Virus record (IMG/VR): IMGVR_UViG_3300022897_000003
Location: 1 to 57,417 of that record
DNA: 57,417 nucleotides
From: a virus
Lineage: Duplodnaviria > Caudoviricetes
Reading direction: 5' to 3' (one strand)
How positions within the stretch are numbered: the stretch's first letter is position 1; each line of letters opens with the position of its first letter. The translations under genes were made by a program, and so were the position numbers. Under the pieces are notes generated by a model. That model was given only the letters and a program-made list of their open reading frames with translations. It was not told the DNA's origin and made no database searches. This document shows, piece by piece, positions 1 to 57,417 of this stretch.

Positions 1-144
1 CTGGTCCGTCAGGACCACGTAGAGCGCGAGCAGGTAGGCATTCAGCGCTACGGAACCGCCCTACAGGCGCACAACGGCCGCGACGCGCTCGTCGACGCCT
101 ACCAGGAAGCGCTCGACCTCGCCTGCTACGTCCGGCAGGCCATC
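1..144. repeat. Left copy of 144-bp terminal overlap (circular assembly)
   Basis: Matches 57274-57417 except A17/T57290 and A137/C57410; lies inside a continuous ORF. Confidence 0.95.
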
Positions 145-465
145 GAGGAGAGCGCGCCGGCCGGCCCGACCATGCTGGTGCTGTCCGAGGTCGTCAGCGA
201 GCGCCAGGCACAGGACGCGAGGTGGGGCGAGCAGAACCACCCCGACGGCACCGGCCGGCGTCCCGGCAAGGCGCTGGCCCCAACTGCACGGTTGGCCACC
301 GAGATCGCCTCCAGGGAAGGCGCCGTCACCTGGGCCCACATCCTGCGCGAAGAGGTCTACGAGGCGCTGGACGAGGCAGACCCGGTCAAGCTACGCGCCG
401 AGCTGATCCAGGTGGCTGCAGTGGCGACCGCCTGGATCGAGGCCATCGATCGGCGGTTCGCGTGA
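1..465 (+). CDS. 3' part of a gene spanning the circular junction (starts 57214); tandem MazG-like/all-alpha NTP-PPase-like domains
   Basis: Open from GTG 57214 through the junction into ORF 172-465; motifs YGTALQAHNGRDALVDAYQEALDLACY and WGEQNHPDG...EEVYEA...ELIQVAAVATAW. Confidence 0.65.
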   Translation: MVRQDHVEREQVGIQRYGTALQAHNGRDALVDAYQEALDLACYVRQAIEESAPAGPTMLVLSEVVSERQAQDARWGEQNHPDGTGRRPGKALAPTARLATEIASREGAVTWAHILREEVYEALDEADPVKLRAELIQVAAVATAWIEAIDRRFA

Positions 466-827
466 GCCACTACGCCCAGGGGACGCGTTTCGAGCACAAG
501 GTCCGCGACGACCTGGCCGCGAACGGCTACGAGGTCGTCCGCGCTGCCGGCTCCAAGGGCAGCTCCAAAATCGACCTGCTGGGCATCAAGCCGGGCCAGA
601 TGCTCTTCATCCAGTGCAAGCGGACCGGCACCATCGGGCCCGACGAGTGGGACCGCGTCTACGAGGTGGCCGGCTGGGTCAGCGCGCTGCCCATCCTCGC
701 CGCCAACGGCCCGCTCGGCCGGGGCGTCACCTACGTGCTTCTGCTCGGCCCCAAGCGCCGCGGTATCCCGCTGCGCAACCAGCCTTGTCGCACCTTCCAC
801 CTCGACGAGCTGGCGGTGTCATTGTGA
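462..827 (+). CDS. Holliday junction resolvase (Hjc-like PD-(D/E)XK)
   Basis: GTRFEHKVRDDL..GYEVVRAAGSKG..IDLL...FIQCK; GTGA overlap with upstream stop. Confidence 0.75.
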   Translation: MSHYAQGTRFEHKVRDDLAANGYEVVRAAGSKGSSKIDLLGIKPGQMLFIQCKRTGTIGPDEWDRVYEVAGWVSALPILAANGPLGRGVTYVLLLGPKRRGIPLRNQPCRTFHLDELAVSL

Positions 828-1225
828 CCGATGAGCAGATCACCATCCCGAAGCTGACCGCTCAGATCCTGTTCGACGAGCTGACAAGCACTCTGGACTT
901 CGGTAGTGGGTTCCTGGATACCGAAGAAGTCGAAGCCCTGCGGGGGCTGGCCATGGCCCTCGGCGTCGACCCGCTCAAGGGCACTCCGGCCGAGTTCGTC
1001 AAGCACTACCCGCACCCGTTCAAGCCCATCGAGGACGAGCGGATGATCACGCGCATCTACAACCTGATCGAGCCTGGCGACGTCACTGCTCAGGTCGTCG
1101 GCCCCGAGCGGACTGAGGAGATCAACGCCGAGCGGCGGCCCACATTCGTGCCCTGTGGGGCCGGCGCCTATCCGTACTGCCAGAAATCCGAGAGAAATCC
1201 CATCCACGGCGCGGCGAAGTTCTGA
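824..1225 (+). CDS. hypothetical protein
   Basis: GTGA-coupled ORF with GC3-biased codons. Confidence 0.7.
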   Translation: MTDEQITIPKLTAQILFDELTSTLDFGSGFLDTEEVEALRGLAMALGVDPLKGTPAEFVKHYPHPFKPIEDERMITRIYNLIEPGDVTAQVVGPERTEEINAERRPTFVPCGAGAYPYCQKSERNPIHGAAKF

Positions 1226-1440
1226 TGGGCGCACATGACGGAAGCCAGCCGTCGCCAGCCGCCGAGGCGGCACGGGCACTGACCGACGAGGAGCTGGTGC
1301 GCGAGCTCGCCCGGCGCGGCAAGAACCCGCAGTGCTCCTGCGGCAAGTGGCAGACCTACCTCGGCCGATACGACCTGGACGGCCACACCTGGCGCTGCCG
1401 CGGATGCCTCCGCTCGATCCAGAAATGCACCTGCTCCTGA
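1225..1440 (+). CDS. small Cys-rich (zinc-finger-like) protein
   Basis: CSCG...CRGC...CTC; TGATG coupling. Confidence 0.7.
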   Translation: MGAHDGSQPSPAAEAARALTDEELVRELARRGKNPQCSCGKWQTYLGRYDLDGHTWRCRGCLRSIQKCTCS

Positions 1441-1465
1441 CCACCAGCACCACCCGAACAACGAG

Positions 1466-2464
1466 GTGACCATGCAGCAGCCCACCTGCGAGATCTGCGG
1501 CGACCCGACAGACGCCACCGTCTGCCGCCGCGAAACCCGGTCTCTCGCTGAGTACCTCACCGAGGTCATCCGTCTCGACCTCGCCGTCGAAGTGCAGACC
1601 TCCATCGCCCGGCTCGCCCAGCACGGCGAACGGGGCGGCTTCTCACCGGCGCCGGCCGAGCTGGAGGAAGACGAGGACCTGGACGACGAGCGCCGGCGCC
1701 TGCCGGTGATGACCCACGGCTGGGCGGCCCGGCTCGACAAGCCGAAGCGCGGCGCACTCCTCTCCACAGCGCTGCCGTACCTCCCCGGCATGGCTAACCG
1801 GGCGTACGCCGCGATCAACGACATCACCACGACGGCCAGGGACATCGCCGAGACCCGGCAGATCCAGGTGCTGATGCCAGGCATGATGGAAGGCCCGCTC
1901 TGCCGGGCCGGCTACGGCTGCCGGCACCAGAGCTGCGCCGTCATCCGGGGCAGGCGCGTCGACCACCCCGCGGCCCGGGCGGCGCAGTTCCTGCTCACCC
2001 AGCTCGACTGGATCCGCAAGCACGGCGATGCCGCTGCTTACGTCGACGAGCTCTCCGCCGCGGCCGCCCTGCTTGCCCGGTGCGTCGACCGCCCCCCGAC
2101 TGCCGCGTATGCCGGCCCGTGCTGGGTGAAGCTCGAGGACGGCCGCTGCGACTTCGAGCTCTACGCGCCTGAGGGTGCGTCGACGGTGAAGTGCGGCGGC
2201 TGCGGGACCGTCCACGACATGGACGCTCGCCGGCGGTGGCTGCGCGGTGAGGCCGAGGATGCCCTCGCCATCGCCGCCACGCTGGCCGCCGGCCTGTCCT
2301 CGCTGGACATGCCGGTCACCTCTTCGGCCATCCGCAACCTGGCGGCCCGCGGGCGGATCGTGGCGCACGGGCACGACCCGCACGGGCGGCCGCTCTACCG
2401 CGTCGGCGACGTCGTCGACGTCCTCATCGACCAGGCACGACGCAAGGCAGGAGCAGCAGCATGA
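1466..2464 (+). CDS. Zn-ribbon/HTH DNA-binding protein, candidate late-gene regulator
   Basis: CEIC, CGGC motifs, C-terminal SSAIRNLAARGRI...PLYRVGDV wHTH-like end; last large gene before the packaging module. Confidence 0.6.
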   Translation: MTMQQPTCEICGDPTDATVCRRETRSLAEYLTEVIRLDLAVEVQTSIARLAQHGERGGFSPAPAELEEDEDLDDERRRLPVMTHGWAARLDKPKRGALLSTALPYLPGMANRAYAAINDITTTARDIAETRQIQVLMPGMMEGPLCRAGYGCRHQSCAVIRGRRVDHPAARAAQFLLTQLDWIRKHGDAAAYVDELSAAAALLARCVDRPPTAAYAGPCWVKLEDGRCDFELYAPEGASTVKCGGCGTVHDMDARRRWLRGEAEDALAIAATLAAGLSSLDMPVTSSAIRNLAARGRIVAHGHDPHGRPLYRVGDVVDVLIDQARRKAGAAA

Positions 2465-2664
2465 GGCAATCCGACCTGCCCATCTGGGTTTGGGACATGG
2501 TCATTGAACTGGAGCACCAGCGCGACGTTCACCCACAGCTGTTGTACCAGGCCGGAGGCATGGCCAAGCCCGAGCGAGGCGCTTGAGGGCATACGCCGTG
2601 CCCTGCCGATCCTGCGCGGCGACAAGTCCGAGCAGCCGTTCTCGACGGCGGCCGGCGCGGTGAC

Positions 2665-2693
2665 TTGACAATGCTCTGACCAGGCCGGACGAT
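2665..2693 (+). promoter_or_regulatory. possible sigma70-type promoter upstream of tRNA/late region
   Basis: TTGACA-N17-GACGAT. Confidence 0.35.
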
Positions 2694-2724
2694 CATCTGC
2701 CAGTAGCACCACTGTCTTCAGACC

Positions 2725-2757
2725 CGCCCACCACAGCCTCGCTGCGGTGGGCGTTCT
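2725..2757 (+). terminator. stem-loop upstream of tRNA
   Basis: CGCCCACCACAGC-CTC-GCTGCGGTGGGCG followed by TTCT. Confidence 0.45.
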
Positions 2758-2772
2758 GCTGTCTGGTGCCGG

Positions 2773-2845
2773 TGCGCGGTGGCGCAGTTGGAAGCGCGCT
2801 GGGCTCATAACCCAGAGGTCGCCGGTTCGATCCCGGCCCGCGCCA
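2773..2845 (+). tRNA. tRNA-Met(CAT), initiator-like
   Basis: Cloverleaf: acceptor GCGCGG/CCGCGC with T1:C72 mismatch, D-stem GCGC, anticodon stem CTGGG/CCCAG with CTCATAA loop, T-arm GCCGG-TTCGATC-CCGGC; CCA not encoded. Confidence 0.92.
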
Positions 2846-2859
2846 CAAGGGGGTGGCTC

Positions 2860-3006
2860 GTGGATTTGTACGAGCGTGGCGAGATCTACTACTCCCGCAA
2901 TGCCCGCCCTCGGATGAGCCGGCGCGACTGGACCATCGCCATCGCTATGGCTTTCCCCAGCTCGCTCCTGCTGCTCCTGGCCGTGGCGGTCAAGTTGCTC
3001 GGCTGA
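2860..3006 (+). CDS. small membrane protein
   Basis: C-terminal hydrophobic helix; TGATG coupling to HNH gene. Confidence 0.45.
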   Translation: MDLYERGEIYYSRNARPRMSRRDWTIAIAMAFPSSLLLLLAVAVKLLG

Positions 3007-3368
3007 TGCGACGCCGAGCCCTGCACGTCTGCTCCTGCGTTTCCTGCCCAGCCCACCAGGGCAGCTGCCCGAAGCTGGTGGCCAAGGGCAGGTGCCCTCG
3101 CTGCAAGCAGCAGGCGGAGATTGCCCGAGGCAGCAGGCAGGACCGCGGTTACGACGCCGATCACGACAGGCTGCGCAGGAAGTGGGAGCGCAGGTTTGAG
3201 GCGCGCGAGGAGATCGACTGCCACGCCATCACCTGTCTCATGCCGCTGCGACGCATCGCGGCAGAAGCGCCGTGGGATCTCGGGCACACGCCGGACCGGA
3301 CCGCCTGGACTGGACCTGAGCACCGACTCTGCAACCGGTCAGCCGGCGGGAAGGCAGCGCACGGCTAG
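3006..3368 (+). CDS. HNH-type endonuclease (cos-packaging cofactor)
   Basis: RGYDADH...WDLGH...GPEHRLCNR; position upstream of terS. Confidence 0.8.
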   Translation: MRRRALHVCSCVSCPAHQGSCPKLVAKGRCPRCKQQAEIARGSRQDRGYDADHDRLRRKWERRFEAREEIDCHAITCLMPLRRIAAEAPWDLGHTPDRTAWTGPEHRLCNRSAGGKAAHG

Positions 3369-3553
3369 CCGATGACGGACTGCTCCCGACCACATCGGTT
3401 GCAGTCGAAGTAGGTGATCGGCACGGTGGCCCGCTGCCCATCCGTAGTCCACAGGCCTGGGCCGATCGCCTCGTTCCCACGTCCTGTGACGGTCACGTCG
3501 TCGGTCTGGCACGGGTGGCAGTAAGGCTTCGCGGTGGTGGTCTCGTCCTCCAT
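3365..3553 (-). CDS. small zinc-ribbon protein, antisense to the late operon
   Basis: CHPC...CNRC; convergent with HNH gene. Confidence 0.5.
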   Translation of the reverse strand: MEDETTTAKPYCHPCQTDDVTVTGRGNEAIGPGLWTTDGQRATVPITYFDCNRCGREQSVIG

Positions 3554-3646
3554 TGTCGGATGATCGCCAAGCCATCGCTCGATCGATCGCACACCATGTC
3601 CGTCATTTGCTGAGGCGGCGCCACGAGTGAGGGCAGGGCCAGGTAC

Positions 3647-3859
3647 GTGACGAAGGTGGACATCACCACCGCTGGCCACACCATCATCGTCGAGAGCGAC
3701 GAAGGTCTGGATATCGTCGCGGCCAAGGCGATCGAGCTATGGCGAGACACGCGCGATCCGATGCTCGGCAAGTCCTACGGAACGATGGGATTCGTGACCG
3801 AACGATCCGATGGACCGTACGTCAGCGGACATGACGTCGATCTCAGTGACTCAGCGTGA
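3647..3859 (+). CDS. hypothetical protein
   Basis: 70-aa ORF with normal codon bias. Confidence 0.6.
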   Translation: MTKVDITTAGHTIIVESDEGLDIVAAKAIELWRDTRDPMLGKSYGTMGFVTERSDGPYVSGHDVDLSDSA

Positions 3860-3905
3860 CATTGGAGGGTGGGGGGTAATCCCTAAAGCCCCAGGTCAGC
3901 AGTAC

Positions 3906-3914
3906 CGCCGGGGA
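3906..3914. other. putative cos site (CGCCGGGGA)
   Basis: Intergenic between HNH region and terS, after a G-run; resembles the CGCCGG-type 3' overhangs recalled for actinophages (not verified). Confidence 0.4.
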
Positions 3915-3973
3915 GGTGGCTCGCTGTCCAGACCCCTGAAAACCTCCCTAGACACCCCAGGAGGTAACCCATC

Positions 3974-4378
3974 GTGACTGCGACTCCGAGGGGCCTCGCG
4001 ATCGGCGGCCGTACACTGTGGAAGGCCGTCACCGACGAGCACGACCTGGACGCCGTGCAGGAGGTCCAGCTGCTCGAGGCCTGCCGCGCGAAGGACCGGC
4101 TCGACAAGCTCGACCTGGTCCTGCGCGGCGACGTCCCGAACTGGGCGGTCATCGCCGAGGACCGGCAGGGGAACCTCGAGCTGAGGATCGACGCGGCGCT
4201 TTCTCAGGCGAACGCGACGGCGAATCAGATGAAGCAGCTGCTCGCCGCTCTCCGGCTCCCCGATGAGAAGACCGGGAAGAAGCCTCAGCAGCGCGGCGGC
4301 GCCCGCGGCTCGTACAAGACCACCGCGCCGGCCAAGGTGACCTCGATGGACAAGTTCCGCGCGGCCGCCGGGGGCTAA
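3974..4378 (+). CDS. terS: terminase small subunit
   Basis: GRTLWKAV...LLEACRAKDRLDKL...QLLAALRLPD...PQQRGGARG, typical of actinophage TerS; GGAGG RBS. Confidence 0.8.
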   Translation: MTATPRGLAIGGRTLWKAVTDEHDLDAVQEVQLLEACRAKDRLDKLDLVLRGDVPNWAVIAEDRQGNLELRIDAALSQANATANQMKQLLAALRLPDEKTGKKPQQRGGARGSYKTTAPAKVTSMDKFRAAAGG

Positions 4379-4387
4379 CCGCAGCGA

Positions 4388-5434
4388 TCAACCGACCTCG
4401 TCAGAGTCAATGTAGGCGGCCGGCTCGATGACCAATGGAAGTCGCGGCTGCGGCGGAGGGAATGCTCGGTCGAAAAGCTCCTCGAACTCGCCCCGGCTGC
4501 GCGCGATCTTCATGAGAGTCGTCACTGTCGAAATCTGGCGATCGAGGTGCACGTTGCCGGTCGTGGCGGTCAGGTGCTGGTGATGCTTGCGCGGGCGGTG
4601 CCCGTTGGCGTTCTTGGGGTTCATGCGCTCAAGCTCTTCCAAGACTCCGCTGGGCAGTTGCTCGTAGATGTAGTGCTTGATCAGCTTTCCGACGTGCGGC
4701 GTTCGCTTCGAGGTGCCCGGCCGGAACTCCCAGCCCTGCAGGCGATAGATCTGGCGGAAGAACTCATCGGGGAACGTCTGAACCCATGGACGGAACTCAG
4801 CCTGAACATAAGCCTCCAAGATTTTCTGGAGCTCGTGTCGTGCCCGGACCTCCTGATAGCCCGTGGCCTCGTCGACGAGGGCGATGATGCCGACTCGGGC
4901 AAGGCCGCGGATCAGAAGCTCTGAAGCTCGGGCAGTGGCGTGCTGATTGTGCAGGAGTACCCGCTCGTGGCGGGCGTCGAGGTACACCTCGCAGACCATT
5001 GGCAGGATCTCGGCGCGGTAACCAGCGGAGCGGTGATTGGCCCCAGGCAGTCGGTACTGAACCGGCTTGGAGAGTTCGACGAGGTCCTGACTCACGAATG
5101 GCCTCAGGTTCGCGGCGCTCAAGAATGGCGGCCGCCCTTCCGTCGCATCGCGACGCCCCATCGTCGGAGCGCGCCCAAGGGCGGCCAGCACGGTTCCCTG
5201 GCTGAGAACACGTGTCCCATCGTCGAGAACCGCGCAGTCCAGTTTGACCTCGCCGATGACTAACTCGCCTTCGTGAGTCGCGACAGCCGTCGTTGTCCCC
5301 CAGCGCTTCTCTGCTGCTGCCCGAGCCGACTCAGAACGCTGCTCCGGCGTGAGTCGAGCAGCGCGCGCCTGACCGCCTTTGCTCGCACCCCGTCTTCCGA
5401 GTGCGGCCCCGACGCCTTCGTCTTTGCTAGTCAT
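4388..5434 (-). CDS. P63C-domain protein (moron inserted between terS and terL)
   Basis: ATG 5434 with GGAGG RBS; CAVLDDGTRVLSQ...GIIALVDEATGYQ...PWVQTFPDEFFRQIYRL...KHHQHLT; N-terminal GGQARAARLTPEQRSE. Confidence 0.85.
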   Translation of the reverse strand: MTSKDEGVGAALGRRGASKGGQARAARLTPEQRSESARAAAEKRWGTTTAVATHEGELVIGEVKLDCAVLDDGTRVLSQGTVLAALGRAPTMGRRDATEGRPPFLSAANLRPFVSQDLVELSKPVQYRLPGANHRSAGYRAEILPMVCEVYLDARHERVLLHNQHATARASELLIRGLARVGIIALVDEATGYQEVRARHELQKILEAYVQAEFRPWVQTFPDEFFRQIYRLQGWEFRPGTSKRTPHVGKLIKHYIYEQLPSGVLEELERMNPKNANGHRPRKHHQHLTATTGNVHLDRQISTVTTLMKIARSRGEFEELFDRAFPPPQPRLPLVIEPAAYIDSDEVG

Positions 5435-5611
5435 TCCATACCTCCCTCTCTGCCGACCAGGGAACCGTATGCCTGCCCGCGCACGCATACAAGTATCGAC
5501 ACGCGAACGGGTGGCCCGCTCGGCATCGTTCCTGCAGGCCACTAGGCAAGTGGGCCGAATTTTATGGAACCTCGCTCGGCGTGCCTGCCCGCGCAGGCAA
5601 GCGAGGTAATT

Positions 5612-7207
5612 GTGCCCTTCAAGCCCCTGTGGGAGGGCCAGCCGGCGTCGCTGGGCTTCATCGTCGCCGACTGGATCACCGAGTACTGCTGCCACGGCCC
5701 GGGCGACATCGCCGGCGACCCGATCGACCTGGATGCCGAGTGGCTGACGTTCCTGGTCGAGGCGTACCGGATCGACGAGGTCACCGGCCGGCGGGTCTAC
5801 GACGAGGCGGTGCTGAGCCGGCCAAAGGGAAGGGCCAAGTCGGAGCTCGCCGGCTGGGTCGGCACCGCGGAGGCCCTCGGCCCGGTCCGCTTCGACGGCT
5901 GGGACGCGGACGGCCAGCCGGTCGGCCGGCCGGTGAAGACCCCGCTGCTGAAGTGCCTCGCGACCGAGGAGTCGCAGGCCGGCAACACCTTCGAGAACAT
6001 CGCTTATATCTGCGGCGAGTGGGGCAAGGACAACCACCCTGAGATCTACGGCGGCGTCTCCGGCGCCCGCAACTACCAGTCGGCGACCGCGCTCTATCTG
6101 CCCCACGGCGGCGAGATCCGCGCGTGCACGTCCGGCTCGGCGTCGAAGGACGGCGGCAAGGAGACCTGGGTCTGCGCCGACGAGACCCACCTCTACGTGC
6201 TGCGCGAGCTCAAGAGCATGTACGGGACCGTCAGCCGCAACCTCGGCAAGCGTGACCAGCCGTGGCTGATGCAGACGTCGACGGCGTACCGCCCGGGCGA
6301 GCAGAGCGTCTTCGAGGACACTCTGACCGCCTGGAAGAAGGGCGAGCTCAGCTCGTCGGTCCTGATGGACCACCGCGAGGCCAAGGGCCGCATCGACCTT
6401 GAGGACGAGAAGCACACCAAGACCCAGCTCCGGCAGGTGTACGGCGAGGCCGCGGCCTGGCTCGACCTGGACCGGATCTACCGCAACATGCGCGACCCGC
6501 GGATCTGCGCCGACGACGCCGAAGCCGCCCGCTACTACCTGAACCGGCCGCTGAGCACCAAGGACGCCTGGATCGCCCTCGACGTCGTCGAGCGCCAGGC
6601 GCGCGCCGAGGTGGTCGAGCCGGGCACCGCGATCGCGCTGGGCTTCGACGGCTCGCTGAACGACGACAGCACGGTCCTGATCGGATGCCGGATGTCCGAT
6701 GGCTTCCTCTTCCCGATCGGGATCTGGGCGAAGCCGACCGGCCCCGAAGGCAACTGGTGGGAAGTGCCCCGCAAAGAGGTCCTCGCCCGGATCCGCGAGG
6801 CCTTCGCCCGCTACACGGTGTCCCGGCTCTACGCCGACCCGCACGAGTGGCGCACCGACATCGACACGCTCGCCGAGCAGCTGGACGACGACGAGGACGA
6901 CCCCCGGGTGATCGCCTGGGAGACCCGGCGCGACGTGCAGATGGCGGCCGCGCTGGACCGGCTGCATGCCGATCTGAGGAACGGCGTCGCCTGGCACTCG
7001 GGCGACCCGGTCGTGATCGAGCACTTCGGCAACGCGTACATGCGGCGCAAGGGCGGCCATCGCCTGGTCCGCAAGGAGCATGAGCAGTCCAACCGCAAGA
7101 TCGACAGCGTGGTCGGTGCGGCCCTCGCTTACGAGGCCCGCGCTGACGCCCTGGCCGACGGCTGGAACGACGAGCCCGAAGACAACACTGTGTTCGTCTT
7201 CCGGTAG
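5612..7207 (+). CDS. terL: terminase large subunit
   Basis: Walker A-like SRPKGRAKS, Walker B CADETH, nuclease GFDGS..D, KIDSVV. Confidence 0.95.
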   Translation: MPFKPLWEGQPASLGFIVADWITEYCCHGPGDIAGDPIDLDAEWLTFLVEAYRIDEVTGRRVYDEAVLSRPKGRAKSELAGWVGTAEALGPVRFDGWDADGQPVGRPVKTPLLKCLATEESQAGNTFENIAYICGEWGKDNHPEIYGGVSGARNYQSATALYLPHGGEIRACTSGSASKDGGKETWVCADETHLYVLRELKSMYGTVSRNLGKRDQPWLMQTSTAYRPGEQSVFEDTLTAWKKGELSSSVLMDHREAKGRIDLEDEKHTKTQLRQVYGEAAAWLDLDRIYRNMRDPRICADDAEAARYYLNRPLSTKDAWIALDVVERQARAEVVEPGTAIALGFDGSLNDDSTVLIGCRMSDGFLFPIGIWAKPTGPEGNWWEVPRKEVLARIREAFARYTVSRLYADPHEWRTDIDTLAEQLDDDEDDPRVIAWETRRDVQMAAALDRLHADLRNGVAWHSGDPVVIEHFGNAYMRRKGGHRLVRKEHEQSNRKIDSVVGAALAYEARADALADGWNDEPEDNTVFVFR

Positions 7208-7222
7208 CCGAGAGGGGGTCTT

Positions 7223-8659
7223 GTGGCCCTCTCGGACAACGAGAAGACGCTGCTCAACCGCCTGCAGATCAAGGTTTTGCGCGCCGAGCGGCAGAATCGG
7301 GTCCTTGAGGCCTACTACGAGGGCGAACAGCGCGTCGAGCAGCTGGGCCTGGCGATTCCGCCGGAACTGCGCCGCTTCCTGACGATCGCGGCCTGGCCGG
7401 GCACGTACGCGGACGAGATCGCGGGACGGAGCACCCTGGAGGGCTTCGAGCTGCCGGACGCTACGGAGGCGGACGAGGAGCTGTGGCGGATCTGGCAGGC
7501 GAACGGTTTGGACGCGGAGTCCAAGATGGGCCAGCTGGACGCCATCGTGCGCGGCAACAGCTTCGTCGTGGTCGGCGCCGGCGACGCGGACACCCCGGAC
7601 GCCCCGTCTGTCGAGGGTGGTGACGACGATCGAGAGCGGTCGGCGGACCTTCCGCTGATCTCGGTGGAGTCGTCTGACGAGATGGCCGTGGAGCTGTCCC
7701 CGCGGACCCGGCAGCCGATCGCAGCGGCGAAGTTCTATGCCCAGGACGGCGTCCAGCACGCCACGCTCTACCTGCCAGAAGTGACCATCTGGCTGGAGCG
7801 GCACAACGCGGTCTGGGCCGAGATCGACCGCGACGAGCACGAACTCGGCGTGGTTCCGGTCGTGCCGCTGGTAAACCGCGCGCGCCTGTCGAAGCGTGAC
7901 GGCCGATCGATCTTCACCCGGATCGTGGGGCTGACCGACGCGGCGGCCCGGGCGCTGACGAACGGGCAGGTCGCAACGGAGGCGCTGGCGGTCCCGCAGC
8001 GGTATGCGGCCGGCCTGAAACTCGAGGACTTCAAGGACCGCAAGACCGGCGAACCCATCCCCACCTGGGAGGCGTACTTCGGTGCCGTCTGGACCTCGGG
8101 GAACACCGATGCCAAGTTCGGTAGCTTCTCCGCCGCTGACCTGGCGAACTTCGACACGATCGTCAGCCTCTACGCGAAGCTCGTGTCCGGGGTGTCCGGG
8201 CTGCCGCTGCGCTACCTCGGTCAGGCCACGACCAACCCGCCGTCGGCGGAAGGCATCCTGGCCGACGAGTCGCGGGTGATCAAGCAGGTCGAGGACTTCC
8301 AGACCGCGCTTGAGGCGTCGTGGGAGCGGGTCATGAAGATCGCGGTCCGGATTCGTGACGGCGCCTGGGATCCGCGAATGGAGCAGCTCGAGACTCAGTG
8401 GCGGTCGGCGGCCACTCCGACGAAGGCTCAGGCGGCTGACTATGCCGTGAAGCTCGTGCAGCAGGAAATCATTCCGCGAGAGGCCGCCTGGGTGGATCTG
8501 GGCTACTCGGCGGCCCGGCGCAAGAAGCTCGCCGAGCAGTTCGAGGCGCAGGATGCCCGGAACCCGGTCGCCCGGATCGCAGCCCGGCTGGAGCCGCCGC
8601 AGGTCAACGACCCGGCGGCCAGCGACCAGACTGAGCCGGCTGGTGCGGGCGCTCGCTGA
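7223..8659 (+). CDS. portal protein (SPP1 gp6-like)
   Basis: YYEGEQ, LWRIWQANGLD, VPVVPLVNR, NPPSAE; follows terL. Confidence 0.92.
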   Translation: MALSDNEKTLLNRLQIKVLRAERQNRVLEAYYEGEQRVEQLGLAIPPELRRFLTIAAWPGTYADEIAGRSTLEGFELPDATEADEELWRIWQANGLDAESKMGQLDAIVRGNSFVVVGAGDADTPDAPSVEGGDDDRERSADLPLISVESSDEMAVELSPRTRQPIAAAKFYAQDGVQHATLYLPEVTIWLERHNAVWAEIDRDEHELGVVPVVPLVNRARLSKRDGRSIFTRIVGLTDAAARALTNGQVATEALAVPQRYAAGLKLEDFKDRKTGEPIPTWEAYFGAVWTSGNTDAKFGSFSAADLANFDTIVSLYAKLVSGVSGLPLRYLGQATTNPPSAEGILADESRVIKQVEDFQTALEASWERVMKIAVRIRDGAWDPRMEQLETQWRSAATPTKAQAADYAVKLVQQEIIPREAAWVDLGYSAARRKKLAEQFEAQDARNPVARIAARLEPPQVNDPAASDQTEPAGAGAR

Positions 8660-9536
8660 GGTCGCGACCGCGCACGCCCGCGACCGGCTCGGCATGGTGG
8701 AGACGCTCGCCGACGAGGCCCAACGGGCGTGGCGACTGATCGACCCGGCCCGGATCGCCGACTCGTGGATCGCCCGGATGCTGCCGCTGCTGGTGACGTT
8801 GACCGGCGCGCAGCGGGTGGTGGCGGGCGAGGCTGACCGCTACCTGGATGCCGTGCTGGATGTCCAGGGATTGGACCCGGCGGCCGCGGCGCGGACGGTG
8901 CCGCAGTCGCTGTCCGGGGTCGCTTCGGACGGACGCACGCTGGACGGTCTGCTGTACCGGCCCGTCGTGACGACGCTGGAGCTGATCGGCGCCGGCACAG
9001 CGCTGAAGGATTCGCTGGCCGCCGGCGGATACCTGCTCGACAGGATCGTCCGCACGCAGGTGGCCGACGCCGGCCGCGCCGCCGATCTGGTGGCCACCAC
9101 CGCCCGGCGGCAGGCGAGCGGCTACGTGCGGATGCTGGTCGGCAGGTCATGCTCTCGCTGCATCGTCCTGGCGGGCCGCTGGTACCGCTACGACGCCGGC
9201 TTCAACCGGCATCCGAAGTGTGACTGCATAGGCATTCCCGGCAGAGAAGACACGGCCGGCGACGAGCGCACCGACCCCATGGCCTACTTCCACTCGCTGA
9301 GCCGCTCCGAGCAGGACGAGGCGTTCACTGCGGCCGGCGCAGAGGCGATCCGGTCGGGCGCCGACCTGGCAAAAGTCGTCAACGCCCGCCGGGGGATGGT
9401 CACGGCCGACGGGCGCCTCTTCACCACTGAGGCGGCCGGCCGTCGGCCTCGTCTCATGCCCGAGCAGATCCTGCGCGACGCGAGGGACCGCGACGACGCG
9501 ATCCGGCTGCTCCGGCTGCACAACTACCTGCGATGA
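8643..9536 (+). CDS. MuF-like/capsid maturation protein
   Basis: GVASDGRTL, CSRCIVLAG...FNRHPKCDC, RLMPEQI; after portal. Confidence 0.7.
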   Translation: MRALAEVATAHARDRLGMVETLADEAQRAWRLIDPARIADSWIARMLPLLVTLTGAQRVVAGEADRYLDAVLDVQGLDPAAAARTVPQSLSGVASDGRTLDGLLYRPVVTTLELIGAGTALKDSLAAGGYLLDRIVRTQVADAGRAADLVATTARRQASGYVRMLVGRSCSRCIVLAGRWYRYDAGFNRHPKCDCIGIPGREDTAGDERTDPMAYFHSLSRSEQDEAFTAAGAEAIRSGADLAKVVNARRGMVTADGRLFTTEAAGRRPRLMPEQILRDARDRDDAIRLLRLHNYLR

Positions 9537-9871
9537 CGGGAGACACCATGCGCCTCTGGCTGCGCCGTTTCCTCGGCGTCGAAGACCTGGCGGTCCGGAT
9601 CACCGGCCTGTCTCACAGCACTCACTTCCTAGGAGTTCGCATGGCCACCGCCACCGAGCAGCTCACCGCCCTGTCCACCAAGTTCGACGACTTCGCCGGC
9701 GACGTCCGTGCCGCCCTGGCCATCATCAACGACGACCAGCTGTCGCCGCAGGCGCAGGAGGCCCTCGACGGCCTGTCCGCGAAGCTCGCCGCGCTCGACA
9801 CCGAGGTCGGCGACGCCGACGGATCGGACACCCCGGCCGAGCCCACCGACGAGGACACCGACCAGTTCTGA
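9533..9871 (+). CDS. hypothetical coiled-coil protein (start uncertain, possibly 9640)
   Basis: Heptad-like acidic ORF; AGGAG before ATG 9640. Confidence 0.6.
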   Translation: MTGDTMRLWLRRFLGVEDLAVRITGLSHSTHFLGVRMATATEQLTALSTKFDDFAGDVRAALAIINDDQLSPQAQEALDGLSAKLAALDTEVGDADGSDTPAEPTDEDTDQF

Positions 9872-9880
9872 CGCAGCATC

Positions 9881-9954
9881 GCCGCCCGGCGCAATGCCGG
9901 GCGGCATCCCACCTGCCGAGCGCAACGCCCGGCCCCAGACCCCGCAACGGAGTC
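9881..9954 (+). promoter_or_regulatory. three tandem GCAA-containing hairpins in the scaffold leader; the third covers the SD
   Basis: Stems 9881-9905, 9915-9933, 9938-9954; GGAG 9949-9952 in the 3' arm. Confidence 0.65.
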
Positions 9955-9960
9955 AACGTA

Positions 9961-10704
9961 ATGAAGATTCAGCTCCCGGCCTTCGGACCGGACCTGCCCG
10001 TCCACCCCTTCACCGGCCTCACAGCGATCGGCCTGCGCCGCAACGGCGCCCCGATCTGGCCCGTGCGAGGCGGCGCCCCTGACGACGACGATGACGAGGG
10101 CGACGACTCCGGCGACGCCGACGGCAACGGGGAAGACGACGAAAAAGCCGACGACGGTCAGGGGGACCTGGGCGACGCCGGAAAGAAGGCCATCGACCGG
10201 ATGAAGGGCCAGCTCAAGACGAGCCGGTCTGCGCTGCGCCCGTGGACCGCACTGGCCACGGAGTTCGGCGCGAAAACGCCTGAGGAACTGCGGAACCTCC
10301 TGAAGGGCAAGAAGGCCGACGGTGGCGAGCAACTCGACCCGGAGCAGATCCGGCGGGAGGCCCGCGCCGAGGCGGATCGTGAGGTCGCTCGCGATCGGCT
10401 GCTCGACAAGATCGAAGCGAAGGCGGCGAAGTTCGCCGACCCGGCCGACGCGGCGGCGTTGCTGCTGCGCGAGCACGATCCCGAAGACTTCCTCGACGGC
10501 ATCAACGTCGATAGCGAGGCCATCGCGGAAGCACTCGAAGACCTCTTGCAGCGCAAGCCCTACCTGGGTGGCAAGAGGCAGGACGACGTGCGTAAGCCGA
10601 AGCCGGACAAGTCGCAGGGCAACCGCAGCGGCGCGAAGCTGTCCGCCGACGAGCGGGCCAAGAAGCGCCTGGAGCGCATGGGCTTGGCAAAGCCCGGTAC
10701 CTGA
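9961..10704 (+). CDS. capsid scaffolding protein
   Basis: Acidic linker, LGDAGKKAIDRMK, FADPADA, KPYL, PDKSQG; upstream of capsid genes. Confidence 0.85.
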   Translation: MKIQLPAFGPDLPVHPFTGLTAIGLRRNGAPIWPVRGGAPDDDDDEGDDSGDADGNGEDDEKADDGQGDLGDAGKKAIDRMKGQLKTSRSALRPWTALATEFGAKTPEELRNLLKGKKADGGEQLDPEQIRREARAEADREVARDRLLDKIEAKAAKFADPADAAALLLREHDPEDFLDGINVDSEAIAEALEDLLQRKPYLGGKRQDDVRKPKPDKSQGNRSGAKLSADERAKKRLERMGLAKPGT

Positions 10705-10756
10705 TCCATCCCCGTCCGCACCGCGCCGGGGTCAACACCCAGAAGGGATCACACCC

Positions 10757-11476
10757 ATGTACAGCGATCTCGGGGTGACGAAGACGACCCGGCGTGCCGG
10801 CGGCCCGACATGGGCCGGCGAGTTCCCGGTCGACTGTGCACCCATCACCCTCGACGCGGACGCGGTCCTGGCCGTCTACGCCGACGGCAACATCCCGTCC
10901 GGTGCCTGCATCGCCCAGGTCACCGCAACCGGCCGTTTCGCGCCCTACGGCGGCAGCAGCGAAGAGGTCCAGGCCGTCACGATCACCGGCACCCCCACCG
11001 GCGGCACCTACACGCTGACCTACAACGGGCAGACCACGGCCGCGATCCCCTATAACGCCACCGCCGCCCAGGTCCAGGCCGCCCTGGTCGCACTCAGCAA
11101 CATCGGCTCGGGCAACGTCACCGCTTCGGGCGGACCACAGCCCGGCAGCGCTATCTCGGTAACGTTCGTCGGCGCTCTGGCCAACACCAACGTCGCGCAG
11201 ATGACCGCGACCGGGTCACTGACCGGCGGTTCCTCCCCGGCCGTCGCGGTGACCACGTCCACCGCCGGTGGTGCCGACCTCGGCACCGGGGGCACCGAAG
11301 TCGCCAAGGGTTTCCTGGTCGCCGACAAGCAGGTCCGTGCGGGCCGGCACGTCGACGGCTCCCTCTACTACCGGGGCCGCGTTTACGAGGACCTGCTGCC
11401 GTCCAACGGCGGCTTCGACGCTCAGGCTCGCACCGAGCTCACGCCGAACATCTACTTCGACAAGGTGGGTGCCTGA
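10757..11476 (+). CDS. capsid decoration protein with inserted Thr/Gly-rich beta domain
   Basis: IPSG...TGRFAPY / GFL...GRVYEDLLP flanks interrupted by EVQAVTITGTPTGGTYTLTYNGQTT domain. Confidence 0.7.
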   Translation: MYSDLGVTKTTRRAGGPTWAGEFPVDCAPITLDADAVLAVYADGNIPSGACIAQVTATGRFAPYGGSSEEVQAVTITGTPTGGTYTLTYNGQTTAAIPYNATAAQVQAALVALSNIGSGNVTASGGPQPGSAISVTFVGALANTNVAQMTATGSLTGGSSPAVAVTTSTAGGADLGTGGTEVAKGFLVADKQVRAGRHVDGSLYYRGRVYEDLLPSNGGFDAQARTELTPNIYFDKVGA

Positions 11477-12540
11477 TGGCCACCATGGCTCTCGAGCTGA
11501 CCGATCCCGAGGAGCTCACTCTCGCGGCCCGGCAGATCCCGTTCCCGGCCGGCATCCTGCACCAGTGGCTGCCCACGCGCACCCGGCTGGACCACCGCTA
11601 CCGGTTCCGTCGGTCAGTTCGGTCCCTGCGCCGGGCGACGCCGTTCCGGCCGTGGAACACCCCGGCCGTGCCGCTGGACCGCGGCGACACCTCCGAGGTC
11701 ACGGGCCGTATGCTGCCCAACTCGGGCATCCTCTGGCTCGACGAGGAGAACGCGCAGCTGCTCGACGCCGCGCAGGCGGCCGGCGATGAGAACGCGATCG
11801 CCGCCCTGTTCGACGACGACCTGCTCACACTGACCCGCGGTGCTCTGCAGCGGGTCATGCTGGCCCAGGGTGAGGCGATCTGGTCGGGCAAGGTGACCGT
11901 CGGTACCCCGTCGGCGCCGGAGAACCGGCTGCAGCTCGGCTCGGTCGACTTCGGCATTCCGGCGCAGCACTTCTTCACCGCGCCAACGCTGTGGAACGCC
12001 GGGAGCCCGGACATCTTCGGGCAGATGGACTCCCACAAGACGGTGTACAAGACCACCACGGGTGGCGAGGTGCTGCCGGGCGTCGCGATCATCTCGACTC
12101 GCATTCTGAACGTCTTCCTCAAGGACCCGGACTTCCGCAACATCTTCGGTTCGCTACTCGGCGCCCCGCCGTCGATCGGCGTATCGAGCGTCCGTCAGGC
12201 CCTGGCCGACCGGGAACTCCCACGGCTGATCGTCGACGACACCGCCGTTCCGGACCACACCGGCGTGATGCGCCGGCAGATTCCGGACGACCGGATCGTC
12301 TATCTGCCCGAAACGCCCGGGCAGCCGGGCGGCCAGGCGGTCGGCCAGACACAGTGGGGCACGACGGAGGAGGCCAAGCACCTCACTCGCGCCCAGGCGC
12401 TCGCCCAGGAGAACGCGCCCGGGCTGGTCGCCGTGCCGATGGAGTCCGAGAACCCGGTCCACCGGGGCACCCTGGTCACCGGCATCGTGATGCCGGTGGT
12501 CACCGACCCGGATCTGATCATGAGCGTGAAGGTGCTCTGA
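11476..12540 (+). CDS. major capsid protein
   Basis: 354 aa, VDFGIP, GQTQWG, MPV..DPD C-terminus (phage cap_E-like); synteny. Confidence 0.88.
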   Translation: MATMALELTDPEELTLAARQIPFPAGILHQWLPTRTRLDHRYRFRRSVRSLRRATPFRPWNTPAVPLDRGDTSEVTGRMLPNSGILWLDEENAQLLDAAQAAGDENAIAALFDDDLLTLTRGALQRVMLAQGEAIWSGKVTVGTPSAPENRLQLGSVDFGIPAQHFFTAPTLWNAGSPDIFGQMDSHKTVYKTTTGGEVLPGVAIISTRILNVFLKDPDFRNIFGSLLGAPPSIGVSSVRQALADRELPRLIVDDTAVPDHTGVMRRQIPDDRIVYLPETPGQPGGQAVGQTQWGTTEEAKHLTRAQALAQENAPGLVAVPMESENPVHRGTLVTGIVMPVVTDPDLIMSVKVL

Positions 12541-12542
12541 CC

Positions 12543-12929
12543 ATGCCGAAGCTGATCGACAACACCGTGGTCGTGCATCCGAAGACCGGCTCGCCGGTCC
12601 TCCTCGCCGCGACCGGCGAGCTTCCGGACTGGGCCGTCGGGCTCGTCGGCGACCACCTCCTCGACGGGACGCCGGCAAAGCCCGCCCGCTCGGCGCGCGA
12701 AGACGACGAGGTCGCCCGGCTCAAGGCTCGGATCGCCGAGCTGGAGCAGGCGCAAGCGGCGGCCGACGCGCCCGGCTCCGAGTCGAAGGTCCCGCCGCGG
12801 CAGGGCCCGGGATCCGGAGCCGACAAGTGGCGGGCGTACGCGAAGTCCGTTGGGGTCGAGGTCGGCGAGGACGCGTCTCGCGACGACGTGATCGCCGCCC
12901 TCGAAGCGGCGGGCAAGCCCACCAAGTAG
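12543..12929 (+). CDS. head-associated protein
   Basis: LPDWA...PPRQGPGSGADKWRAYA...SRDDVIAAL, typical of post-capsid genes. Confidence 0.65.
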   Translation: MPKLIDNTVVVHPKTGSPVLLAATGELPDWAVGLVGDHLLDGTPAKPARSAREDDEVARLKARIAELEQAQAAADAPGSESKVPPRQGPGSGADKWRAYAKSVGVEVGEDASRDDVIAALEAAGKPTK

Positions 12930-12933
12930 ACGT

Positions 12934-12978
12934 CCGGCCCGGTCGGGGCACCACGCGGCCGCGTGCCGACCGGGCCGG
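12934..12978 (+). terminator. GC-rich inverted repeat after the capsid block
   Basis: CCGGCCCGGTCGG...CCGACCGGGCCGG. Confidence 0.5.
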
Positions 12979-13004
12979 ATCCACCTGCTAGCGGGGGGCT
13001 TGTT

Positions 13005-13424
13005 GTGCCTGAGCTGTTCGAACTGACCGAGCTCGTCTCGCTCATGCAGATCCCGGAATTCGACGCCTTCACCGCCCAGTTGCTGCGCGAGCTGACCACC
13101 ATCGAGATCCGGAACGAGGTCGGTGCGGCGGTCTACGACGCCTTCACCGACCTGTCCCCGTTCAAGGGTCTGGCCCTGGCCGTGGCCAAGCGGGCTGCTT
13201 TGAACCCGACCGGTGTTCGATCGAGCAGCGCGAGCGTCGACGACTACACGGAGAACATCACTTTCGCGGCCGAGACGCTGTACGACGTCGAGCTGACCGA
13301 CGCTGACCGCGACCGTATCGGCAGGATCGTCGGTCGGCTTCTAGGCCGCTCCAGCGAGGCCTTCACGATCCGGCCGGCCGGCCGGGCCGACACGGTCCTC
13401 AGGTCGGCTTGGCCCCGCTGCTGA
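13005..13424 (+). CDS. head-to-tail adaptor
   Basis: RAALNPTGVRS..VDDY...AFTIRP; synteny. Confidence 0.75.
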   Translation: MPELFELTELVSLMQIPEFDAFTAQLLRELTTIEIRNEVGAAVYDAFTDLSPFKGLALAVAKRAALNPTGVRSSSASVDDYTENITFAAETLYDVELTDADRDRIGRIVGRLLGRSSEAFTIRPAGRADTVLRSAWPRC

Positions 13425-13455
13425 CCGGACCGGCAATCGGTAGAGCGGGGGCCCG

Positions 13456-14913
13456 GTGACGATCGTCAACAGCGCCAACGGGATCTCGGCGCGGAACGGC
13501 ACGACGACTCACACCATCTCGTTCGGATTCACCAGCACTGCCGGAAACCTGCTGGTCTTCGTTGTCGCCGGCGCGGTCACCCACACCAACGCTGGCTGGA
13601 CAGAGCAGCTTCAGCCGGTCAACTCCGGCGAGCTGTCGGTCTTCACCAAGACCAGCACCGGTGACTCGTCGTTCACCGACACGGTCAACGGATCGAACTA
13701 CCCGTTGGCCTGGCAGGTTTGGGAGTTCAGTGCCGGCTCGTCCTACGTCGCCGGGGTCAGCAACAACAACGTCTCCCGAGGTACCAGCGGAGCTGCGACC
13801 AACTGGGGGAACACTCTCACCGGCCTGCCCGGCACGGCGGTGCGAGTCATCGCCGCCAACAGCGACACACAGACCGCCGGCGGCGTGGTGTCGATGTCCT
13901 CGGCCTGGACCAGCCCTTTCTCGGGCGTCGCCGACGTCGGCACCCCCGCGGCGTCAGGAACCGACGGCGTCTCGCTGTGCATTGGCCAGGCGACCGGGGT
14001 AACCGCTACCTCGATCCTGCCGAACTGGTCTCCGACCTGGTCGAACGGCACCGGCACCGGCTGGTCCTTCGACATGCAGCAGATCCTGTTCGCGATCGCC
14101 GAGCCATCCGGCGGCGTCGCCGCTTCCGGCACCGTGATCGGTGTGGCCTCGACCCGTGCAACCAGTTCCAAGGTCGTTGCGGCGGCCGGTCGCTGCATAG
14201 CGGTGGCAACGGCCAACGCAGCTGCTCGGAAGGTCCAATCCTCGACTGCTGTCGTCGTTGTGGGCGCGACAGGCCGCGCTGCTGCGCTTCACGTCGCGCC
14301 CGCATCCGCGCGAAGCATCGGGGCGCTCTCCGCTGCCTCGGTAACCAAGCACGTGGCGCCGATCTCGGGTCGCTCGACCATAGTCGGCTCGGCCGCGGCT
14401 CTCGCCCTCAAGAAGACTGCCGTCATCGGCACCGTCCGCGGCGCTGTCACCGCGGTCGCTACTTCCACCTCCGGCTCGGCCCGGCCCGCGGTAGCACGGT
14501 GTGTAGCGGCGCCGGTCGTTACCGCCTCGACGGGCAAGATCGCTCGCCCGGCTGGTTCGGTGGTCGCCGCGGCAGCGCTGCGATCAGCTAGCACTCACCG
14601 GACGCCTGCTGCTGCAACGACGGTTGCCGCCGCGACAACGCGGGCAGCCAGCACCCGGCGCACGCCTGCCGTAGCCGCCGTCAGGGCCGCGGGCGTGGTC
14701 CGAGGTGTCGCGGCGAAGCGCGCCACCGCAACCGGATCGGTTGTCGCGCTGGTCACCGCCGGCGGCTTCGGCGGCCAGCTCGGCAGCACACGCCCCGCGG
14801 TCGCACGGTGCGTGGGCGGGGCTGTCGCTTACGGCCGGTTCCGCCGCATGATCCAGCGTCCGAATTCCGGAACCACGATTCGCCCCTTTGCGGGCATCAC
14901 ATACCGCCCCTAG
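13456..14913 (+). CDS. putative virion fibre/appendage protein with Ala/Thr/Val-rich repetitive C-terminal half
   Basis: N-terminal beta-rich domain; repeated RPAVARCV; located in the neck cluster. Confidence 0.55.
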   Translation: MTIVNSANGISARNGTTTHTISFGFTSTAGNLLVFVVAGAVTHTNAGWTEQLQPVNSGELSVFTKTSTGDSSFTDTVNGSNYPLAWQVWEFSAGSSYVAGVSNNNVSRGTSGAATNWGNTLTGLPGTAVRVIAANSDTQTAGGVVSMSSAWTSPFSGVADVGTPAASGTDGVSLCIGQATGVTATSILPNWSPTWSNGTGTGWSFDMQQILFAIAEPSGGVAASGTVIGVASTRATSSKVVAAAGRCIAVATANAAARKVQSSTAVVVVGATGRAAALHVAPASARSIGALSAASVTKHVAPISGRSTIVGSAAALALKKTAVIGTVRGAVTAVATSTSGSARPAVARCVAAPVVTASTGKIARPAGSVVAAAALRSASTHRTPAAATTVAAATTRAASTRRTPAVAAVRAAGVVRGVAAKRATATGSVVALVTAGGFGGQLGSTRPAVARCVGGAVAYGRFRRMIQRPNSGTTIRPFAGITYRP

Positions 14914-14921
14914 GAGAAGCG

Positions 14922-15572
14922 ATGCCGTTCAACACCACCGCCAAGAACGAGATGTTGGACGCGCTCGACGAGTCCAACACGAAGATCACTCATGTCGCGG
15001 TCTGGCAGCTCACCGACCCTGGTACCGGCACCAACGCGACCGGCACCGAGGCGACCGGTGGCTCACCGGCGTACGCCCGGCAGGCGGTCACGTGGGGTGC
15101 GGCGGCGTCGGAGGTCAAGCAGAACAGTGGCGCGCTCACCTTCGACGTGCCGGCCGGAACGTACGGCTACTTCTGCTTCTTCAACGCCAGCACGGGCAAC
15201 ACCAACAACTACCGCGGTTATGCGCCGATCAACGGCACGGTGCGGGGTTTCTTCGCCGTCGACACCACGCTGACCAATGACCAGTTCCTGTCGCCCGCTC
15301 ATGGCCTGGCCAACGGCGACCGGGTCATGCTCTTCAACGCCTTCGGTACCGCGCTGCCGACCGGAGTCTCCGAGGGCACCGTCTACTTCGTGGTCAACGC
15401 CACGACCGACACCTTCAAGGTGTCGACCACCTCCGGCGGAACAGCGGTGGACCTGACCGCGGTCGGCGGCGGCGAGGGCTACTTCGAGAAGGTCATCCCG
15501 GAGACGTTTGCTTCCCAGGGACAGCTGACCGTCGCGATCAGCGCGCTGACGCTCGACCTCACCGCCGTCTGA
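14922..15572 (+). CDS. virion structural protein (fibre/collar-like)
   Basis: EATGGSPAYARQAVTW...FDVPAGT; insert AHGLANGDRV...TVYFVVNATTDTFKVS. Confidence 0.6.
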   Translation: MPFNTTAKNEMLDALDESNTKITHVAVWQLTDPGTGTNATGTEATGGSPAYARQAVTWGAAASEVKQNSGALTFDVPAGTYGYFCFFNASTGNTNNYRGYAPINGTVRGFFAVDTTLTNDQFLSPAHGLANGDRVMLFNAFGTALPTGVSEGTVYFVVNATTDTFKVSTTSGGTAVDLTAVGGGEGYFEKVIPETFASQGQLTVAISALTLDLTAV

Positions 15573-15573
15573 G

Positions 15574-15972
15574 ATGCTCCGCGAGGACGTCCTCCGCCGC
15601 GCCCAGACCATGGCCGTCGCCGGCATGCGAGACACCTGCACGATCCGCCGGCCGACCGCCCCGACCGAGGACCTGGACACGGGCGAGGTCACCAAGACCT
15701 ACCTCAGCCCGGACCCGTACGCCGGGCCGTGCCGGATACAACAGGCCATCGCCCAGGCCCAGCAGCAGGACGTCGGCGAGGACTACCAGCTGCTGGTCCG
15801 TTTCGAGCTGCAGCTGCCGATGACGGTGACCGGCATCCAGGTCCGCGACGAGGTCACCATCACCGCCTCACGTGACCCGGATCTGGTCGGCCGGGTATTC
15901 CTGGTTCGCGACCTCTTCCACAAGACCGACGCCTCGGCCAGGCGCATCGGCGTGACCGAGAAGACGGACTGA
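15574..15972 (+). CDS. head-tail stopper/connector (DUF6093-like)
   Basis: MRDTCTIRR...YAGPCRIQ...DPDLVGRVF...ARR. Confidence 0.75.
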   Translation: MLREDVLRRAQTMAVAGMRDTCTIRRPTAPTEDLDTGEVTKTYLSPDPYAGPCRIQQAIAQAQQQDVGEDYQLLVRFELQLPMTVTGIQVRDEVTITASRDPDLVGRVFLVRDLFHKTDASARRIGVTEKTD

Positions 15973-16400
15973 TGGCCGAGGTCAGGGTCATCGGGATCGA
16001 CGGCCCCAACGGGCTCAAGGGTCTGATCGCCGACCTGGAGCGAGCCGCGGCCGTCACCCCGGTCGAAACCCGCAAGGTGCTTCAAAAGGGTGCGTTGAAC
16101 GTCAAGACGGGTGCGCAGGCGAGATCTCGCGGCATCGGGCACGCGCCGATGTATCCGAGCACGATCACTTACGACACCACGGAGAAGGGCTGGACCTTCG
16201 AGGCGGAGATCGGCCCTGACCCGGACAAGCAGCTTGGCGGTGGACGGCACCGTACGCCTGGCAACCTCGGCGCGATCCTCGAGTACGGCACGCCGCACAG
16301 CGCGCCCATTCCTCACCTGGGCCCGGCTCTCGAGGAAGAGCGGCCCAAGTTCGAGCGCGCGCTCGAGGATCTGGGCTACCGGTCGCTGGAGGGCCTGTGA
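15972..16400 (+). CDS. tail completion protein (HK97 gp10-like)
   Basis: AEIGP...ILEYGT..SAPIPHLGPAL. Confidence 0.75.
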   Translation: MAEVRVIGIDGPNGLKGLIADLERAAAVTPVETRKVLQKGALNVKTGAQARSRGIGHAPMYPSTITYDTTEKGWTFEAEIGPDPDKQLGGGRHRTPGNLGAILEYGTPHSAPIPHLGPALEEERPKFERALEDLGYRSLEGL

Positions 16401-16807
16401 ACATCCTCCAGCTGCACGCCAGAGTCTTCCTCGATCTGCTCAACGCCGACGACGAGCTCGAAGTTGTGCACGGCCAGGTGACGAAGCCTCTGCCGTATGT
16501 CGCCGTCCACTTCGCGTTCCGCACGCCGTCGGGCACGAACGAACCGCAGAAGGTCGGCAAGGAAGCCACCTCGGACGTGCTGACCACCATCGCCTATCTC
16601 CACGGCGTCGGCGAGACCCCAATGACGGCGCTAGCGGTGGCCGGCCGGGCCCGGGCCGCACTGCTCGGCATCTTCCCGACCGTGGCGGGCCGGGTCTGCT
16701 ACCCGATCGAGCACGTCGACGGGCCCCCGATGCAGCGCGACGAGCAGACCTTGGACAACGCCTTCGACCAGGTCGATGTCTACCAGTTCACCAGCCAGCC
16801 CGGCTGA
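16397..16807 (+). CDS. tail terminator
   Basis: V.HG...PYVAV...RARAALLG; synteny. Confidence 0.7.
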   Translation: MNILQLHARVFLDLLNADDELEVVHGQVTKPLPYVAVHFAFRTPSGTNEPQKVGKEATSDVLTTIAYLHGVGETPMTALAVAGRARAALLGIFPTVAGRVCYPIEHVDGPPMQRDEQTLDNAFDQVDVYQFTSQPG

Positions 16808-16853
16808 TCCTGCTCACCATCCTGCCCATCACCTAGAAAAGGGTGCGCCCTCC

Positions 16854-17192
16854 ATGACGCAGCAGAACAGCGCGCCGGCCATTTCGGCGGGCGCATTCAC
16901 CACACCGGCGCCGATTACGCCGCAGACAACCGAGACGTTCGCTCAGGGCTGCTTCGGCACCCAGGGCATGCGGATGCGGATCAAGACCACCGGCACCCTG
17001 ACCAACGTCACGGTGCTCGACCCCGGCCAGACGCCATCGAGCAACCCGGGAGCGCCGGCGGCCCAGCCCACCCCGGCAACGGGCGAGCGCGAGCTGCTGG
17101 TGCCGAACAGCGCGGTCAATCCGGCGACCGGCCTGGCGACCGTCACGTTCTCGTCGATCACCGGCGTGACCTACGAGATCTACCGCTACTAG
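16854..17192 (+). CDS. hypothetical virion protein
   Basis: Thr/Gly-rich ORF in the tail cluster. Confidence 0.6.
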   Translation: MTQQNSAPAISAGAFTTPAPITPQTTETFAQGCFGTQGMRMRIKTTGTLTNVTVLDPGQTPSSNPGAPAAQPTPATGERELLVPNSAVNPATGLATVTFSSITGVTYEIYRY

Positions 17193-17204
17193 GGAGCTGC
17201 GGCG

Positions 17205-17558
17205 ATGACCGAGAAGAACACGTACTGGATGACCGACCCGCAAACCGGCTACAGCGCCCTGATCACCGGCGCGGCCGAGCGGGACCGCTGGGCCGCCCAG
17301 GGCTACAACGAGGCCGACGAGCCGACCACCGGCTTCGTGCACGTCTGGCACGAGGGCATTGAACTCCCCGGGAGCCTGCCGGTCGAGGCGCTGAGCCAGG
17401 TCTTCTCGCAGCTCGGCTGGGTTCCCGGCCCGCCACCCGGCGGCGTGCGGCCCGCCGCCGCGTCTCCCGCCGACGAATCCGACGCGCCCGCGAAGGCCAC
17501 GCCCGCGGCCGCGAAATCCACCAGCAGGACCGCCGCCGGCGGCGAGGAGAAGGAGTAA
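17205..17558 (+). CDS. hypothetical protein
   Basis: GGGAG RBS; Ala/Lys-rich tail. Confidence 0.6.
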   Translation: MTEKNTYWMTDPQTGYSALITGAAERDRWAAQGYNEADEPTTGFVHVWHEGIELPGSLPVEALSQVFSQLGWVPGPPPGGVRPAAASPADESDAPAKATPAAAKSTSRTAAGGEEKE

Positions 17559-17561
17559 CTC

Positions 17562-18041
17562 ATGACGGTTGTCATCGGCGACGGCAAGGAGCGGTGGGAC
17601 TGGGTCCTGTCGATCGCCAATCCCGCCGCCCCCACGGCCGCCGAGCTGAACGGCGGCACCCGGCTCAGCCAGTGGATGACCAAGGACGGGGCCACCGGTT
17701 TCGGTGCCGACACGGCCGACGCGCCGACGTCGTCCAAGGAAGCGAAGTTCGCCACCGCGGTCAACGGCATGCGATCGCTGAACAACCCGCGGCTGCGGAT
17801 GATGAAGCAGACCGGCACCGACACGGGCTACATCGCGATGACGACCGACGCCTTCGGCTTCCTCGTCCGGCGCAACTCGCTCGACGCGACCACCGCCTAC
17901 TCGAGCGGCCAGAAGGTCGACGTCTTCAGCGTGCAGCTCAGCCAGAAGACCAAAGTCGACCAGGACGACAACATGCCCGAGCGCTATGACGTCCCGGTCA
18001 AGCTGCAGGCCGACCCGAACTACGACGCCACGGTCGCCTGA
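17562..18041 (+). CDS. major tail protein
   Basis: WVLSIANPAAPTAAELNGG...GFLVRR...GQKVDVF; followed by terminator and chaperone. Confidence 0.8.
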   Translation: MTVVIGDGKERWDWVLSIANPAAPTAAELNGGTRLSQWMTKDGATGFGADTADAPTSSKEAKFATAVNGMRSLNNPRLRMMKQTGTDTGYIAMTTDAFGFLVRRNSLDATTAYSSGQKVDVFSVQLSQKTKVDQDDNMPERYDVPVKLQADPNYDATVA

Positions 18042-18069
18042 TCTTCCGAACTTCTTCCTCACTTCTTCC

Positions 18070-18094
18070 GCCACCTCGATCGGGGTGGCTTTTT
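18070..18094 (+). terminator. rho-independent terminator
   Basis: GCCACCTCG-AT-CGGGGTGGC-TTTTT. Confidence 0.75.
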
Positions 18095-18160
18095 CGTGCC
18101 CGGCCGGCGCTACCCGACGCCGGCCGGGCGCCTCCTTCGGGTATCGGGGCAAGGAGAACA

Positions 18161-18766
18161 GTGGGCGCATACACGGACCGCCTGAAGGGCGCCAAGCTGC
18201 CGGAGCGTTCGGTGCCGGTCTGCCTGCGCGGTGACCTCGTCGCCGAGTGGGAGCAGGCCGAACGCGACCTCGAGCGTGCGCAGAAGCAGCCGGATCACTC
18301 GAAGGAAGGCGTCGGCGTCGGCGCCCTGGTCGAGCGCATCGAGGCGCTGCAAGCCGAGATGAGCGAGCACACCGAGAAGTTCCGGCTGCGCGCGCTGCCC
18401 CGGCACAAGTTTCGCAAGCTGGTCATCGCTCACCCGCCGCGCAAGGACGGCGACGAAGAGATCCGCCGCGAGGACAACCAGCTCGGCCTCAACCGGGAGA
18501 CCTTCTTCCCTGAGTTGATCAAGGCGTCGGTGGTTGAGCCGGAACTCGACGAGGACGACTGGCGGGAATTGCTCGGCGACACCGACGAGGTGAGGGCTGA
18601 GCTCGAGGCCGGGGGCCGGGCGGATGAGATCCGTGAGGGTGTGTTGACCGACCGGCAGTTCGGCAATCTCGAGGACGTCGCCTGGTTCCTGAACAGGGCC
18701 GACGGGATTGACGTCCCTTTCTCGCGCGCCGCCTCGCTAGCTCGCCGGACTACCGGCACCGAGTAG
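18161..18766 (+). CDS. tail assembly chaperone (gpG-like)
   Basis: FRLRALP...HPPR...VPFS; between major tail and tape measure genes. Confidence 0.85.
   Translation: MGAYTDRLKGAKLPERSVPVCLRGDLVAEWEQAERDLERAQKQPDHSKEGVGVGALVERIEALQAEMSEHTEKFRLRALPRHKFRKLVIAHPPRKDGDEEIRREDNQLGLNRETFFPELIKASVVEPELDEDDWRELLGDTDEVRAELEAGGRADEIREGVLTDRQFGNLEDVAWFLNRADGIDVPFSRAASLARRTTGTE
18715..18721 (+). other. programmed -1 ribosomal frameshift site C CCT TTC
   Basis: XXXYYYZ heptamer in the correct phase; -1 frame open to TAG 19143. Confidence 0.85.
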
Positions 18767-19143
18767 AGGCGGCTGCCGCCCTCGGCATCCCCGGCTCGAA
18801 GTTCGAAGGCCGCGAGCCGGTCACGACCACCCGCTACTTCTACGACCGCCGCGGCCGCGTGACCCGGACCGAGTCGGTCAGCGAGCCGGAGTGGACCGAT
18901 GAGGACCGGGCTGAGGTCCTGGCGCTTGCTGAGTACCGGGCGAGCCTCTGCCCGAACGGGTGCGGCCAGCCGCTCAGCGAGTCCACCAGCCATGCCGATG
19001 TCGGCCCTGAGTACGACACCAGACGCACCACCTGCCGGGCCTGCGCCGAGATGCTCGCCGCCCGGCGGGCCGACGACGACGGCGGCAAGGGCGACAGCCG
19101 CGCACGCGTGTGGACGATCATCAAGACGAGGGCGGGTGACTAG
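18718..19143 (+). CDS. -1 frame extension of tail assembly chaperone (gpGT-like)
   Basis: FLARRLASSPDYRHRVEAAAALGIP...EPEWTDEDR...CPNGC...CRAC. Confidence 0.8.
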   Translation, partial: FLARRLASSPDYRHRVEAAAALGIPGSKFEGREPVTTTRYFYDRRGRVTRTESVSEPEWTDEDRAEVLALAEYRASLCPNGCGQPLSESTSHADVGPEYDTRRTTCRACAEMLAARRADDDGGKGDSRARVWTIIKTRAGD

Positions 19144-22100
19144 TGGCTCGCACCGTCTCCGTGAAGCTGATGGCCGACGTCGGCCAGTTCACCCGCAGCA
19201 TCGGAGGCACCGCCGCCGGCTCGGTCAAGACCCTGGCCGGCGAGCTGGACAAGGCCAACAAGGCCGGCCAGCTGGACCACGTCACCAACTCGGCCGGCGT
19301 CCTCGGCCTCGGCCTGGTCGGCGCGGCCGGCGCCGCGATCAAGATGGGCATGGACTTCGAGAAGTCCATGTCGGGGATCCGCGCCGCCACCCACGCCGGT
19401 GCCGGCGAGATGGCCCAACTGCGTCAGGCGGCGATCGACGCCGGTGCGGACACCCAATACTCGGCGACCCAGGCAGCGGACGCCATCACCGCCCTGAGCA
19501 AGGCCGGCATTGCGACCAAGGACATCCTCAGCGGCGGACTCAAGGGTGCCCTTTCACTGGCCGCTGCCGGCGAGCTCGACGTCGGCCAGGCGGCCGAGTA
19601 CACCGCCTCCGCGCTCACCCAGTTCAAGCTCGAAGGCAAGGACGTCCCACACGTCGCCGACCTGCTCGCCGCGGCCGCCGGCAAGGCGCAGGGCGAGGTC
19701 TCCGACATGGGCGCCGCCCTGAACCAGGCAGGCCTGATCGCCTCCGGTACTGGCCTGACGATCGAGGAGACCACCGGCACCCTTGCCGCGTTCGCCAGCG
19801 CCGGCCTCATCGGTTCCGATGCGGGCACCTCGTTCAAGACGATGTTGCAGATGCTCCAGGCGCCGTCGGGCAAGACCAAGGACCTGATGGATGAGCTGGG
19901 CATCAGCGCCTACGACACGGGCGGATCGTTCATCGGCATCGCCCAGTTCGCCGGCCAGCTGCAGGACAAGCTCTCCAAGCTGACGCCCGAGATGAGGGCC
20001 AACGCTGAGGCGCAGATCTTCGGCAGCGACGCCACCCGGGCCGCGAACATCCTCTACACCGAGGGCGCCGACGGCATCCAGCAGTGGATCAACAAGACCA
20101 ACGACTCGGGCTACGCCGCCGAGACCGCGGCCATGAAGACCGACAACCTGGCCGGCGACCTGGAGCGGCTCAAGGGCTCGCTCGACACGCTGCTCATCCA
20201 GGGAGGCAGCGGCCCGCAGTCCGGGCTGCGGGTCCTGGCCCAGGCGCTGAACGGCGTGGTCAACGAGGTCGGCGACATGAACCCGCTCGTCACCCAGGGC
20301 GCGGTCGTCGTCGCCGGCCTTACCGGTGCCGCCCTGCTCGGCGCCACCGGCTGGCTCAAGTACCGCGCCCTCATGGCGTCGGTGAACGCCCAGCTGATCG
20401 CCATGGGCCCGGCCGGTGTCCGCGCCGCAGGCGGCCTGGCGTCAGTGCGCGCCGCCCTCGGCCCCCTGATGCTCGGCCTGGCAGCCCTCGAGGGCATGAA
20501 GCTGGTGTTCGAGCACTTCGGCCCGGCCGCCGCCGAGGTCGACAAGCTGACCGCCTCGGTCCAGGAGTTCTCCGACACCGGCAAGGCCGCCGGTGAGGTG
20601 ACCCGCATCTTCGGCGACGGCATGAGCGACTTCAAGGCTCAGGCGGGGGTTGCCGAGGAGGCCACTCATGGTCTGGCCAAGGAGTGGAACAACTTCCTCA
20701 ACCTGGTCGGTGCGGGTGCCATCGATGACTGGCTGGGCGGTTTGACCGGTACGGGCTCCTTCAACACCGCCACCGCGAACATGCAGGCGTACGACGCGGC
20801 GCTGACCCAGGTCATGGAGACCAGCGGGAACGCGGCCACCGCCTCCCGGTTGTGGAACGACGCCCTGCAGCGCAGCGGACTGGACACCGAGCAGCTGGTC
20901 AAGGTCTTGCCAGACGCCTGGGCCAAGGTCAGCGACATGAACAACGCCGCCGCCAAGGCCTCGGCGTCCATCTCGGGGATGTCCGGGGCCGAGCAGAGTC
21001 TGCGGGCGGCCGCGGCCCCGACCACCGACGAGCTCAAAGCCCAGGCCGACCAGGCGGCGGCGCTCGAGAAGTCCATCAAGGAGCTCTTCAAGCAGTACCA
21101 GACCGCCGACCAGGCCGAGATCGCCCTGCGCGACACCACGATCTCCACGAACAAGGAATTCAAGTCCGGCGCCCACACCCTGGCCCTGAACACCGAGGAG
21201 GGCCGCAAGAACCGCACCGCGGTGCTCGACCGGCTCGGCGCGATCGAGGACATGCGCGAGGCCGAGATCGCCGCCGGCGAGAAGACCCAGGTGGCCAACG
21301 GCCGATACATCTCGCAGGTCGACGCGCTCAAGAAGACGCTGCGCCAGATGGGCTTCAACAAGAAGGCCATCGACGAGATGCTCGACAAGTACCGGGACAT
21401 CCCGCCGAAGGTCAACACCAACGTCACGATGACCGGCGACAAACTGGTCGGCCAGAAGCTGGCGCTGTTCTCCCAGGTCCAGCAGGCCCTGAAGAAGGGC
21501 ACCCAGTTGCCCGCCCCGGCCCGCCGGATGTTCGCCGGCTACGACGAAGGCGGCTGGACCGGCCCGGGCCAGAAGCACGACGTGGCCGGCGTCGTGCACG
21601 CCGACGAGTACGTGATCAAGAAGAACTCCCGGCAGAAGATCGAGAAGAACCACCCCGGCGCCCTCGACGAGATGAACGAGACCGGCCGGCTGCCCGGATA
21701 CGCCACCGGCGGGCGGGTCACCTGGCCGTATCCGACGACCGCGGCGATGACCCGGATCCCGTCGCCGAGCGAGGTCCGCAACGCTGTCGCTCCTGCCATC
21801 GGCTCCGGCGGCCAGACCTACCGGGCGATCGAGGCCGCGGTGCATTCGAGGTTCCCGAAGCTGCACGTCATCTCGGACGTGCGCCCCGGGGCGCGGACGC
21901 TGAGCGGAAATCTGTCCTATCACGGCTTCGGCCGGGCGGTGGACTACCCGCCGTCGCTGGATCTGGCCGTCTGGTGGAACCGCAACTACATGGCGCAGAC
22001 CAAGGAATTCATCAGCCCGTGGAACAGCCTGAACATCCACAACGGCCGGCGCCACACCTACACCGGGGCCATCTACCGGCAGCACTCCGGCAGCAACGCC

Positions 22101-22390
22101 CACGACCACATCGCCATGGCCAACGGGGGAGTGATCAACGAGCCGGTCTACGGCTACGGGGCGTCCGGCCGCTCGTACTCGTTCGGTGAGCGCGGCTCCG
22201 AGACCGTCATCCCGGCACCAGTGGAGTGGACCTGTCGTCACTGGTGTCCACCCTCAATGGGCTCCGCAACGCACTGTCGGCACAGGCCGCCCGGCGCGCT
22301 GGCGTGACGATCGGCGCGGTCAACGTCAACGAGCGCACCGACGTCGACATGCTGGTCAACGCTTTGCAGTTCCAACTCGGGGGTCTGTGA
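19143..22390 (+). CDS. tape measure protein with C-terminal metallopeptidase-like domain; apparent 1-bp frameshift near 22212
   Basis: TP901-type core (FEKSMS...YSATQAA...DNLAGDL); SYHGFGRAVD...HDH; the -1 frame after 22213 ends at TGA 22390 coupled to the next ATG. Confidence 0.9.
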
Positions 22391-23280
22391 TGGTTGACCT
22401 GCTGCCCTCGATGCGCCTGCTCGACGCGGCCACCGACGAGGAGCTGATCCTGTCCCCGGCGGCCGGCAACGGCGGCGTGGTCAAAGTGGTCGACTTCAAC
22501 CCCGGTTTTCCCGAGGTGCGCAGGGTGCAATATCCGAACCCGGGCTGGAACGGCGCCACCGACTACACCACCCTGCACGGTGCGAAGGTGGTCTCCCTGG
22601 TCCTGAAGCTCGACCCGTCGGCGGGCGTGCCCATCATGGCCACCCTGGCGCAGCTGCGGTCGTGGGCCGCCGCGGGCCGCGACGTGCTGCTGTACTACAC
22701 GCCGCTCGGCATGGATGAGCGGGTGTTGTATCTCAGCGGCGAGCAGCTGGGCGCCGAGCTGCCCATGTTGTCGATCATCTCCGGCGTCGTCGACGTGCAG
22801 CTGCAGTGGTCCTGCCCGGACGGCGTCGAGTACTCCGCGGACACCACCCAGACCATCGTCAAGCTGCAGACCCCGATCACCACGGGCGGGCGCCCGTATC
22901 CGCTGGTCTACCCGCGCACCTACACGGCGCAGGTCGGCACGGGCGTCGCCGTGATCACGAACAACGGCACTGCTGCCGCCGCACCCGTCGTCCGCATCTT
23001 CGGCCCGGTCACCGGCCCGGTGCTCACCAACGAGACCACCGGCCGGGTCTTCGCGATGGCCGGCTACGTCATCAGTGACACCGAGTACGTCGAGGTCGAC
23101 ATGGCCGCCAAGACCGTGCAGCTGCGCGGCGTTCCCGGCGCCGACGCGAACCGCCGCGGCCGGGTCACCACCAAGGGCTGGTGGAACCTGCAGCCCGGCG
23201 ACAACACCATCCGCTTCACCTCCGAGACGGGGGCCGTCCCGGCCCAGGCCCTGGTCCTCTCGCAGGACGCCTGGATCTGA
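22390..23280 (+). CDS. distal tail protein (Dit-like)
   Basis: NNGTAAAAPVVRIFGPVTGP...WWNLQPGDNTIRF. Confidence 0.8.
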   Translation: MVDLLPSMRLLDAATDEELILSPAAGNGGVVKVVDFNPGFPEVRRVQYPNPGWNGATDYTTLHGAKVVSLVLKLDPSAGVPIMATLAQLRSWAAAGRDVLLYYTPLGMDERVLYLSGEQLGAELPMLSIISGVVDVQLQWSCPDGVEYSADTTQTIVKLQTPITTGGRPYPLVYPRTYTAQVGTGVAVITNNGTAAAAPVVRIFGPVTGPVLTNETTGRVFAMAGYVISDTEYVEVDMAAKTVQLRGVPGADANRRGRVTTKGWWNLQPGDNTIRFTSETGAVPAQALVLSQDAWI

Positions 23281-23290
23281 AGGAGACGTC

Positions 23291-24184
23291 GTGACGTACG
23301 AGAAGCCCCTGTGGCAGGACAACGCCGGCACCGGCGTACCGGCCAGCTACGCGGCCGGGCTGGACCGGGCGCTGATCGCCGGCACGTTCCGCTCGGCCGG
23401 CGTCTTCAGCGTCACCGACCTGGCCGTGTCGCAACGAGGCGCCGGCGCCGACAGCTCGGTCGACGTCGCCCTGGGCAAGGCGGTCGTCTACGAGGCGTCC
23501 ACCACCGAGCGGGCCTACCTGATCCGGCTCACCGGATCCGTGCAGAACGTGCCACTGCCGGCCTCGCCGGGCAGCAACTCCCGCTACGACATGATCTACG
23601 CGCAGGTCCGCGACTCCACGATCTCCGGCTCGGTCGACGACTGGGTGCTGACCGCGGTCTCCGGAACCGCGTCGGCCAGCCCGACCGAGCCCGCCGCCCC
23701 GTCCGCCCAGTCGCTGCTGCTGGCCCGTGTCACCCGCACCAGCGGCGTCGCCTCGGTGGTCAACAGCGCCATCCAGGACCGGCGGGTCTTCAACCGGCTG
23801 GCCTACCCGCTGCCCTGGGTCAACATCACCAACATCCCGGCCGGCAAGAGCGAGGGCTTCGCTCTGCGCGTGCGGCATTTCGACTTCGAGCACGTCGAGA
23901 TCGCCGGCCAGGTCCACGACACCGCTTCGGGCATGGTCACCGGCGACACCCTCTTCACGCTGCCGACCCCGACGAACCAGCCGTCGTTCGTCCCGACGCT
24001 CCATGTCGCCCGGCTACCGGTCAGCGCCACCCTCGGTGCCGGCGCGGCGCAGCAGGACGTCCGGGTCGGCGTCGACACCGCCGGGGTCGTCACGGCCGCC
24101 TTCACCCAGCCGCCCACCGGCTCGTACGCCCCCGACGACATCTACTTCGACGGCTGCATCTACCTGCGGGCGCAGCCTTCGTGA
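23291..24184 (+). CDS. minor tail protein
   Basis: LAVSQRGAGADSSVDVALG...RYDMIYAQVRD...IQDRR; AGGAG RBS. Confidence 0.75.
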   Translation: MTYEKPLWQDNAGTGVPASYAAGLDRALIAGTFRSAGVFSVTDLAVSQRGAGADSSVDVALGKAVVYEASTTERAYLIRLTGSVQNVPLPASPGSNSRYDMIYAQVRDSTISGSVDDWVLTAVSGTASASPTEPAAPSAQSLLLARVTRTSGVASVVNSAIQDRRVFNRLAYPLPWVNITNIPAGKSEGFALRVRHFDFEHVEIAGQVHDTASGMVTGDTLFTLPTPTNQPSFVPTLHVARLPVSATLGAGAAQQDVRVGVDTAGVVTAAFTQPPTGSYAPDDIYFDGCIYLRAQPS

Positions 24185-25362
24185 CCGGCTGGCAGCTCAC
24201 CCTGCTGTCCGGTCCTTCGCCGGACCCGTCGACCTGGCTCGAGCAGTCCGACCTCACCGCCGCCAGCGGCAAGAAGGTCAGCATCTACCTGGACCAGCCG
24301 CACGAGATCACCTGGTCGATGAACGGCCAGCACCCCGAGGCCAAGCTGGTCGAAGAGCTGATGTCCGACGTGGTCGCCTCGTTCGACGACGGCACCGGCA
24401 CCGGCCAGCAGAGCCTCGTACGGGCCCGCATCGGCCCGAGCTCCGACAGCGGCAACGAGACCTCGGTCAACTGCAGCTTCCGGGCTCTGTCGTACCGCGA
24501 CCTGCTCAACCGCAGGATCCTCTACAGCAACGTCACCTACGCCGCGGTCTACGGGCTGGAGGCGCTCGGCTGGGATCTGATCACCCGAACGCAGGCCACC
24601 GACGGCGGCTACCTCGGCATCACCCGCGGCACGACTGGTGGCACCTCGGCCTCGGGTGGGCCGAACCCGTTGTTCGAGCTCGAGGCCGGCATGGTCATCG
24701 CGGAGCAGATCGCCAAGGCGTTCGAGGAGACACCCGGCTACGACTGGGACATCACCGCTGACCTGGTCTGGCAGACCTACATCCGTCCCCGGCGCGTGGG
24801 GCCGGGCCGGTTCCTGCTCGATTACGGCGGCAGTGTCGCCTCGTACGTCCGCACCGTCGACCCGGCCGACTACGCCAACGCGGTGCGGGTCACCGGCGGC
24901 ACACCGGAGGCCCCGCCGGGCGGCTACGTCATCCCCAGCCAGACCGCCCAGGCGGCCGACCTCACCGAGTCCGGCTCGTTTCCCAACGGAAAGTTCCGCC
25001 AGGGCCGCTGGGACAAGCAGTACTCCGACACGGACATCTTCACCAGCGCCCGAGCGCTGCAGCGCGCCCAGGAGCGGCTCGCCAACTCCCAGGTCATCGC
25101 GCCGACCTACACGCTCACCCTGAAGCCGGGGATGTGGCACGGGCCTACCGACCTGTGGGTGGGCGACGAGTGCCCGGTCTCCATCCAGCACGGCCGGCTC
25201 GACGTCGACACGGTCGGCCTGGTCACCAGCCTGCAGATCGACATCGACGACAACGGCGGCGACACGGTCACCGTCACCGTCGACGGCCTCGACCCGCACA
25301 GCGTCTACTACCGCAACCAGCGCAAGCTGCTCGCCGACGTCGCCCGCCTCGAACGCCACTGA
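24181..25362 (+). CDS. minor tail protein (baseplate hub/Tal-like)
   Basis: YANAVRVTGG...GRWD...LWVGD; synteny. Confidence 0.75.
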   Translation: MTGWQLTLLSGPSPDPSTWLEQSDLTAASGKKVSIYLDQPHEITWSMNGQHPEAKLVEELMSDVVASFDDGTGTGQQSLVRARIGPSSDSGNETSVNCSFRALSYRDLLNRRILYSNVTYAAVYGLEALGWDLITRTQATDGGYLGITRGTTGGTSASGGPNPLFELEAGMVIAEQIAKAFEETPGYDWDITADLVWQTYIRPRRVGPGRFLLDYGGSVASYVRTVDPADYANAVRVTGGTPEAPPGGYVIPSQTAQAADLTESGSFPNGKFRQGRWDKQYSDTDIFTSARALQRAQERLANSQVIAPTYTLTLKPGMWHGPTDLWVGDECPVSIQHGRLDVDTVGLVTSLQIDIDDNGGDTVTVTVDGLDPHSVYYRNQRKLLADVARLERH

Positions 25363-25379
25363 CCCGGGAGGAGCCCACC

Positions 25380-25646
25380 GTGGCTGTCGTTTATGCCGCC
25401 CAGGCGGCCGCTTTCATCCAGTACGACGGCACCAACAGCGAAGAGGTCATCGCCGCGCTGATCACCGTCCCTTGGCGGGCGGTGGTCCTGGACGAGCAGG
25501 ACGGCGAGCTCACGATCCGGCTGCGCTACCCGGACACCGACAGCGACCAGATCGTCCAGACCGCGCACGCCGGCGACTGGGTGGCCCTGGCCACCGGTGG
25601 CCCGGTGCCCAACGATGCGTTCACCGCGAAGTGGATCGTGAAATGA
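25380..25646 (+). CDS. hypothetical tail-associated protein
   Basis: IQYDGTNSEEV; GGAGGAG RBS. Confidence 0.6.
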   Translation: MAVVYAAQAAAFIQYDGTNSEEVIAALITVPWRAVVLDEQDGELTIRLRYPDTDSDQIVQTAHAGDWVALATGGPVPNDAFTAKWIVK

Positions 25647-26215
25647 CCCAGCCGATCGAGGCGCCGCTCTACACCCGTTCCCTCGAGCTCGCGTACGCCG
25701 AGCGCACCTACGCGCAGTCCACCAAGGTCGTCCCGGTGTCGCACAACGACGCCCACATCTGGACGTCCCTCGGCTTCGACGTCGAGATCGAGGATCCGCA
25801 CAACCAGCACTCGGGCAGCGGGTGGACGATCCTGACGGCCCCGCCGGACCAGGATGTCCGTTACTCCGGCGTCGTCGACGTCATGCTGCAGGGCGGCGTC
25901 GCCGCCTGCTCCACACACCTCATGTCGTACTGGGCCCGGGCATTGCAGCCCGGGGAGGTCGACGGCGTCGACAACGTCGTCGTCAAGCGGCCGGCGATCG
26001 AGGTGTTCGTCGGTGACTACGAGAGCCACCCCAGCGCGTCCGGGACGACCTACAGCAACACCCACCAGCAGCTGAAGTTCCAGGGCCGGCTCCCGGCCGG
26101 ACTGAAACTGCGGTCCTGCTGCGATTACTGGAACGCCCCCACGGGGGCTCCGGCGCTGAAGGTCGTCGCGGCGCGGGTGACCTGCGACTGGGGACTCGTC
26201 CCGGAAGGAGCCTGA
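25643..26215 (+). CDS. hypothetical tail-associated protein
   Basis: ATGA-coupled beta-rich ORF. Confidence 0.6.
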   Translation: MTQPIEAPLYTRSLELAYAERTYAQSTKVVPVSHNDAHIWTSLGFDVEIEDPHNQHSGSGWTILTAPPDQDVRYSGVVDVMLQGGVAACSTHLMSYWARALQPGEVDGVDNVVVKRPAIEVFVGDYESHPSASGTTYSNTHQQLKFQGRLPAGLKLRSCCDYWNAPTGAPALKVVAARVTCDWGLVPEGA

Positions 26216-26217
26216 TC

Positions 26218-26355
26218 ATGACGCAGCCTGACGACGCGGTCGCCCACGACGAGGGCGACCTGGAGCAGTACGCCGGCGAGCCGGTCGACGACGGCTGGGC
26301 CGAACCGACCGCTGCCGGACCGGCCGCGGATCCCGAGCCCGAGGACGTGGACTGA
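26218..26355 (+). CDS. small acidic protein coupled to endolysin
   Basis: 45 aa MTQPDDAVAHDEGDLEQY...; AAGGAG RBS; TGATG overlap. Confidence 0.55.
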   Translation: MTQPDDAVAHDEGDLEQYAGEPVDDGWAEPTAAGPAADPEPEDVD

Positions 26356-27206
26356 TGGCCAGCTGGATCCTCGTCCCGTGCCTGGTCAGCCTGCGCAACG
26401 AGTTCAACAAGCTGGCCCCCGGCCGGGACAAGGCGAGCGACGGCTCGATCGGCGACACCGCCCACCAGCAGGAGTCGAGCGACCACAACCCTGACGAGAC
26501 CGGCCGCACGCCGTACGAGGACGCGGACAAGGTCAACGAGGTCCATGCGATCGACGTCGACGACGACCTGCGCAAGGCCGGCTGGACGATGGACCGCTGC
26601 CTGCAGATCATCATCACCCGGCACCGCACCGGCAAGGACGACCGGCTGCAGAACGTCATCTACAACCGGCGGATCTGGTCCCGTTCGTGGGGCTGGACCG
26701 CCCGGGAGTACACCGGCGCCAGCGCGCACACCGAGCACGCCCACTTCTCTGCCCGCTACACCACCGCCCAGGAGTCCGACACCCGATCGTGGGGGCTCCT
26801 GGACTCGACCAAGGAGGACGACGTGAGCGAACAGGACGTCACCAACGCACTGGAGAAGTTCTTCGCCCGCGGGAAGCAGGCGGACGGCACCATCACCAGC
26901 CGGATCGGCCGCGACGCCCTCGACCAGGGCATCCCCGACGCCCTGACCGGCAAGAAGAGCAACGCCTGGCTGGCGCTCCAGCACATCGGCGGCGCGGTCA
27001 GCAAGCTGTCTGCCCTGGTCGCGGCCATGGCCGAGGACGAGGTCACTCAGGCCGACATCGACGCGCTGAAGGCCGCAGTCGAGAACGTCGACGAGCAGGT
27101 GATCGATCAGCTCAAGGGCTCCACACCCGAGGAGACGGCAGCCTTGCTGAAGGCCGCACTGGGCGATCAGGCCGCCGAGGTCGGCCGCATCCTGGCCGGC
27201 GCATGA
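26355..27206 (+). CDS. endolysin (Zn-dependent M15-like peptidase)
   Basis: DGSIGDTAH...SDHNPD...VHAIDVD...HTEHAHFS. Confidence 0.85.
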   Translation: MASWILVPCLVSLRNEFNKLAPGRDKASDGSIGDTAHQQESSDHNPDETGRTPYEDADKVNEVHAIDVDDDLRKAGWTMDRCLQIIITRHRTGKDDRLQNVIYNRRIWSRSWGWTAREYTGASAHTEHAHFSARYTTAQESDTRSWGLLDSTKEDDVSEQDVTNALEKFFARGKQADGTITSRIGRDALDQGIPDALTGKKSNAWLALQHIGGAVSKLSALVAAMAEDEVTQADIDALKAAVENVDEQVIDQLKGSTPEETAALLKAALGDQAAEVGRILAGA

Positions 27207-27682
27207 CCCAGGCCGGCCGGATGCTGCGTCCCGTGAAGGTGGTCACTGGCCGGCACCCGTTCGAGGTGGCCATCCTGTCGGCGGCGGCCATCTGCGGTCT
27301 CGCCCTGGCCTTGAGCAACACGTCCCCGCGCTCCGCCGCCGCGGCGATGCCCGGCCTGGTCCAGGTGCTGTGGCAGGTGCTGCTCATCGCCGGCGGCGTC
27401 ATCGGACTTGTGGGCGTGTTCTGGCCCGGGCGACTGCTCGCCCAGCTCGGCACCGAGGCCTGCGGAGTGGTGCTGCTCGGCACCGCCACCACCATGTACT
27501 CGGTGGCACTGTTCACCGTGGCGGGCATGCAGGCCCTGGCCGCCGGATCGTTCGTCACCGCCGCGGCGCTGGCCTCCTGGGTGCGGCTGTGGCAGATCTG
27601 GCGTGACCTGCGCCGGGCGGCCGCCGCCGAGCGGAGGGGCGAAATGGCGGAGGTGCCCCTGCTCGTCGAGGAGCGCCGATGA
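27203..27682 (+). CDS. lysis-cassette membrane protein
   Basis: About 4 hydrophobic segments; ATGA coupling. Confidence 0.7.
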   Translation: MTQAGRMLRPVKVVTGRHPFEVAILSAAAICGLALALSNTSPRSAAAAMPGLVQVLWQVLLIAGGVIGLVGVFWPGRLLAQLGTEACGVVLLGTATTMYSVALFTVAGMQALAAGSFVTAAALASWVRLWQIWRDLRRAAAAERRGEMAEVPLLVEERR

Positions 27683-28032
27683 CCGTCCAGGACATCACGA
27701 CCATCATCGGTGCGGTCGGCGGGCTCGGCGGCCTGGGCGCGCTCGTCGCCTCGTTCCTGACCCGAAAGAAGGTCCGGGCCGAAGCCGCTGACGTCATCAC
27801 CGACACCGCCCTCACCCTGGTCGAGCCACTGCAACGCCGGGTGCGGGAGCTCGACGTCGAAGTGACCGAGCTGCGCAGCAAGGTCCGCAGCGCCACCGAC
27901 GTGCTGGCCGACGCCATGTCACTGATCCGTCGCTGGCGAGCGTCGATGCTCAGCACCGCCGTTACGCGCGACGAGCTGCGGCTGATGGCGCATGAGCGGA
28001 TCGACGCCGAGCGGGTGGACACGACCACGTAG
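27679..28032 (+). CDS. membrane-anchored coiled-coil lysis accessory protein
   Basis: N-terminal TM then LVEPLQRRVRELDVEVTELR. Confidence 0.7.
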   Translation: MTVQDITTIIGAVGGLGGLGALVASFLTRKKVRAEAADVITDTALTLVEPLQRRVRELDVEVTELRSKVRSATDVLADAMSLIRRWRASMLSTAVTRDELRLMAHERIDAERVDTTT

Positions 28033-28033
28033 G

Positions 28034-28264
28034 TCAGCCCTGCGGCTCGTCATCGTAGGCACCGGCCTGCAGCTGGGCGTACTCGAGCAGTTTGCCGAGG
28101 AAGCGGACGCCTCGCCAGACGCCGAGCGCGGTGGCCATGGCTGCGCCGCACAGGACGCCCGTGCCGATGGATCCCTGGACGGCGCCGAGAACACCGGCGG
28201 CGAGGATGGCGATGACATCGATCCCGGTGATGTTGGTACGCAGAGTCTCCAGGCGTCTTGACAT
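28034..28264 (-). CDS. small membrane protein
   Basis: Two hydrophobic helices; convergent with lysis genes. Confidence 0.55.
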   Translation of the reverse strand: MSRRLETLRTNITGIDVIAILAAGVLGAVQGSIGTGVLCGAAMATALGVWRGVRFLGKLLEYAQLQAGAYDDEPQG

Positions 28265-28325
28265 GTCCAGAACGTATCGACGCCGGTACTCGGAGGTCAT
28301 CAGCCGTTGGGCCGATGGCGCAGCC

Positions 28326-28502
28326 TCAGGCTGCCTCTATCAGGTCGGCCAGGTCAACGCCGGCCTCCTCGAGCAGCCGCTGCAGGGTCGCCAGCGACAG
28401 CCCTTCTACGACGTTGTCGCCGTGGATGAGTCGGTACCACTGGGCGCGGCTCTGCGGCTGTCGGTAGGCCTCGACCCGCCACTGGCCGTCCGGCGTCTGC
28501 AT
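28326..28502 (-). CDS. hypothetical protein
   Basis: MQTPDGQWRVEAY...LEEAGVDLADL. Confidence 0.6.
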   Translation of the reverse strand: MQTPDGQWRVEAYRQPQSRAQWYRLIHGDNVVEGLSLATLQRLLEEAGVDLADLIEAA

Positions 28503-28834
28503 CACCCGCCCGACGCTACCGCGCAAGATCCGCCCTGCTCAGGGGCGAGATCGAACTACACGGGAGTAGTTCTCACCAGCCCGCCCCGGGCAGTCGAGCA
28601 GCCCGTCACCCCATGACCCACGGCCCCCGGGTCGCTGGCGGGTGGCCGGGATTCGCGGCCTGGCCGGCTCGCGCCCGGGGCGCCACACAGCTCACGTTTC
28701 GGCGGCTTAGCTGGTCGACTTGCGCCCTTGCCCGTGCCGCAGCCCGGCTCCCAGTGGGAGGCTGCCGCCCTACGACGGGGGACCCTGACGGGCCCGACCA
28801 ACAGCCCACCCAGCGTAGGGCCGCGTTGTCGCGC

Positions 28835-29098
28835 TTATGTCGCGCAGCAGTCGACCCAGGTGCCGCCGATGGTGCGCATCCACCGCCGGGCCGTCGCGCG
28901 GGCGTAGTGCTCGGCGTGCTCGCCGCCGTAGGCGCGCTGCCGGTGGTGGCCGCCGTAGGCCCGCACGTACCACCGGCCGTCGGCCAGCTGTCCGACGGCG
29001 ACCTTAACGGCCTTCTCATCCCATTCGCCGCCGTTGCGCCACCGCTGCTGCTCGGCGTGGCGCTCGTGTTCGACGTCGACCAGTTCCACAACCCGCAT
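28835..29098 (-). CDS. hypothetical protein, possibly LexA-controlled
   Basis: 87-aa ORF whose ATG overlaps an SOS-box-like site. Confidence 0.6.
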   Translation of the reverse strand: MRVVELVDVEHERHAEQQRWRNGGEWDEKAVKVAVGQLADGRWYVRAYGGHHRQRAYGGEHAEHYARATARRWMRTIGGTWVDCCAT

Positions 29099-29113
29099 CG
29101 TACAAGCGTTCTA
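29098..29113. promoter_or_regulatory. LexA (SOS) box-like site
   Basis: TCGTAC-AAGC-GTTCTA vs actinobacterial TCGAAC-N4-GTTCGA (2 mismatches). Confidence 0.45.
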
Positions 29114-29123
29114 AGGAGTCTCC

Positions 29124-29492
29124 ATGCGCGTCTACGGCAAAGCCATCGTCGCCGTCCTGGTCGCCGCGGTCGTCGTGGCGTACCAGGCCCTGTCCGGCGA
29201 CAACCACATCGACCCCGAGGAGTGGGTCAGCATCGCCATCGCCGGGGCCACCGCCGTCGGCGTCTACCTCATCCCGCTCGCACCCCAGGCGAAGTGGGCC
29301 AAGTCCGCCCTCGCGGCGGTGCTCGCCATTCTGCAGGTGCTGACGACCACGATCCTCGGCGGAATCGGCACCGACGAGATCCTGCTGATGCTCATCACCT
29401 CCGCCGGCGCCGTCGGCATCTACGCCGCCCCCGCGATCTCCCAGACCCCGCTCGGCACCCCGGTAGTCGTCACGGCTGGCTCCGACGCGTAG
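29124..29492 (+). CDS. holin-like membrane protein
   Basis: KAIVAVL...EEWVSIAIA...GVY motif, internally duplicated TM pairs; AAGGAG RBS. Confidence 0.7.
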   Translation: MRVYGKAIVAVLVAAVVVAYQALSGDNHIDPEEWVSIAIAGATAVGVYLIPLAPQAKWAKSALAAVLAILQVLTTTILGGIGTDEILLMLITSAGAVGIYAAPAISQTPLGTPVVVTAGSDA

Positions 29493-29564
29493 GGAATCAC
29501 CCGCCGAGGTAGATCCAAAGCCCTCAGAAACGCGCTGAGCGGATCGTCCCAGCTCAGGACATAG

Positions 29565-29610
29565 AAGAGCGCCCCGTCCTTGCCTTTGCGGCAGGGGCGG
29601 GGCGCTCTTT
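29565..29610. terminator. bidirectional terminator between late and transfer operons
   Basis: AAGAGCGCCCCGTCCTTGCC-TTTGC-GGCAGGGGCGGGGCGCTCTTT. Confidence 0.85.
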
Positions 29611-29617
29611 CTCGTTG

Positions 29618-29782
29618 TCAGCCTTTGCGCTTGGCCCGCGCCGCCGCATGCTCTGCGTCGAGGCTCTTCTTCTGCGCCCGGTACTGGCACTCGCTCGGCT
29701 GATGACCCCGGTGGAACCGGGCAAGATCCTCGGCGTCCCTACGCAGACGCCGCTCGAACAGAGCGTCACTCAGCTTCCCCAT
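29618..29782 (-). CDS. small basic protein (54 aa)
   Basis: Manual translation MGKLSDALFERRLRRDAE...RAKRKG. Confidence 0.55.
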   Translation of the reverse strand: MGKLSDALFERRLRRDAEDLARFHRGHQPSECQYRAQKKSLDAEHAAARAKRKG

Positions 29783-29784
29783 GA

Positions 29785-29976
29785 TCAGTGATGACGCCTA
29801 CGGTCGAGCTCCGAACGGCGCACCGTGCTCTTCACCGGCTTGCCGTCACGGCGCACATGCTTGGACAGCTCCGCCAGATCCTTGGCGGCCTCGTACGTCT
29901 CCCGCCGCCCACCGGTCTTCGCCATGTGCCACCTGCCGGGACCGATCTTCACCTCGACGGTGTGTTCCCTCGCCAT
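29785..29976 (-). CDS. small basic protein
   Basis: MAREHTVEVKIG...; GAGGAG RBS. Confidence 0.6.
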   Translation of the reverse strand: MAREHTVEVKIGPGRWHMAKTGGRRETYEAAKDLAELSKHVRRDGKPVKSTVRRSELDRRRHH

Positions 29977-29989
29977 CTCCAACTCCTCT

Positions 29990-30235
29990 TCAGCCGACCA
30001 GCTTGTTCTTCGCGATCCCCAACTTCGTCCACACCCGCCGGCCCAGCCGGACCCGCGAGCCCGCGCCCTTGCACCACCAGCACGCCCGGGAGAACCGGCC
30101 CTTGCGATGCCGGCCCATCCCTTTGCAGCACCAGCAGTCGACCAGCGGCCGCCACCAACACTGAAACGCCGTCCAGCCCAGCCACAGAAGTCCGGCCGTC
30201 ACGATCACGGCGATCACCTTCTCGATCTCTTTCAC
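29990..30235 (-). CDS. membrane-anchored protein with DnaJ-type CxxCxGxG zinc repeats
   Basis: TM helix, CWCCKGMG and CWWCKGAG, RVRLGRR; genes of this type commonly follow traB in actinomycete elements. Confidence 0.7.
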   Translation of the reverse strand: MKEIEKVIAVIVTAGLLWLGWTAFQCWWRPLVDCWCCKGMGRHRKGRFSRACWWCKGAGSRVRLGRRVWTKLGIAKNKLVG

Positions 30236-30259
30236 CCTCCTCTCGATCTTCGGATGTGC

Positions 30260-30429
30260 GGTCGCGGCATCAGTCGCGCGCCGACCCTGGGTCGCGTTGC
30301 CGCGACCGGTACCGCGACCTATCTGACCTGCACAGACATCGAAGGTCGCGGTCGCGGCACCCCCGTTTTGAAACCTCGTTTTCAGTCCCAGAAGGGGTCT
30401 GGAGGCAGGCAGAACGAGCTACCGCGACC
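30260..30429. repeat. clt-like locus: cluster of GGTCGCGG octamers (candidate TraB recognition sequences)
   Basis: Perfect GGTCGCGG at 30260, 30344, 30350 and CCGCGACC at 30300, 30312, 30422; near matches at 30272, 30290; immediately downstream of traB. Confidence 0.7.
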
Positions 30430-32479
30430 CGGCCAGCGCGCGTTGCTGCATCACTGCCTCGACGTCGTTGCGACGGCACCCCTTGAGGCCGACGCCCTCG
30501 ACCTTGACGTCCACACTGGGCACCTTCTCCGCTCGCACGAGGGCGCTGATCGCCTCCGCGGTGAGCCCCCGATACAGGGCCGGCTGCTCGGCGGCGAGGA
30601 TCTCCGCCAGTTGCTGCCACTGCAGGCCCGGCCGGTTCGTGTGCGCGAACACCCGGATAACGTCGGCCAGCACGTCCCGCTCGGGGTCGGTGCGCAGGTC
30701 CACCGCGGGCATGTCCCCGCGCATCCCCAGCGCCCGGGCGACGATCGCCTCCGCCGTCGGGTTGTCGATGTAGTTGGCCCGCACCGGCTGGTCCCGGCCG
30801 GCCAGGTAGCCCCAGCCCGCCCACGGGTTGTCGTCATCCGCCGGCGGCACGAACGTCGTCGGCCGGGCGCCCCGGCTGTAAGCGCCGGTACCCAGGATCA
30901 GGTCCGTCTCGACGTGCGAGGGCACGGCCAGGCAGAGCCGGTTGTGGACGTTAGAGCTGATGCCCTTCGGCACCGACTCCTTGTCAATGCGCTGGGTGGA
31001 CAGGATCAGGTGGATGCCCAGCGACCGGGACCGCTTGATGATGCTGGTCAGCAGCCGTTTCGCTTCCTTGCCGAGGTCAGGGTCGGTGATCAGTTCCTGG
31101 ATCTCGTCGAGGATCGCGAGCAGCGGGAACAGCGACGGGTCAGCCTGCGCGATCGCCCGGTTCAGCTTGTTCTGGCTGTTCAAACCCTTGACCGCCCACT
31201 TGCGGATCGCCGGGCCCCGCCGGTCGCACTCCTTGTCGAGCCACCGCAGGATCGCCATCGTCTGCTGCTTGGCCCGGTCGTCCGCGCCGGAGGCATACAT
31301 CTCCGGTAGGCACAGCGGTTCCATCGCGTCGAAGTCGCCGGAACCCTTGAGCTCCGAGATAACGAACCGCACCAGCGGGTCCAGCGCGGCTGCCAGGCCG
31401 ACGTTGCGCGCGGCCAGAGTCTTGCCGGATCCGACCATGCCGGCGAACATGCTGTTGCGCTCGGCCAGGCGCCAGGACAGGGCTCGCATACGCACGTCGT
31501 CGCCCCAAGGAAGCGGGCCGAAATAGTCGAGTTCTCCGCAGGTCAGCAGGGGTGAGACGGGTTGCTTCATCCGGTCCACCGGCCGGTCGGCCACCCACAC
31601 TGCGAGCACGCCAGGGTGAGCGCCGCGGACTGGCTCGGGCCACACCTGCGCGATCGGCAGCTGGAACCCGGCAGCCAGATAATCGCGCTGGTCGATGACG
31701 TTCTTCGCGATGATGCCGGTCGGCAGGGTCACCTCGGCCATGTAGCCAGGGCCGTCGCGATAGATCTCCTTGTTGAACTTGATCTTCTCGGGTTCCTTGA
31801 TCCCGGCACCCGACGCGACCAGCGCGGCCCTGGTCAGCTCGGCCGTGAGCCGCACGAACTTGCTGGCGTTGAACGCCGACTCGAGGATCGGTTTGCCGAC
31901 CGGCCGGCCGATGCGGGCCAGAATCGGCAAAGCGATCGCGAAGGCCAGCCACAGGGCCCACCACGGCGCGACGAACCACAGCAGCAAACCGCTGATCGAC
32001 GCCGCAAGCCAGCCGGCGAACAGCCCCATGAACCGGGCCTTGCGCGCCGCGGCCACCTTGTCAGCGATGAGCGGGCCGCGATCGACATCCTTAGCGGTCG
32101 CGGCCGCGGACATCAACTGAGACAGCTCAGGGTGGGTCGCCCACTTGAGTTGCCGGCCGAGAAGCTTCAGCAGCCCCCACGGGCCGTACAGAGCCATCTT
32201 GCCCAGGTAGACCGGGGATCGGGACAGCTCCCACAAGATGCCGTGAGAAGCCATTGCCAGCACCAGCGTCAGCAGCGAGTGCCGACCGGCCTTACTGCGC
32301 AGGCTGGCAGGCACGATGGGGCGCCGCTCGTCGGCCCGCGAGACAACGTCCGCAAAGGTGATCGAACGGGTCGGGGGGTCCACCGACCGATTCACGGAAT
32401 CAACGGTGACGACGACCGTTTCTGCATCGTCGGCCTCGGCCGGGCCTACCTCGTAGGCCTCGGGCAGCGTGTCTGCCAT
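30419..32479 (-). CDS. traB: TraB-like FtsK/SpoIIIE conjugative DNA translocase
   Basis: N-terminal TM segments, Walker A AGMVGSGKT, Walker B LAILDEIQEL, ILSTQR, C-terminal wHTH-like domain. Confidence 0.88.
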   Translation of the reverse strand: MADTLPEAYEVGPAEADDAETVVVTVDSVNRSVDPPTRSITFADVVSRADERRPIVPASLRSKAGRHSLLTLVLAMASHGILWELSRSPVYLGKMALYGPWGLLKLLGRQLKWATHPELSQLMSAAATAKDVDRGPLIADKVAAARKARFMGLFAGWLAASISGLLLWFVAPWWALWLAFAIALPILARIGRPVGKPILESAFNASKFVRLTAELTRAALVASGAGIKEPEKIKFNKEIYRDGPGYMAEVTLPTGIIAKNVIDQRDYLAAGFQLPIAQVWPEPVRGAHPGVLAVWVADRPVDRMKQPVSPLLTCGELDYFGPLPWGDDVRMRALSWRLAERNSMFAGMVGSGKTLAARNVGLAAALDPLVRFVISELKGSGDFDAMEPLCLPEMYASGADDRAKQQTMAILRWLDKECDRRGPAIRKWAVKGLNSQNKLNRAIAQADPSLFPLLAILDEIQELITDPDLGKEAKRLLTSIIKRSRSLGIHLILSTQRIDKESVPKGISSNVHNRLCLAVPSHVETDLILGTGAYSRGARPTTFVPPADDDNPWAGWGYLAGRDQPVRANYIDNPTAEAIVARALGMRGDMPAVDLRTDPERDVLADVIRVFAHTNRPGLQWQQLAEILAAEQPALYRGLTAEAISALVRAEKVPSVDVKVEGVGLKGCRRNDVEAVMQQRALAGSR

Positions 32480-32519
32480 GCTGTGACCTGCCTCTTTCTT
32501 CCTCGTGGAGCTAGGGGTG

Positions 32520-32561
32520 GCGGGGCGCGACCTGCTTGTCTAGGGCCGGGTCGCGCCCCGC
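32520..32561. promoter_or_regulatory. inverted repeat upstream of traB containing the CGCGACC/GGTCGCG core
   Basis: GCGGGGCGCGACC-N16-GGTCGCGCCCCGC. Confidence 0.6.
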
Positions 32562-32565
32562 GCAG

Positions 32566-32652
32566 TTACCAGTCGGTGCGCTCGCCGCGCCGCTGGGCCA
32601 TCCGGCGTAAGGTCTTCGCGCCTTCGCTAGTGGTGTTCTTGTCGCGCGCCAT
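32566..32652 (-). CDS. micro-protein, 28 aa
   Basis: MARDKNTTSEGAKTLRRMAQRRGERTDW; TGATG-coupled. Confidence 0.6.
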   Translation of the reverse strand: MARDKNTTSEGAKTLRRMAQRRGERTDW

Positions 32653-32828
32653 CAGCGCTCCCCGCCCCGCAGCTTGCGGGCCTCCCGGCGCACCGAGGCG
32701 GCTTCGCTCTCCGCCGCCCGGCGCCCGTCACCGGATCCCAGGGAGCGCTCGTAAGCGGCCCGCTTGTCCAGCTCAGCCGCGTACCGTTCCCTCGCCGCCG
32801 CCAAACGCAGACTCATCGAGTCCGTCAT
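32652..32828 (-). CDS. micro-protein, 58 aa
   Basis: MTDSMSLRLAAARERY...KLRGGER; TGATG at both ends. Confidence 0.7.
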   Translation of the reverse strand: MTDSMSLRLAAARERYAAELDKRAAYERSLGSGDGRRAAESEAASVRREARKLRGGER

Positions 32829-33025
32829 CAGCGCTTCCCGCCCTTCGGCTTCTTCGCCTCGTTGATGCGCCGGCGGATGTCCGCGGCAACCTCCGCGTCG
32901 GTCATGTGGTTGTAGCCGCGGCCGAGCGCACGCCAGCGCTCTTTCTCGAAGTCGTCGTCCTTGTTCGCCACGTCCTGGTTCTCCTGTCCGTCCTGGTCAG
33001 AATCGTCGTCGGGGATGTCCGTCAT
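32828..33025 (-). CDS. micro-protein, 65 aa, acidic N-terminus
   Basis: MTDIPDDDSDQDG...KPKGGKR; TGATG at both ends. Confidence 0.7.
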   Translation of the reverse strand: MTDIPDDDSDQDGQENQDVANKDDDFEKERWRALGRGYNHMTDAEVAADIRRRINEAKKPKGGKR

Positions 33026-33165
33026 CAGCCCCACAGCTTCCGGGCCAGGCGCTTGCCGCGCGTGTTGTTCATGGTCACCGGCCAGTCGACCTGCTTGACC
33101 CGCCGCTGCTTCCCGCCGCCTTCCTTGCCCGTCTCCAGGTCGATCGCCCGCACCGTCTTCGCCAT
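33025..33165 (-). CDS. micro-protein, 46 aa
   Basis: MAKTVRAIDLETGKEG...ARKLWG; TGATG at both ends. Confidence 0.7.
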   Translation of the reverse strand: MAKTVRAIDLETGKEGGGKQRRVKQVDWPVTMNNTRGKRLARKLWG

Positions 33166-33293
33166 CACCACTCACCCTTCGCGAGTTTCCGAACCGCCTC
33201 GATACGCTTCTGCCGCGCGGCTGCGGCCTGCTCAGCCTTGGTCTCCGGTTTCTCGGCCGGCTTCCTGCCGTCGGCCTTGTCGCCCTTCGCCAT
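33165..33293 (-). CDS. micro-protein, 42 aa
   Basis: MAKGDKADGRKPAEKPE...LAKGEW; TGATG at both ends. Confidence 0.7.
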   Translation of the reverse strand: MAKGDKADGRKPAEKPETKAEQAAAARQKRIEAVRKLAKGEW

Positions 33294-33439
33294 CACCGCA
33301 GCCCCTTGATCCGGACCCGGCGCACCGACTCCAGCCGGCCCGCCTTACGCAGCGCCTCGACCTGCTGCTGCGTGGCGCCCGTCATGGCCGAACCGCCCTT
33401 GGCCTGCTTGTACGTCACGACCTTGTTGCTGGTCGCCAT
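33293..33439 (-). CDS. micro-protein, 48 aa
   Basis: MATSNKVVTYKQAKGG...RIKGLR; TGATG at both ends. Confidence 0.7.
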   Translation of the reverse strand: MATSNKVVTYKQAKGGSAMTGATQQQVEALRKAGRLESVRRVRIKGLR

Positions 33440-33582
33440 CAGCGCTTCCCACCCTTCTGCTGGCTCTTCGCGTAGTCCCGGACCTCCTGGGCGTATTTCT
33501 CGGCCTTCGCCTTCGAGTCGCCCATCCGCAACGAGGCACGCCTCTTCTCCCGCGCGACCTGCTCGGTCACCGACTTCGCCAT
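33439..33582 (-). CDS. micro-protein, 47 aa
   Basis: MAKSVTEQVAREKRR...QQKGGKR; TGATG at both ends. Confidence 0.7.
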   Translation of the reverse strand: MAKSVTEQVAREKRRASLRMGDSKAKAEKYAQEVRDYAKSQQKGGKR

Positions 33583-33788
33583 CAGTTCTTCCCTCCCCTG
33601 CGGGTCACCGTGGTTGTCTCGGTGACCTCCGTCGTGCGCCGCTCGACAGTCCGGTTGAACCTCATCGGCACCGGCTTGCCGCCGTTCTTCGCCGCCAGCT
33701 CGCGCTGCAACCGCAACGCGTCCGCCGGCGTCGGGTTCTTCGGCACCTTCGCCAGCGCCGCGTCGATCTCACGCCTCGAAATCGCCAC
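33582..33788 (-). CDS. micro-protein, 68 aa
   Basis: VAISRREIDAALAKV...RRGGKN; GGGAG RBS. Confidence 0.7.
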   Translation of the reverse strand: MAISRREIDAALAKVPKNPTPADALRLQRELAAKNGGKPVPMRFNRTVERRTTEVTETTTVTRRGGKN

Positions 33789-33811
33789 TGCCGTTCTCCC
33801 GTTCTTCCTGC

Positions 33812-33916
33812 TCAGGCGGCCTTCGCCCGAGCCTTCAGCCGTTCCTGGGCTTCCTGGTGTTCCTTGCGCCGCGCCGCCTCACGATGCTCCAGACGACGCT
33901 GCAACGACGGGCTCAC
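33812..33916 (-). CDS. micro-protein, 34 aa
   Basis: VSPSLQRRLEHREAARRKEH...KAA; GTGA-coupled. Confidence 0.55.
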   Translation of the reverse strand: MSPSLQRRLEHREAARRKEHQEAQERLKARAKAA

Positions 33917-34050
33917 ACCCGCCGCCGGCCACGGCCCGCGGTCTGCGCCGCACGTTCCTGCTGCTTGACCTTCTGCTGCCGGGCCGCCCGGTCCGAGGTG
34001 CGCCGGTGGTTGGCGTTCGGGTCCTCGCCGGACCAGTTGCTCTGTGCCAT
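33913..34050 (-). CDS. micro-protein, 45 aa
   Basis: MAQSNWSGEDPNANH...GRRRV; AGGAG RBS. Confidence 0.6.
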   Translation of the reverse strand: MAQSNWSGEDPNANHRRTSDRAARQQKVKQQERAAQTAGRGRRRV

Positions 34051-34108
34051 GCTCGGTATCGCTCCTGTTCGATTCCGGGCCGCCCGCACAGCGGCCCACT
34101 CGGTGGAT

Positions 34109-34139
34109 GCGGTGGCCGGGCTCCACACCCGGCCACCGC
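34109..34139. terminator. hairpin within the micro-gene array
   Basis: GCGGTGGCCGGG-CTCCACA-CCCGGCCACCGC. Confidence 0.5.
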
Positions 34140-34152
34140 GCTGCTCAGCGGG

Positions 34153-34338
34153 TCAGCGATTGGTGACGCGAACCCAGTCCGAGCCGTGCTTCGGGTTACG
34201 CCGGGCGTCCTGCTGCATCTGCTGGCGCAGCTTGCTGACCTGCCCAGCGCTGGCGGACTTCGCCTTACGCACGTCGGGGTCCCGCAGGCTGTGGCTGCTA
34301 CCGCTGACCTGCTCGACCCGGAACTGCTTCTTCGCCAT
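34153..34338 (-). CDS. micro-protein, 61 aa
   Basis: MAKKQFRVEQV...; preceded by AAGGAGATCTGAG. Confidence 0.7.
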   Translation of the reverse strand: MAKKQFRVEQVSGSSHSLRDPDVRKAKSASAGQVSKLRQQMQQDARRNPKHGSDWVRVTNR

Positions 34339-34368
34339 CTCAGATCTCCTTCTCGTCGTTGTTGCTGG

Positions 34369-34521
34369 TCAGTGGCGCTTGTGAGCGGACGGCTGGCTCT
34401 TCTTCCAGGCCTCGCCCGCCTCAGCGACCTTCTTCGCCTGCTTCTTCCACGCCTGCTCGTCGTGCCGAAGCTTCTGCAACTTCGCCAGCTCCTGCCGCAC
34501 CGCGTCTTCCTTGCTCGCCAT
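34369..34521 (-). CDS. micro-protein, 50 aa
   Basis: MASKEDAVRQELAKL...; preceded by the identical AAGGAGATCTGAG. Confidence 0.7.
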   Translation of the reverse strand: MASKEDAVRQELAKLQKLRHDEQAWKKQAKKVAEAGEAWKKSQPSAHKRH

Positions 34522-34522
34522 C

Positions 34523-35038
34523 TCAGATCTCCTTAGCCATCGGACCGGCCACGAGCAGGCCGAACGCCTGACGGGCCACCACCGGGACCTCTTCCCGGAC
34601 GTCAATGCAATGCAGGTGCTCCAGCGCCACCCACCGGGCGCCGGACGCCTCATCGGCGGGCACCGTCACCGGCAGGCTGCTGTCAGCCGTACCGACGAAC
34701 AACAGGTCGATGTGGGTGTGCGCGGGCTCCGCGGGCTTACCCGGCCGCACCGGTTTCGCCGGCGCCGGGATCTCCGCGGTCACCCACGGGCTCGGGTGCC
34801 ACCGTTGCCCCGGCACATGCACCAGCTGCTGGCGCTGGATCACCGCAATCAGGCCGGTCTCCTCCCGCACCTCCCGCAGCGCCGCCTCCGCCGGTGTCTC
34901 ACCCGCATCGACGTGTCCGCCGGGGAACACCCACTTGCCGGTGGCGTTGTGGTGCACCAGCAGCACCTGCGGGCCGTCGAAGACGACCATCGACGCCGTC
35001 AGGTGACGGCTCTCGGGAGTCACCTCGGTGCGGCTCAT
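34523..35038 (-). CDS. Nudix hydrolase
   Basis: Nudix box GGHVDAGETPAEAALREVREETGL. Confidence 0.92.
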   Translation of the reverse strand: MSRTEVTPESRHLTASMVVFDGPQVLLVHHNATGKWVFPGGHVDAGETPAEAALREVREETGLIAVIQRQQLVHVPGQRWHPSPWVTAEIPAPAKPVRPGKPAEPAHTHIDLLFVGTADSSLPVTVPADEASGARWVALEHLHCIDVREEVPVVARQAFGLLVAGPMAKEI

Positions 35039-35223
35039 GAGCGGGGCTTCTTCGTGTAGGTCCCGTCCTTGCCGGCAACAGCCTTCGCCGAGTTGATCCC
35101 GCTCACCGTGAGTCGGGTGCCCTTGGAGGTCGTGACCTCGTAGGTCGCGTCGTCATCGGTCTTGGCGTAGTCGCGGGCGATCTTCTTCAACTCCCGCTTG
35201 GTGTATCCCTCGCCGTACGGCAC
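35035..35223 (-). CDS. small basic protein (62 aa)
   Basis: VPYGEGYTKRELKK...; ATGA overlap with Nudix gene. Confidence 0.65.
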   Translation of the reverse strand: MPYGEGYTKRELKKIARDYAKTDDDATYEVTTSKGTRLTVSGINSAKAVAGKDGTYTKKPRS

Positions 35224-35224
35224 C

Positions 35225-36316
35225 TCAGTTCCCCTTCTCGTTGTCGCCGGCCCGGACCAGATCCGGGACGTTTCCGTTGGTCTTGGCGCTTCGCAGAGCC
35301 CGGCCGACCGTGGCCGGGGACGTAGCGAGCAACCGGGCGATCTGGCCCTGGGAGAGACCGGGCGCAGCCGATTTGATGAAGCGGGCCGCCTCGTGCTTCT
35401 CCTGCGTCGTCCGGGCGTCCTCACTCACCGGCTGAGCAGGGATGAAGGGGGGCTGGGGGTGCGTCACCTTCACCGTCCGCAGGGAGCGCCGGTGAAGCAC
35501 CCGACGGCCCTTGCGTGAAGCGGCCACACGGACCGGAACGCCCGCGGGCGAAGCGGCCTCGTGCTGCTCCTCCTGCTTCGCGTCGAACCACAGAGCCCGG
35601 TCGACCCGTTCACGAACCGCGTCGATCACGCCGTCGTCAGCGGTGAGGCTCAGCCGAGCCAGTCGGTCCGCGCGCCGTTCGGTGAAGCGCTCCGACCCGT
35701 GCCGGCGCTTGAACTCCAGGCGCGTCATCTGCTGGATCAGCCGTTCACGGTGCACGGTCTCCACGTCACGCTCGCCCGGCTCGATCGCACCGATCAACAA
35801 CAGGAACCGGCGCGGCGTCCACCGCCACGACGACACCCCCTGGCGCCGCTTCGCCCCCTCCCCGAGGAGGCCGTCCCACCACGCGAGGGTCACCAGCAGC
35901 GGGATGAGCAGCCGCAGCACCGCCTCGGCGAACGAGTGCGCCACGCCGGCGGCCACCACGGCCATCGCCGACGCGACGATCCACGCCGTCCGGCCCGACC
36001 GGCCCGGGTGGCCGTACTCGCGCATCGCCCGCTTGGCCCGGATCATCGCCAGCACCAGCAGCGACTCCAGGACGAAGAACATCAGCAGGCGCAGGCTCGT
36101 CGGGAATCCGGCCCGGCCGGTCAGCACCCACACTGCCTCGGAGGACCAGCCCAGACCGACCAGCATCGTCAGGTTCGACAGCGGCCCATCCGGACGCTCG
36201 CTCCGGGCGAGCTTCCGCATCCGGCGGGCCACCCAGCCCAGCAGCAGCACGCTGACGACCAGGGCACCGATGAGGTACCCGGGGTGGACGAGCAAGGAGG
36301 CCGGGTTGAAAGTCAT
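35225..36316 (-). CDS. Spd-like (spread) multi-pass membrane protein with C-terminal HTH
   Basis: 4-5 TM helices, basic middle region, LSQGQIARLLATSPATVGRAL; architecture typical of SpdB2/DUF2637-type proteins. Confidence 0.65.
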   Translation of the reverse strand: MTFNPASLLVHPGYLIGALVVSVLLLGWVARRMRKLARSERPDGPLSNLTMLVGLGWSSEAVWVLTGRAGFPTSLRLLMFFVLESLLVLAMIRAKRAMREYGHPGRSGRTAWIVASAMAVVAAGVAHSFAEAVLRLLIPLLVTLAWWDGLLGEGAKRRQGVSSWRWTPRRFLLLIGAIEPGERDVETVHRERLIQQMTRLEFKRRHGSERFTERRADRLARLSLTADDGVIDAVRERVDRALWFDAKQEEQHEAASPAGVPVRVAASRKGRRVLHRRSLRTVKVTHPQPPFIPAQPVSEDARTTQEKHEAARFIKSAAPGLSQGQIARLLATSPATVGRALRSAKTNGNVPDLVRAGDNEKGN

Positions 36317-36648
36317 CGGGACACCTCGGCCGGCAACGGCTCGGCGACGTCAGCCCCGTGATGTGTGGTCCGCACATCAGCCTCGGCGAACCGGGACCGG
36401 CCCAGCTGATACAGCAGCACGGCCACACCGCCGGGCGCGGCCAAGCCGACCAGCAGCAGCTGCGCGGACAGCTCGGCACCCGGCAGGAACACGCCCGGGG
36501 TCAGGAACAGCGCCGAACCGGCCACCGCCAGGCAGGTCGAGCCGATGATGCGGCGCCGGCGGTTGCGGTCGGTCAGGACCTGCTGCTGGTACTCGCGCTG
36601 CGCGGCCGCCAGGGCCTGCGCGCGCATCATGGGCGGCATCTGCTTCAT
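36313..36648 (-). CDS. two-TM membrane protein (Spd-like)
   Basis: MKQMPP...; two hydrophobic helices; coupled. Confidence 0.6.
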   Translation of the reverse strand: MKQMPPMMRAQALAAAQREYQQQVLTDRNRRRRIIGSTCLAVAGSALFLTPGVFLPGAELSAQLLLVGLAAPGGVAVLLYQLGRSRFAEADVRTTHHGADVAEPLPAEVSR

Positions 36649-36803
36649 GACCACGCCACCTCGATCCGGATCGACGGGACGCGCACGGCCGGCAGCCGGC
36701 GGCGCGGGGGACGGCTCGACGGCACCGACGCCGCGGCGATGAGCGCCTGCGCGCCGACCACCACGAACGGGCCGAGCAGGATGAGAAGCCAGGTCACGAT
36801 CAC
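36645..36803 (-). CDS. small single-TM protein (52 aa)
   Basis: VIVTWLLILLGPFVVVGAQALIAAASV...; GTGA and ATGA overlaps. Confidence 0.6.
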   Translation of the reverse strand: MIVTWLLILLGPFVVVGAQALIAAASVPSSRPPRRRLPAVRVPSIRIEVAWS

Positions 36804-36985
36804 CGGGCACCCCCGGTCATCTCGTCGATGTGCTCCACGGCCTCGAAGTAGTTGGTGAGGATCTGGTGCGCCTCATTCAGCTTCTCGACCGCGGCCATCT
36901 CCCGGTCGGTCACCACGGTGCGGATGTCCGCCACCGCCGTCTGCGCGGCCGCGTCCCGCAGCCAGGCGGTGATCTGCGCGCTCAT
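36800..36985 (-). CDS. hypothetical protein
   Basis: MSAQITAWLRD...; ATGA coupling. Confidence 0.6.
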   Translation of the reverse strand: MSAQITAWLRDAAAQTAVADIRTVVTDREMAAVEKLNEAHQILTNYFEAVEHIDEMTGGAR

Positions 36986-37284
36986 CGGGTCGCCGCCGGC
37001 AGGCTGGTCGTGATGCTGTCGAACTCGGCCCAGGTCACGTGCCACCACTCGACGTCGCAGCTGTCGGCGCCGTCCTCACCCAGCTCGAGGTGCAGCACGA
37101 ACGCGCAATCGCCGTCGCAGTCACCCTCGTCCTCCGGTGTGTCCTCGCACTGCGCGACCGTGATCAAGGTCTGCCAGTACGGCGGGCGGTCGTCGTTCGC
37201 CACGTTGATGCGGTCGCCGGCCTGCGCAACCCTCTTCTCGAACGGGATGGGGCGGGTGTAGAGGGTCTCGGTCAGCGTCTCCAC
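36982..37284 (-). CDS. acidic hypothetical protein, first gene of the transfer operon
   Basis: AAGGAGG RBS before GTG 37284. Confidence 0.65.
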   Translation of the reverse strand: METLTETLYTRPIPFEKRVAQAGDRINVANDDRPPYWQTLITVAQCEDTPEDEGDCDGDCAFVLHLELGEDGADSCDVEWWHVTWAEFDSITTSLPAATR

Positions 37285-37318
37285 GCGAGCCTCCTTGGTT
37301 GGCGGGACCGTGCGTCCC

Positions 37319-37409
37319 GTGTATGGACACAGTAGCTCCGCGTGTATGGACACGCAAGGCCGTTGTGTATGGACACAGTGCCAACTAGGATGGCGGCATG
37401 TATGGACAC
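37319..37409. promoter_or_regulatory. four operator repeats GTGTATGGACAC overlapping the leftward promoter
   Basis: Copies at 37319, 37342, 37365, 37398 (1 mismatch); minus-strand TTGCGT(37357-52)-N17-TACTGT(37334-29). Confidence 0.85.
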
Positions 37410-37619
37410 TCCGATAAGATCGCCCGCGTGCCGAACCCCGAGAACTTCACGCCTATCCGGTCTATCCGGATCGCTGCCGCCACGTGGGACACAGCGAAGG
37501 CGCGGGCGCGTGAGCAGGGGAAATCCATGAGCGAGCTCGTCCGCGAATTCCTCGACTGGTGGCTGCGGGTGCCTGGCGCGAAGTTGCCGAAACGACCACC
37601 GCCACGGAGCGAGAAGTAG
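37398..37619 (+). CDS. ribbon-helix-helix repressor (Kor-like; start 37398 or 37428)
   Basis: TPIRSIRI...WDTAKARAREQGKSMSELVREFL; divergent from the transfer operon. Confidence 0.8.
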   Translation: MYGHSDKIARVPNPENFTPIRSIRIAAATWDTAKARAREQGKSMSELVREFLDWWLRVPGAKLPKRPPPRSEK

Positions 37620-37624
37620 TTCGG

Positions 37625-37942
37625 TCATCCCGCCAGCCGCCAGGCTCGGATCGCTGCGAAAGCAGCCGTCTGCAGCAGGGCGGCTATCTGCATGGCCTGC
37701 GCCGGCGACATCGGCGCCGACGCCGCGCCTTCCAGTCGAATCGACGGCACCTCGCCAGGACGGTCAACCTGCTCGAGCGAGACGAACAGGTCCCTGATTT
37801 CGCCCGCCGACGACACCTTGACGATCTCGTCGAGGCTGGTGTGAACTACGCCCTCAGTCGAGGGCAGATGGTCCCCCGAGCACCACGCTGGGCACCCCGC
37901 GGCCGTCGAGGACTTTGAGGTCGCAGGCCAGGTTCGTTCCAT
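37625..37942 (-). CDS. hypothetical protein (CPAWC..H family)
   Basis: GCPAWCSGDH...H...MSPAQAMQIAALL. Confidence 0.6.
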   Translation of the reverse strand: MERTWPATSKSSTAAGCPAWCSGDHLPSTEGVVHTSLDEIVKVSSAGEIRDLFVSLEQVDRPGEVPSIRLEGAASAPMSPAQAMQIAALLQTAAFAAIRAWRLAG

Positions 37943-37984
37943 GGGCTTACGATCCGGCCCGAATGCCCCCGGCCGCGGCGACGT

Positions 37985-38030
37985 TGTCGGCGACAAAGGC
38001 ACGACAACCTAGGCGACAAACAGGCGACAC
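37985..38030. promoter_or_regulatory. helically phased CGACA operator repeats
   Basis: CGACA at 37991, 38002, 38014, 38025 plus inverted TGTCG at 37985, between divergent genes. Confidence 0.65.
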
Positions 38031-38048
38031 AAAGGTACCGTGATCTCC

Positions 38049-38780
38049 ATGAACACGGCCCTTCGAGCTGCACGAACGTCGATGCGGATGAGCCAGGACG
38101 AGCTGGCTGCCGCCATGCAGGCCGCCGCCCGGCGTGCCGGTGACTCCCTTGCTGTCAGCAAGCGCACCATCCAGCGCTGGGAAGCCGATGGCAGCAAGAT
38201 GCCCCGTGCCGTCTATGCGCGCGCCCTGGAGGCCGTCACCGGTCTGCCGATCGAGTCGCTGGGTTTCCCGGCCGGTGCCGACGCCATGGTCGTGGACGAC
38301 GGCCGGGGCGGTCACGATCTGGAAGTGCGCACGCCGGCGCTAGGCCCGGGTGAAGCGCGTAAGGCTCAGGGCAACTTCGGCGGTATCTGGCTCAGCAGGT
38401 ACGAGTACTTCTCCAGCGGTCGCAGTGGCATGTTCGCCAGCCAGCACTATGTCGTCCTGCTCCAGCACGGCGATCGGCTGACCGTCCGCAGCCTGCCCGG
38501 CTCGGCCGACTCATCCGTCGGCATGGACCTCACAGCCGACGGCAACATCGTCACCGGCACCTGGGTCGAGGAGACAGCAGCCAACGGCTACTACCGGGGC
38601 GCGCGATATCACGGCGCCATCCAAATGCTGGCCGAGCCCACAGGCCGCAGAGTCAGCGGCAAGTGGGTGGGTTTCGGCAAAGACTTCGAGGTCAACACCG
38701 GCCCCTGGTCGCTGATCTTCATGGACGCGTCGACCAGCAAGGCAACTCTGGCCGCCTACGACCGGCGGCCCAACGACTAA
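38049..38780 (+). CDS. XRE-family regulator with C-terminal beta-barrel-like domain
   Basis: LRAARTSMRMSQDELA...KRTIQRWE; C-terminal GIWLSRYEY...GTW...YHGAIQM...GKWVGF. Confidence 0.85.
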   Translation: MNTALRAARTSMRMSQDELAAAMQAAARRAGDSLAVSKRTIQRWEADGSKMPRAVYARALEAVTGLPIESLGFPAGADAMVVDDGRGGHDLEVRTPALGPGEARKAQGNFGGIWLSRYEYFSSGRSGMFASQHYVVLLQHGDRLTVRSLPGSADSSVGMDLTADGNIVTGTWVEETAANGYYRGARYHGAIQMLAEPTGRRVSGKWVGFGKDFEVNTGPWSLIFMDASTSKATLAAYDRRPND

Positions 38781-38801
38781 GCCGCCACCAGCCACTGGCA
38801 G

Positions 38802-38842
38802 ACAGCAGCCCCCGACCCGTCTATGGGTCGGGGGCTGCTGTT
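38802..38842. terminator. terminator
   Basis: ACAGCAGCCCCCGACCCGT-CT-ATGGGTCGGGGGCTGCTGTT. Confidence 0.8.
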
Positions 38843-38949
38843 GCGTGATGCACCCCATTCTCCCTGGCCAGGGGACTTGTTTCTGTCTCGGACAAGACAT
38901 TAACGTAGACCCAAACGTCGCGTGTGTCATGTGAGACAGAGGTGGTAGC

Positions 38950-39198
38950 GTGCCGAACGTGCCGAGGCCGCTCACGAAGCTGACCGACGAGCAGCAAGCC
39001 CTGCTCGCGGCGGCGGTGAAGGCAGCCGAGAAGTCCGACGAGGCGTCACGCCGCGCCGAGCAGGTGAAGGACGACGCGTGGCAGGCGATCCTCGAAGCTC
39101 GGAACGCCGGAGTCCCTGACGACCTTCTGTGCAAACAGACCGGTTTTAGTCGTGCGACCTTGAACCGCAGGTTCGGCACACGACCGGCGGGGACGTAG
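38950..39198 (+). CDS. small HTH DNA-binding protein
   Basis: AILEARNAGVP..LCKQTGFSRATLNR. Confidence 0.7.
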   Translation: MPNVPRPLTKLTDEQQALLAAAVKAAEKSDEASRRAEQVKDDAWQAILEARNAGVPDDLLCKQTGFSRATLNRRFGTRPAGT

Positions 39199-39477
39199 CC
39201 CTGACCGATGGGCACGAGAGTCGAGCGAAGGAACTTTCCAGCCGCTGACCATTCTCCTGAGTAGAGTCCGGTCGGATCATTGGGTAAATACTCTGCAAGT
39301 TGCAGGTAGTAGCCCAGTAAACGAAACAGACTCGCAATAGATGCGGGTGGACCTTGATGTCATACGGTTGATGATCTAAGCCGGTCGGACGGGTAGCAAT
39401 GATCTCTATTTCGCCTGATGATGCAGGTTCGTTCCTGTATCACGCAAGACCGGAAACATCCCCTGGGGAGGGCTCTC

Positions 39478-39975
39478 ATGACGACGCCGATCGGCCGGGA
39501 CCGCCACGAGCAAGACGCGGCGAAACTCTCCACATCGGAATTGCACGACCCGGCTGACATGACCGAATCGATGATCCGCGCCCGGGGGACCTGGACGATC
39601 GTCTTCGGCGTCGCGACCAGCCTGCTCACTATCGGACTCGCGACCCTGTGGGACAAGGCGTACGACGAGGACATGCCACTGGCCTATGTGCTGCCGCTGT
39701 ACTTCGTCTCGCTGGGTTGCATCTTCGTCGGGGCCATGGAACATCTGAGCCGGCCCGTCCGTGCCGCGCACGCTGAGGCCCTGGCCAGGATGGACCAGAT
39801 CGAAGACGGCCTGCTGATGCTGGTGAAGCTGCTGCCCGACGAGCTGGCGAACCGCTGGTACGCCGGCTACGGCACCGCGGCCCGCGAGGTGCGCCGCACC
39901 GGCACCGAGCCTGACCGCGGTTCGGCCGAGATCCTCAACTTGCGGCGGCGCGCCGAGCGGCACCGCAACAGCTGA
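39478..39975 (+). CDS. two-TM membrane protein next to integrase
   Basis: Two hydrophobic helices; GGGGAGGG RBS; AT-richer upstream region. Confidence 0.65.
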   Translation: MTTPIGRDRHEQDAAKLSTSELHDPADMTESMIRARGTWTIVFGVATSLLTIGLATLWDKAYDEDMPLAYVLPLYFVSLGCIFVGAMEHLSRPVRAAHAEALARMDQIEDGLLMLVKLLPDELANRWYAGYGTAAREVRRTGTEPDRGSAEILNLRRRAERHRNS

Positions 39976-39976
39976 C

Positions 39977-40918
39977 TCAGAGGTCGCCCATCACGTTGAC
40001 CCGGTCGTAGGCCCGCCGTGCCCTGGCCGCCCGGGCCGAGGCGCCGTAGTGGCGTAGCATTTGCGGGGACTCCCAGCCGTTGAGCTCCATCAGGTCACCC
40101 TCAGCGCCGCCTGCGTCCAGCCAGTTGTGGCTGAAGGTGTGCCGGAACAGGTGCGGGTGGATGTCGAGACCGAGCCGCTCGCCGCGCCGCTCGATGATCT
40201 GCCGGATCCCGGACGGGGTCATCGGCACCCGCCGCCTCGTGCCCAGCCATAGAACGTCCAGCTCTGCTGCGGCATGGCTAGCGCGGATGCGCAGGTAGCG
40301 ATCCAGGGCCAAGGCGCACTTGTGGTCGAACTTCAGCTTGCGGGTCTTGTCGCCTTTGCCGGTCACCACTACGGTGCGGTCCTTGACGTCGACGTCGGCG
40401 AGGCGGATCTTCGTGACCTCCGACAACCGGCCGCCGGTGCATGCGAACAGCCGGAGCAGAGCGGCGTCGCGGCGTGATTCGAAATCGCGGCCGGCCTCAG
40501 CAGACTTGATGAGCCGGCGCATGTCGTCCAGCTCGATCACCGGGGGCGGCTTGCTACCGATCTTCGGTGGTGGCGGCGGCTTGAAACGGGCGTAGGGGTT
40601 GGGCAGGTCCTCCTCCTCGGAGAACCACTTGAAGAATGCCTGCAGGCATCGGCCGATGTTGTTGCGGTAGGACTGGGCGTAGCCGATCTCGTGCATGTGC
40701 AGGAAGAACAGGCGCAGCTGGTCGCGGTCGACCTGGTCCCAGCGCTGCGCCTGCTTCTCGCGGGTGAGCCAGCCGGCGAACCACCGGACGGCGTCGCCGT
40801 ACATCTCACGTGTCCGTTCGGAGCGTTCGGCGACGTGCAGGACCAGGTCGAACGACTCGATGAACGAGGCCAGCGCCGGCGGCGCCGGCGGGACTTCTCC
40901 CCTGTGACTGGCCATCAT
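39977..40918 (-). CDS. int: tyrosine integrase (short, no arm-binding domain)
   Basis: TGGRLSE, GKGDKTR, HPHLFRHTF, GW..PQMLRHY; adjacent attP. Confidence 0.93.
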   Translation of the reverse strand: MMASHRGEVPPAPPALASFIESFDLVLHVAERSERTREMYGDAVRWFAGWLTREKQAQRWDQVDRDQLRLFFLHMHEIGYAQSYRNNIGRCLQAFFKWFSEEEDLPNPYARFKPPPPPKIGSKPPPVIELDDMRRLIKSAEAGRDFESRRDAALLRLFACTGGRLSEVTKIRLADVDVKDRTVVVTGKGDKTRKLKFDHKCALALDRYLRIRASHAAAELDVLWLGTRRRVPMTPSGIRQIIERRGERLGLDIHPHLFRHTFSHNWLDAGGAEGDLMELNGWESPQMLRHYGASARAARARRAYDRVNVMGDL

Positions 40919-41020
40919 GCCCCGATCAGTAAGCGAGTCCTGCGCGAACGACTAAGCCAATCGCATCAGACCTGATACCGTCAAGGAACAACGATGTTTT
41001 CACTGGTCAGGTACCTTTTG

Positions 41021-41062
41021 TGGGCGCGGTAGGTTTCGAACCTACGACCCCTCGCTTGTAAG
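41021..41062 (-). other. attP core, matching the 3' half of a tRNA-Val(TAC)
   Basis: Reverse complement CTTACAA-GCGAG-GGGTC-GTAGG-TTCGAAA-CCTAC-CGCGCCC-A; 5' half absent. Confidence 0.85.
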
Positions 41063-41152
41063 TAGAACCGCGTTCAACGACTAGGCACAACACCCTGAAC
41101 TGCAGGACCCCATCAACGGAAAACGCGTAAGCGAGTACTCCCCCAGATCGTC

Positions 41153-41575
41153 TCAGCCGACCTGCTTGCGGCCGCCGCCCGACTCCTGCTCGGCGCGGAA
41201 GCGCAGAAACTCCAGCCACTCGGCCTTGCGACGCGGATCGACTTTCGGGTCCTCGAGAATGGCGATGGCCTCCTCGGTCGTGGCGTGGAACATGCGGGTG
41301 CCCTCGGCCGGCAGACCCATCTCCTCATCGGTGATGTAGCCGAGCACCACCGGTATCCGGCGCAGGTCCAGGCGCAGGGCGCTGAAGATGGCCCGGGCCG
41401 TCGCGGGATCAGGGGTGCGCGTCTTGCCCTGTTCGTAGCGGTTGATGGTCGGGCGCGACACGCCGGCACGCTCAGCTAGATCGTCCTGGCTCCAGCCACG
41501 GCTTTCCCGCGTTGCCCTGATGAGGTCAGCGAACCGCCGCAGGGGTTCGTCCTCAGGCTGAGCAGTGTCCGACAT
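41153..41575 (-). CDS. immunity repressor (CI-like XRE HTH)
   Basis: IRATRESRGWSQDDLAERAGVSRPTINRYEQGK; divergent from Cro-like gene. Confidence 0.88.
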   Translation of the reverse strand: MSDTAQPEDEPLRRFADLIRATRESRGWSQDDLAERAGVSRPTINRYEQGKTRTPDPATARAIFSALRLDLRRIPVVLGYITDEEMGLPAEGTRMFHATTEEAIAILEDPKVDPRRKAEWLEFLRFRAEQESGGGRKQVG

Positions 41576-41610
41576 GCTCCCACGATAGTGCAGGTCAGAT
41601 ACTGGATCAC

Positions 41611-41824
41611 GTATCGGGTGGGTTACGTATCCGAACTGATTCACCATCGCTGGCCCCATGTGAAGTCCCCCATCACGGCATTCGCGTCTGCGACAACAGA
41701 GTGACATAGATCGATTACCTGACCAATGGGATCCGTATGCCCTCTTGCGTATCAGACTTGATACGTGCATGCTGTGTATCGTGCTTGATACGCGAACTGT
41801 TCCGGAGGTCATCGTGGCTGATAC
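41611..41824. promoter_or_regulatory. lysis/lysogeny switch: GTATC-N6-GATAC operators and rightward promoter
   Basis: Perfect at 41749 and 41776; degenerate at 41611, 41627, 41809; TTGCGT(41745)-N17-CATGCT(41768). Confidence 0.75.
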
Positions 41825-42077
41825 GCCCCGAGGGCCGTTCCCCCGGCTCAACCCTGCAGCGGTCGAGCGCGCCAAGACGTGGCTCGACATCACCGACATC
41901 GATGCCCTGGGCAAGGAGCTCGGCTTCAGCCGACAGAGCTTCTGGCGTGTGCGCCGAGGCGAGTACGACATTCGCCTCTCGCACGCCCTCACCGTCGCCG
42001 AACGCCTCCAGATCCCGCTTTACCAGGCGTTCGACATCCCGCTGCACATCGCTCTCGAGGTGGGACCCCATGCCTGA
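41814..42077 (+). CDS. Cro-like HTH protein
   Basis: DALGKELGFSRQSFWRVRRG; GGAGG RBS. Confidence 0.75.
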   Translation: MADTPRGPFPRLNPAAVERAKTWLDITDIDALGKELGFSRQSFWRVRRGEYDIRLSHALTVAERLQIPLYQAFDIPLHIALEVGPHA

Positions 42078-42324
42078 ACACAGCACCCACCACCGCAGCG
42101 CGGGCCGCATCGGCGGACTCACCCGGGCTGCCCGCAAAACCAACGAGGAGCACCGCAAGCAACGCGCCGCCGAAGGGCGCATGCGCCGCTTCCTCCAGCA
42201 GGTCCCCGCCGAGATCACCGACCCCGCCGAGCGGATGAGATCCGCCCAGCTGCTGCAGCGCGCCGAGATGACCCGCATCGCACAGAAGTCCGCCGCTCTG
42301 CGACGCAAGACCCGAGCGGCCTAG
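42070..42324 (+). CDS. hypothetical early protein
   Basis: GRIGGLTRAA...RFLQQV...DPAER...AQKSA. Confidence 0.7.
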   Translation: MPEHSTHHRSAGRIGGLTRAARKTNEEHRKQRAAEGRMRRFLQQVPAEITDPAERMRSAQLLQRAEMTRIAQKSAALRRKTRAA

Positions 42325-42457
42325 AAGCGCCGTCCCGGGCGCTGCTGCTTCGAAATGGCCGGCGCCCGGGGCGGAACGAACCACCAGAAAAACCAGCGCT
42401 GCCAGCCCGTCCCTAGCCGGAGAGCTGACAGCGCGTGTCGAAAGGAATGGTCCCACA

Positions 42458-42796
42458 GTGACCGATCAGCCGACAACCACCCAGCCTCCAGACCATCGCG
42501 CCTCTGTCGTCGCCGGCATTCGCGCCCTGGCCGACTTCATCGAGACCCGCACCGATCTGCCTGTGCCGGATGGCGCCACCGCGCAGTACTCCGAGCTGGA
42601 CCGTTCCAAGGTCGAACAGGTGGTACGCCAGGTCGCCGCCGCGCTCGGCATCGAGCCGCACCTGCACTCGACGAACAACGGGATCTCGATCGATCACACC
42701 ATCGCCGAGCATGGCTTCCCCGACTACTTCCAGGTCAAGTACACCGTCTACGGGTTCCTGCCCACCGCCGACGATGAGGCCGGTGAGCAGGCATGA
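42458..42796 (+). CDS. hypothetical protein
   Basis: AGIRALADFIETRTDLPVP. Confidence 0.7.
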   Translation: MTDQPTTTQPPDHRASVVAGIRALADFIETRTDLPVPDGATAQYSELDRSKVEQVVRQVAAALGIEPHLHSTNNGISIDHTIAEHGFPDYFQVKYTVYGFLPTADDEAGEQA

Positions 42797-43314
42797 CCGC
42801 AGCTGTCGACTTCACGGTCACCGACGCCGAGAAGGCCGAGATCATCGCCGCCGGCCTCCAGCGCTTCGCCGCCGGCCTGCACCACGCCGACGCCGCCCAG
42901 CTTGCCTACGAGGCCAACCGGCTCGAAGACCTGCAGCTCGTCCACGCCTCGCCGGTGACGATCCAGATGCAGGCGTACGTCGCCGCCGAGCAGGACCTGC
43001 GCCGCGCGCACCAGCTCCTCGCCGAGCTGGGCGACAGCGCCGACGCGATCGCTGACCGGCTGCGCGCGCTCGGCATCAAGGGCGCCCAGTGCTACTCCGG
43101 CTACTGCCCCCTGGCCATCTACCTCGAGAACAACGGGATCACGGCCTACATCAGCCGCGAGGAGATCTCGGTCGCCGTCACCGCCGACGTGCTGGTCCGC
43201 ATGGACGTGCCGCCCCCGGTCGCCACGTTCATCAAGCACTTCGACAACGGCATCCACCTCGACCTGATCGACCCCAAGCTCACCGACCTCGTCAACGACC
43301 GGGTGCTGCCGTGA
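42793..43314 (+). CDS. hypothetical protein
   Basis: IADRLRALGIKG...CPLAIYL...FIKHFDNG. Confidence 0.7.
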   Translation: MTAAVDFTVTDAEKAEIIAAGLQRFAAGLHHADAAQLAYEANRLEDLQLVHASPVTIQMQAYVAAEQDLRRAHQLLAELGDSADAIADRLRALGIKGAQCYSGYCPLAIYLENNGITAYISREEISVAVTADVLVRMDVPPPVATFIKHFDNGIHLDLIDPKLTDLVNDRVLP

Positions 43315-43934
43315 ACCCGCGCTTCGAGCTGCGCCCGCTCGGCATCTGGGGCCGGCCGGTCACCAACCCTCGCAGCAGCTCCGCCCACTTCCGGGCCACC
43401 TGGGACAACACGATCAAGCTGCTGCTCAGGGAGGTCGACCGGCTCGATGGCAGCCTGGTCGTCATCCAGATCGACGCCGAACCCGCCGACCTGCGCCGAG
43501 ACGGAATGCTCCGGTCCCGGGCCCGCGTCGGAGCCTTCCCCGGCGTCAAGGTCTCCCTCGAATCGCGGCATGGGCCGCTCACCTACGCAACCGACGCTTT
43601 CGAGGGCTGGCAGGCGAACGTCCGGGCGATCGCCCTGGCCCTCGAGTCGCTGCGCGCGGTCGATCGCTACGGCGTCTCCGGCAGCGGCGAGCAGTACCGC
43701 GGGTGGTCAGCGATCACGGCCGCGCCGGCCGAGGCCGAGATGACGGCCGACGAGGCCCGCCGCGTGCTGGCGGATGCGGCTGGCGTCAGCGTCGACTACT
43801 TCGACACTCCGGCACGCGTGAACATTGGCTACCGCATCGCAGCTCGGACTGCGCACCCGGACGCCGGTGGCAACGACGATGTCTTCCGGCTCATCACCAA
43901 AGCCCGTGACGTGCTGCTCGGTGAGGTCCGGTGA
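43311..43934 (+). CDS. J-domain-containing phage protein
   Basis: C-terminal YRIAARTAHPDAGG...FRLITKARDVL. Confidence 0.75.
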   Translation: MNPRFELRPLGIWGRPVTNPRSSSAHFRATWDNTIKLLLREVDRLDGSLVVIQIDAEPADLRRDGMLRSRARVGAFPGVKVSLESRHGPLTYATDAFEGWQANVRAIALALESLRAVDRYGVSGSGEQYRGWSAITAAPAEAEMTADEARRVLADAAGVSVDYFDTPARVNIGYRIAARTAHPDAGGNDDVFRLITKARDVLLGEVR

Positions 43935-44092
43935 AGACCATCATCGGCGCGGGCGCGCTCTTCTGGGCCGCCGCCATCGCGCTGGTCGCGGCCCTGATTC
44001 GCGGACAGCACGACCAGGCGGTCTGGTACGCGGTCGCCCTCGTGGCGTTCCTCCTGGCCGCCGTAGTCGCGATCTGGCGGGAGTGGCGATGA
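43931..44092 (+). CDS. small membrane protein
   Basis: Hydrophobic 53-aa ORF coupled on both sides. Confidence 0.55.
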   Translation: MKTIIGAGALFWAAAIALVAALIRGQHDQAVWYAVALVAFLLAAVVAIWREWR

Positions 44093-44517
44093 ACGAGCCC
44101 AGCCGCTACCGCACCGGCCGCCTGCGCCCGCCGGCCGACAAGCCGACCCACGTCTACGTCTCGGCCAACAGCCTCGCCTGGAACCCCGCCACCGCCGAGC
44201 AGGGCGGCACCGTCCCGCTCGAATGGGCCCGGGCCGCCGGCGACCAGGGCGACACGGTCGGCTTCATCCCGGCCGAGCCGACCCCGGTCGACCCCGAGTC
44301 CACGGCGGTCATCGCCATCGCTCCGGCGGTGCGCGTCCCGACCGTCGACGACGTCGAGCGCGAGCTGCGCCGGCCCGCCCGGCAGGACCCGCCGATCTAC
44401 GCCGAGCTGGTCCGCACCCTCGGCCTCCCCAAAGTCAAGTTCCTGGCCTGGCTGATCGGTGAACGCCACACGACCAGCTGGCCCATCGCCACCCAGGAGG
44501 TGGAAACCCATGGCTAA
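44089..44517 (+). CDS. hypothetical protein
   Basis: ATGA-coupled ORF. Confidence 0.6.
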   Translation: MNEPSRYRTGRLRPPADKPTHVYVSANSLAWNPATAEQGGTVPLEWARAAGDQGDTVGFIPAEPTPVDPESTAVIAIAPAVRVPTVDDVERELRRPARQDPPIYAELVRTLGLPKVKFLAWLIGERHTTSWPIATQEVETHG

Positions 44518-44863
44518 ATCGCAGACGAAGCCCAACGCCGAGCTTGCGTATCGCGTGCTCGACCACATCGACGCGAACCCAAAGAGCTGGGACCAGGGAG
44601 TGTGGTGGTGCGGCACGTCCGGTTGTTTCGCAGGTTGGACTTGTGCCCTTTCCGGCGAGCAGCCCGAGCGCGACTACGCGAACGGCATCTACGTGCCGGA
44701 GCGTGCAGCCCAGCTGCTCGGTTTCGAAACGCGCGACGACATGGACGTGGTGACTGATGTCGCGGGGGAGCAATCTTGGCTGTTCAGCCCCGATAACACT
44801 CGCGAAGATCTCGGTCGCATGGTCGCCGAGATCTTCGGTCCGCGCCCGGGCGGTGCGTCGTGA
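44510..44863 (+). CDS. hypothetical protein
   Basis: VLDHIDANPKSWDQ..W.CGTSGCFAGW; GGAGG RBS. Confidence 0.7.
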   Translation: MAKSQTKPNAELAYRVLDHIDANPKSWDQGVWWCGTSGCFAGWTCALSGEQPERDYANGIYVPERAAQLLGFETRDDMDVVTDVAGEQSWLFSPDNTREDLGRMVAEIFGPRPGGAS

Positions 44864-45024
44864 CCCACGACCAGGCCGTCATCGCCCGCCGCGTCATCAA
44901 CGCCGCCAAGCAGATCGAGCGCGCGGCCCAGTACGGCGTCAACGCCCTCGCCGCGGCCGCCGAATACGACCAGGCCCGGGCCGAGCAGACCAAGGCCCAG
45001 CAGGCGCAGGGGCGTGCAGCATGA
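44860..45024 (+). CDS. small hypothetical protein
   Basis: GTGA/ATGA-coupled 54-aa ORF. Confidence 0.5.
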   Translation: MTHDQAVIARRVINAAKQIERAAQYGVNALAAAAEYDQARAEQTKAQQAQGRAA

Positions 45025-46829
45025 CGCTCACTGTTGCGGACTATTTTTGCGGCGCCGGCGGCTCGTCGTCCGGCATGGAGCAGGTCCCTGGCGTCAAGGT
45101 TCGTATGGCCGCAAACCACTGGGACCTGGCCATCGAGACCCACAACGCCAATCTGCCGCACGCCGACCATGACGTCGCGGATATCGCCCAGATCGACCCG
45201 CGCCGCCACCCGCGCACGGACATCGGCTGGTTCAGCCCCGAATGCACGAACTGGTCCGTAGCCAAGGGTGTCAAGCAGACCTACGACGGCCGGCCGGTCC
45301 AGCTCGAGCTGGGCGAGGAGTACGAAGAGCCGCTGCCAGATCAGGCCGCCCAGCGCTCGCGGATGCTCATGCAGGACGTTCCCCGGTTCACCGAGGTACA
45401 CCGCTACCGGGCCGTCCTCGTCGAGAACGTGACCGACGTCCTGAAGTGGGAGCACCTCGACGAGTGGCTCCTACGTATGGACAACCTCGGCTATCGGCAC
45501 CGCATCGTTGTGTTGAACTCGGCTTTCGCCACCGCTCTCGGCCCCGGCGCGCCGCAACTGCGCGACCGCGTCTACTTCGTGTTCTGGCGCGCGGAGTATC
45601 GCGAGCCGGACTTCGCGAAGTGGACGCGCCCGCAGGCCTGGTGCGATCGGTGCGGGGATGTCCGCGGCGTCTACACCGCCAAGCCGGGCCCTCGCCGGGC
45701 GATGCGGTACGGCCAGCAGTACGACTACCGGTGCCCCAGCGTGTACTGCCGGGGGGCGCTGGTTCAGCCTTACGCGCTGCCCGCCGCGGCCGCGATCGAC
45801 TGGTCGGTCATCGGCCAGCGCATCGGCGACCGCGCCAAGCCGCTGCAGCCCAAGACACTCGCGCGGATTGAGGCAGGGCTGCGTCGGTACGCACGGCCCA
45901 TAACCCTTGAGGCGGCCGGCCACACCTTCGAGCGCCACCCTGGCGTGCGCACCTGGCCCGTCGACCACCCCCTGACCGTGTTGCACGCCACGGCGTCGAA
46001 AGGGCTGGCCATTCCGCCCATGCTGGTTCCGGCCGGTGGCGGATTGAACACGACCGCCTCCCCGACGGACGAGCCCATGCGGACTCGCACGACCCGGGAG
46101 TCGGAGGGCCTGGTCTGCCCGCCCTTCCTGGACCCCCTGCGTTCCGGTCGGCCACGCACCAGCGGCGTCGACGAGCCGCTGGTGACGATCGTGGCCGACG
46201 GCGGGAATCACGCCCTGATTGAGCCGATGCTGATGCCGGTCGAGGGACGTGAGGGCAAGCAGGCCCGGCCCGTCGGTCTCCCGATGCGAGCTCAGACAGC
46301 TCGGCACGAGAACGCGCTGGTCATTCCGCTCCGAAACAACGGGGTGGCCCGGCCGGCCGGCAGCCATCCGCTGGTCGCCTTTGCGGCGGGCGGCACCCAC
46401 CAGGGCGTCGTCATGCGAAACAACACCCCTCGTGGAGACGCTGGGCAGATGTCGACGCCGCTGGACGAGCCGTTGCGCGCACTGACCACCGCCGGGCACC
46501 AGTCATTGCTTCGCTGGGATCACGCTCTCTTTCCGTACTCCAAGCGCGGCGACCTTCGACCCGTCGATCTGCCCATGCCGGCGCAGACGACGATCCAAGG
46601 CGATGCTCTGCTCGGCACTGCGATAGCCGTCGAAGACTGCACCTTCCGGATGCTCGATGTCGACGAGATCCGCGCGGGCATGGCATTCGCGCAGGGCTAC
46701 ATCCTCCTCGGCAACAAGCGCGAGCGGGTGCGAATGCTCGGCAACGCCGTCACGCCGCCATCGGCGCGCGACCTGGTCGCCGCCGTCGTCGAGGCCATCA
46801 CCGGTGACGAGCTGGAGCTGGTCGCATGA
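45021..46829 (+). CDS. DNA (cytosine-5) methyltransferase
   Basis: Motif I DYFCGAGG, IV SPEC, VI ENV, VIII QLRDR, X GNAV. Confidence 0.92.
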   Translation: MTLTVADYFCGAGGSSSGMEQVPGVKVRMAANHWDLAIETHNANLPHADHDVADIAQIDPRRHPRTDIGWFSPECTNWSVAKGVKQTYDGRPVQLELGEEYEEPLPDQAAQRSRMLMQDVPRFTEVHRYRAVLVENVTDVLKWEHLDEWLLRMDNLGYRHRIVVLNSAFATALGPGAPQLRDRVYFVFWRAEYREPDFAKWTRPQAWCDRCGDVRGVYTAKPGPRRAMRYGQQYDYRCPSVYCRGALVQPYALPAAAAIDWSVIGQRIGDRAKPLQPKTLARIEAGLRRYARPITLEAAGHTFERHPGVRTWPVDHPLTVLHATASKGLAIPPMLVPAGGGLNTTASPTDEPMRTRTTRESEGLVCPPFLDPLRSGRPRTSGVDEPLVTIVADGGNHALIEPMLMPVEGREGKQARPVGLPMRAQTARHENALVIPLRNNGVARPAGSHPLVAFAAGGTHQGVVMRNNTPRGDAGQMSTPLDEPLRALTTAGHQSLLRWDHALFPYSKRGDLRPVDLPMPAQTTIQGDALLGTAIAVEDCTFRMLDVDEIRAGMAFAQGYILLGNKRERVRMLGNAVTPPSARDLVAAVVEAITGDELELVA

Positions 46830-47047
46830 GGGTCAGCGCAGCAACCATCGCCTGCTTCCTCGGCGGCCTCGTCTGCTTCATCGCCGCGTGCGTCGCGATC
46901 TGGTGGGCGGCGTCCGCGACCCGAACGGTCCGCCGGCTCAAGCAGCGGCTGCAGCAGGCCGACCGCCAGCTCGACTACTACCGGGCCACCGTCGCCGGCC
47001 AGGTCGAGAACTGGGCCGAGAACGTGACCGAAGACGGTGACCACTGA
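46826..47047 (+). CDS. small membrane-anchored protein
   Basis: N-terminal TM then coiled coil. Confidence 0.6.
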   Translation: MRVSAATIACFLGGLVCFIAACVAIWWAASATRTVRRLKQRLQQADRQLDYYRATVAGQVENWAENVTEDGDH

Positions 47048-47781
47048 TGCCGCGCAGGATCACCGGCCGCCCCGCCACCCGGCCACCGGTCGACGAGCTG
47101 TCGGTGGACGCCGGTCCGGACTGGATGACCAGCCCGCTGCGCGCCTGCTCGCCGGAACGAGCCAAGGACCAGACGATCTGGACGTCGGAGAGCAGCTACG
47201 ACCTCAAGACCGCCGCGCTGATCTGCCAGGCTCGGTGCCCGTTCGTCGAAGAGTGCGGCCGCTACGCCGTCGACAGAAACGAGCAGCACTACGTGTGGGG
47301 CGGCGTCGTCCGCTCGGGCAGCAAAGCCCGCGAGATGCAGGACAGTGAGCTGGGCGGACGCAAGGGGCCGACAGTCTGTCCCAACTGCTCCGCCGAGCTC
47401 CCGGCCGACTACCCCTGGGACCACACCCGCATCGACCGCGGGGTCGCGGGCGACCTCCGGCTGTTCCGCGTGATGGGCCTCGAAGAGCGACGCGAGGTCA
47501 TCCGGGCGGGCCGCGCCCAGGGACTCAGCGATCACGCCATCGCCGAGCGGCTCCGGCGGAGAACCAACGACATCCACCAGATCATGGGTGAGTCGTCCGG
47601 CACAGAGCGAGACCTCAGGGTCAAGGAGCTCTGGGCAGAGGGCCTCAGCGACAGCGCCATCGCCCTGCGCCTCAACCTTCCGAACCCCAGCGCAGTCGGT
47701 AAGGCGCGAGCGCGGCTCGGCCTGCCCGCACTCTTCGGACCCGGCGGGCACCGCCTCCAGCCGGCAGGAGCATCGGCATGA
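47047..47781 (+). CDS. WhiB-family transcription factor with C-terminal HTH-like extensions
   Basis: C...ICQARCPFVEEC...YVWGG; two GLSD.AIA..L repeats. Confidence 0.8.
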   Translation: MPRRITGRPATRPPVDELSVDAGPDWMTSPLRACSPERAKDQTIWTSESSYDLKTAALICQARCPFVEECGRYAVDRNEQHYVWGGVVRSGSKAREMQDSELGGRKGPTVCPNCSAELPADYPWDHTRIDRGVAGDLRLFRVMGLEERREVIRAGRAQGLSDHAIAERLRRRTNDIHQIMGESSGTERDLRVKELWAEGLSDSAIALRLNLPNPSAVGKARARLGLPALFGPGGHRLQPAGASA

Positions 47782-49169
47782 ACCTCACCGACACAGACGA
47801 CGTCCGGCTGGCCGATCTGATCGGCACCAGCGTCGACAGCGAGAAGCCGTCCATCCCCGCGGCTCCCTCCACCGCGGGGATGGACTTCTCACCCCAGCAA
47901 CTCGAAGCGATCCAGAAGATCAGCGACTGGTTCGCCGGCGACGAGAAGCAGGTCTTCCGGCTGTTCGGCTACGCCGGCACCGGCAAGACCACCCTGGCCC
48001 GGCACATCGTCGACCAGCTCGGTGTCCGCGCGCTGTTCGCCGCGTTCACCGGCAAGGCCGCCTACGTGCTGCGCACCAAGGGCTGCGACAACGCCCGCAC
48101 TATCCACAGCCTGATCTATCAGCCTGTGGAAAAGGTCCGGGCCCGGCTCGACGAGCTCAAACGCCAGCTCGAGGACGAGACCGATCCGACCGAGCGCGGT
48201 CTGCTCGAGCGGGCCATCGCCGTCGAGACCGAGAAGCTGCACACCCCGGACTTCATCCTCCGCGAGGACAGCGAGCTGGCCGGCGCGCCGTTGCTGGTGC
48301 TCGACGAGGTGTCCATGGTGGGCGAGCGGATCGCCGCCGACCTGCTCTCGTTCGGGGTGAAGATCCTGTGCCTGGGCGACCCCGCCCAGCTGCCCCCCGT
48401 CGACGGCGGCGGCTACTTCATCAATGCGCAGCCCGACCACCTGCTCACCGAGATCCACCGGTCCGCGCTCGACTCCCCGGTCACCCGGCTGGCCACCTCG
48501 GTGCGCCAGTCGATGCCGGGGGACCGGTCGCTCGGCATGGGCGGCATGGACGGCGACTCGGGCCGCAAGCTCGCGGTCAGCCGCGACGAGGTGGCCGGCT
48601 TCGACCAGGTCCTCGTCGGTACCAACAAGGTCCGTTGGCAGGCCATCCACCTGCTCCGCGGACTGCGCGGGCTCACCGGTGACATCCCACAAACCGGCGA
48701 CCGGGTCATCGGCCTGGCCAACTCCGCCGAGGCGGACATCTTCAACGGCCAGCAGTTCACCGTCGTCAGCGTCAAAGACGGCGAGTCCGGCGCCGACCGG
48801 GTCACCATGCTCGTCCGCGACGACAGCGGCCACGAGCGTCGCATCACCGCCTGGCGGGCCGGATTCACCGGCCAGGAAGGCGAGAAACACGCCAAGCGCG
48901 AGGGCCGCGGCAACGTCGCCGCGATGACCTTCGCCCAGGCCATCACCTGCCACAAGAGCCAGGGCTCTCAGTGGGACCGGGTCCTCGTCGTCGACGAGTC
49001 CTGGATCTTCGCCCGGGCCGCCGCCCAGGACGCCATGGCCGCCGGCTCACCCCCGGACGCCGCGGGCGCCGCCGGCCACCTAAACGGCCAGCGCTGGCTG
49101 TACACCGCAATCACCAGGGCGGCTGAGCAGGTCGTCGTCATCGCCAGCCCGAGAGGACTTCCCTCGTGA
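47778..49169 (+). CDS. RecD/Dda-like SF1B helicase
   Basis: GYAGTGKTT, DEVSMV, GDPAQLPPV, TCHKSQGSQW, YTAITRA. Confidence 0.92.
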   Translation: MNLTDTDDVRLADLIGTSVDSEKPSIPAAPSTAGMDFSPQQLEAIQKISDWFAGDEKQVFRLFGYAGTGKTTLARHIVDQLGVRALFAAFTGKAAYVLRTKGCDNARTIHSLIYQPVEKVRARLDELKRQLEDETDPTERGLLERAIAVETEKLHTPDFILREDSELAGAPLLVLDEVSMVGERIAADLLSFGVKILCLGDPAQLPPVDGGGYFINAQPDHLLTEIHRSALDSPVTRLATSVRQSMPGDRSLGMGGMDGDSGRKLAVSRDEVAGFDQVLVGTNKVRWQAIHLLRGLRGLTGDIPQTGDRVIGLANSAEADIFNGQQFTVVSVKDGESGADRVTMLVRDDSGHERRITAWRAGFTGQEGEKHAKREGRGNVAAMTFAQAITCHKSQGSQWDRVLVVDESWIFARAAAQDAMAAGSPPDAAGAAGHLNGQRWLYTAITRAAEQVVVIASPRGLPS

Positions 49170-49774
49170 CCACCAAAAATCCGGTCCGCGTGCGGAACGG
49201 CGACGAGTACCTCAGTCTCCGCACTGCCCGGAAGACCTATCACTGCGAGAGCAATCGAAGTGGCTGCGCCGGAATCATCAAGCCGGGCGACCAGTACGTC
49301 CTAGCCGAGCTTCCGCCGAACAGCGACCTCGGCAACGACCGCTGGTGGCGTATTTCCGTCTGCTCTCCGTGCGGGCACGTCGGTCGGCCCGGCGTCGTCG
49401 AACAACTGTTTCCTGATGAGTTCGTAACCGAGTGGCTGATCTGGTCCAACCACCACAAGACCTGGTGGGGCCCGAACGGAAACAACTACTACAGCAGCAT
49501 CGAACGCGCCGGCCGATACGCGAAGGCCGACACCAGCCGGTGGCTCGGACGGGGCTGTGGCTGCTGCGCCGCACCCGAGGTGATCGTGCCCGCGCCGAGT
49601 GCCGAGCTGATGGCCGAGTCCCGCAGTCTCGCCAATTACGCGCTCTTCGCGCCGAAGACGGCCACCCGCAAGGCCGGTAAGACGAACCGTTGGTTCAAGC
49701 CGAGCAAGCCCACGACTCCTGTCACCTCGGATGTCCGTGTCAAGACCGTCGTGACCACCGGAGGCGTGCTGTGA
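49166..49774 (+). CDS. Cys-rich hypothetical protein
   Basis: ARKTYHC...C...IKPGDQY...CSPC; WLIWSNHH..WW...AGRY. Confidence 0.65.
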   Translation: MTTKNPVRVRNGDEYLSLRTARKTYHCESNRSGCAGIIKPGDQYVLAELPPNSDLGNDRWWRISVCSPCGHVGRPGVVEQLFPDEFVTEWLIWSNHHKTWWGPNGNNYYSSIERAGRYAKADTSRWLGRGCGCCAAPEVIVPAPSAELMAESRSLANYALFAPKTATRKAGKTNRWFKPSKPTTPVTSDVRVKTVVTTGGVL

Positions 49775-50220
49775 ACTTCGGATCCGTCTTCGCCGCCCTC
49801 ATCGCATCGCACTGGGTGGGGGACCACATCGTCCAGAGCGACCGGGATGCGTGCACCAAGGCGCTGCCCGGTAACGAGGGCCAGCTGGCCTGCGCCCGGC
49901 ACGTCGCCACCTACACGGCCACGGCCGCCGTCGCGCTCACCGCAGCCGCCCTGGCCACCGGCGACCGGCCGCGCATCGGGCGCACCCTGGCCGGCCTGGC
50001 CGTCTCCGCGGTCAGCCACTACGTCATCGACCGGCGCAAGCCGGTCGAGTGGCTGGCCAACGCCACCGGCAAGGGGCGCTTCTACCAGCTGGGCCAGCCC
50101 CGGCCGGGCCATGACGACAACCCGACGCTGGGCACCGGCGCGTACGCGCTCGACCAGTCCGCGCACATCGGCTTCCTCTTCATCGCCTCGCTGATCATCG
50201 CGGGAGGCGACCGTGGCTGA
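49771..50220 (+). CDS. DUF3307-like membrane protein
   Basis: HWVGDHIVQ...HV..Y...HYVID...DQSAH. Confidence 0.8.
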   Translation: MNFGSVFAALIASHWVGDHIVQSDRDACTKALPGNEGQLACARHVATYTATAAVALTAAALATGDRPRIGRTLAGLAVSAVSHYVIDRRKPVEWLANATGKGRFYQLGQPRPGHDDNPTLGTGAYALDQSAHIGFLFIASLIIAGGDRG

Positions 50221-50365
50221 CGATCTCGAGCTCGAGTCGGACGACCGGGACGCCGTGTGGGGCGACGACGACTACGAGACCGACGACGACACCTGGGCCG
50301 ACCTGGCTGACGACGGCCGGCGCATGGAGACCGTGACCGCCTTCGCCGAACAGGGGCTGTTGTGA
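50213..50365 (+). CDS. small acidic protein
   Basis: VADDLELESDDRD...; GGAGG RBS; coupled to MTase gene. Confidence 0.5.
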   Translation: MADDLELESDDRDAVWGDDDYETDDDTWADLADDGRRMETVTAFAEQGLL

Positions 50366-51267
50366 TCGCCTTGCGTCCGCCGATTCCGTATTACGGCAGC
50401 AAACAGACCATCGCCGCGCAGATCATCGCGCTGTTCCCGGAGCACGGGCACTACGTCGAACCGTTTGCCGGATCACTGTCGATCCTGCTGGCCAAAGCGC
50501 CAGCACGGATGGAGACCGTCAACGACCTCGATGGCGACCTCATGACGTTCTGGCGGGTCCTGCGCGATCGCGAAGCTGACCTCATGCGGGTCTGCGAGCT
50601 CACTCCGCATTCTCGGACCGAGTACCTGACGTGCCGCGACAGTCCGCCCGTCGCCGACGAGCTGGAGACCGCGCGTCGGGTCTGGGTGATGCTCACCCAA
50701 GGGCGCGGCGCCTCAATGCGCACTAAGCAAAGCGGCTGGCGCTACTACATCGACCCCCGCGGGTCGAACACCAGCTTTCCCGGCTACCTCGACGGCTACC
50801 GCGACCGATTGCCGCCGGCGGCGCGCAGGCTTCGGGACGTCTCGCTGGAATGTATGCCGGCGCTCGACCTGATCGCCAAGTACGGAGCCAGCGAGGACGT
50901 GCTGCTCTACGTCGACCCGCCTTACCTCGGGTCGTCGCGAGCGGGCAGCCGCTACCGGCACGAGCTCAAGACCGACGACGAGCACCGCGAGCTGGCCGAG
51001 GCGCTGCACCGCGCCGCCGCGGCGGTGGTTCTCTCTGGCTACCCGTCGCATCTCTACGACCAGGAGCTTTACGCGGGCTGGTCGCGCGTCGAGATCTCCT
51101 CGATGACAGGCAATGGCGTCGAGAAGGGCCGGACAGAGGTGCTCTGGGCCAATCGTCCCATCAGCGATGAGCTGACCCTCTTCGATCCATGGACCTCTAG
51201 TCAACGGCCTACTAGTCTCATGACACCCATGACTGGTCAGCAGAACATTGAAGGAATACCGGAATGA
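50362..51267 (+). CDS. DNA adenine methyltransferase (Dam/D12 class)
   Basis: YYGSK, YVEPFAGS, ND, YVDPPY. Confidence 0.92.
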   Translation: MIALRPPIPYYGSKQTIAAQIIALFPEHGHYVEPFAGSLSILLAKAPARMETVNDLDGDLMTFWRVLRDREADLMRVCELTPHSRTEYLTCRDSPPVADELETARRVWVMLTQGRGASMRTKQSGWRYYIDPRGSNTSFPGYLDGYRDRLPPAARRLRDVSLECMPALDLIAKYGASEDVLLYVDPPYLGSSRAGSRYRHELKTDDEHRELAEALHRAAAAVVLSGYPSHLYDQELYAGWSRVEISSMTGNGVEKGRTEVLWANRPISDELTLFDPWTSSQRPTSLMTPMTGQQNIEGIPE

Positions 51268-52595
51268 CCGACACCGGAGTCTCCGACGCCGAGCTGGCCG
51301 CCCTCATCGCCGGACTGCAGCCGGCCGCCACGCCGGCTGTGCCAGCTCATGTGATGGCGGAAGGCGGCCCTGATCACTACGCGGCCGGCCAGGGCCAGGC
51401 GCTTTTCAACGCCATCACCAACGCCGACTGGGCGGAAGTCCAGCGCATTGCCAATGATCCCTACACCGCCGGGGACGATGTCGATACGGCGCGAGGCGCG
51501 TTGGCTTGTGCCCCACCCCCATTCGGCCCGGCTCAGGTGACCAAACCGGACCGTCCAGCCCTCGGGCCGTGGTTCGCCGCCACCTACAAGGGCGCCTGCG
51601 CCGGCTGCGGCGCATCGTTCGAGGTGTTCGACGAGATCCGCGCCGACGGCGAGGGCGGCTGGCTGGCCCGCTGCTGCGGCAACGTCGACCAGAGCGACGC
51701 CGAGGCCCGCCTCATCACCACGATCCCCGAAGTCGTAACCCGCCGGCGTCCGGCCGGTCCGCCGCCGAGCACGGTCAGGGAGCTGCGCCAGGTCCTCATC
51801 GACTTCGAGGCCCAGCGACCCCGGTCCATGCAGACCGCCCTCGGCCCGTCCGAGCTGGGCACGGCCTGCCAGCAGCAGATCGCCCGCAAGCTGGCCGGCG
51901 CGCCCCGCCGGCCGATCACGGAGCCGACCTGGGCGCCGTTCCAGGGCACCGCGGTCCACGCGTCCATGGAGGACGTCGTCGCGTTCTGGAACCAGCAGCT
52001 CGGACGGGAGCGGTGGCTGGCCGAGGACGAGCTCACCGTCATCGAGGGCGTACCGGCCATGGGCGGCTACGAGTACCCGACCGTGCGCGGCCACGGCGAC
52101 GCCTTCGACCTGGACCACGGCATGGTCGTCGACTGGAAGTACGTCGGCAACACCGCCCTCGACAAGCTGCGCGCCGGCAAGCGTCTCGGCAAGCACCCCG
52201 CCGAGCAGGTCAGCGTCGAGTACCGGGTCCAGGCCCACCTCTACGGCATGGGCCACGCCAACAAGGGCCGCGAGGTCCGCTCGGTGCGCCTGGTCCTGCT
52301 CGCCCGGTCGTGGCAGTACGACGACAGCCAGGAGTGGACCGAGCCCTACGACGAGGGCATCGCCCGCAAGGCCATCGACCGGTACTGGGGGATCGTCGAC
52401 CTGGTCCACGACCTCGGCGGCGCCCAGGCCGGCGACCTCATCTCCGCGGTCCCCGCGACCCCCGGCAAGGACGTCTGCAAGTGGTGCCCGTTCTACCGGC
52501 CCGGCGTGGCTACCGACTGGTCCGGGTGCGCCGGCGACCGGCCACCGGACGTGCACGTCGCCAAAGCCACCGCAGGACTCATTGAGACCCCGTGA
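51264..52595 (+). CDS. Cas4/RecB-like PD-(D/E)XK exonuclease
   Basis: PSELGTAC, GTAVH, D...DWK, QAHLYG, CKWCPF...C. Confidence 0.85.
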   Translation: MTDTGVSDAELAALIAGLQPAATPAVPAHVMAEGGPDHYAAGQGQALFNAITNADWAEVQRIANDPYTAGDDVDTARGALACAPPPFGPAQVTKPDRPALGPWFAATYKGACAGCGASFEVFDEIRADGEGGWLARCCGNVDQSDAEARLITTIPEVVTRRRPAGPPPSTVRELRQVLIDFEAQRPRSMQTALGPSELGTACQQQIARKLAGAPRRPITEPTWAPFQGTAVHASMEDVVAFWNQQLGRERWLAEDELTVIEGVPAMGGYEYPTVRGHGDAFDLDHGMVVDWKYVGNTALDKLRAGKRLGKHPAEQVSVEYRVQAHLYGMGHANKGREVRSVRLVLLARSWQYDDSQEWTEPYDEGIARKAIDRYWGIVDLVHDLGGAQAGDLISAVPATPGKDVCKWCPFYRPGVATDWSGCAGDRPPDVHVAKATAGLIETP

Positions 52596-52623
52596 TCGTC
52601 AAGCTCCAGGGAAGGAATCAGAA

Positions 52624-53016
52624 ATGAGCTATCCCTCCTACAAGGCCATAGAGGTCTTCGCCGAAATGACGGCTGAGGTGCGCCAGATCAACGTTGATAA
52701 AGGCTGGCGTTCCGCTGACGGAGGTCCCGGCAACAACACCTTCGGCGACTACATCGCCCTGCTGCACAGCGAACTGTCTGAAGCGCTGGAGGCGTACCGC
52801 GATTGGCGGCTCGCCGACGCCACTGGCGGACCTGACGGACCGCGGGAGAACAGCAAGCCAGAAGGCGTCGGATCCGAAATGGCTGACGTACTGATTCGCC
52901 TGCTCGACACGTGTGACGTCTTCGGAATCGACCTACAAGCCGAGTACGAGCGCAAGGTCGCTTACAACCGGCATCGGCCGTTCCAGCACGGCGGCCGCAC
53001 CCTCGCCGACGCCTGA
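52624..53016 (+). CDS. MazG-like NTP pyrophosphohydrolase
   Basis: IALLHSELSEALEA...EMADVLIRLLD...KVAYN..R...HGG. Confidence 0.85.
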   Translation: MSYPSYKAIEVFAEMTAEVRQINVDKGWRSADGGPGNNTFGDYIALLHSELSEALEAYRDWRLADATGGPDGPRENSKPEGVGSEMADVLIRLLDTCDVFGIDLQAEYERKVAYNRHRPFQHGGRTLADA

Positions 53017-53092
53017 TTAACAGACTCCGGCGCCGCCGTGGCGCCGGTAACCGGGGCCCAACCCCTTTCACCCCTTCACCAAGGAGACCCTT

Positions 53093-53806
53093 GTGACCCA
53101 GCCCCAAGACGCCAACTCGATCCTGATGGGCAGCGGATCGCCTGCCTTCAAGTTCGACCAGATCGGCACGATCGCCACCGGCACCGTCGTCGCCGAGCCC
53201 ACCTCGTCGCAGCAGACGGACTTCCGGACGAAGGTTCCGGAGACCTGGCCCGACGGCTCGCCGAAGATGCAGGTCCTGGTCCAGATGTCGACCACGCTGC
53301 GCGACCCGCAGAAGCCCGAGGACGACGGCACCCGGACCCTTTACATCAAGGGCAAGGAACTGACCACCGCGGTCCGCAACGCCGTCCGGGCCTCCGGCGC
53401 CAACGGCATCCACACCGGCGGACAGCTCACCGTCCAGTACGTCGCCGACGGCCAGGCCGAGCAGGGACTCAACCCGCCGAAGCTCTACGTCGCCCAGTAC
53501 CAGCCGCCGGCCGTCTCCTTCGCCGGTGTCACCGCGCCGCAGAGCGCTCCGACGGTTCAGCAGCCGGTCGCTCAGCAGCAGTACGCGGCCCCCGTGCAGC
53601 AGCAGCCGGCCGCCCAGGCTCCGGCCCAGCAGTACCAGCAGCCCGTCCAGCAGGTGGCGCAGCAGCCGGTTCAGCAGGGCCTGCCGAACACCTCTCCGCC
53701 GCCGCCCCCGGGCGTCGACCCGGGCATGTGGTCCCGGCTCACTCCGGCCCAGCAGCAGGCGGTCGCAGCGGCCCAGACGGCCCAGGCGGCCCAGCCCGCC
53801 TTCTGA
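53093..53806 (+). CDS. ssDNA-binding/recombination-associated protein with Gln/Pro-rich tail
   Basis: FKF...QQTDF...WPDGSPKMQ...PKLY; disordered tail ending PAF; follows the exonuclease. Confidence 0.6.
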   Translation: MTQPQDANSILMGSGSPAFKFDQIGTIATGTVVAEPTSSQQTDFRTKVPETWPDGSPKMQVLVQMSTTLRDPQKPEDDGTRTLYIKGKELTTAVRNAVRASGANGIHTGGQLTVQYVADGQAEQGLNPPKLYVAQYQPPAVSFAGVTAPQSAPTVQQPVAQQQYAAPVQQQPAAQAPAQQYQQPVQQVAQQPVQQGLPNTSPPPPPGVDPGMWSRLTPAQQQAVAAAQTAQAAQPAF

Positions 53807-53831
53807 CACCCGCAGCCACTCCAGCACCACA

Positions 53832-53866
53832 GCGACCCCGCCGAGCCGCCGGTTCGGCGGGGTCGC
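53832..53866 (+). terminator. hairpin after SSB-like gene
   Basis: GCGACCCCGCCGAGCC-GCC-GGTTCGGCGGGGTCGC. Confidence 0.6.
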
Positions 53867-53919
53867 CGCCCCTCACCGCAAGACATCGACACCGATAACG
53901 ATCTTCAGGGAGCCCTGAG

Positions 53920-56775
53920 TTGAGCCTCACCGACGGATTCGACTCCGCCACGGCGCGACGGTGGCTGGGCATCCTGCACGGTGACTCCCCAGGTCACCTG
54001 CTCATCTGCTCCACCGACGACTGGGCCGGGCGCGCCTTCCTGCCGAACCAGCTCGACCAGGCGGTCAGCTACATCGCCGGTCTCGACGCGGTTCGCAAGG
54101 AAGGCATCTACCTGCGCATCACGAGCGTCAGCACCCTGCCCGAGCCGGGCAAGCGTGGAAGCGCCGCCGACAGCGCCGCCCTGCCAGCGCTCTGGGCAGA
54201 CCTCGACCTGGCCGGCCCGGGCCACGAACTCTGGTGTCCGCGCGACTGCACGGTGAACCATGCCCACCTCTGCCCGGCGGACTGCGACCTCGAGCACCGA
54301 CACATCGTCCGCGAGCTTCCACCCGACGAGACCGCCGGCCGGGCCATCATCGCCGCTACCGGGCTTCCCGAGCCGACCATCTGGGTCCACTCCGGCGGTG
54401 GCCTCTATCCGATCTGGCTGCTCACCGAGCCGCACACGATCACCGAGGCCAACCTCGATGAGGCCAGACGCCTCGCCAAGGACTGGCAGCGCGTCATCGA
54501 GCACACCGCGGCCTCACTCGGCTGGTACTACGGCCGCGGCGTAGGCGACCTCGCTCGGGTCTTGCGCATCCCCGGCACTGTCAACCGCAAGGAAGGCCTG
54601 GCTCGGCCCTGCCGCATCTCTTCGGCCAGCGCCTATCGGTACACGTTCCGCCACCTGGTCGACGCCCTGGACGTTGCGATCGCCCGCATCGACCCCATCA
54701 CCGACGTTGGAGCGTCAGCGCCTACCTCCAACGTCGTCGCCCCCGGCGTCGGACCGGTCGTCGGCACGCCCGTGGCCCGGCCGGCGGGCGCGGTCAGCCC
54801 GCTCGACGACTACTCCGCGCGCACCAGCTGGGCCGACATCCTCGTCCCGGCCGGCTGGCACCAGCACTACGAGCAGGACGGCGTCACTTACTGGACCCGG
54901 CCCGGCAAGTCCACCGGCACCAGCGCGAGCACCAACGCGCTCGGCACCGACCGGCTGCACGTCTTCACCACCAGTGCCACGCCGCTCGAGGGAAACGAGT
55001 CCTACTCCAAAGGCGGGGCGTACGCGGCGCTCTACCACGGCGGCGACCACTCGGCAGCCGCCAGCGAGCTCGCAGCAGCCGGATACGGCACACCCCTGCC
55101 CGACCCCGGCATTGCCCACCGCGAGGCGCTGATGGACATCCTGGGCGGGCCGGTGCCCGATCCGCCGGCCGCTCCGGCGCCGACCGGATTGCGCGTCTGG
55201 ACGCCCGAGATCGACGCCTCCAACCCGGCCATCTCCGCCGACTGGCTGCGGACCGAAGCCGGGCGGGGCAAACTGTCCGGGCTCTTCAAGCGGGGCGGCT
55301 TCGTCGTGCACACACCGCGTGAAGGCGAAGGTGGCTACGTCCCACTGACGGAGAACGACGGCGACGAGGACGGCCCCGCGCAGATCCACAACGTCACCGA
55401 CTCGACCCTGTCCTCGCGCATCAGCTACACCTACGGCGTCTTCCGGATGGTTAAGCGGGGCGAGGACTACGAGCCCGTCCCGGCACTGTTCCCGCGCTCG
55501 GCGGCTCGCACCGCTCTCGACGTGCCCGACATGCTGCCCAACCTGCGCAGCCTGCGCGGCGTCATCCACTCGCCCGTCTTCCGGCCCGACGGCAGTCTCA
55601 TCTCCACGCCCGGCTACGACGAGAAGACCCGACTGCTTTACCTGCCCGAGCCCGGCCTCGACATCCCGCGGGTGCCCGAGGAGCCGGCCGCCGGCGACGT
55701 CACCGACGCCGTGAAGCTGATCCTGGAGATGATCGACGGCTTCCCCTTCAAGAACGACCACTACCGGGCCAACTTCCTCGGCGCCCTGATCACCCCGCTG
55801 CTGCGGGCCATGTCGCCGCCGCCGTACAAGCTGCACGCCATCGAGGCCCACCAGCCCGGCTCCGGCAAGACCCTGCTCGCCAACGTCGCCCGGCACATTC
55901 ACGGCGGCGTCTTCCGCGCCGAGATGCCCGGCGACGACTCGGAGCTGCGCAAGCAGGTCACCACCATCCTGTCGGTCACCACCGGGCCCGTCGTCGTCAT
56001 CGACAACGTCTCCGGCGTGCTCAAGAGCAGCGCCCTGGCCGGCCTGCTCACCTCGGACCAGTGGGACGACCGGCTGCTGGGCGGCAACGAGTGGGTCAAC
56101 GCCGTCAACGACCGGCTGTGGACCATCACCGGCAACAACATCAGCATCGGCGGCGACCTCCCGCGGCGCACCCTGCGCACCGTCATCGACCCGGGCGTGC
56201 CGAACCCCGAGAACCGCACCGGCTTCGCGATCGCCGATCTCGAGCGGTGGGTCAAGGACCGGCGCGGCGAGCTGCTGCACGCGCTGCTCGTCATCGTCCG
56301 ATCCTGGGTCGCCGCGGGCCGCCCGATGCCGCCGGAGCGCAGCAGCGACGGATACGCGCGCTGGGTGCGCACGCTCGAGGGCATCCTCGGCAACGCCGGC
56401 ATCCCGGGCGGCTTCGACCACCCGTCGACCCACATCGAGATCGGCAGCGACGACGACGAGTGGGGACTGTTCCTCGCAGCCGCACACGGGGCGGTGGGGG
56501 ACAGCCTGTGGACCGCGAAGGAACTTCTCGGCAACGTCGACCAGGGCGGCATCATCTCGACCGGCCCGATCCCCGTCGACGCTCTGCCGGGCGAGCTCGC
56601 GGAGAAGGCGATCCGGCATCCGAACGGCCCGCCCGGCATCGCCAAGAGCCTCGGACGGTGGTTGAACAACCGCGACGGACGCTGGGCAAGCGGATACGTC
56701 ATCCGCTGCGCAGGCCAAACCCGCGAACGCATCAAGCAGTGGCAAATCACCACCAATCCGGGCGGCCCCTCATGA
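53920..56775 (+). CDS. primase-helicase (RepB'/AEP-like primase fused to a P-loop ATPase)
   Basis: LWADLD, VHSGGG, ARVLRIPGTVN, WTRPGK, Walker A PGSGKT, IDN, TGNN. Confidence 0.85.
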   Translation: MSLTDGFDSATARRWLGILHGDSPGHLLICSTDDWAGRAFLPNQLDQAVSYIAGLDAVRKEGIYLRITSVSTLPEPGKRGSAADSAALPALWADLDLAGPGHELWCPRDCTVNHAHLCPADCDLEHRHIVRELPPDETAGRAIIAATGLPEPTIWVHSGGGLYPIWLLTEPHTITEANLDEARRLAKDWQRVIEHTAASLGWYYGRGVGDLARVLRIPGTVNRKEGLARPCRISSASAYRYTFRHLVDALDVAIARIDPITDVGASAPTSNVVAPGVGPVVGTPVARPAGAVSPLDDYSARTSWADILVPAGWHQHYEQDGVTYWTRPGKSTGTSASTNALGTDRLHVFTTSATPLEGNESYSKGGAYAALYHGGDHSAAASELAAAGYGTPLPDPGIAHREALMDILGGPVPDPPAAPAPTGLRVWTPEIDASNPAISADWLRTEAGRGKLSGLFKRGGFVVHTPREGEGGYVPLTENDGDEDGPAQIHNVTDSTLSSRISYTYGVFRMVKRGEDYEPVPALFPRSAARTALDVPDMLPNLRSLRGVIHSPVFRPDGSLISTPGYDEKTRLLYLPEPGLDIPRVPEEPAAGDVTDAVKLILEMIDGFPFKNDHYRANFLGALITPLLRAMSPPPYKLHAIEAHQPGSGKTLLANVARHIHGGVFRAEMPGDDSELRKQVTTILSVTTGPVVVIDNVSGVLKSSALAGLLTSDQWDDRLLGGNEWVNAVNDRLWTITGNNISIGGDLPRRTLRTVIDPGVPNPENRTGFAIADLERWVKDRRGELLHALLVIVRSWVAAGRPMPPERSSDGYARWVRTLEGILGNAGIPGGFDHPSTHIEIGSDDDEWGLFLAAAHGAVGDSLWTAKELLGNVDQGGIISTGPIPVDALPGELAEKAIRHPNGPPGIAKSLGRWLNNRDGRWASGYVIRCAGQTRERIKQWQITTNPGGPS

Positions 56776-56926
56776 CGTCTGCAGGGTTTGTGGGGTTTGC
56801 AGGGTTTGTTTCAGCCCACGCGCGCGCGCAAATGTTTGAAGCGATTACGCAGAGTACGCATTCCGTGGGGAGCCTTACGGGGTCGGCTGGATCTATTCCC
56901 TGCAAACCCCACAAACCCTGCAGACG
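56776..56926. repeat. putative replication origin: 29-bp perfect inverted repeat built of 9-bp iterons
   Basis: CGTCTGCAGGGTTTGTGGGGTTTGCAGGG (56776-56804) / exact reverse complement (56898-56926). Confidence 0.75.
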
Positions 56927-56938
56927 CGGATTTCGGCC

Positions 56939-57211
56939 ATGACCCACTTCGTGTCGACCGCCGCCGAACTCTCCGCGTGCAACACCTGCGGGATGCCGAT
57001 CCTGCGCGCCCTCGACGAAGGCCTGCCGGCCCGCGTCGACCTCGTCCCGCTGCCTGATCTGAGCGCCGAGATCACCGCCATCGCGACCGGCCGGCAGACC
57101 TACACCCGGCTCCGCAACGGCGGCCTGGCCTACCGCGACGAGACCCGCCTCAGCGACCCCGCCATGGCGTCGCGAGTCCACGCCCAGCACGTCTGCCAAC
57201 CAAGGAGATGA
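56939..57211 (+). CDS. small Zn-ribbon protein
   Basis: CNTCG...DEGL...H.C. Confidence 0.7.
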   Translation: MTHFVSTAAELSACNTCGMPILRALDEGLPARVDLVPLPDLSAEITAIATGRQTYTRLRNGGLAYRDETRLSDPAMASRVHAQHVCQPRR

Positions 57212-57213
57212 CC

Positions 57214-57417
57214 GTGACCCAGATCGTCGACCAGCCGGCGCCCACGCCTAATGAGCGCCCGTCAATCCAGTCTCTGGTCCGTCAGGACCTCGTAGAGCGC
57301 GAGCAGGTAGGCATTCAGCGCTACGGAACCGCCCTACAGGCGCACAACGGCCGCGACGCGCTCGTCGACGCCTACCAGGAAGCGCTCGACCTCGCCTGCT
57401 ACGTCCGGCCGGCCATC
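57214..57417 (+). CDS. 5' part of the junction-spanning MazG-like gene (continues at 145-465)
   Basis: AAGGAG RBS, GTG 57214, in frame with position 1. Confidence 0.7.
   Translation, partial: MTQIVDQPAPTPNERPSIQSLVRQDLVEREQVGIQRYGTALQAHNGRDALVDAYQEALDLACYVRPAI
57274..57417. repeat. Right copy of 144-bp terminal overlap
   Basis: See 1-144. Confidence 0.95.

Follow-up and report, generated by a model that had tools for sequence, protein, structure and literature searches.

The window, that is, the whole stretch of 57,417 nt that was analysed, is a complete, closed genome of an integrative temperate siphophage, and its host is an Actinoplanes-like soil bacterium of the Micromonosporaceae. A leftward block of this genome is read here as an intact AICE-type module for transfer of double-stranded DNA, forming a regular part of the phage; from the sequence comparisons below we give this reading a probability of about one half. 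The phage may also spread without virus particles, since it carries the predicted DNA pump, docking repeats and helper genes of actinomycete plasmids.

Phage genome and leftward block

The ends of the phage genome overlap by 144 nt at 98.6% identity, giving a closed circle of about 57.3 kb. Family searches identify the virion genes terS, terL, portal, protease, scaffold, capsid, tape measure and tail. The initial annotation had described full head, tail and lysis modules; head and tail are recovered, while for lysis the searches yield a probable lysin relative and holin-like membrane proteins and nothing beyond these. With its 57.3 kb and virion genes the element is rated a phage, not an AICE. 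A single tyrosine integrase of 313 aa (39977–40918, reverse strand; phrog_1 E 3e-37, PF00589 E 9e-25) is found in the PHROG and Pfam searches and sits mid-genome in the excised map; as annotated, there is no second one in these searches. The attP core of 43 nt (41020–41062) is 100% identical to the 3' end of tRNA-Val(TAC) in the Actinoplanes genome G001, in agreement with the int/attP module described earlier. In runs X1, X4 and X5, contigs break off exactly at 41020 and 41062, the limits of this core. No ParA/ParB-type match is seen among the phage proteins scanned with PHROG and Pfam.

The leftward block, about 20 genes at 29.6–38.0 kb, has the tail/lysis genes on one side and the integrase on the other. 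It is transcribed opposite to the late genes and occupies the usual moron/lysogeny region. A terminator-like, bidirectional hairpin (29565–29609; 20-nt arms with 90% complementarity, 5-nt loop, flanking A/T runs) separates the convergent forward-strand gene at 29124–29492 from the leftward operon, and a terminator scan match at 29578–29602 falls within it, confirming the annotated terminator at the operon end. No direct repeats of at least 15 nt bracket the transfer block, so the reported lack of boundary repeats holds.

Small genes fill much of the block. Two basic ORFs of 65 and 54 aa, recognized by GC3 gene calling and charge counts, close the operon (29618–29982, reverse strand) and show no family match in Pfam, PHROG or NCBIfam. 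Upstream of traB, gene calls and charge counts give about nine small, mostly basic, translationally coupled ORFs of 47–71 aa (32652–34521, reverse strand) with recurring ribosome-binding site/start and TGATG stop-start junction motifs; Pfam, PHROG, NCBIfam and a defence-system search return no family match for them. The 170-nt gap directly upstream of traB holds a perfect 13-nt inverted repeat (32520–32561; arms GCGGGGCGCGACC and GGTCGCGCCCCGC), whose arms resemble the clt-like octamer described below. From gene calls and hydropathy, the first four genes of the operon (36313–37284, reverse strand) encode an acidic protein of 100 aa, a 61-aa protein, a 52-aa protein with one transmembrane (TM) segment and a 113-aa protein with two. 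An AAGGAGG ribosome-binding site precedes the GTG start at 37284. Of the operon's own promoter, as annotated, the promoter scan finds no consensus match, and it is presumed.

The block probably extends to 38002 and then includes a DUF6907 gene (37625–38002, reverse strand; Pfam E 5.8e-9). Two relatives, L011 and L015, likewise have a DUF6907 gene ahead of traB. Divergent from it is an XRE-family HTH regulator (38040–38780, forward strand; HTH_3 E 1.1e-5), and the intergenic DNA between the two genes contains direct repeats at 37989–38029.

TraB-like ATPase, octamer array and partner genes

The traB-like gene (30419–32479, reverse strand) encodes an FtsK/SpoIIIE-type ATPase of 686 aa, identified by Pfam, PHROG, a tree and hhalign. 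The protein consists of an N-terminal region, two TM segments at residues 153–191 seen in the hydropathy profile, an ATPase core at about 296–575 and a C-terminal domain at about 595–686. It matches Pfam FtsK_SpoIIIE with E 7e-5 at 22.8 bits, just below the 24-bit cut-off, and phrog_1358 with E 1e-29. The Walker A (G347, G352, K353) and Walker B (D458, E459) residues are invariant in 18 homologues. These results bear out the annotated membrane-anchored FtsK/SpoIIIE ATPase. In a quick IQ-TREE search on 39 rows and 287 columns, with no bootstraps and several long branches, one clade with SH-aLRT 100 unites the phage clade with the Tra proteins of plasmids and AICEs, including pSVH1, pSG5, pFP11, pXL100, the NBC_00562 AICE plasmid and pPaSha2. 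Chromosomal FtsK and EccC lie outside this clade, and the FtsK-like protein of Bacillus phage Jabberwock groups with chromosomal FtsK. The tree thus supports placement of the ATPase in the TraB/Tra clade of actinomycete plasmids and AICEs.

With hhalign, a profile built from the 18 homologues matches pSVH1 TraB at a probability of 99.85% (E 8.9e-31, 623 columns). The alignment runs from query 15–679 to residues 65–767 of 772 in pSVH1 TraB, from the N-terminus through the C-terminal domain, so the two proteins are collinear over their full length. Against NCBIfam plasmid_TraB (NF041214) the ATPase scores 22.9 bits with a cut-off of 800; it does not reach the equivalog, and we therefore take it as a separate subfamily of the Tra clade and not as the Streptomyces plasmid orthologue. 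The C-terminal winged helix-turn-helix of TraB reads 8-bp repeats. A wHTH-like C-terminus had been proposed for the phage protein as well; its collinearity with the pSVH1 TraB C-terminus agrees with this, while a profile search of the PDB gives no significant match to the region, and the wHTH stays putative. The Atlas model of residues 595–686 matches other actinobacterial TraB-like C-termini (TM 0.79–0.80) and also DUF3631 (TM 0.70–0.73).

The octamer cluster annotated beside the ATPase gene is a dense array at 30258–30430 found by a repeat scan. Six exact GGTCGCGG/CCGCGACC octamers in both orientations, with near-copies, extend from the last traB codons to 150 nt downstream, before the next gene. 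The window has 19 exact copies in all, and six are packed into the 170 nt at 30260–30429 after traB; none of 300 control windows tried in the phage genome reached six. The same scan, as a positive control, recovers GACCCGGA five times after pSVH1 traB, and in plasmid and phage alike the 8-bp repeat array begins right after the traB stop. The octamer after traB is identical in L004 and related in L005, L011 and L018. It shifts as TraB diverges, from CCGCGACC to CCGCTACC to CGGCTATC. At 12 of 31 related loci one octamer is present at least four times, at a control fraction of at most 0.05, and the other 19 show no strong exact-octamer array. These comparisons support a clt-like identity of the array, which is placed as the known pSVH1 repeat. 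Its inverted-repeat character is also compatible with an ordinary regulator site or attenuator.

Directly after traB lies the gene for the annotated CxxCxGxG protein, which by gene call and hydropathy has 81 aa, an N-terminal TM segment and two CxxCxGxG zinc-finger-type motifs (29990–30235, reverse strand). A CxxCxGxG ORF takes this position at 24 of 30 related loci, tblastn homologues of the 81-aa protein are also found directly after traB, and the three Streptomyces model plasmids have no such ORF there. The 81-aa protein is, by these comparisons, a conserved partner gene product of the TraB subfamily of this phage. The Nudix hydrolase, likewise confirmed, has 171 aa (34523–35038, reverse strand; Pfam NUDIX E 1.4e-21). 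It is 50% identical to the Nudix protein whose gene adjoins traB in the AICE-like L014, and it is also matched in L013, L025 and L057. In position and kind the gene resembles the Nudix/Pif gene of AICEs, whose role is given with the AICE parts list in the portion of PMC2440964 consulted.

A 363-aa protein (35225–36316, reverse strand) has four N-terminal TM segments by hydropathy and a C-terminal HTH with weak Pfam matches in its family. It has 128 homologues, and all source names listed but one (Mangrovihabitans) are of the genus Actinoplanes. No SpdB2/DUF2637 match is found in it by Pfam, and hhalign against SpdB2/DUF2637 sets gives probabilities of 2.6% and 11.8%, with the C-terminal HTH alone aligning. 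An Atlas feature search returns clusters with 10–20% DUF2637 members, and DUF2637/SpdB_N is to be read as a lead only. By its architecture the 363-aa protein is a candidate Spd-like spreading protein. The initial annotation had named several Spd-like membrane proteins: TM segments are present in four (363, 113, 52 and 81 aa), and the Spd likeness finds no SpdB2/DUF2637 match in Pfam or hhalign.

The annotated operators and divergent RHH repressor are both recovered at the head of the operon. Three exact and one single-mismatch copy of GTGTATGGACAC, a GTGT..ACAC dyad, form an operator-like array at 37319–37412 in the repeat scan with spacings of 23, 23 and 33 nt; all four matches in the window, at 37319–37409, belong to this array. 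The last copy overlaps the start codon of the Arc/RHH-like repressor gene (37398–37619, forward strand; phrog_6506 E 1.2e-9), which is divergent from the operon. An RHH homologue is also divergent from the Nudix–traB block in L013. No GntR regulator of the KorA/TraR type is found in the phage genome.

Relatives and known systems

The same TraB type lies beside phage genes in L004–L007, L010–L013, L015, pPaSha2 and plasmid 3 of P. broussonetiae, and in the AICE-like elements L002, L014 and L057 without virion genes; the layout is conserved across phages and AICEs. Prophages too are among the carriers of this module, next to other phage contigs and the two phage-like Pseudonocardia plasmids. Among the matches listed, 32 of 120 TraB homologues sit on contigs of 38–62 kb. 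This range is of phage size and well above AICE size.

The Streptomyces plasmids resemble the phage in having upstream membrane-protein genes in the same operon and a divergent repressor, and the ATPase shares its clade with pSVH1, pSG5 and pFP11-type plasmids. They differ in TraB, which is about 29% identical to the phage ATPase, in the octamer, and in lacking, in the three model plasmids, the CxxCxGxG partner gene. The phage in turn has no detectable SpdB2/DUF2637, and its regulator is Arc-like and not GntR.

The nearest TraB relatives, at 31–42% identity, are those of the NBC_00562 plasmid (L057) and the Dactylosporangium element L014. These AICEs share with the phage the traB–CxxC pair, a Nudix gene and tRNA integration by a tyrosine integrase. 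The Nudix gene and the XRE HTH protein of the phage follow the AICE parts list, but there is no GntR. AICEs have neither virion nor lysis genes, and the largest model AICE among those named in one abstract is SLP1 with 17.3 kb; the phage, at 57 kb, includes terminase, portal, capsid, tape measure and tail genes. Phage and L014 also have a C5-methylase (43% identity) and a primase/helicase (33%) in common. The latter is a phage protein of 951 aa that matches PHROG DNA polymerase/primase families with E 1.4e-69 and the L014 protein over its helicase part. The absence of an AICE Rep was thus put too strongly in the initial annotation, although it is true that no Pfam Prim-Pol match occurs in the phage genome. 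The view that the module had been domesticated on its own also calls for correction: as the C5-methylase and primase/helicase are shared with L014 too, the whole non-structural half looks AICE-related.

The combination of a phage with a transfer module has precedents. The plasmid pZL12 is presumably about 90 kb in size and autonomously replicating. It was reportedly described as the Streptomyces plasmid-phage pZL12/phiZL12 by Zhong et al. in 2010 (J Bacteriol 192:3747). Compared here by description only, it is also a phage genome with a Streptomyces-type conjugal transfer locus, and it is absent among the tblastn matches listed. The portions of PMC5431353 and PMC4487206 consulted class it as a plasmid-phage that carries genes for phage particles, and ParA and ParB partition genes are ascribed to it; the present phage is integrative, its attP lying in tRNA-Val, and the PHROG and Pfam searches show no partition genes in it. 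The closed circle pPaSha2 of Pseudonocardia alni (CP052773.1, 41.9 kb) combines DUF2637-TraB with phage genes for capsid, protease, portal, terminase, holin and Bet, and has a small CxxCxGxG gene after traB. Plasmid unnamed3 of P. broussonetiae (NZ_CP053567.1, 27.4 kb) is likewise a closed circle, with a terminase gene and DUF2637-TraB. Both come from another host family, have TraB proteins of 29–33% identity and were deposited as plasmids; the consulted portion of PMC8928166, a paper on the pPaSha strain, makes no mention of pPaSha. With pZL12 and these two deposited plasmids, which have phage genes and this TraB type, the idea of a phage plus transfer module is less new than was first held.

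Proposed working and alternative readings

Under the preferred reading of a phage-borne transfer module, release of the four operators by the Arc-like repressor would switch on the leftward operon. The TraB-like ATPase, as a membrane-anchored hexamer, would dock via its C-terminal domain on the GGTCGCGG array after its own gene, carried on the excised or replicating phage circle. It would then pump unprocessed double-stranded DNA across the wall of the hypha into an adjoining hypha or compartment. The CxxCxGxG membrane protein, the 4-TM/HTH protein and other small membrane proteins may help passage and spreading, and the Nudix protein may act like pSAM2 Pif, limiting transfer between cells already carrying the element. 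In the recipient, the genome would integrate at tRNA-Val or go lytic. The comparisons establish who the genes are, the clade of the ATPase, the repeat array, a layout kept in phages and AICEs alike, and the closed genome; DNA binding, pumping, regulation and any transfer we infer. A wider view, which we hold only tentatively and below even odds, is that the mycelial rare actinomycetes (Micromonosporaceae, Pseudonocardiaceae) are host to a class of phages with two exits: their integrative temperate siphophages would leave either as virions or as naked circular double-stranded DNA, pumped by their own TraB through hyphal contacts. AICEs and such phages would then mark two ends of a single evolving lineage in which the virion module is exchanged or lost.

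If the module works, the phage could pass lysogeny on within a colony or to strains nearby with neither lysis nor a receptor, hidden from defences acting on injected DNA, and the line between virus and conjugative element would be blurred in the bacteria from which many antibiotics come. The transfer and replication genes found in both hint at the way in which modules pass between AICEs and temperate phages. Such modules could also explain "non-mobilizable" phage-like plasmids such as pPaSha2 and supply transfer functions for genetic tools in the hard-to-transform Actinoplanes and Micromonospora. The system lends itself to testing: the single 57-kb genome is closed, its attB is named (tRNA-Val), and both a candidate clt octamer and a repressor-operator set are defined.

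That the module works inside one mycelium only is in our view less likely; against it stand the close TraB relatives in the AICE-like L014, L057 and L002, as the AICE lifestyle depends on transfer between mycelia. TraB and its membrane partners would in that case move phage DNA across cross-walls or into sporangia or spores after infection or induction, leaving the whole colony lysogenic or productive with no donor–recipient conjugation. Such a role would suit the mycelial Micromonosporaceae as hosts, the several small membrane proteins and the 4-TM/HTH protein near traB, and the intramycelial spreading that TraB with Spd also drives in Streptomyces plasmids according to the consulted portion of PMC4447253. 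Spread within a mycelium and conjugation are not separable by sequence alone. We regard as rather more doubtful a passenger or relic, an AICE piece captured by recombination in the variable lysis–integrase region with no role in phage spread. The position of the block in the moron/lysogeny region opposite to the late genes agrees with this, as does the gene content upstream of traB, which varies from one gene in L006 to about 15 in this phage. Of 151 sampled genomes, 64 contain chromosomal copies of the TraB subfamily, at 95 places in total, and only one place (G123:C8) has a phrog_9 terL on its contig at a distance of up to 60 kb; with most chromosomal copies away from a phrog_9 terminase, the subfamily appears mainly AICE-borne and its presence in phages could be a passenger state. 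The traB–octamer–CxxC core is nevertheless intact at the same position by the tail/lysis genes in phage contigs L004–L006 despite TraB identities of 63–76%, and the core is kept in the Pseudonocardia phage-like plasmids at 29–33%. The invariant ATPase motifs, the octamers that co-vary with TraB and the dedicated repressor-operator set also stand against the passenger reading.

That the ATPase has another job, in resolving or segregating replicating phage DNA, superinfection exclusion or defence, with the octamers as a regulatory or KOPS-like loading site, is in our view improbable. FtsK-like genes do occur in lytic Streptomyces phages, where the authors suggest replication roles in the consulted portions of PMC11536984 and PMC13587820; the Mischief19 FtsK-like protein lies on a long branch within the Tra clade, and PADLOC gives weak P-loop matches to SspH and mad8. 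However, the phage protein is collinear with TraB over its full length, membrane segment and C-terminal domain included, its nearest relatives are in AICEs and plasmids, and no defence system or partner was detected in the block, PADLOC included. The FtsK-like genes of lytic actinophages and Bacillus phages have the FtsK/SpoIIIE ATPase core in common with it. In tblastn against 50,697 deposited phage genomes only ATPase-core matches of at most 28% identity appear, none from an actinophage; the 32 matching records each cover at most 47% of the protein, and pSVH1 TraB gives only five weak matches. An assembly chimera of phage and AICE from the same metagenome is hardly credible, even for a metagenome contig that IMG/VR labels linear and 70% complete. 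The contig ends overlap, as described above. A separate assembly of run X1 gives a 12,588-nt contig that covers 28462–41049 with zero differences and a flat depth of 13–15, and in another sample, X3, a 2,583-nt contig covers 28354–30936 and bridges the left junction of the module. The traB-to-tail-gene junction recurs in other contigs, isolate genomes and one closed plasmid.

Genome map, circularity and integrity of the record

The G+C content of the window is 63–72% (1-kb windows), and its genes were mapped by GC3-based gene calling with PHROG and Pfam scans. The rightward late genes include terS (3974–4378) and terL (5612–7207), followed by portal, protease and scaffold genes, the major capsid gene (11476–12540), connectors and major tail gene, the tape measure gene (19143–22307), and distal and minor tail genes reaching about 26.2 kb. 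A probable lysin relative (26355–27206) and two holin-like membrane proteins (to 28032) come next. The transfer-type block occupies 29.6–38.0 kb and is read leftward. A tyrosine integrase (39977–40918, minus strand), the sole integrase found in the window, and an HTH repressor-like gene (41153–41461, minus strand) lie to its right. The early genes, again rightward, encode two DNA methylases, a WhiB-like protein, a Dda-like helicase, an exonuclease and a 951-aa primase/polymerase. The genes for the HNH endonuclease and terS have a tRNA-Met(CAT) gene (2773–2846) upstream of them. Leftward ORFs also occur in the late region: 4388–5122 (minus strand), between terS and terL, encodes a P63C-domain protein (phrog_2384, E 8.5e-80), and 13743–14132 (minus strand) is a 129-aa ORF within the poorly coding stretch 13.4–14.9 kb.

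The first 144 nt of the window match its last 144 nt (1–144 and 57274–57417) with 98.6% identity and 2 mismatches, and an open ORF crosses the junction of the joined ends. This makes the record a closed circle (about 57,273 bp), and its IMG/VR label of "linear, 70% complete" understates it. Adjoining the integrase gene, a 43-nt segment (41020–41062) reproduces the tRNA-Val(TAC) 3' end of an Actinoplanes sp. genome (G001) without a mismatch (100% identity); with two more genomes of the same family sample (G089 and G070) the identity is 95%. We assign this segment as the attP core, and the record as the excised form of an integrative phage with an Actinoplanes-like host. Metagenome contigs of runs X1, X4 and X5 end exactly at 41020 and 41062, and the X1 depth increases there; such breaks at the borders of the core are expected if the samples also hold host attB or integrated copies.

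A block of this kind could be an artificial join of two genomes or an element inserted into a phage. The stretch was found in five leaf-litter metagenome runs (X1–X5). For X1, possibly the sample from which the record was taken, the separate Logan assembly has one 12,588-nt contig spanning 28462–41049 with zero differences and a flat depth of 13–15, and in X3, another sample, a 2,583-nt contig covers 28354–30936, including the left junction. The region 37.3–38.1 kb is not bridged in X3, X4 or X5 among the pieces listed. The junction between block and phage recurs in other contigs, in isolate genomes and in a closed plasmid. The coverage and linkage check suggested in the initial annotation thus gave no break supporting a chimera, and the X1 and X3 contigs together with the recurring junction exclude an assembly chimera with very little residual doubt. 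No direct repeats of at least 15 nt bracket the block. Since it has neither att-like repeats nor an integrase of its own, the block is not a nested element, in agreement with the earlier view that it lacks att-like boundaries and a second integrase.

The TraB-like ATPase and its octamer array

The ORF at 30419–32479 (minus strand) encodes a 686-aa protein with an FtsK/SpoIIIE ATPase core and two hydrophobic segments at residues 153–191. In a tblastn search of 72,556 plasmid records, actinomycete elements rank first, including the Streptomyces plasmids pSVH1 (29.9% identity, E 1e-23) and pSG5; the top matches in this set are a Nonomuraea chromosomal element (37%, 92% coverage) and Pseudonocardia alni pPaSha2 (33%, 94% coverage). 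Against 50,697 deposited phage genomes the same search returned matches to the ATPase core only, with identity of at most 28% and none in an actinophage. With pSVH1 TraB as query only five weak phage matches were found, and the block gave no megablast match to deposited phages.

In a tree of 39 ATPase domains, obtained by a quick search with SH-aLRT support only and containing some long branches, the window clade (14 rows, SH-aLRT 99) is nested in a Tra clade with SH-aLRT 100. The Tra clade also includes pSVH1, pSG5, pFP11, pXL100, an 18.4-kb excised AICE (actinomycete integrative and conjugative element) plasmid, pPaSha2 and other Tra proteins of plasmids and viral contigs, while chromosomal FtsK (with a Bacillus phage protein) and EccC domains fall outside. 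The phylogeny upholds the initial assignment of the ATPase to TraB. AICE-borne and phage-borne copies are intermixed on the tree. Aligned with pSVH1 TraB, the profile of 18 homologues reaches a probability of 99.85% over 623 columns (residues 15–679 against 65–767 of 772), so the whole architecture is common to both. The window ATPase scores 22.9 bits with NCBIfam plasmid_TraB, against a cut-off of 800, and is not the Streptomyces equivalog. Gene 79 of the lytic Streptomyces phage Mischief19 (Woodruffvirus), annotated as an FtsK-like translocase, is placed in the Tra clade and not with chromosomal FtsK; its branch is very long (2.17), so this position is unsure.

The ESM Atlas model of the C-terminal domain (residues ~595–686; 30419–30720) matches the C-termini of other actinobacterial TraB-like proteins with TM scores of 0.79–0.80, and also DUF3631 with TM scores of 0.70–0.73. 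With this domain, a candidate winged helix, as query, a PDB profile search returned only noise (E ≥0.2). DUF3631 is the family given as RepAM in a passage of PMC3218068, and RepAM, an AICE replication initiator, is reported in a passage of PMC2440964 to bind 8-bp repeats. From the models, Tra and Rep proteins may have a repeat-reading domain in common.

Six of the 19 exact GGTCGCGG/CCGCGACC octamers of the window fall in 30260–30429, in both orientations, and the array extends from the final traB codons to 150 nt downstream. The commonest octamer was sought in the stretch from 60 nt before to 250 nt after the traB stop, and in each of 300 control windows the count of any one octamer stayed below six. 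The scan of pSVH1 found GACCCGGA/CGACCCGG, the TraB recognition sequence of this plasmid, five times at 3–107 nt past the traB stop, and pSG5 and pFP11 gave four octamer copies each. Of 31 loci from the window subfamily and its sister group, 12 carry one octamer four or more times at a control fraction ≤0.05, including a low-complexity CGCCGCCG repeat in L015; the other 19 fail the strict exact-match test. The octamer is CCGCGACC in the window and L004 (TraB 76% identity), CCGCTACC in L005 and L011 (65–66%), CGGCTATC in L012 (51%) and CGCTACCC in L018, and the sister group has GCTAGC-type words. The octamer shifts with TraB divergence. The TraB C-terminal domains form two sequence types with the same split as the octamers. 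Such covariation is what a cognate protein–site pair, here a candidate clt, would look like; the inverted-repeat layout of the array would also fit an ordinary regulator site. The 170-nt gap that precedes traB holds a perfect 13-nt inverted repeat (32520–32561; arms ..GCGCGACC and GGTCGCGC..), whose arms are one base off the clt-like octamer; it may be a TraB site, a regulator site or an attenuator.

Related loci in phages, plasmids and AICEs

Homologues of the ATPase number 251 at E ≤1e-10, and among the 120 listed, 32 are on contigs of 38–62 kb. A single-protein query of viral contigs detected no related loci; relatives were found with an alignment query, and a metagenome scan gave 18 contigs, mostly short. 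In viral contigs L004–L007, traB has phage tail or lysis genes no more than 10 kb away. Such genes also stand beside traB copies in Actinoplanes, Micromonospora and Actinocatenispora genomes (L010–L013 and L015), the phage evidence at L013 being holin-like homologues and an unnamed PHROG only. The 41.9-kb closed circle pPaSha2 (L001, CP052773.1) encodes capsid, protease, portal, terminase, Bet, holin and DUF2637-TraB. A 27.4-kb P. broussonetiae plasmid (L058, NZ_CP053567.1) encodes terminase, prim-pol, integrase and DUF2637-TraB. Both are closed circular Pseudonocardia "plasmids" typed as non-mobilizable, and their gene content suggests phage-plasmids, or else excised phages, that carry a transfer module.

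The TraB type of the window is also present in elements without virion genes, namely L014, L057 and the Nonomuraea element L002. L014, on a Dactylosporangium MAG contig (about 1.7–20.8 kb), is an AICE-like element of ~19 kb between two host dehydrogenase genes, with an integrase at its end and the gene order 372-aa protein, Nudix, TraB, CxxC, C5 methylase, Prim-Pol, DpdA (a 7-deazaguanine DNA modification gene) and helicase. Genes in common with the window are TraB (42%), Nudix (50%), CxxC, C5 methylase (43%) and primase/helicase (33%). L057 is an 18.4-kb excised AICE with GntR, HD, Nudix, XRE, DUF2637, TraB, Prim-Pol and Int genes. The CxxCxGxG ORF follows traB in 24 of 30 related loci, compared with none of three Streptomyces model plasmids, and is a marker of the window TraB subfamily. 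A DUF3307 membrane protein is encoded among the window early genes (49771–50220), and a 68%-identical homologue lies directly upstream of traB in an Actinoplanes element (L011, 9259–9708); from these two sites, the gene moves between replication and transfer blocks.

In 64 of 151 sampled host-family genomes, 95 places match the TraB profile at E ≤1e-60. At only one of these (G123:C8) does the contig carry a phrog_9 terminase at up to 60 kb distance, a count that covers this one terminase family in assemblies of which many are fragmented. The tape measure family PF10145 was a poor prophage marker here, as it occurs at 25 places in 21 of the 151 genomes, none beside a TraB match. Most chromosomal copies of the subfamily are probably AICE-borne. 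Among weaker plasmid matches, followed up for plasmids like the Streptomyces plasmid-phage pZL12, the 90-kb linear plasmid L063 has no annotated phage genes in the 41-kb stretch inspected.

The machinery of the window is the known TraB/clt system, in a subfamily typical of prim-pol AICEs. Passages of AICE reviews keep prophages as a separate category, and one AICE survey, as described there, left out loci with an integrase between rep and tra (PMC3218068, PMC2440964). Streptomyces lytic-phage papers, in the sections concerned, mention FtsK-like genes in passing only (PMC11536984, PMC13587820). In open-access literature and bioRxiv we found no paper on a phage–AICE hybrid that links "AICE" to a capsid or terminase, nor, under the topics TraB/prophage, FtsK-like/actinobacteriophage and phage-plasmid/TraB, one that describes an integrative phage bearing TraB. 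We see the window as a 57-kb siphophage of Micromonosporaceae that integrates and has a transfer and replication backbone of AICE type, and it belongs to a recurring, undescribed group that also takes in deposited "plasmids" such as pPaSha2.

Layout of the block and its possible role

Scans and inspection of ORFs and repeats recovered all the sequence features described earlier for the block except a consensus promoter. The product of the gene downstream of traB is 81 aa long and has a TM segment and a pair of CxxCxGxG motifs. Upstream of traB there are ~9 tiny basic ORFs, then a Nudix hydrolase (E 1.4e-21), as well as a 363-aa protein in which four TM segments precede a C-terminal HTH, and membrane proteins of 113 aa and 52 aa. 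The tiny ORFs (32652–34521) have near-identical ribosome-site and start-codon contexts and TGATG stop–start overlaps (repeat families D1 and D2); the string, which has no family match, is predicted to be translationally coupled. We rejected an assignment of the 363-aa protein to the spreading proteins SpdB2/DUF2637: its family gave no match to SpdB2/DUF2637 sets with hhalign, and Pfam, scanned with 19 family members (E up to 1), yielded weak HTH matches and nothing else. The operon with its own promoter, operators, repressor and terminator is retained in part. At its head, GTGTATGGACAC occurs in three exact copies and one with a single mismatch, spaced 23, 23 and 33 nt; the window has no other match, and the last copy overlaps the start codon (ATG) of the divergent Arc-like gene. 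A hairpin with 20-nt arms and A/T runs on both flanks lies at the operon end (29565–29609). For the promoter, a scan found no consensus in the 37.3–37.4 kb gap.

We give about even odds (near 0.5) to the block being an intact AICE-type transfer module with TraB pumping, helpers, a Nudix brake and an Arc-like switch. The analysis establishes the identity of the genes, the clade of the ATPase, the array of repeats and the conservation, and we infer every activity of the module. On the excised or replicating phage circle, TraB would load at the octamer array and pump double-stranded DNA into adjacent hyphae. The CxxC protein and the other membrane proteins would assist, the Nudix enzyme would be a brake like Pif of the AICE pSAM2, and the Arc-like repressor would be the switch.

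The same set of genes could serve spread within one mycelium only, which we consider unlikely. Somewhat less likely still, the block is a passenger or relic; the Walker A and B residues of the ATPase are unchanged across 18 homologues, and synonymous sites are likely saturated among homologues at ≤76% amino-acid identity. Another FtsK-like role, or one in exclusion, appears improbable; the ATPase lies in the Tra clade, and a PADLOC scan for defence systems found none in the block, which argues against exclusion or defence.

At the right end, two relatives (L011 and L015) have DUF6907 genes ahead of traB, and the DUF6907 gene at 37625–38002 (minus strand) probably belongs to the block. Two direct repeats, GGCGACAAAGGCACGACA and GGCGACAAACAGGCGACA (37989–38029), are located between this gene and a divergent XRE regulator gene and may form a second operator.

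What the first reader, a model, noticed from the sequence alone, without database searches (positions are those of the whole stretch)
32566..34521. Array of 12 tiny ORFs (28-68 aa) chained by conserved TGATG junctions directly upstream of traB
Seen: manual translation tiles about 2 kb almost completely with 12 micro-ORFs, most absent from the ORF track. Eight consecutive ORFs are joined by seven stop-start overlaps, all reading TGATGRCG (33582, 33439, 33293, 33165, 33025, 32828, 32652). Three junctions share GGG(A/G)AGCGCTGATG. The products look mutually unrelated, are mostly Lys/Arg-rich and helical-looking, mostly start MA or MT, and often end GGKR/GGER/GGKN because they carry the next gene's SD. 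Inference: a modular peptide cassette array co-expressed with the transfer machine. It could encode anti-defence or DNA-coating factors for recipient entry, or Kil/pock effectors, and could be shuffled by recombination at the junction micro-homologies.
Basis: partly seen in the sequence, partly recalled or inferred. Interest (0 to 1): 0.85.

Follow-up and report, generated by a model that had tools for sequence, protein, structure and literature searches.

The report
Twelve micro-genes before a phage traB
A temperate phage of a high-GC soil actinomycete carries a tightly chained row of eleven or twelve very small, strongly basic protein genes just ahead of a plasmid-type DNA-transfer motor gene; the genes look real but their job is unknown.

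Summary
Twelve minus-strand ORFs of 28-68 aa tile 32566-34521.

Codon statistics support eleven ORFs. Eight beat all 83 decoy ORFs, three fall in the decoys' top 5%, and s04 (33812-33916) is doubtful.

The window is a temperate tailed actinophage, not a plasmid. The array lies in a leftward operon with a four-segment membrane protein, a Nudix gene, a Streptomyces-type TraB and clt-like 8-mer repeats.

The products are hydrophilic, Cys-free and basic in 11 of 12. One folds as a confident helical hairpin.

They are not all unrelated. s06, s10 and s11 share a C-terminal module, which explains the three shared junctions.

Almost nothing related was found: no family match, and none of the twelve appears in 166 traB loci. 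One peptide, s05, has a single 67%-identical relative.

Among 95 comparable traB loci, no run of small ORFs exceeds 3.

A covarying hairpin and leader, conserved before traB in actinomycete elements, separates the array from traB.

Best reading: real orphan accessory micro-genes in a variable slot, amplified in part by duplication. Function and co-expression with traB are not shown.

The parts
34523..35038 (-). Nudix hydrolase gene (171 aa); its stop lies 1 nt before the s01 start (TGAGATG)
   Evidence: Pfam PF00293, E 1.4e-21, 77.4 bits against a cut-off of 21.1; sequence
34369..34521 (-). s01, 50 aa, pI 10.0
   Evidence: GC3 0.90; coding score 26.6, 0 of 83 decoys as high
34153..34338 (-). 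s02, 61 aa, pI 11.6; its start region duplicates the Nudix/s01 junction (repeat D1, 75% over 44 nt)
   Evidence: The only database cluster is a 98%-identical variant
34109..34139 (-). Perfect 12-bp GC hairpin with a 7-nt loop, in the 102-nt gap after s02
   Evidence: the repeat finder I13; fold z -3.75, 0 of 200 shuffles fold as well
33913..34050 (-). s03, 45 aa, pI 11.9
   Evidence: GC3 0.89; coding score 12.5, 2 of 83 decoys as high
33812..33916 (-). s04, 34 aa, GTG start overlapping the s03 stop (GTGA); a doubtful gene
   Evidence: GC3 0.74; coding score 3.1, 17 of 83 decoys as high; not picked by the caller
33582..33788 (-). s05, 68 aa, GTG start; two short helices and a disordered basic tail
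   Evidence: One homologue, P0123 (67 aa, 67% identity, E 1.2e-17), among 1.84 billion representatives. AF2 pLDDT 68, helices 5-13 and 21-34
33439..33582 (-). s06, 47 aa; paralogue of the s10/s11 C-terminal module
33293..33439 (-). s07, 48 aa, pI 11.7
   Evidence: GC3 0.94; 0 of 83 decoys as high
33165..33293 (-). s08, 42 aa
   Evidence: GC3 0.81; 0 of 83 decoys as high
33025..33165 (-). s09, 46 aa
   Evidence: GC3 0.96; 0 of 83 decoys as high
32828..33025 (-). s10, 65 aa; acidic N-terminal half and a basic C-terminal module; the only acidic product (pI 4.9)
   Evidence: Best coding score, 39.0. No relative but itself among 5.8 billion clustered proteins
32652..32828 (-). s11, 58 aa; predicted helical hairpin; paralogue of s10 and s06
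   Evidence: AF2 single sequence: pLDDT 93.3, helices 4-30 and 33-54. s10-s11 alignment z 6.4, 0 of 300 shuffles as high
32566..32652 (-). s12, 28 aa; last micro-gene, in the position that DUF6257 holds in Streptomyces-type loci
   Evidence: GC3 0.86; 4 of 83 decoys as high. Position compared
32477..32571 (-). Conserved pre-traB leader: 13-bp perfect hairpin (arms 32520-32532 and 32549-32561), then the SD region and the traB ATG
   Evidence: A covariance model built from 50 other loci, window excluded, hits here at 37.9 bits, E 5.1e-7. The next hit in the window scores 20.2 bits. The repeat finder I5
30419..32479 (-). traB-like FtsK/SpoIIIE-family translocase, 686 aa
   Evidence: PHROG 1358 E 1e-29; tblastn to actinomycete plasmid Tra genes including NC_007431; 251 relatives at E <= 1e-20
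30260..30429 (.). clt-like cluster: 6 exact copies of GGTCGCGG/CCGCGACC in both orientations, one inside the last traB codons and five in the next 170 nt
   Evidence: These are 6 of the window's 19 copies, in 0.3% of its length
35225..36316 (-). 363-aa basic membrane protein with four hydrophobic segments; counterpart of the DUF2637/SpdB2-type protein that abuts traB in relatives
   Evidence: hydropathy heuristic; homologue in L010; relatives carry DUF2637
35035..35223 (-). 62-aa basic hydrophilic ORF between the membrane protein and Nudix

Best explanation
Shown:
- The stretch is a real operon segment of eleven (perhaps twelve) translationally coupled micro-genes.
- Their products are 28-68 aa, hydrophilic, Cys-free and strongly basic. 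At least some are helical.
- The segment occupies a highly variable slot in the leftward accessory operon of a temperate actinophage. The slot lies between a Nudix gene and the conserved hairpin leader of a Streptomyces-type traB.
- Part of the array grew by tandem duplication and divergence of a unit that carried its own SD and TGATG junction. The units concerned are s06, s10 and s11, and the start regions of s01 and s02.

Inferred:
- Ribosomes finishing one ORF restart on the next, so the chain s05-s12 is made from one mRNA.
- The two GC hairpins act in the RNA, as partial terminators or as processing or stability sites. They would set expression of the array apart from that of traB.
- The products most likely act as accessory factors of the TraB-type DNA transfer and spread module, as the diverse spd genes do on plasmids. 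They would do so by binding nucleic acid or the cell envelope through their charge.

My odds are about 0.85 that these are real coupled genes in a variable slot, and about 0.35 that they work with TraB.
For: Coding:
- GC3 is 0.81-0.96 in 11 of 12 ORFs, and it follows each frame change.
- 8 of 12 score above all 83 decoys, and my caller picks 11 of 12.
- SD-like sites match the level of the phage's other genes.
- s05 has an equal-length relative at 67% identity that also ends RRGG.
- s10 and s02 are on record as called genes.

Coupling: seven clustered TGATGRCG junctions. Elsewhere in the window 4-nt overlaps dominate, 24 against 6 one-nt overlaps.

Duplication:
- The s10-s11 alignment has z 6.4, and s06-s11 z 3.4.
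- Junction repeats D1-D3.

Variable slot:
- 0 of 12 peptides are found in 166 traB loci.
- In L011, L090 and L007 a DUF2637 protein abuts traB directly.
- L010 has other genes in the slot.
- The longest run of small ORFs in 95 loci is 3.

Link to the transfer module:
- Same strand and same cluster as the four-segment membrane protein, Nudix, traB and the clt-like repeats.
- 28 Streptomyces-type loci hold a small basic DUF6257 protein in the place of s12, followed by the same hairpin leader.
[quoted passage not shown] In pSVH1 some lie upstream of traB in one presumed transcript.
Against: - There is no expression data of any kind.
- There are no relatives from which to measure selection, apart from one homologue of one peptide.
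- The literature calls Spd proteins 'often hydrophobic' (PMC2440964). None of the twelve has a hydrophobic segment; GRAVY runs from -0.58 to -1.81.
- The closest TraB relatives that could be examined lack the array altogether, so it cannot be needed for TraB function as such.
- The hairpin between s12 and traB could be a terminator that uncouples the two.
- High-charge, low-complexity peptides are the kind of product that young or spurious genes give.
- s04 fails the coding test.
Confidence: 0.6

Rival explanations
1. The micro-genes are ordinary phage accessory genes that merely landed in a permissive slot. They would serve host takeover, superinfection exclusion or counter-defence, and would have nothing to do with TraB-type DNA transfer.
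For: - The window is a phage.
- The array is absent from the nearest TraB relatives examined, and it is an orphan.
- s10 has a strongly acidic N-terminal half.
Against: - Outside the array the phage has no run of more than 2 genes of 70 aa or less. Among 95 traB loci no run of ORFs of 80 aa or less exceeds 3. The array is therefore not the phage's usual gene pattern.
- A small basic protein recurs in exactly this position before the conserved hairpin leader in 28 loci that lie in bacterial genome or metagenome contigs.
Confidence: 0.3
2. One or more of the small basic proteins regulate traB. They would bind the conserved hairpin leader as RNA or DNA and set read-through or translation, in the manner of a Kor function that tames a lethal tra gene.
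For: - The leader and its hairpin are conserved and covary across 57 distinct sequences. The window copy matches a model built without it.
- The gene just before the leader encodes a small basic protein both here and in 28 Streptomyces-type loci.
- PMC4447253 states that unregulated TraB expression is toxic and needs a repressor.
Against: - Twelve genes are far more than a regulator needs.
- s12 gives no significant match to DUF6257.
- Relatives in which a DUF2637 gene overlaps traB have no leader at all.
- The loop motif was not tested for binding.
Confidence: 0.07
3. The ORFs are not functional genes. They would be remains of a decayed larger gene, or chance or very young ORFs in purine-rich DNA.
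For: - Near-total lack of homologues.
- Biased K/R/E/A composition.
- s04 fails the coding test, and s03, s11 and s12 are only in the top 5% of decoys.
Against: - All seven frame changes go the same way, through exact stop/start overlaps with SD-like sites. Decay would scatter frameshifts.
- tblastx of the stretch against 166 loci gives a top single match of 37.3 bits, against 39.6 bits for the reversed control. No larger ancestral gene is visible.
- GC3 far above GC2 in each frame implies constraint on codon positions 1 and 2.
- s05 is conserved at 67% over its full length.
Confidence: 0.04
4. The real gene is the + strand ORF 31562-33475 (637 aa).
For: It is the longest ORF in the interval.
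Against: - GC1/2/3 is 0.80/0.56/0.68, with no third-position bias, and the product is rich in R, P and L.
- It runs antisense through about 900 nt of traB.
- My caller did not pick it.
Confidence: 0.01

Closest known systems
spd (spread) operons of Streptomyces conjugative plasmids, such as pSVH1 spdB3-spd79-spdB2-orf108-traB (PMC4447253, passages read)
   Same: [quoted passage not shown]
- Too diverse to find homologues on other elements.
- Placed next to, and in pSVH1 upstream of, traB.
- A four-segment membrane protein lies in the same cluster.
   Different: - Twelve genes rather than 3 to 7.
- None is hydrophobic, and 11 of 12 are strongly basic.
- The host replicon is a tailed temperate phage.
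- No pock or spread phenotype is known.
DUF6257 (PF19771): a 54-68 aa basic protein directly upstream of traB in Streptomyces-type integrated elements
   Same: - Small, basic and hydrophilic, with a K/R-rich C-terminus.
- Sits immediately before the same hairpin leader, 84-100 nt ahead of the traB start (86 nt in the window).
   Different: - No significant sequence match of any of the twelve. The best is s12, at E 0.035 in a 12-sequence search, with no hit to the Pfam model.
- DUF6257 is one gene, not a chain.
- DUF6257 itself has no known function, and 0 papers mention it.
Runs of small orphan genes in actinobacteriophage genomes (PMC7474061, abstract start seen in the listing)
   Same: Small, unannotatable, tightly packed phage genes with overlapping stops and starts.
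   Different: - The run length (11-12 against at most 2 elsewhere in this phage), the uniform charge and the uniform one-nt TGATG junctions are all unusual. The rest of the phage mostly uses 4-nt overlaps.
- The array sits inside a plasmid-type transfer module.
pSAM2 Pif, a Nudix protein that limits redundant transfer (PMC2440964, passage read)
   Same: A Nudix gene in the same cluster as traB. 14 of the 166 other traB loci searched also have a Nudix match, 8 of them upstream of traB on the same strand.
   Different: Only the domain is shown here. The immunity function is untested, and the micro-genes have no counterpart in the pSAM2 description I read.

Membership tests
Streptomyces-type conjugative Tra/TraB translocase module | FtsK/SpoIIIE-family ATPase related to plasmid Tra proteins | tested here: met
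   - PHROG 1358, E 1e-29.
- tblastn to 87 plasmid records, 49 of them Streptomyces, including NC_007431 at 29.9% identity and E 1e-23.
- The curated models are below cut-off: Pfam PF01580 gives 22.8 bits against 24, and NCBIfam plasmid_TraB gives 22.9 bits against 800.
Streptomyces-type conjugative Tra/TraB translocase module | clt: short direct or inverted repeats beside, and partly within, the 3' end of the tra gene (as described for pWTY27, pJV1 and pSVH1 in PMC3583192, passages read) | tested here: met
   Six exact GGTCGCGG/CCGCGACC copies lie in 30260-30429. One is in the last traB codons and five are in the next 170 nt. Binding by TraB was not tested.
Streptomyces-type conjugative Tra/TraB translocase module | Actual transfer of double-stranded DNA between hyphae | not testable with these tools
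   This needs mating assays.
spd (spread) genes | [quoted passage not shown] | tested here: met
spd (spread) genes | Products small and often hydrophobic or membrane-bound | tested here: not met
   GRAVY runs from -0.58 to -1.81 for all 12. Hydrophobic segments occur only in neighbours: the 363-aa, 113-aa, 52-aa and 81-aa ORFs.
spd (spread) genes | Needed for pock formation or intramycelial spread | not testable with these tools
   This needs genetics in a host.
DUF6257 (PF19771) | Match to the family profile | tested here: not met
   - 10 peptides scanned at E <= 1 and s04 and s12 at E <= 0.1: no DUF6257 hit.
- My own profile of 28 members gives s12 E 0.035 and 4.0 bits in a search of 12 sequences.
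DUF6257 (PF19771) | Position directly before the hairpin leader of traB | tested here: met
   The gap from s12 to traB is 86 nt. In the 28 member loci it is 84-100 nt.
   37.9 bits, E 5.1e-7, full length, at 32477-32571 (-). The runner-up scores 20.2 bits. Rfam holds no such family.
Nudix hydrolase (Pif-like) | Nudix domain | tested here: met
   PF00293, E 1.4e-21. Immunity function not testable.

The most novel reading that the evidence does not exclude
This phage lineage uses a plasmid-type TraB/clt system to pass its genome between hyphae without making virions. The twelve basic micro-proteins are its payload: small helical escorts that coat the transferred double-stranded DNA or disarm recipient defences. 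The slot before the conserved hairpin leader is a site where such micro-genes are amplified and exchanged through their shared SD-TGATG junctions.
Probability: 0.1. Interest if true: 0.8.

Novelty: new variant of a known kind. Interest (0 to 1): 0.4.

Why it matters
If the micro-proteins work with TraB, they give a compact set of twelve candidates for the least understood part of actinomycete conjugation: what accompanies the double-stranded DNA, or prepares the recipient.

They would also show that tailed phages of mycelial bacteria have taken over that route.

Apart from the array, the covarying hairpin leader found before traB in 57 distinct sequences from many actinomycete elements is a concrete, testable control element. 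I found it neither in Rfam nor in the papers I searched.

If the array proves to be ordinary phage cargo, it is still an unusually clean case of micro-gene amplification by duplication of a gene-plus-junction unit.

Tried and rejected
Homologue searches that found nothing:
- blastn of 32480-34700 against isolated phages.
- tblastn of the 12 peptides against 166 traB loci at E <= 1e-3.
- PHROGs and Pfam for 10 peptides. The best hits were phrog_16633 at E 0.0058 for s10 and Pfam hits at E >= 0.09.
- Pfam for s04 and s12, and NCBIfam for s02, s05, s07, s09 and s10.
- The word-index protein search for s10 and s02 returned only themselves or a 98% variant.
- P0123 against phage and plasmid records.
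- Viral-contig scans with TraB, P0003, P0123 and alignment A3 added no locus with the array.

Decayed-gene test: tblastx without a complexity filter gave a flood of compositional matches, which I discarded. With the filter, the real top match was 37.3 bits and the reversed control gave 39.6 bits.

Weak leads I do not rely on:
- A profile of s05 plus P0123 gave only matches of about 20 bits in 11 of 401 genomes of the family of G001. The four inspected lie in MerR/SoxR-like regulators (family named from recall of the sequence pattern); the similarity is short and at chance level for that many genomes.
- The ESM Atlas gave no usable feature hit for s10. Its own model is poor, with pLDDT 0.58.
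- Foldseek of the s11 model against PDB gave 0 matches at E <= 0.001, only generic helical hairpins.
- A sub-threshold Rfam match to PtaRNA1 at 34044-34143 (+), 29.2 bits against a gathering score of 47, is taken as chance.
- s12 as a truncated DUF6257 is not significant.

Idea rejected: that the pre-traB hairpin arms are inverted copies of the element's own clt repeat.
- In the window the arms match the 8-mer at 7 of 8 positions.
- In the Streptomyces-type loci the repeated 8-mers after traB (CCGGTTTC/CGAAACCG, 3-5 copies) are absent from the stems. L065, for example, has 3 or more mismatches.
- My stem extraction in that script failed for many loci, so the test is partial.

Sequencing runs:
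- No RNA holder was listed.
- The four runs laid are contigs only. They cover the array in near-identical pieces, and some bins have no cover.
- One difference (33208 T>C, depth 2.5) is too little for any test of selection.

Not run: complex prediction, because I do not claim that any pair binds.

Closed or failed:
The contigs of the 76-87% TraB relatives and of P0123 could therefore not be fetched.
- Supplementary files of papers were not opened.


Full report
**What the window is.** The 57,417-base window is a virus record of IMG/VR, rated about 70% complete. It has about 69% G+C. It encodes a large terminase, a portal and a tape-measure protein on the + strand, a primase/polymerase, a Dda-like helicase and an exonuclease at the right end, a tyrosine integrase (39977-40918, -) and an HTH_3 protein. 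It is therefore a temperate tailed phage of a high-GC actinomycete.

The finding lies in a block of minus-strand genes, roughly 37284 down to 29618, between the lysis region and the immunity and integrase region.

**Checking the observation.** Reading the minus strand and listing ORFs confirms twelve ORFs of 28-68 aa that cover all but 155 of the 1956 bases.
- TGATGRCG occurs 16 times in the window, against 5.10 +/- 2.09 expected; 0 of 100 shuffles reach 16.
- Nudix-s01 (TGAGATG) and s03-s04 (GTGA) are also coupled.

**Are they genes?**
- Third-position GC is 0.81-0.96 in 11 of 12 ORFs and follows every change of frame. s04 has 0.74, and another frame scores higher there.
- A codon log-odds caller trained on this window's long genes picks 11 of 12.
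- I compared the scores with 83 decoy ORFs of 25-70 aa that lie in wrong frames of long genes. Eight of the twelve score above every decoy. s03 is matched or beaten by 2 decoys, s11 by 3, s12 by 4 and s04 by 17.
- SD-like pairing before the starts runs from -4.7 to -11.6 kcal/mol. That is like the phage's other genes (median -7.1, n = 96) and unlike shuffled 20-mers (median -3.5). The anti-SD probe was a generic sequence I recalled.
- s05 has one relative, P0123, among 1.84 billion representatives. It is 67 aa, 67% identical and colinear, and it also ends RRGG.
- The + strand ORF 31562-33475 has GC3 0.68 and runs antisense across traB, so it is a shadow ORF.

I conclude that eleven are real genes and s04 is doubtful.

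**The products.**
- Eleven of twelve have pI 10.0-11.9. s10 has pI 4.9 because of an acidic N-terminal half.
- GRAVY runs from -0.58 to -1.81, and none contains Cys.
- s11 folds from its single sequence as a helical hairpin, with pLDDT 93.3.
- s05 gives two short helices and a disordered basic tail, with pLDDT 68.
- Structure searches gave only generic helical hairpins.

**They are not all unrelated.** I scored all 66 pairs against 300 shuffles each.
- s10-s11 stands out at z 6.4, with 0 of 300 shuffles as high.
- s06-s11 has z 3.4.
- The three share a C-terminal module of about 35 aa that ends GG(K/E)R.
- The three junctions reading GGG(A/G)AGCGCTGATG are the ends of exactly these three genes (repeat families D2 and D3).
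- The start region of s02 repeats the Nudix/s01 junction, at 75% over 44 nt (D1).
- A profile of the module finds only its three members among 36,224 ORF segments of the window and all loci.
- The array's one-nt overlaps differ from the rest of the phage, where 24 four-nt overlaps stand against 6 one-nt overlaps among 73 same-strand neighbour pairs.

Duplication of a gene together with its junction explains these facts better than recombination between unrelated cassettes.

**Relatives and the slot.** The 686-aa product of 30419-32479 matches actinomycete plasmid Tra genes. It has 251 relatives at E <= 1e-20 among 8000 scored candidates. By my count, 28 of the 120 listed sit on contigs of 41-62 kb, which is phage size. 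Named members come from Actinoplanes and Micromonospora.

I fetched 166 traB loci.
- None of the twelve peptides is found in them.
- In L011, L090 and L007 (63-68% TraB identity) a DUF2637 membrane protein with a C-terminal HTH overlaps traB directly.
- L010 has a homologue of the window's 363-aa protein, then ORFs of 52, 149 (DUF3307) and 71 aa.
- Among the 95 loci with at least 2.5 kb upstream, the longest run of same-strand ORFs of 80 aa or less, next to traB or anywhere within 4 kb, is 3.
- Outside the array this phage has no run of ORFs of 70 aa or less longer than 2.

The slot is therefore variable, and the length of this array is exceptional.

**What lies between the array and traB.** The 86-nt gap holds a perfect 13-bp GC hairpin.
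- The same kind of hairpin, with a CAAGC-like loop and a conserved leader ending AGAGGCAGG...CAGCATG, lies before traB in 57 other loci whose gap is 55-110 nt.
- In that alignment 87.4% of cells pair, and 11 of 13 pairs show changes on both sides.
- The covariation score is 0.343, against 0.110 +/- 0.013 in shuffles (0 of 500 as high) and 0.05-0.14 when the partner is slid. The structure was taken from one member, which favours it somewhat.
- A covariance model built from 50 of the 57, without the window, finds 32477-32571 (-) at 37.9 bits and E 5.1e-7. The next hit scores 20.2 bits.
- Rfam has no such family. My one paper search on the topic showed none.
- In 28 Streptomyces-type loci the gene just before this leader is DUF6257, a 54-68 aa basic protein of unknown function. 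No paper in the library names it.
- s12 holds that position but does not match the family.
- A second perfect hairpin (34109-34139) follows s02.

**The module around it.**
- Six exact copies of GGTCGCGG/CCGCGACC lie in 30260-30429, one inside the last traB codons. This is the arrangement described for clt sites in PMC3583192.
- The 363-aa protein has four hydrophobic segments. SpdB2 is reported to have four as well (PMC4447253).
- A Nudix gene precedes the array. Pif of pSAM2 is a Nudix protein (PMC2440964).
- PMC4447253 also notes SpdB2 homologues on some actinophages.
- FtsK-like genes are listed, without a known role, in Streptomyces phage papers.

**Interpretation.**
- Shown: the genes are real, coupled, basic and partly paralogous. 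They are orphans in a variable slot of a plasmid-type transfer module carried by a phage.
- Inferred: translation of s05-s12 proceeds by restart, the hairpins act in the RNA, and the products have an accessory role with TraB.
- The main rival is ordinary phage cargo unrelated to TraB.
- Expression could not be addressed: no RNA holder was listed, and the DNA runs hold a near-identical copy.
- The array is best filed as a new variant of the spd-like or phage micro-gene pattern, of moderate interest. The conserved traB leader may be the more general result.

Noticed in passing
window 32477-32571 (-); also L010, L071 and 55 other loci, directly upstream of traB: A conserved hairpin and leader lie before traB across Streptomyces, Actinoplanes, Streptosporangiales and metagenome loci. 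The stem is 13 bp with many compensatory changes, the loop carries a CAAGC-like motif, and the SD region is conserved. The element is not in Rfam.
   Followed up: yes
window 30260-30429: Six exact copies of GGTCGCGG/CCGCGACC, in both orientations, lie at and just after the traB stop. This is a candidate clt. Other loci show their own repeated 8-mers after traB, for example CCGCTACC 8 times in L010 and CCGGTTTC/CGAAACCG 3-5 times in Streptomyces-type loci.
   Followed up: partly
whole window; L004 (CP052773.1, Pseudonocardia alni plasmid pPaSha2): A lineage of temperate tailed phages carries a plasmid-type traB between the lysis and integrase/immunity regions. The 41.9-kb circular 'plasmid' pPaSha2 has holin, Bet, integrase and HTH genes together with DUF2637-traB, so it looks like a phage-plasmid of the same kind.
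   Followed up: partly
window 37320-37410: Four direct copies of TGTATGGACAC lie at spacings of 23, 23 and 33 nt. They sit between the first gene of the leftward operon (36982-37284, -) and a divergent 73-aa ORF (37398-37619, +), and the last copy overlaps that ORF's ATG. These are candidate operators of the operon that holds the array and traB.
   Followed up: no
window 53622-54021: Six copies of the 8-mer CGGCCCAG, or its complement, lie within 400 nt around the start of the primase/polymerase gene (53920). They may be origin iterons.
   Followed up: no
window 29990-30235 (-); L004 10005-10247: An 81-aa protein follows traB. It has one hydrophobic segment and a Cys-rich basic stretch. An 80-aa protein of similar make-up (hydrophobic stretch, then a Cys-rich basic stretch) follows traB in pPaSha2, judged by eye and not aligned.
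   Followed up: no
L022-L087 and other loci, ORF directly upstream of traB: In 28 Streptomyces-type loci DUF6257 (PF19771) always sits 84-100 nt before traB. This is a positional rule for a family with no known function and no paper in the library.
   Followed up: partly
window 33582-33788 (s05), residues 2-34: There is a weak likeness, about 20 bits, to the helix-loop-helix stretch before the dimerisation helix of MerR/SoxR-like regulators of Micromonosporaceae. It is at chance level for 401 genomes.
   Followed up: partly
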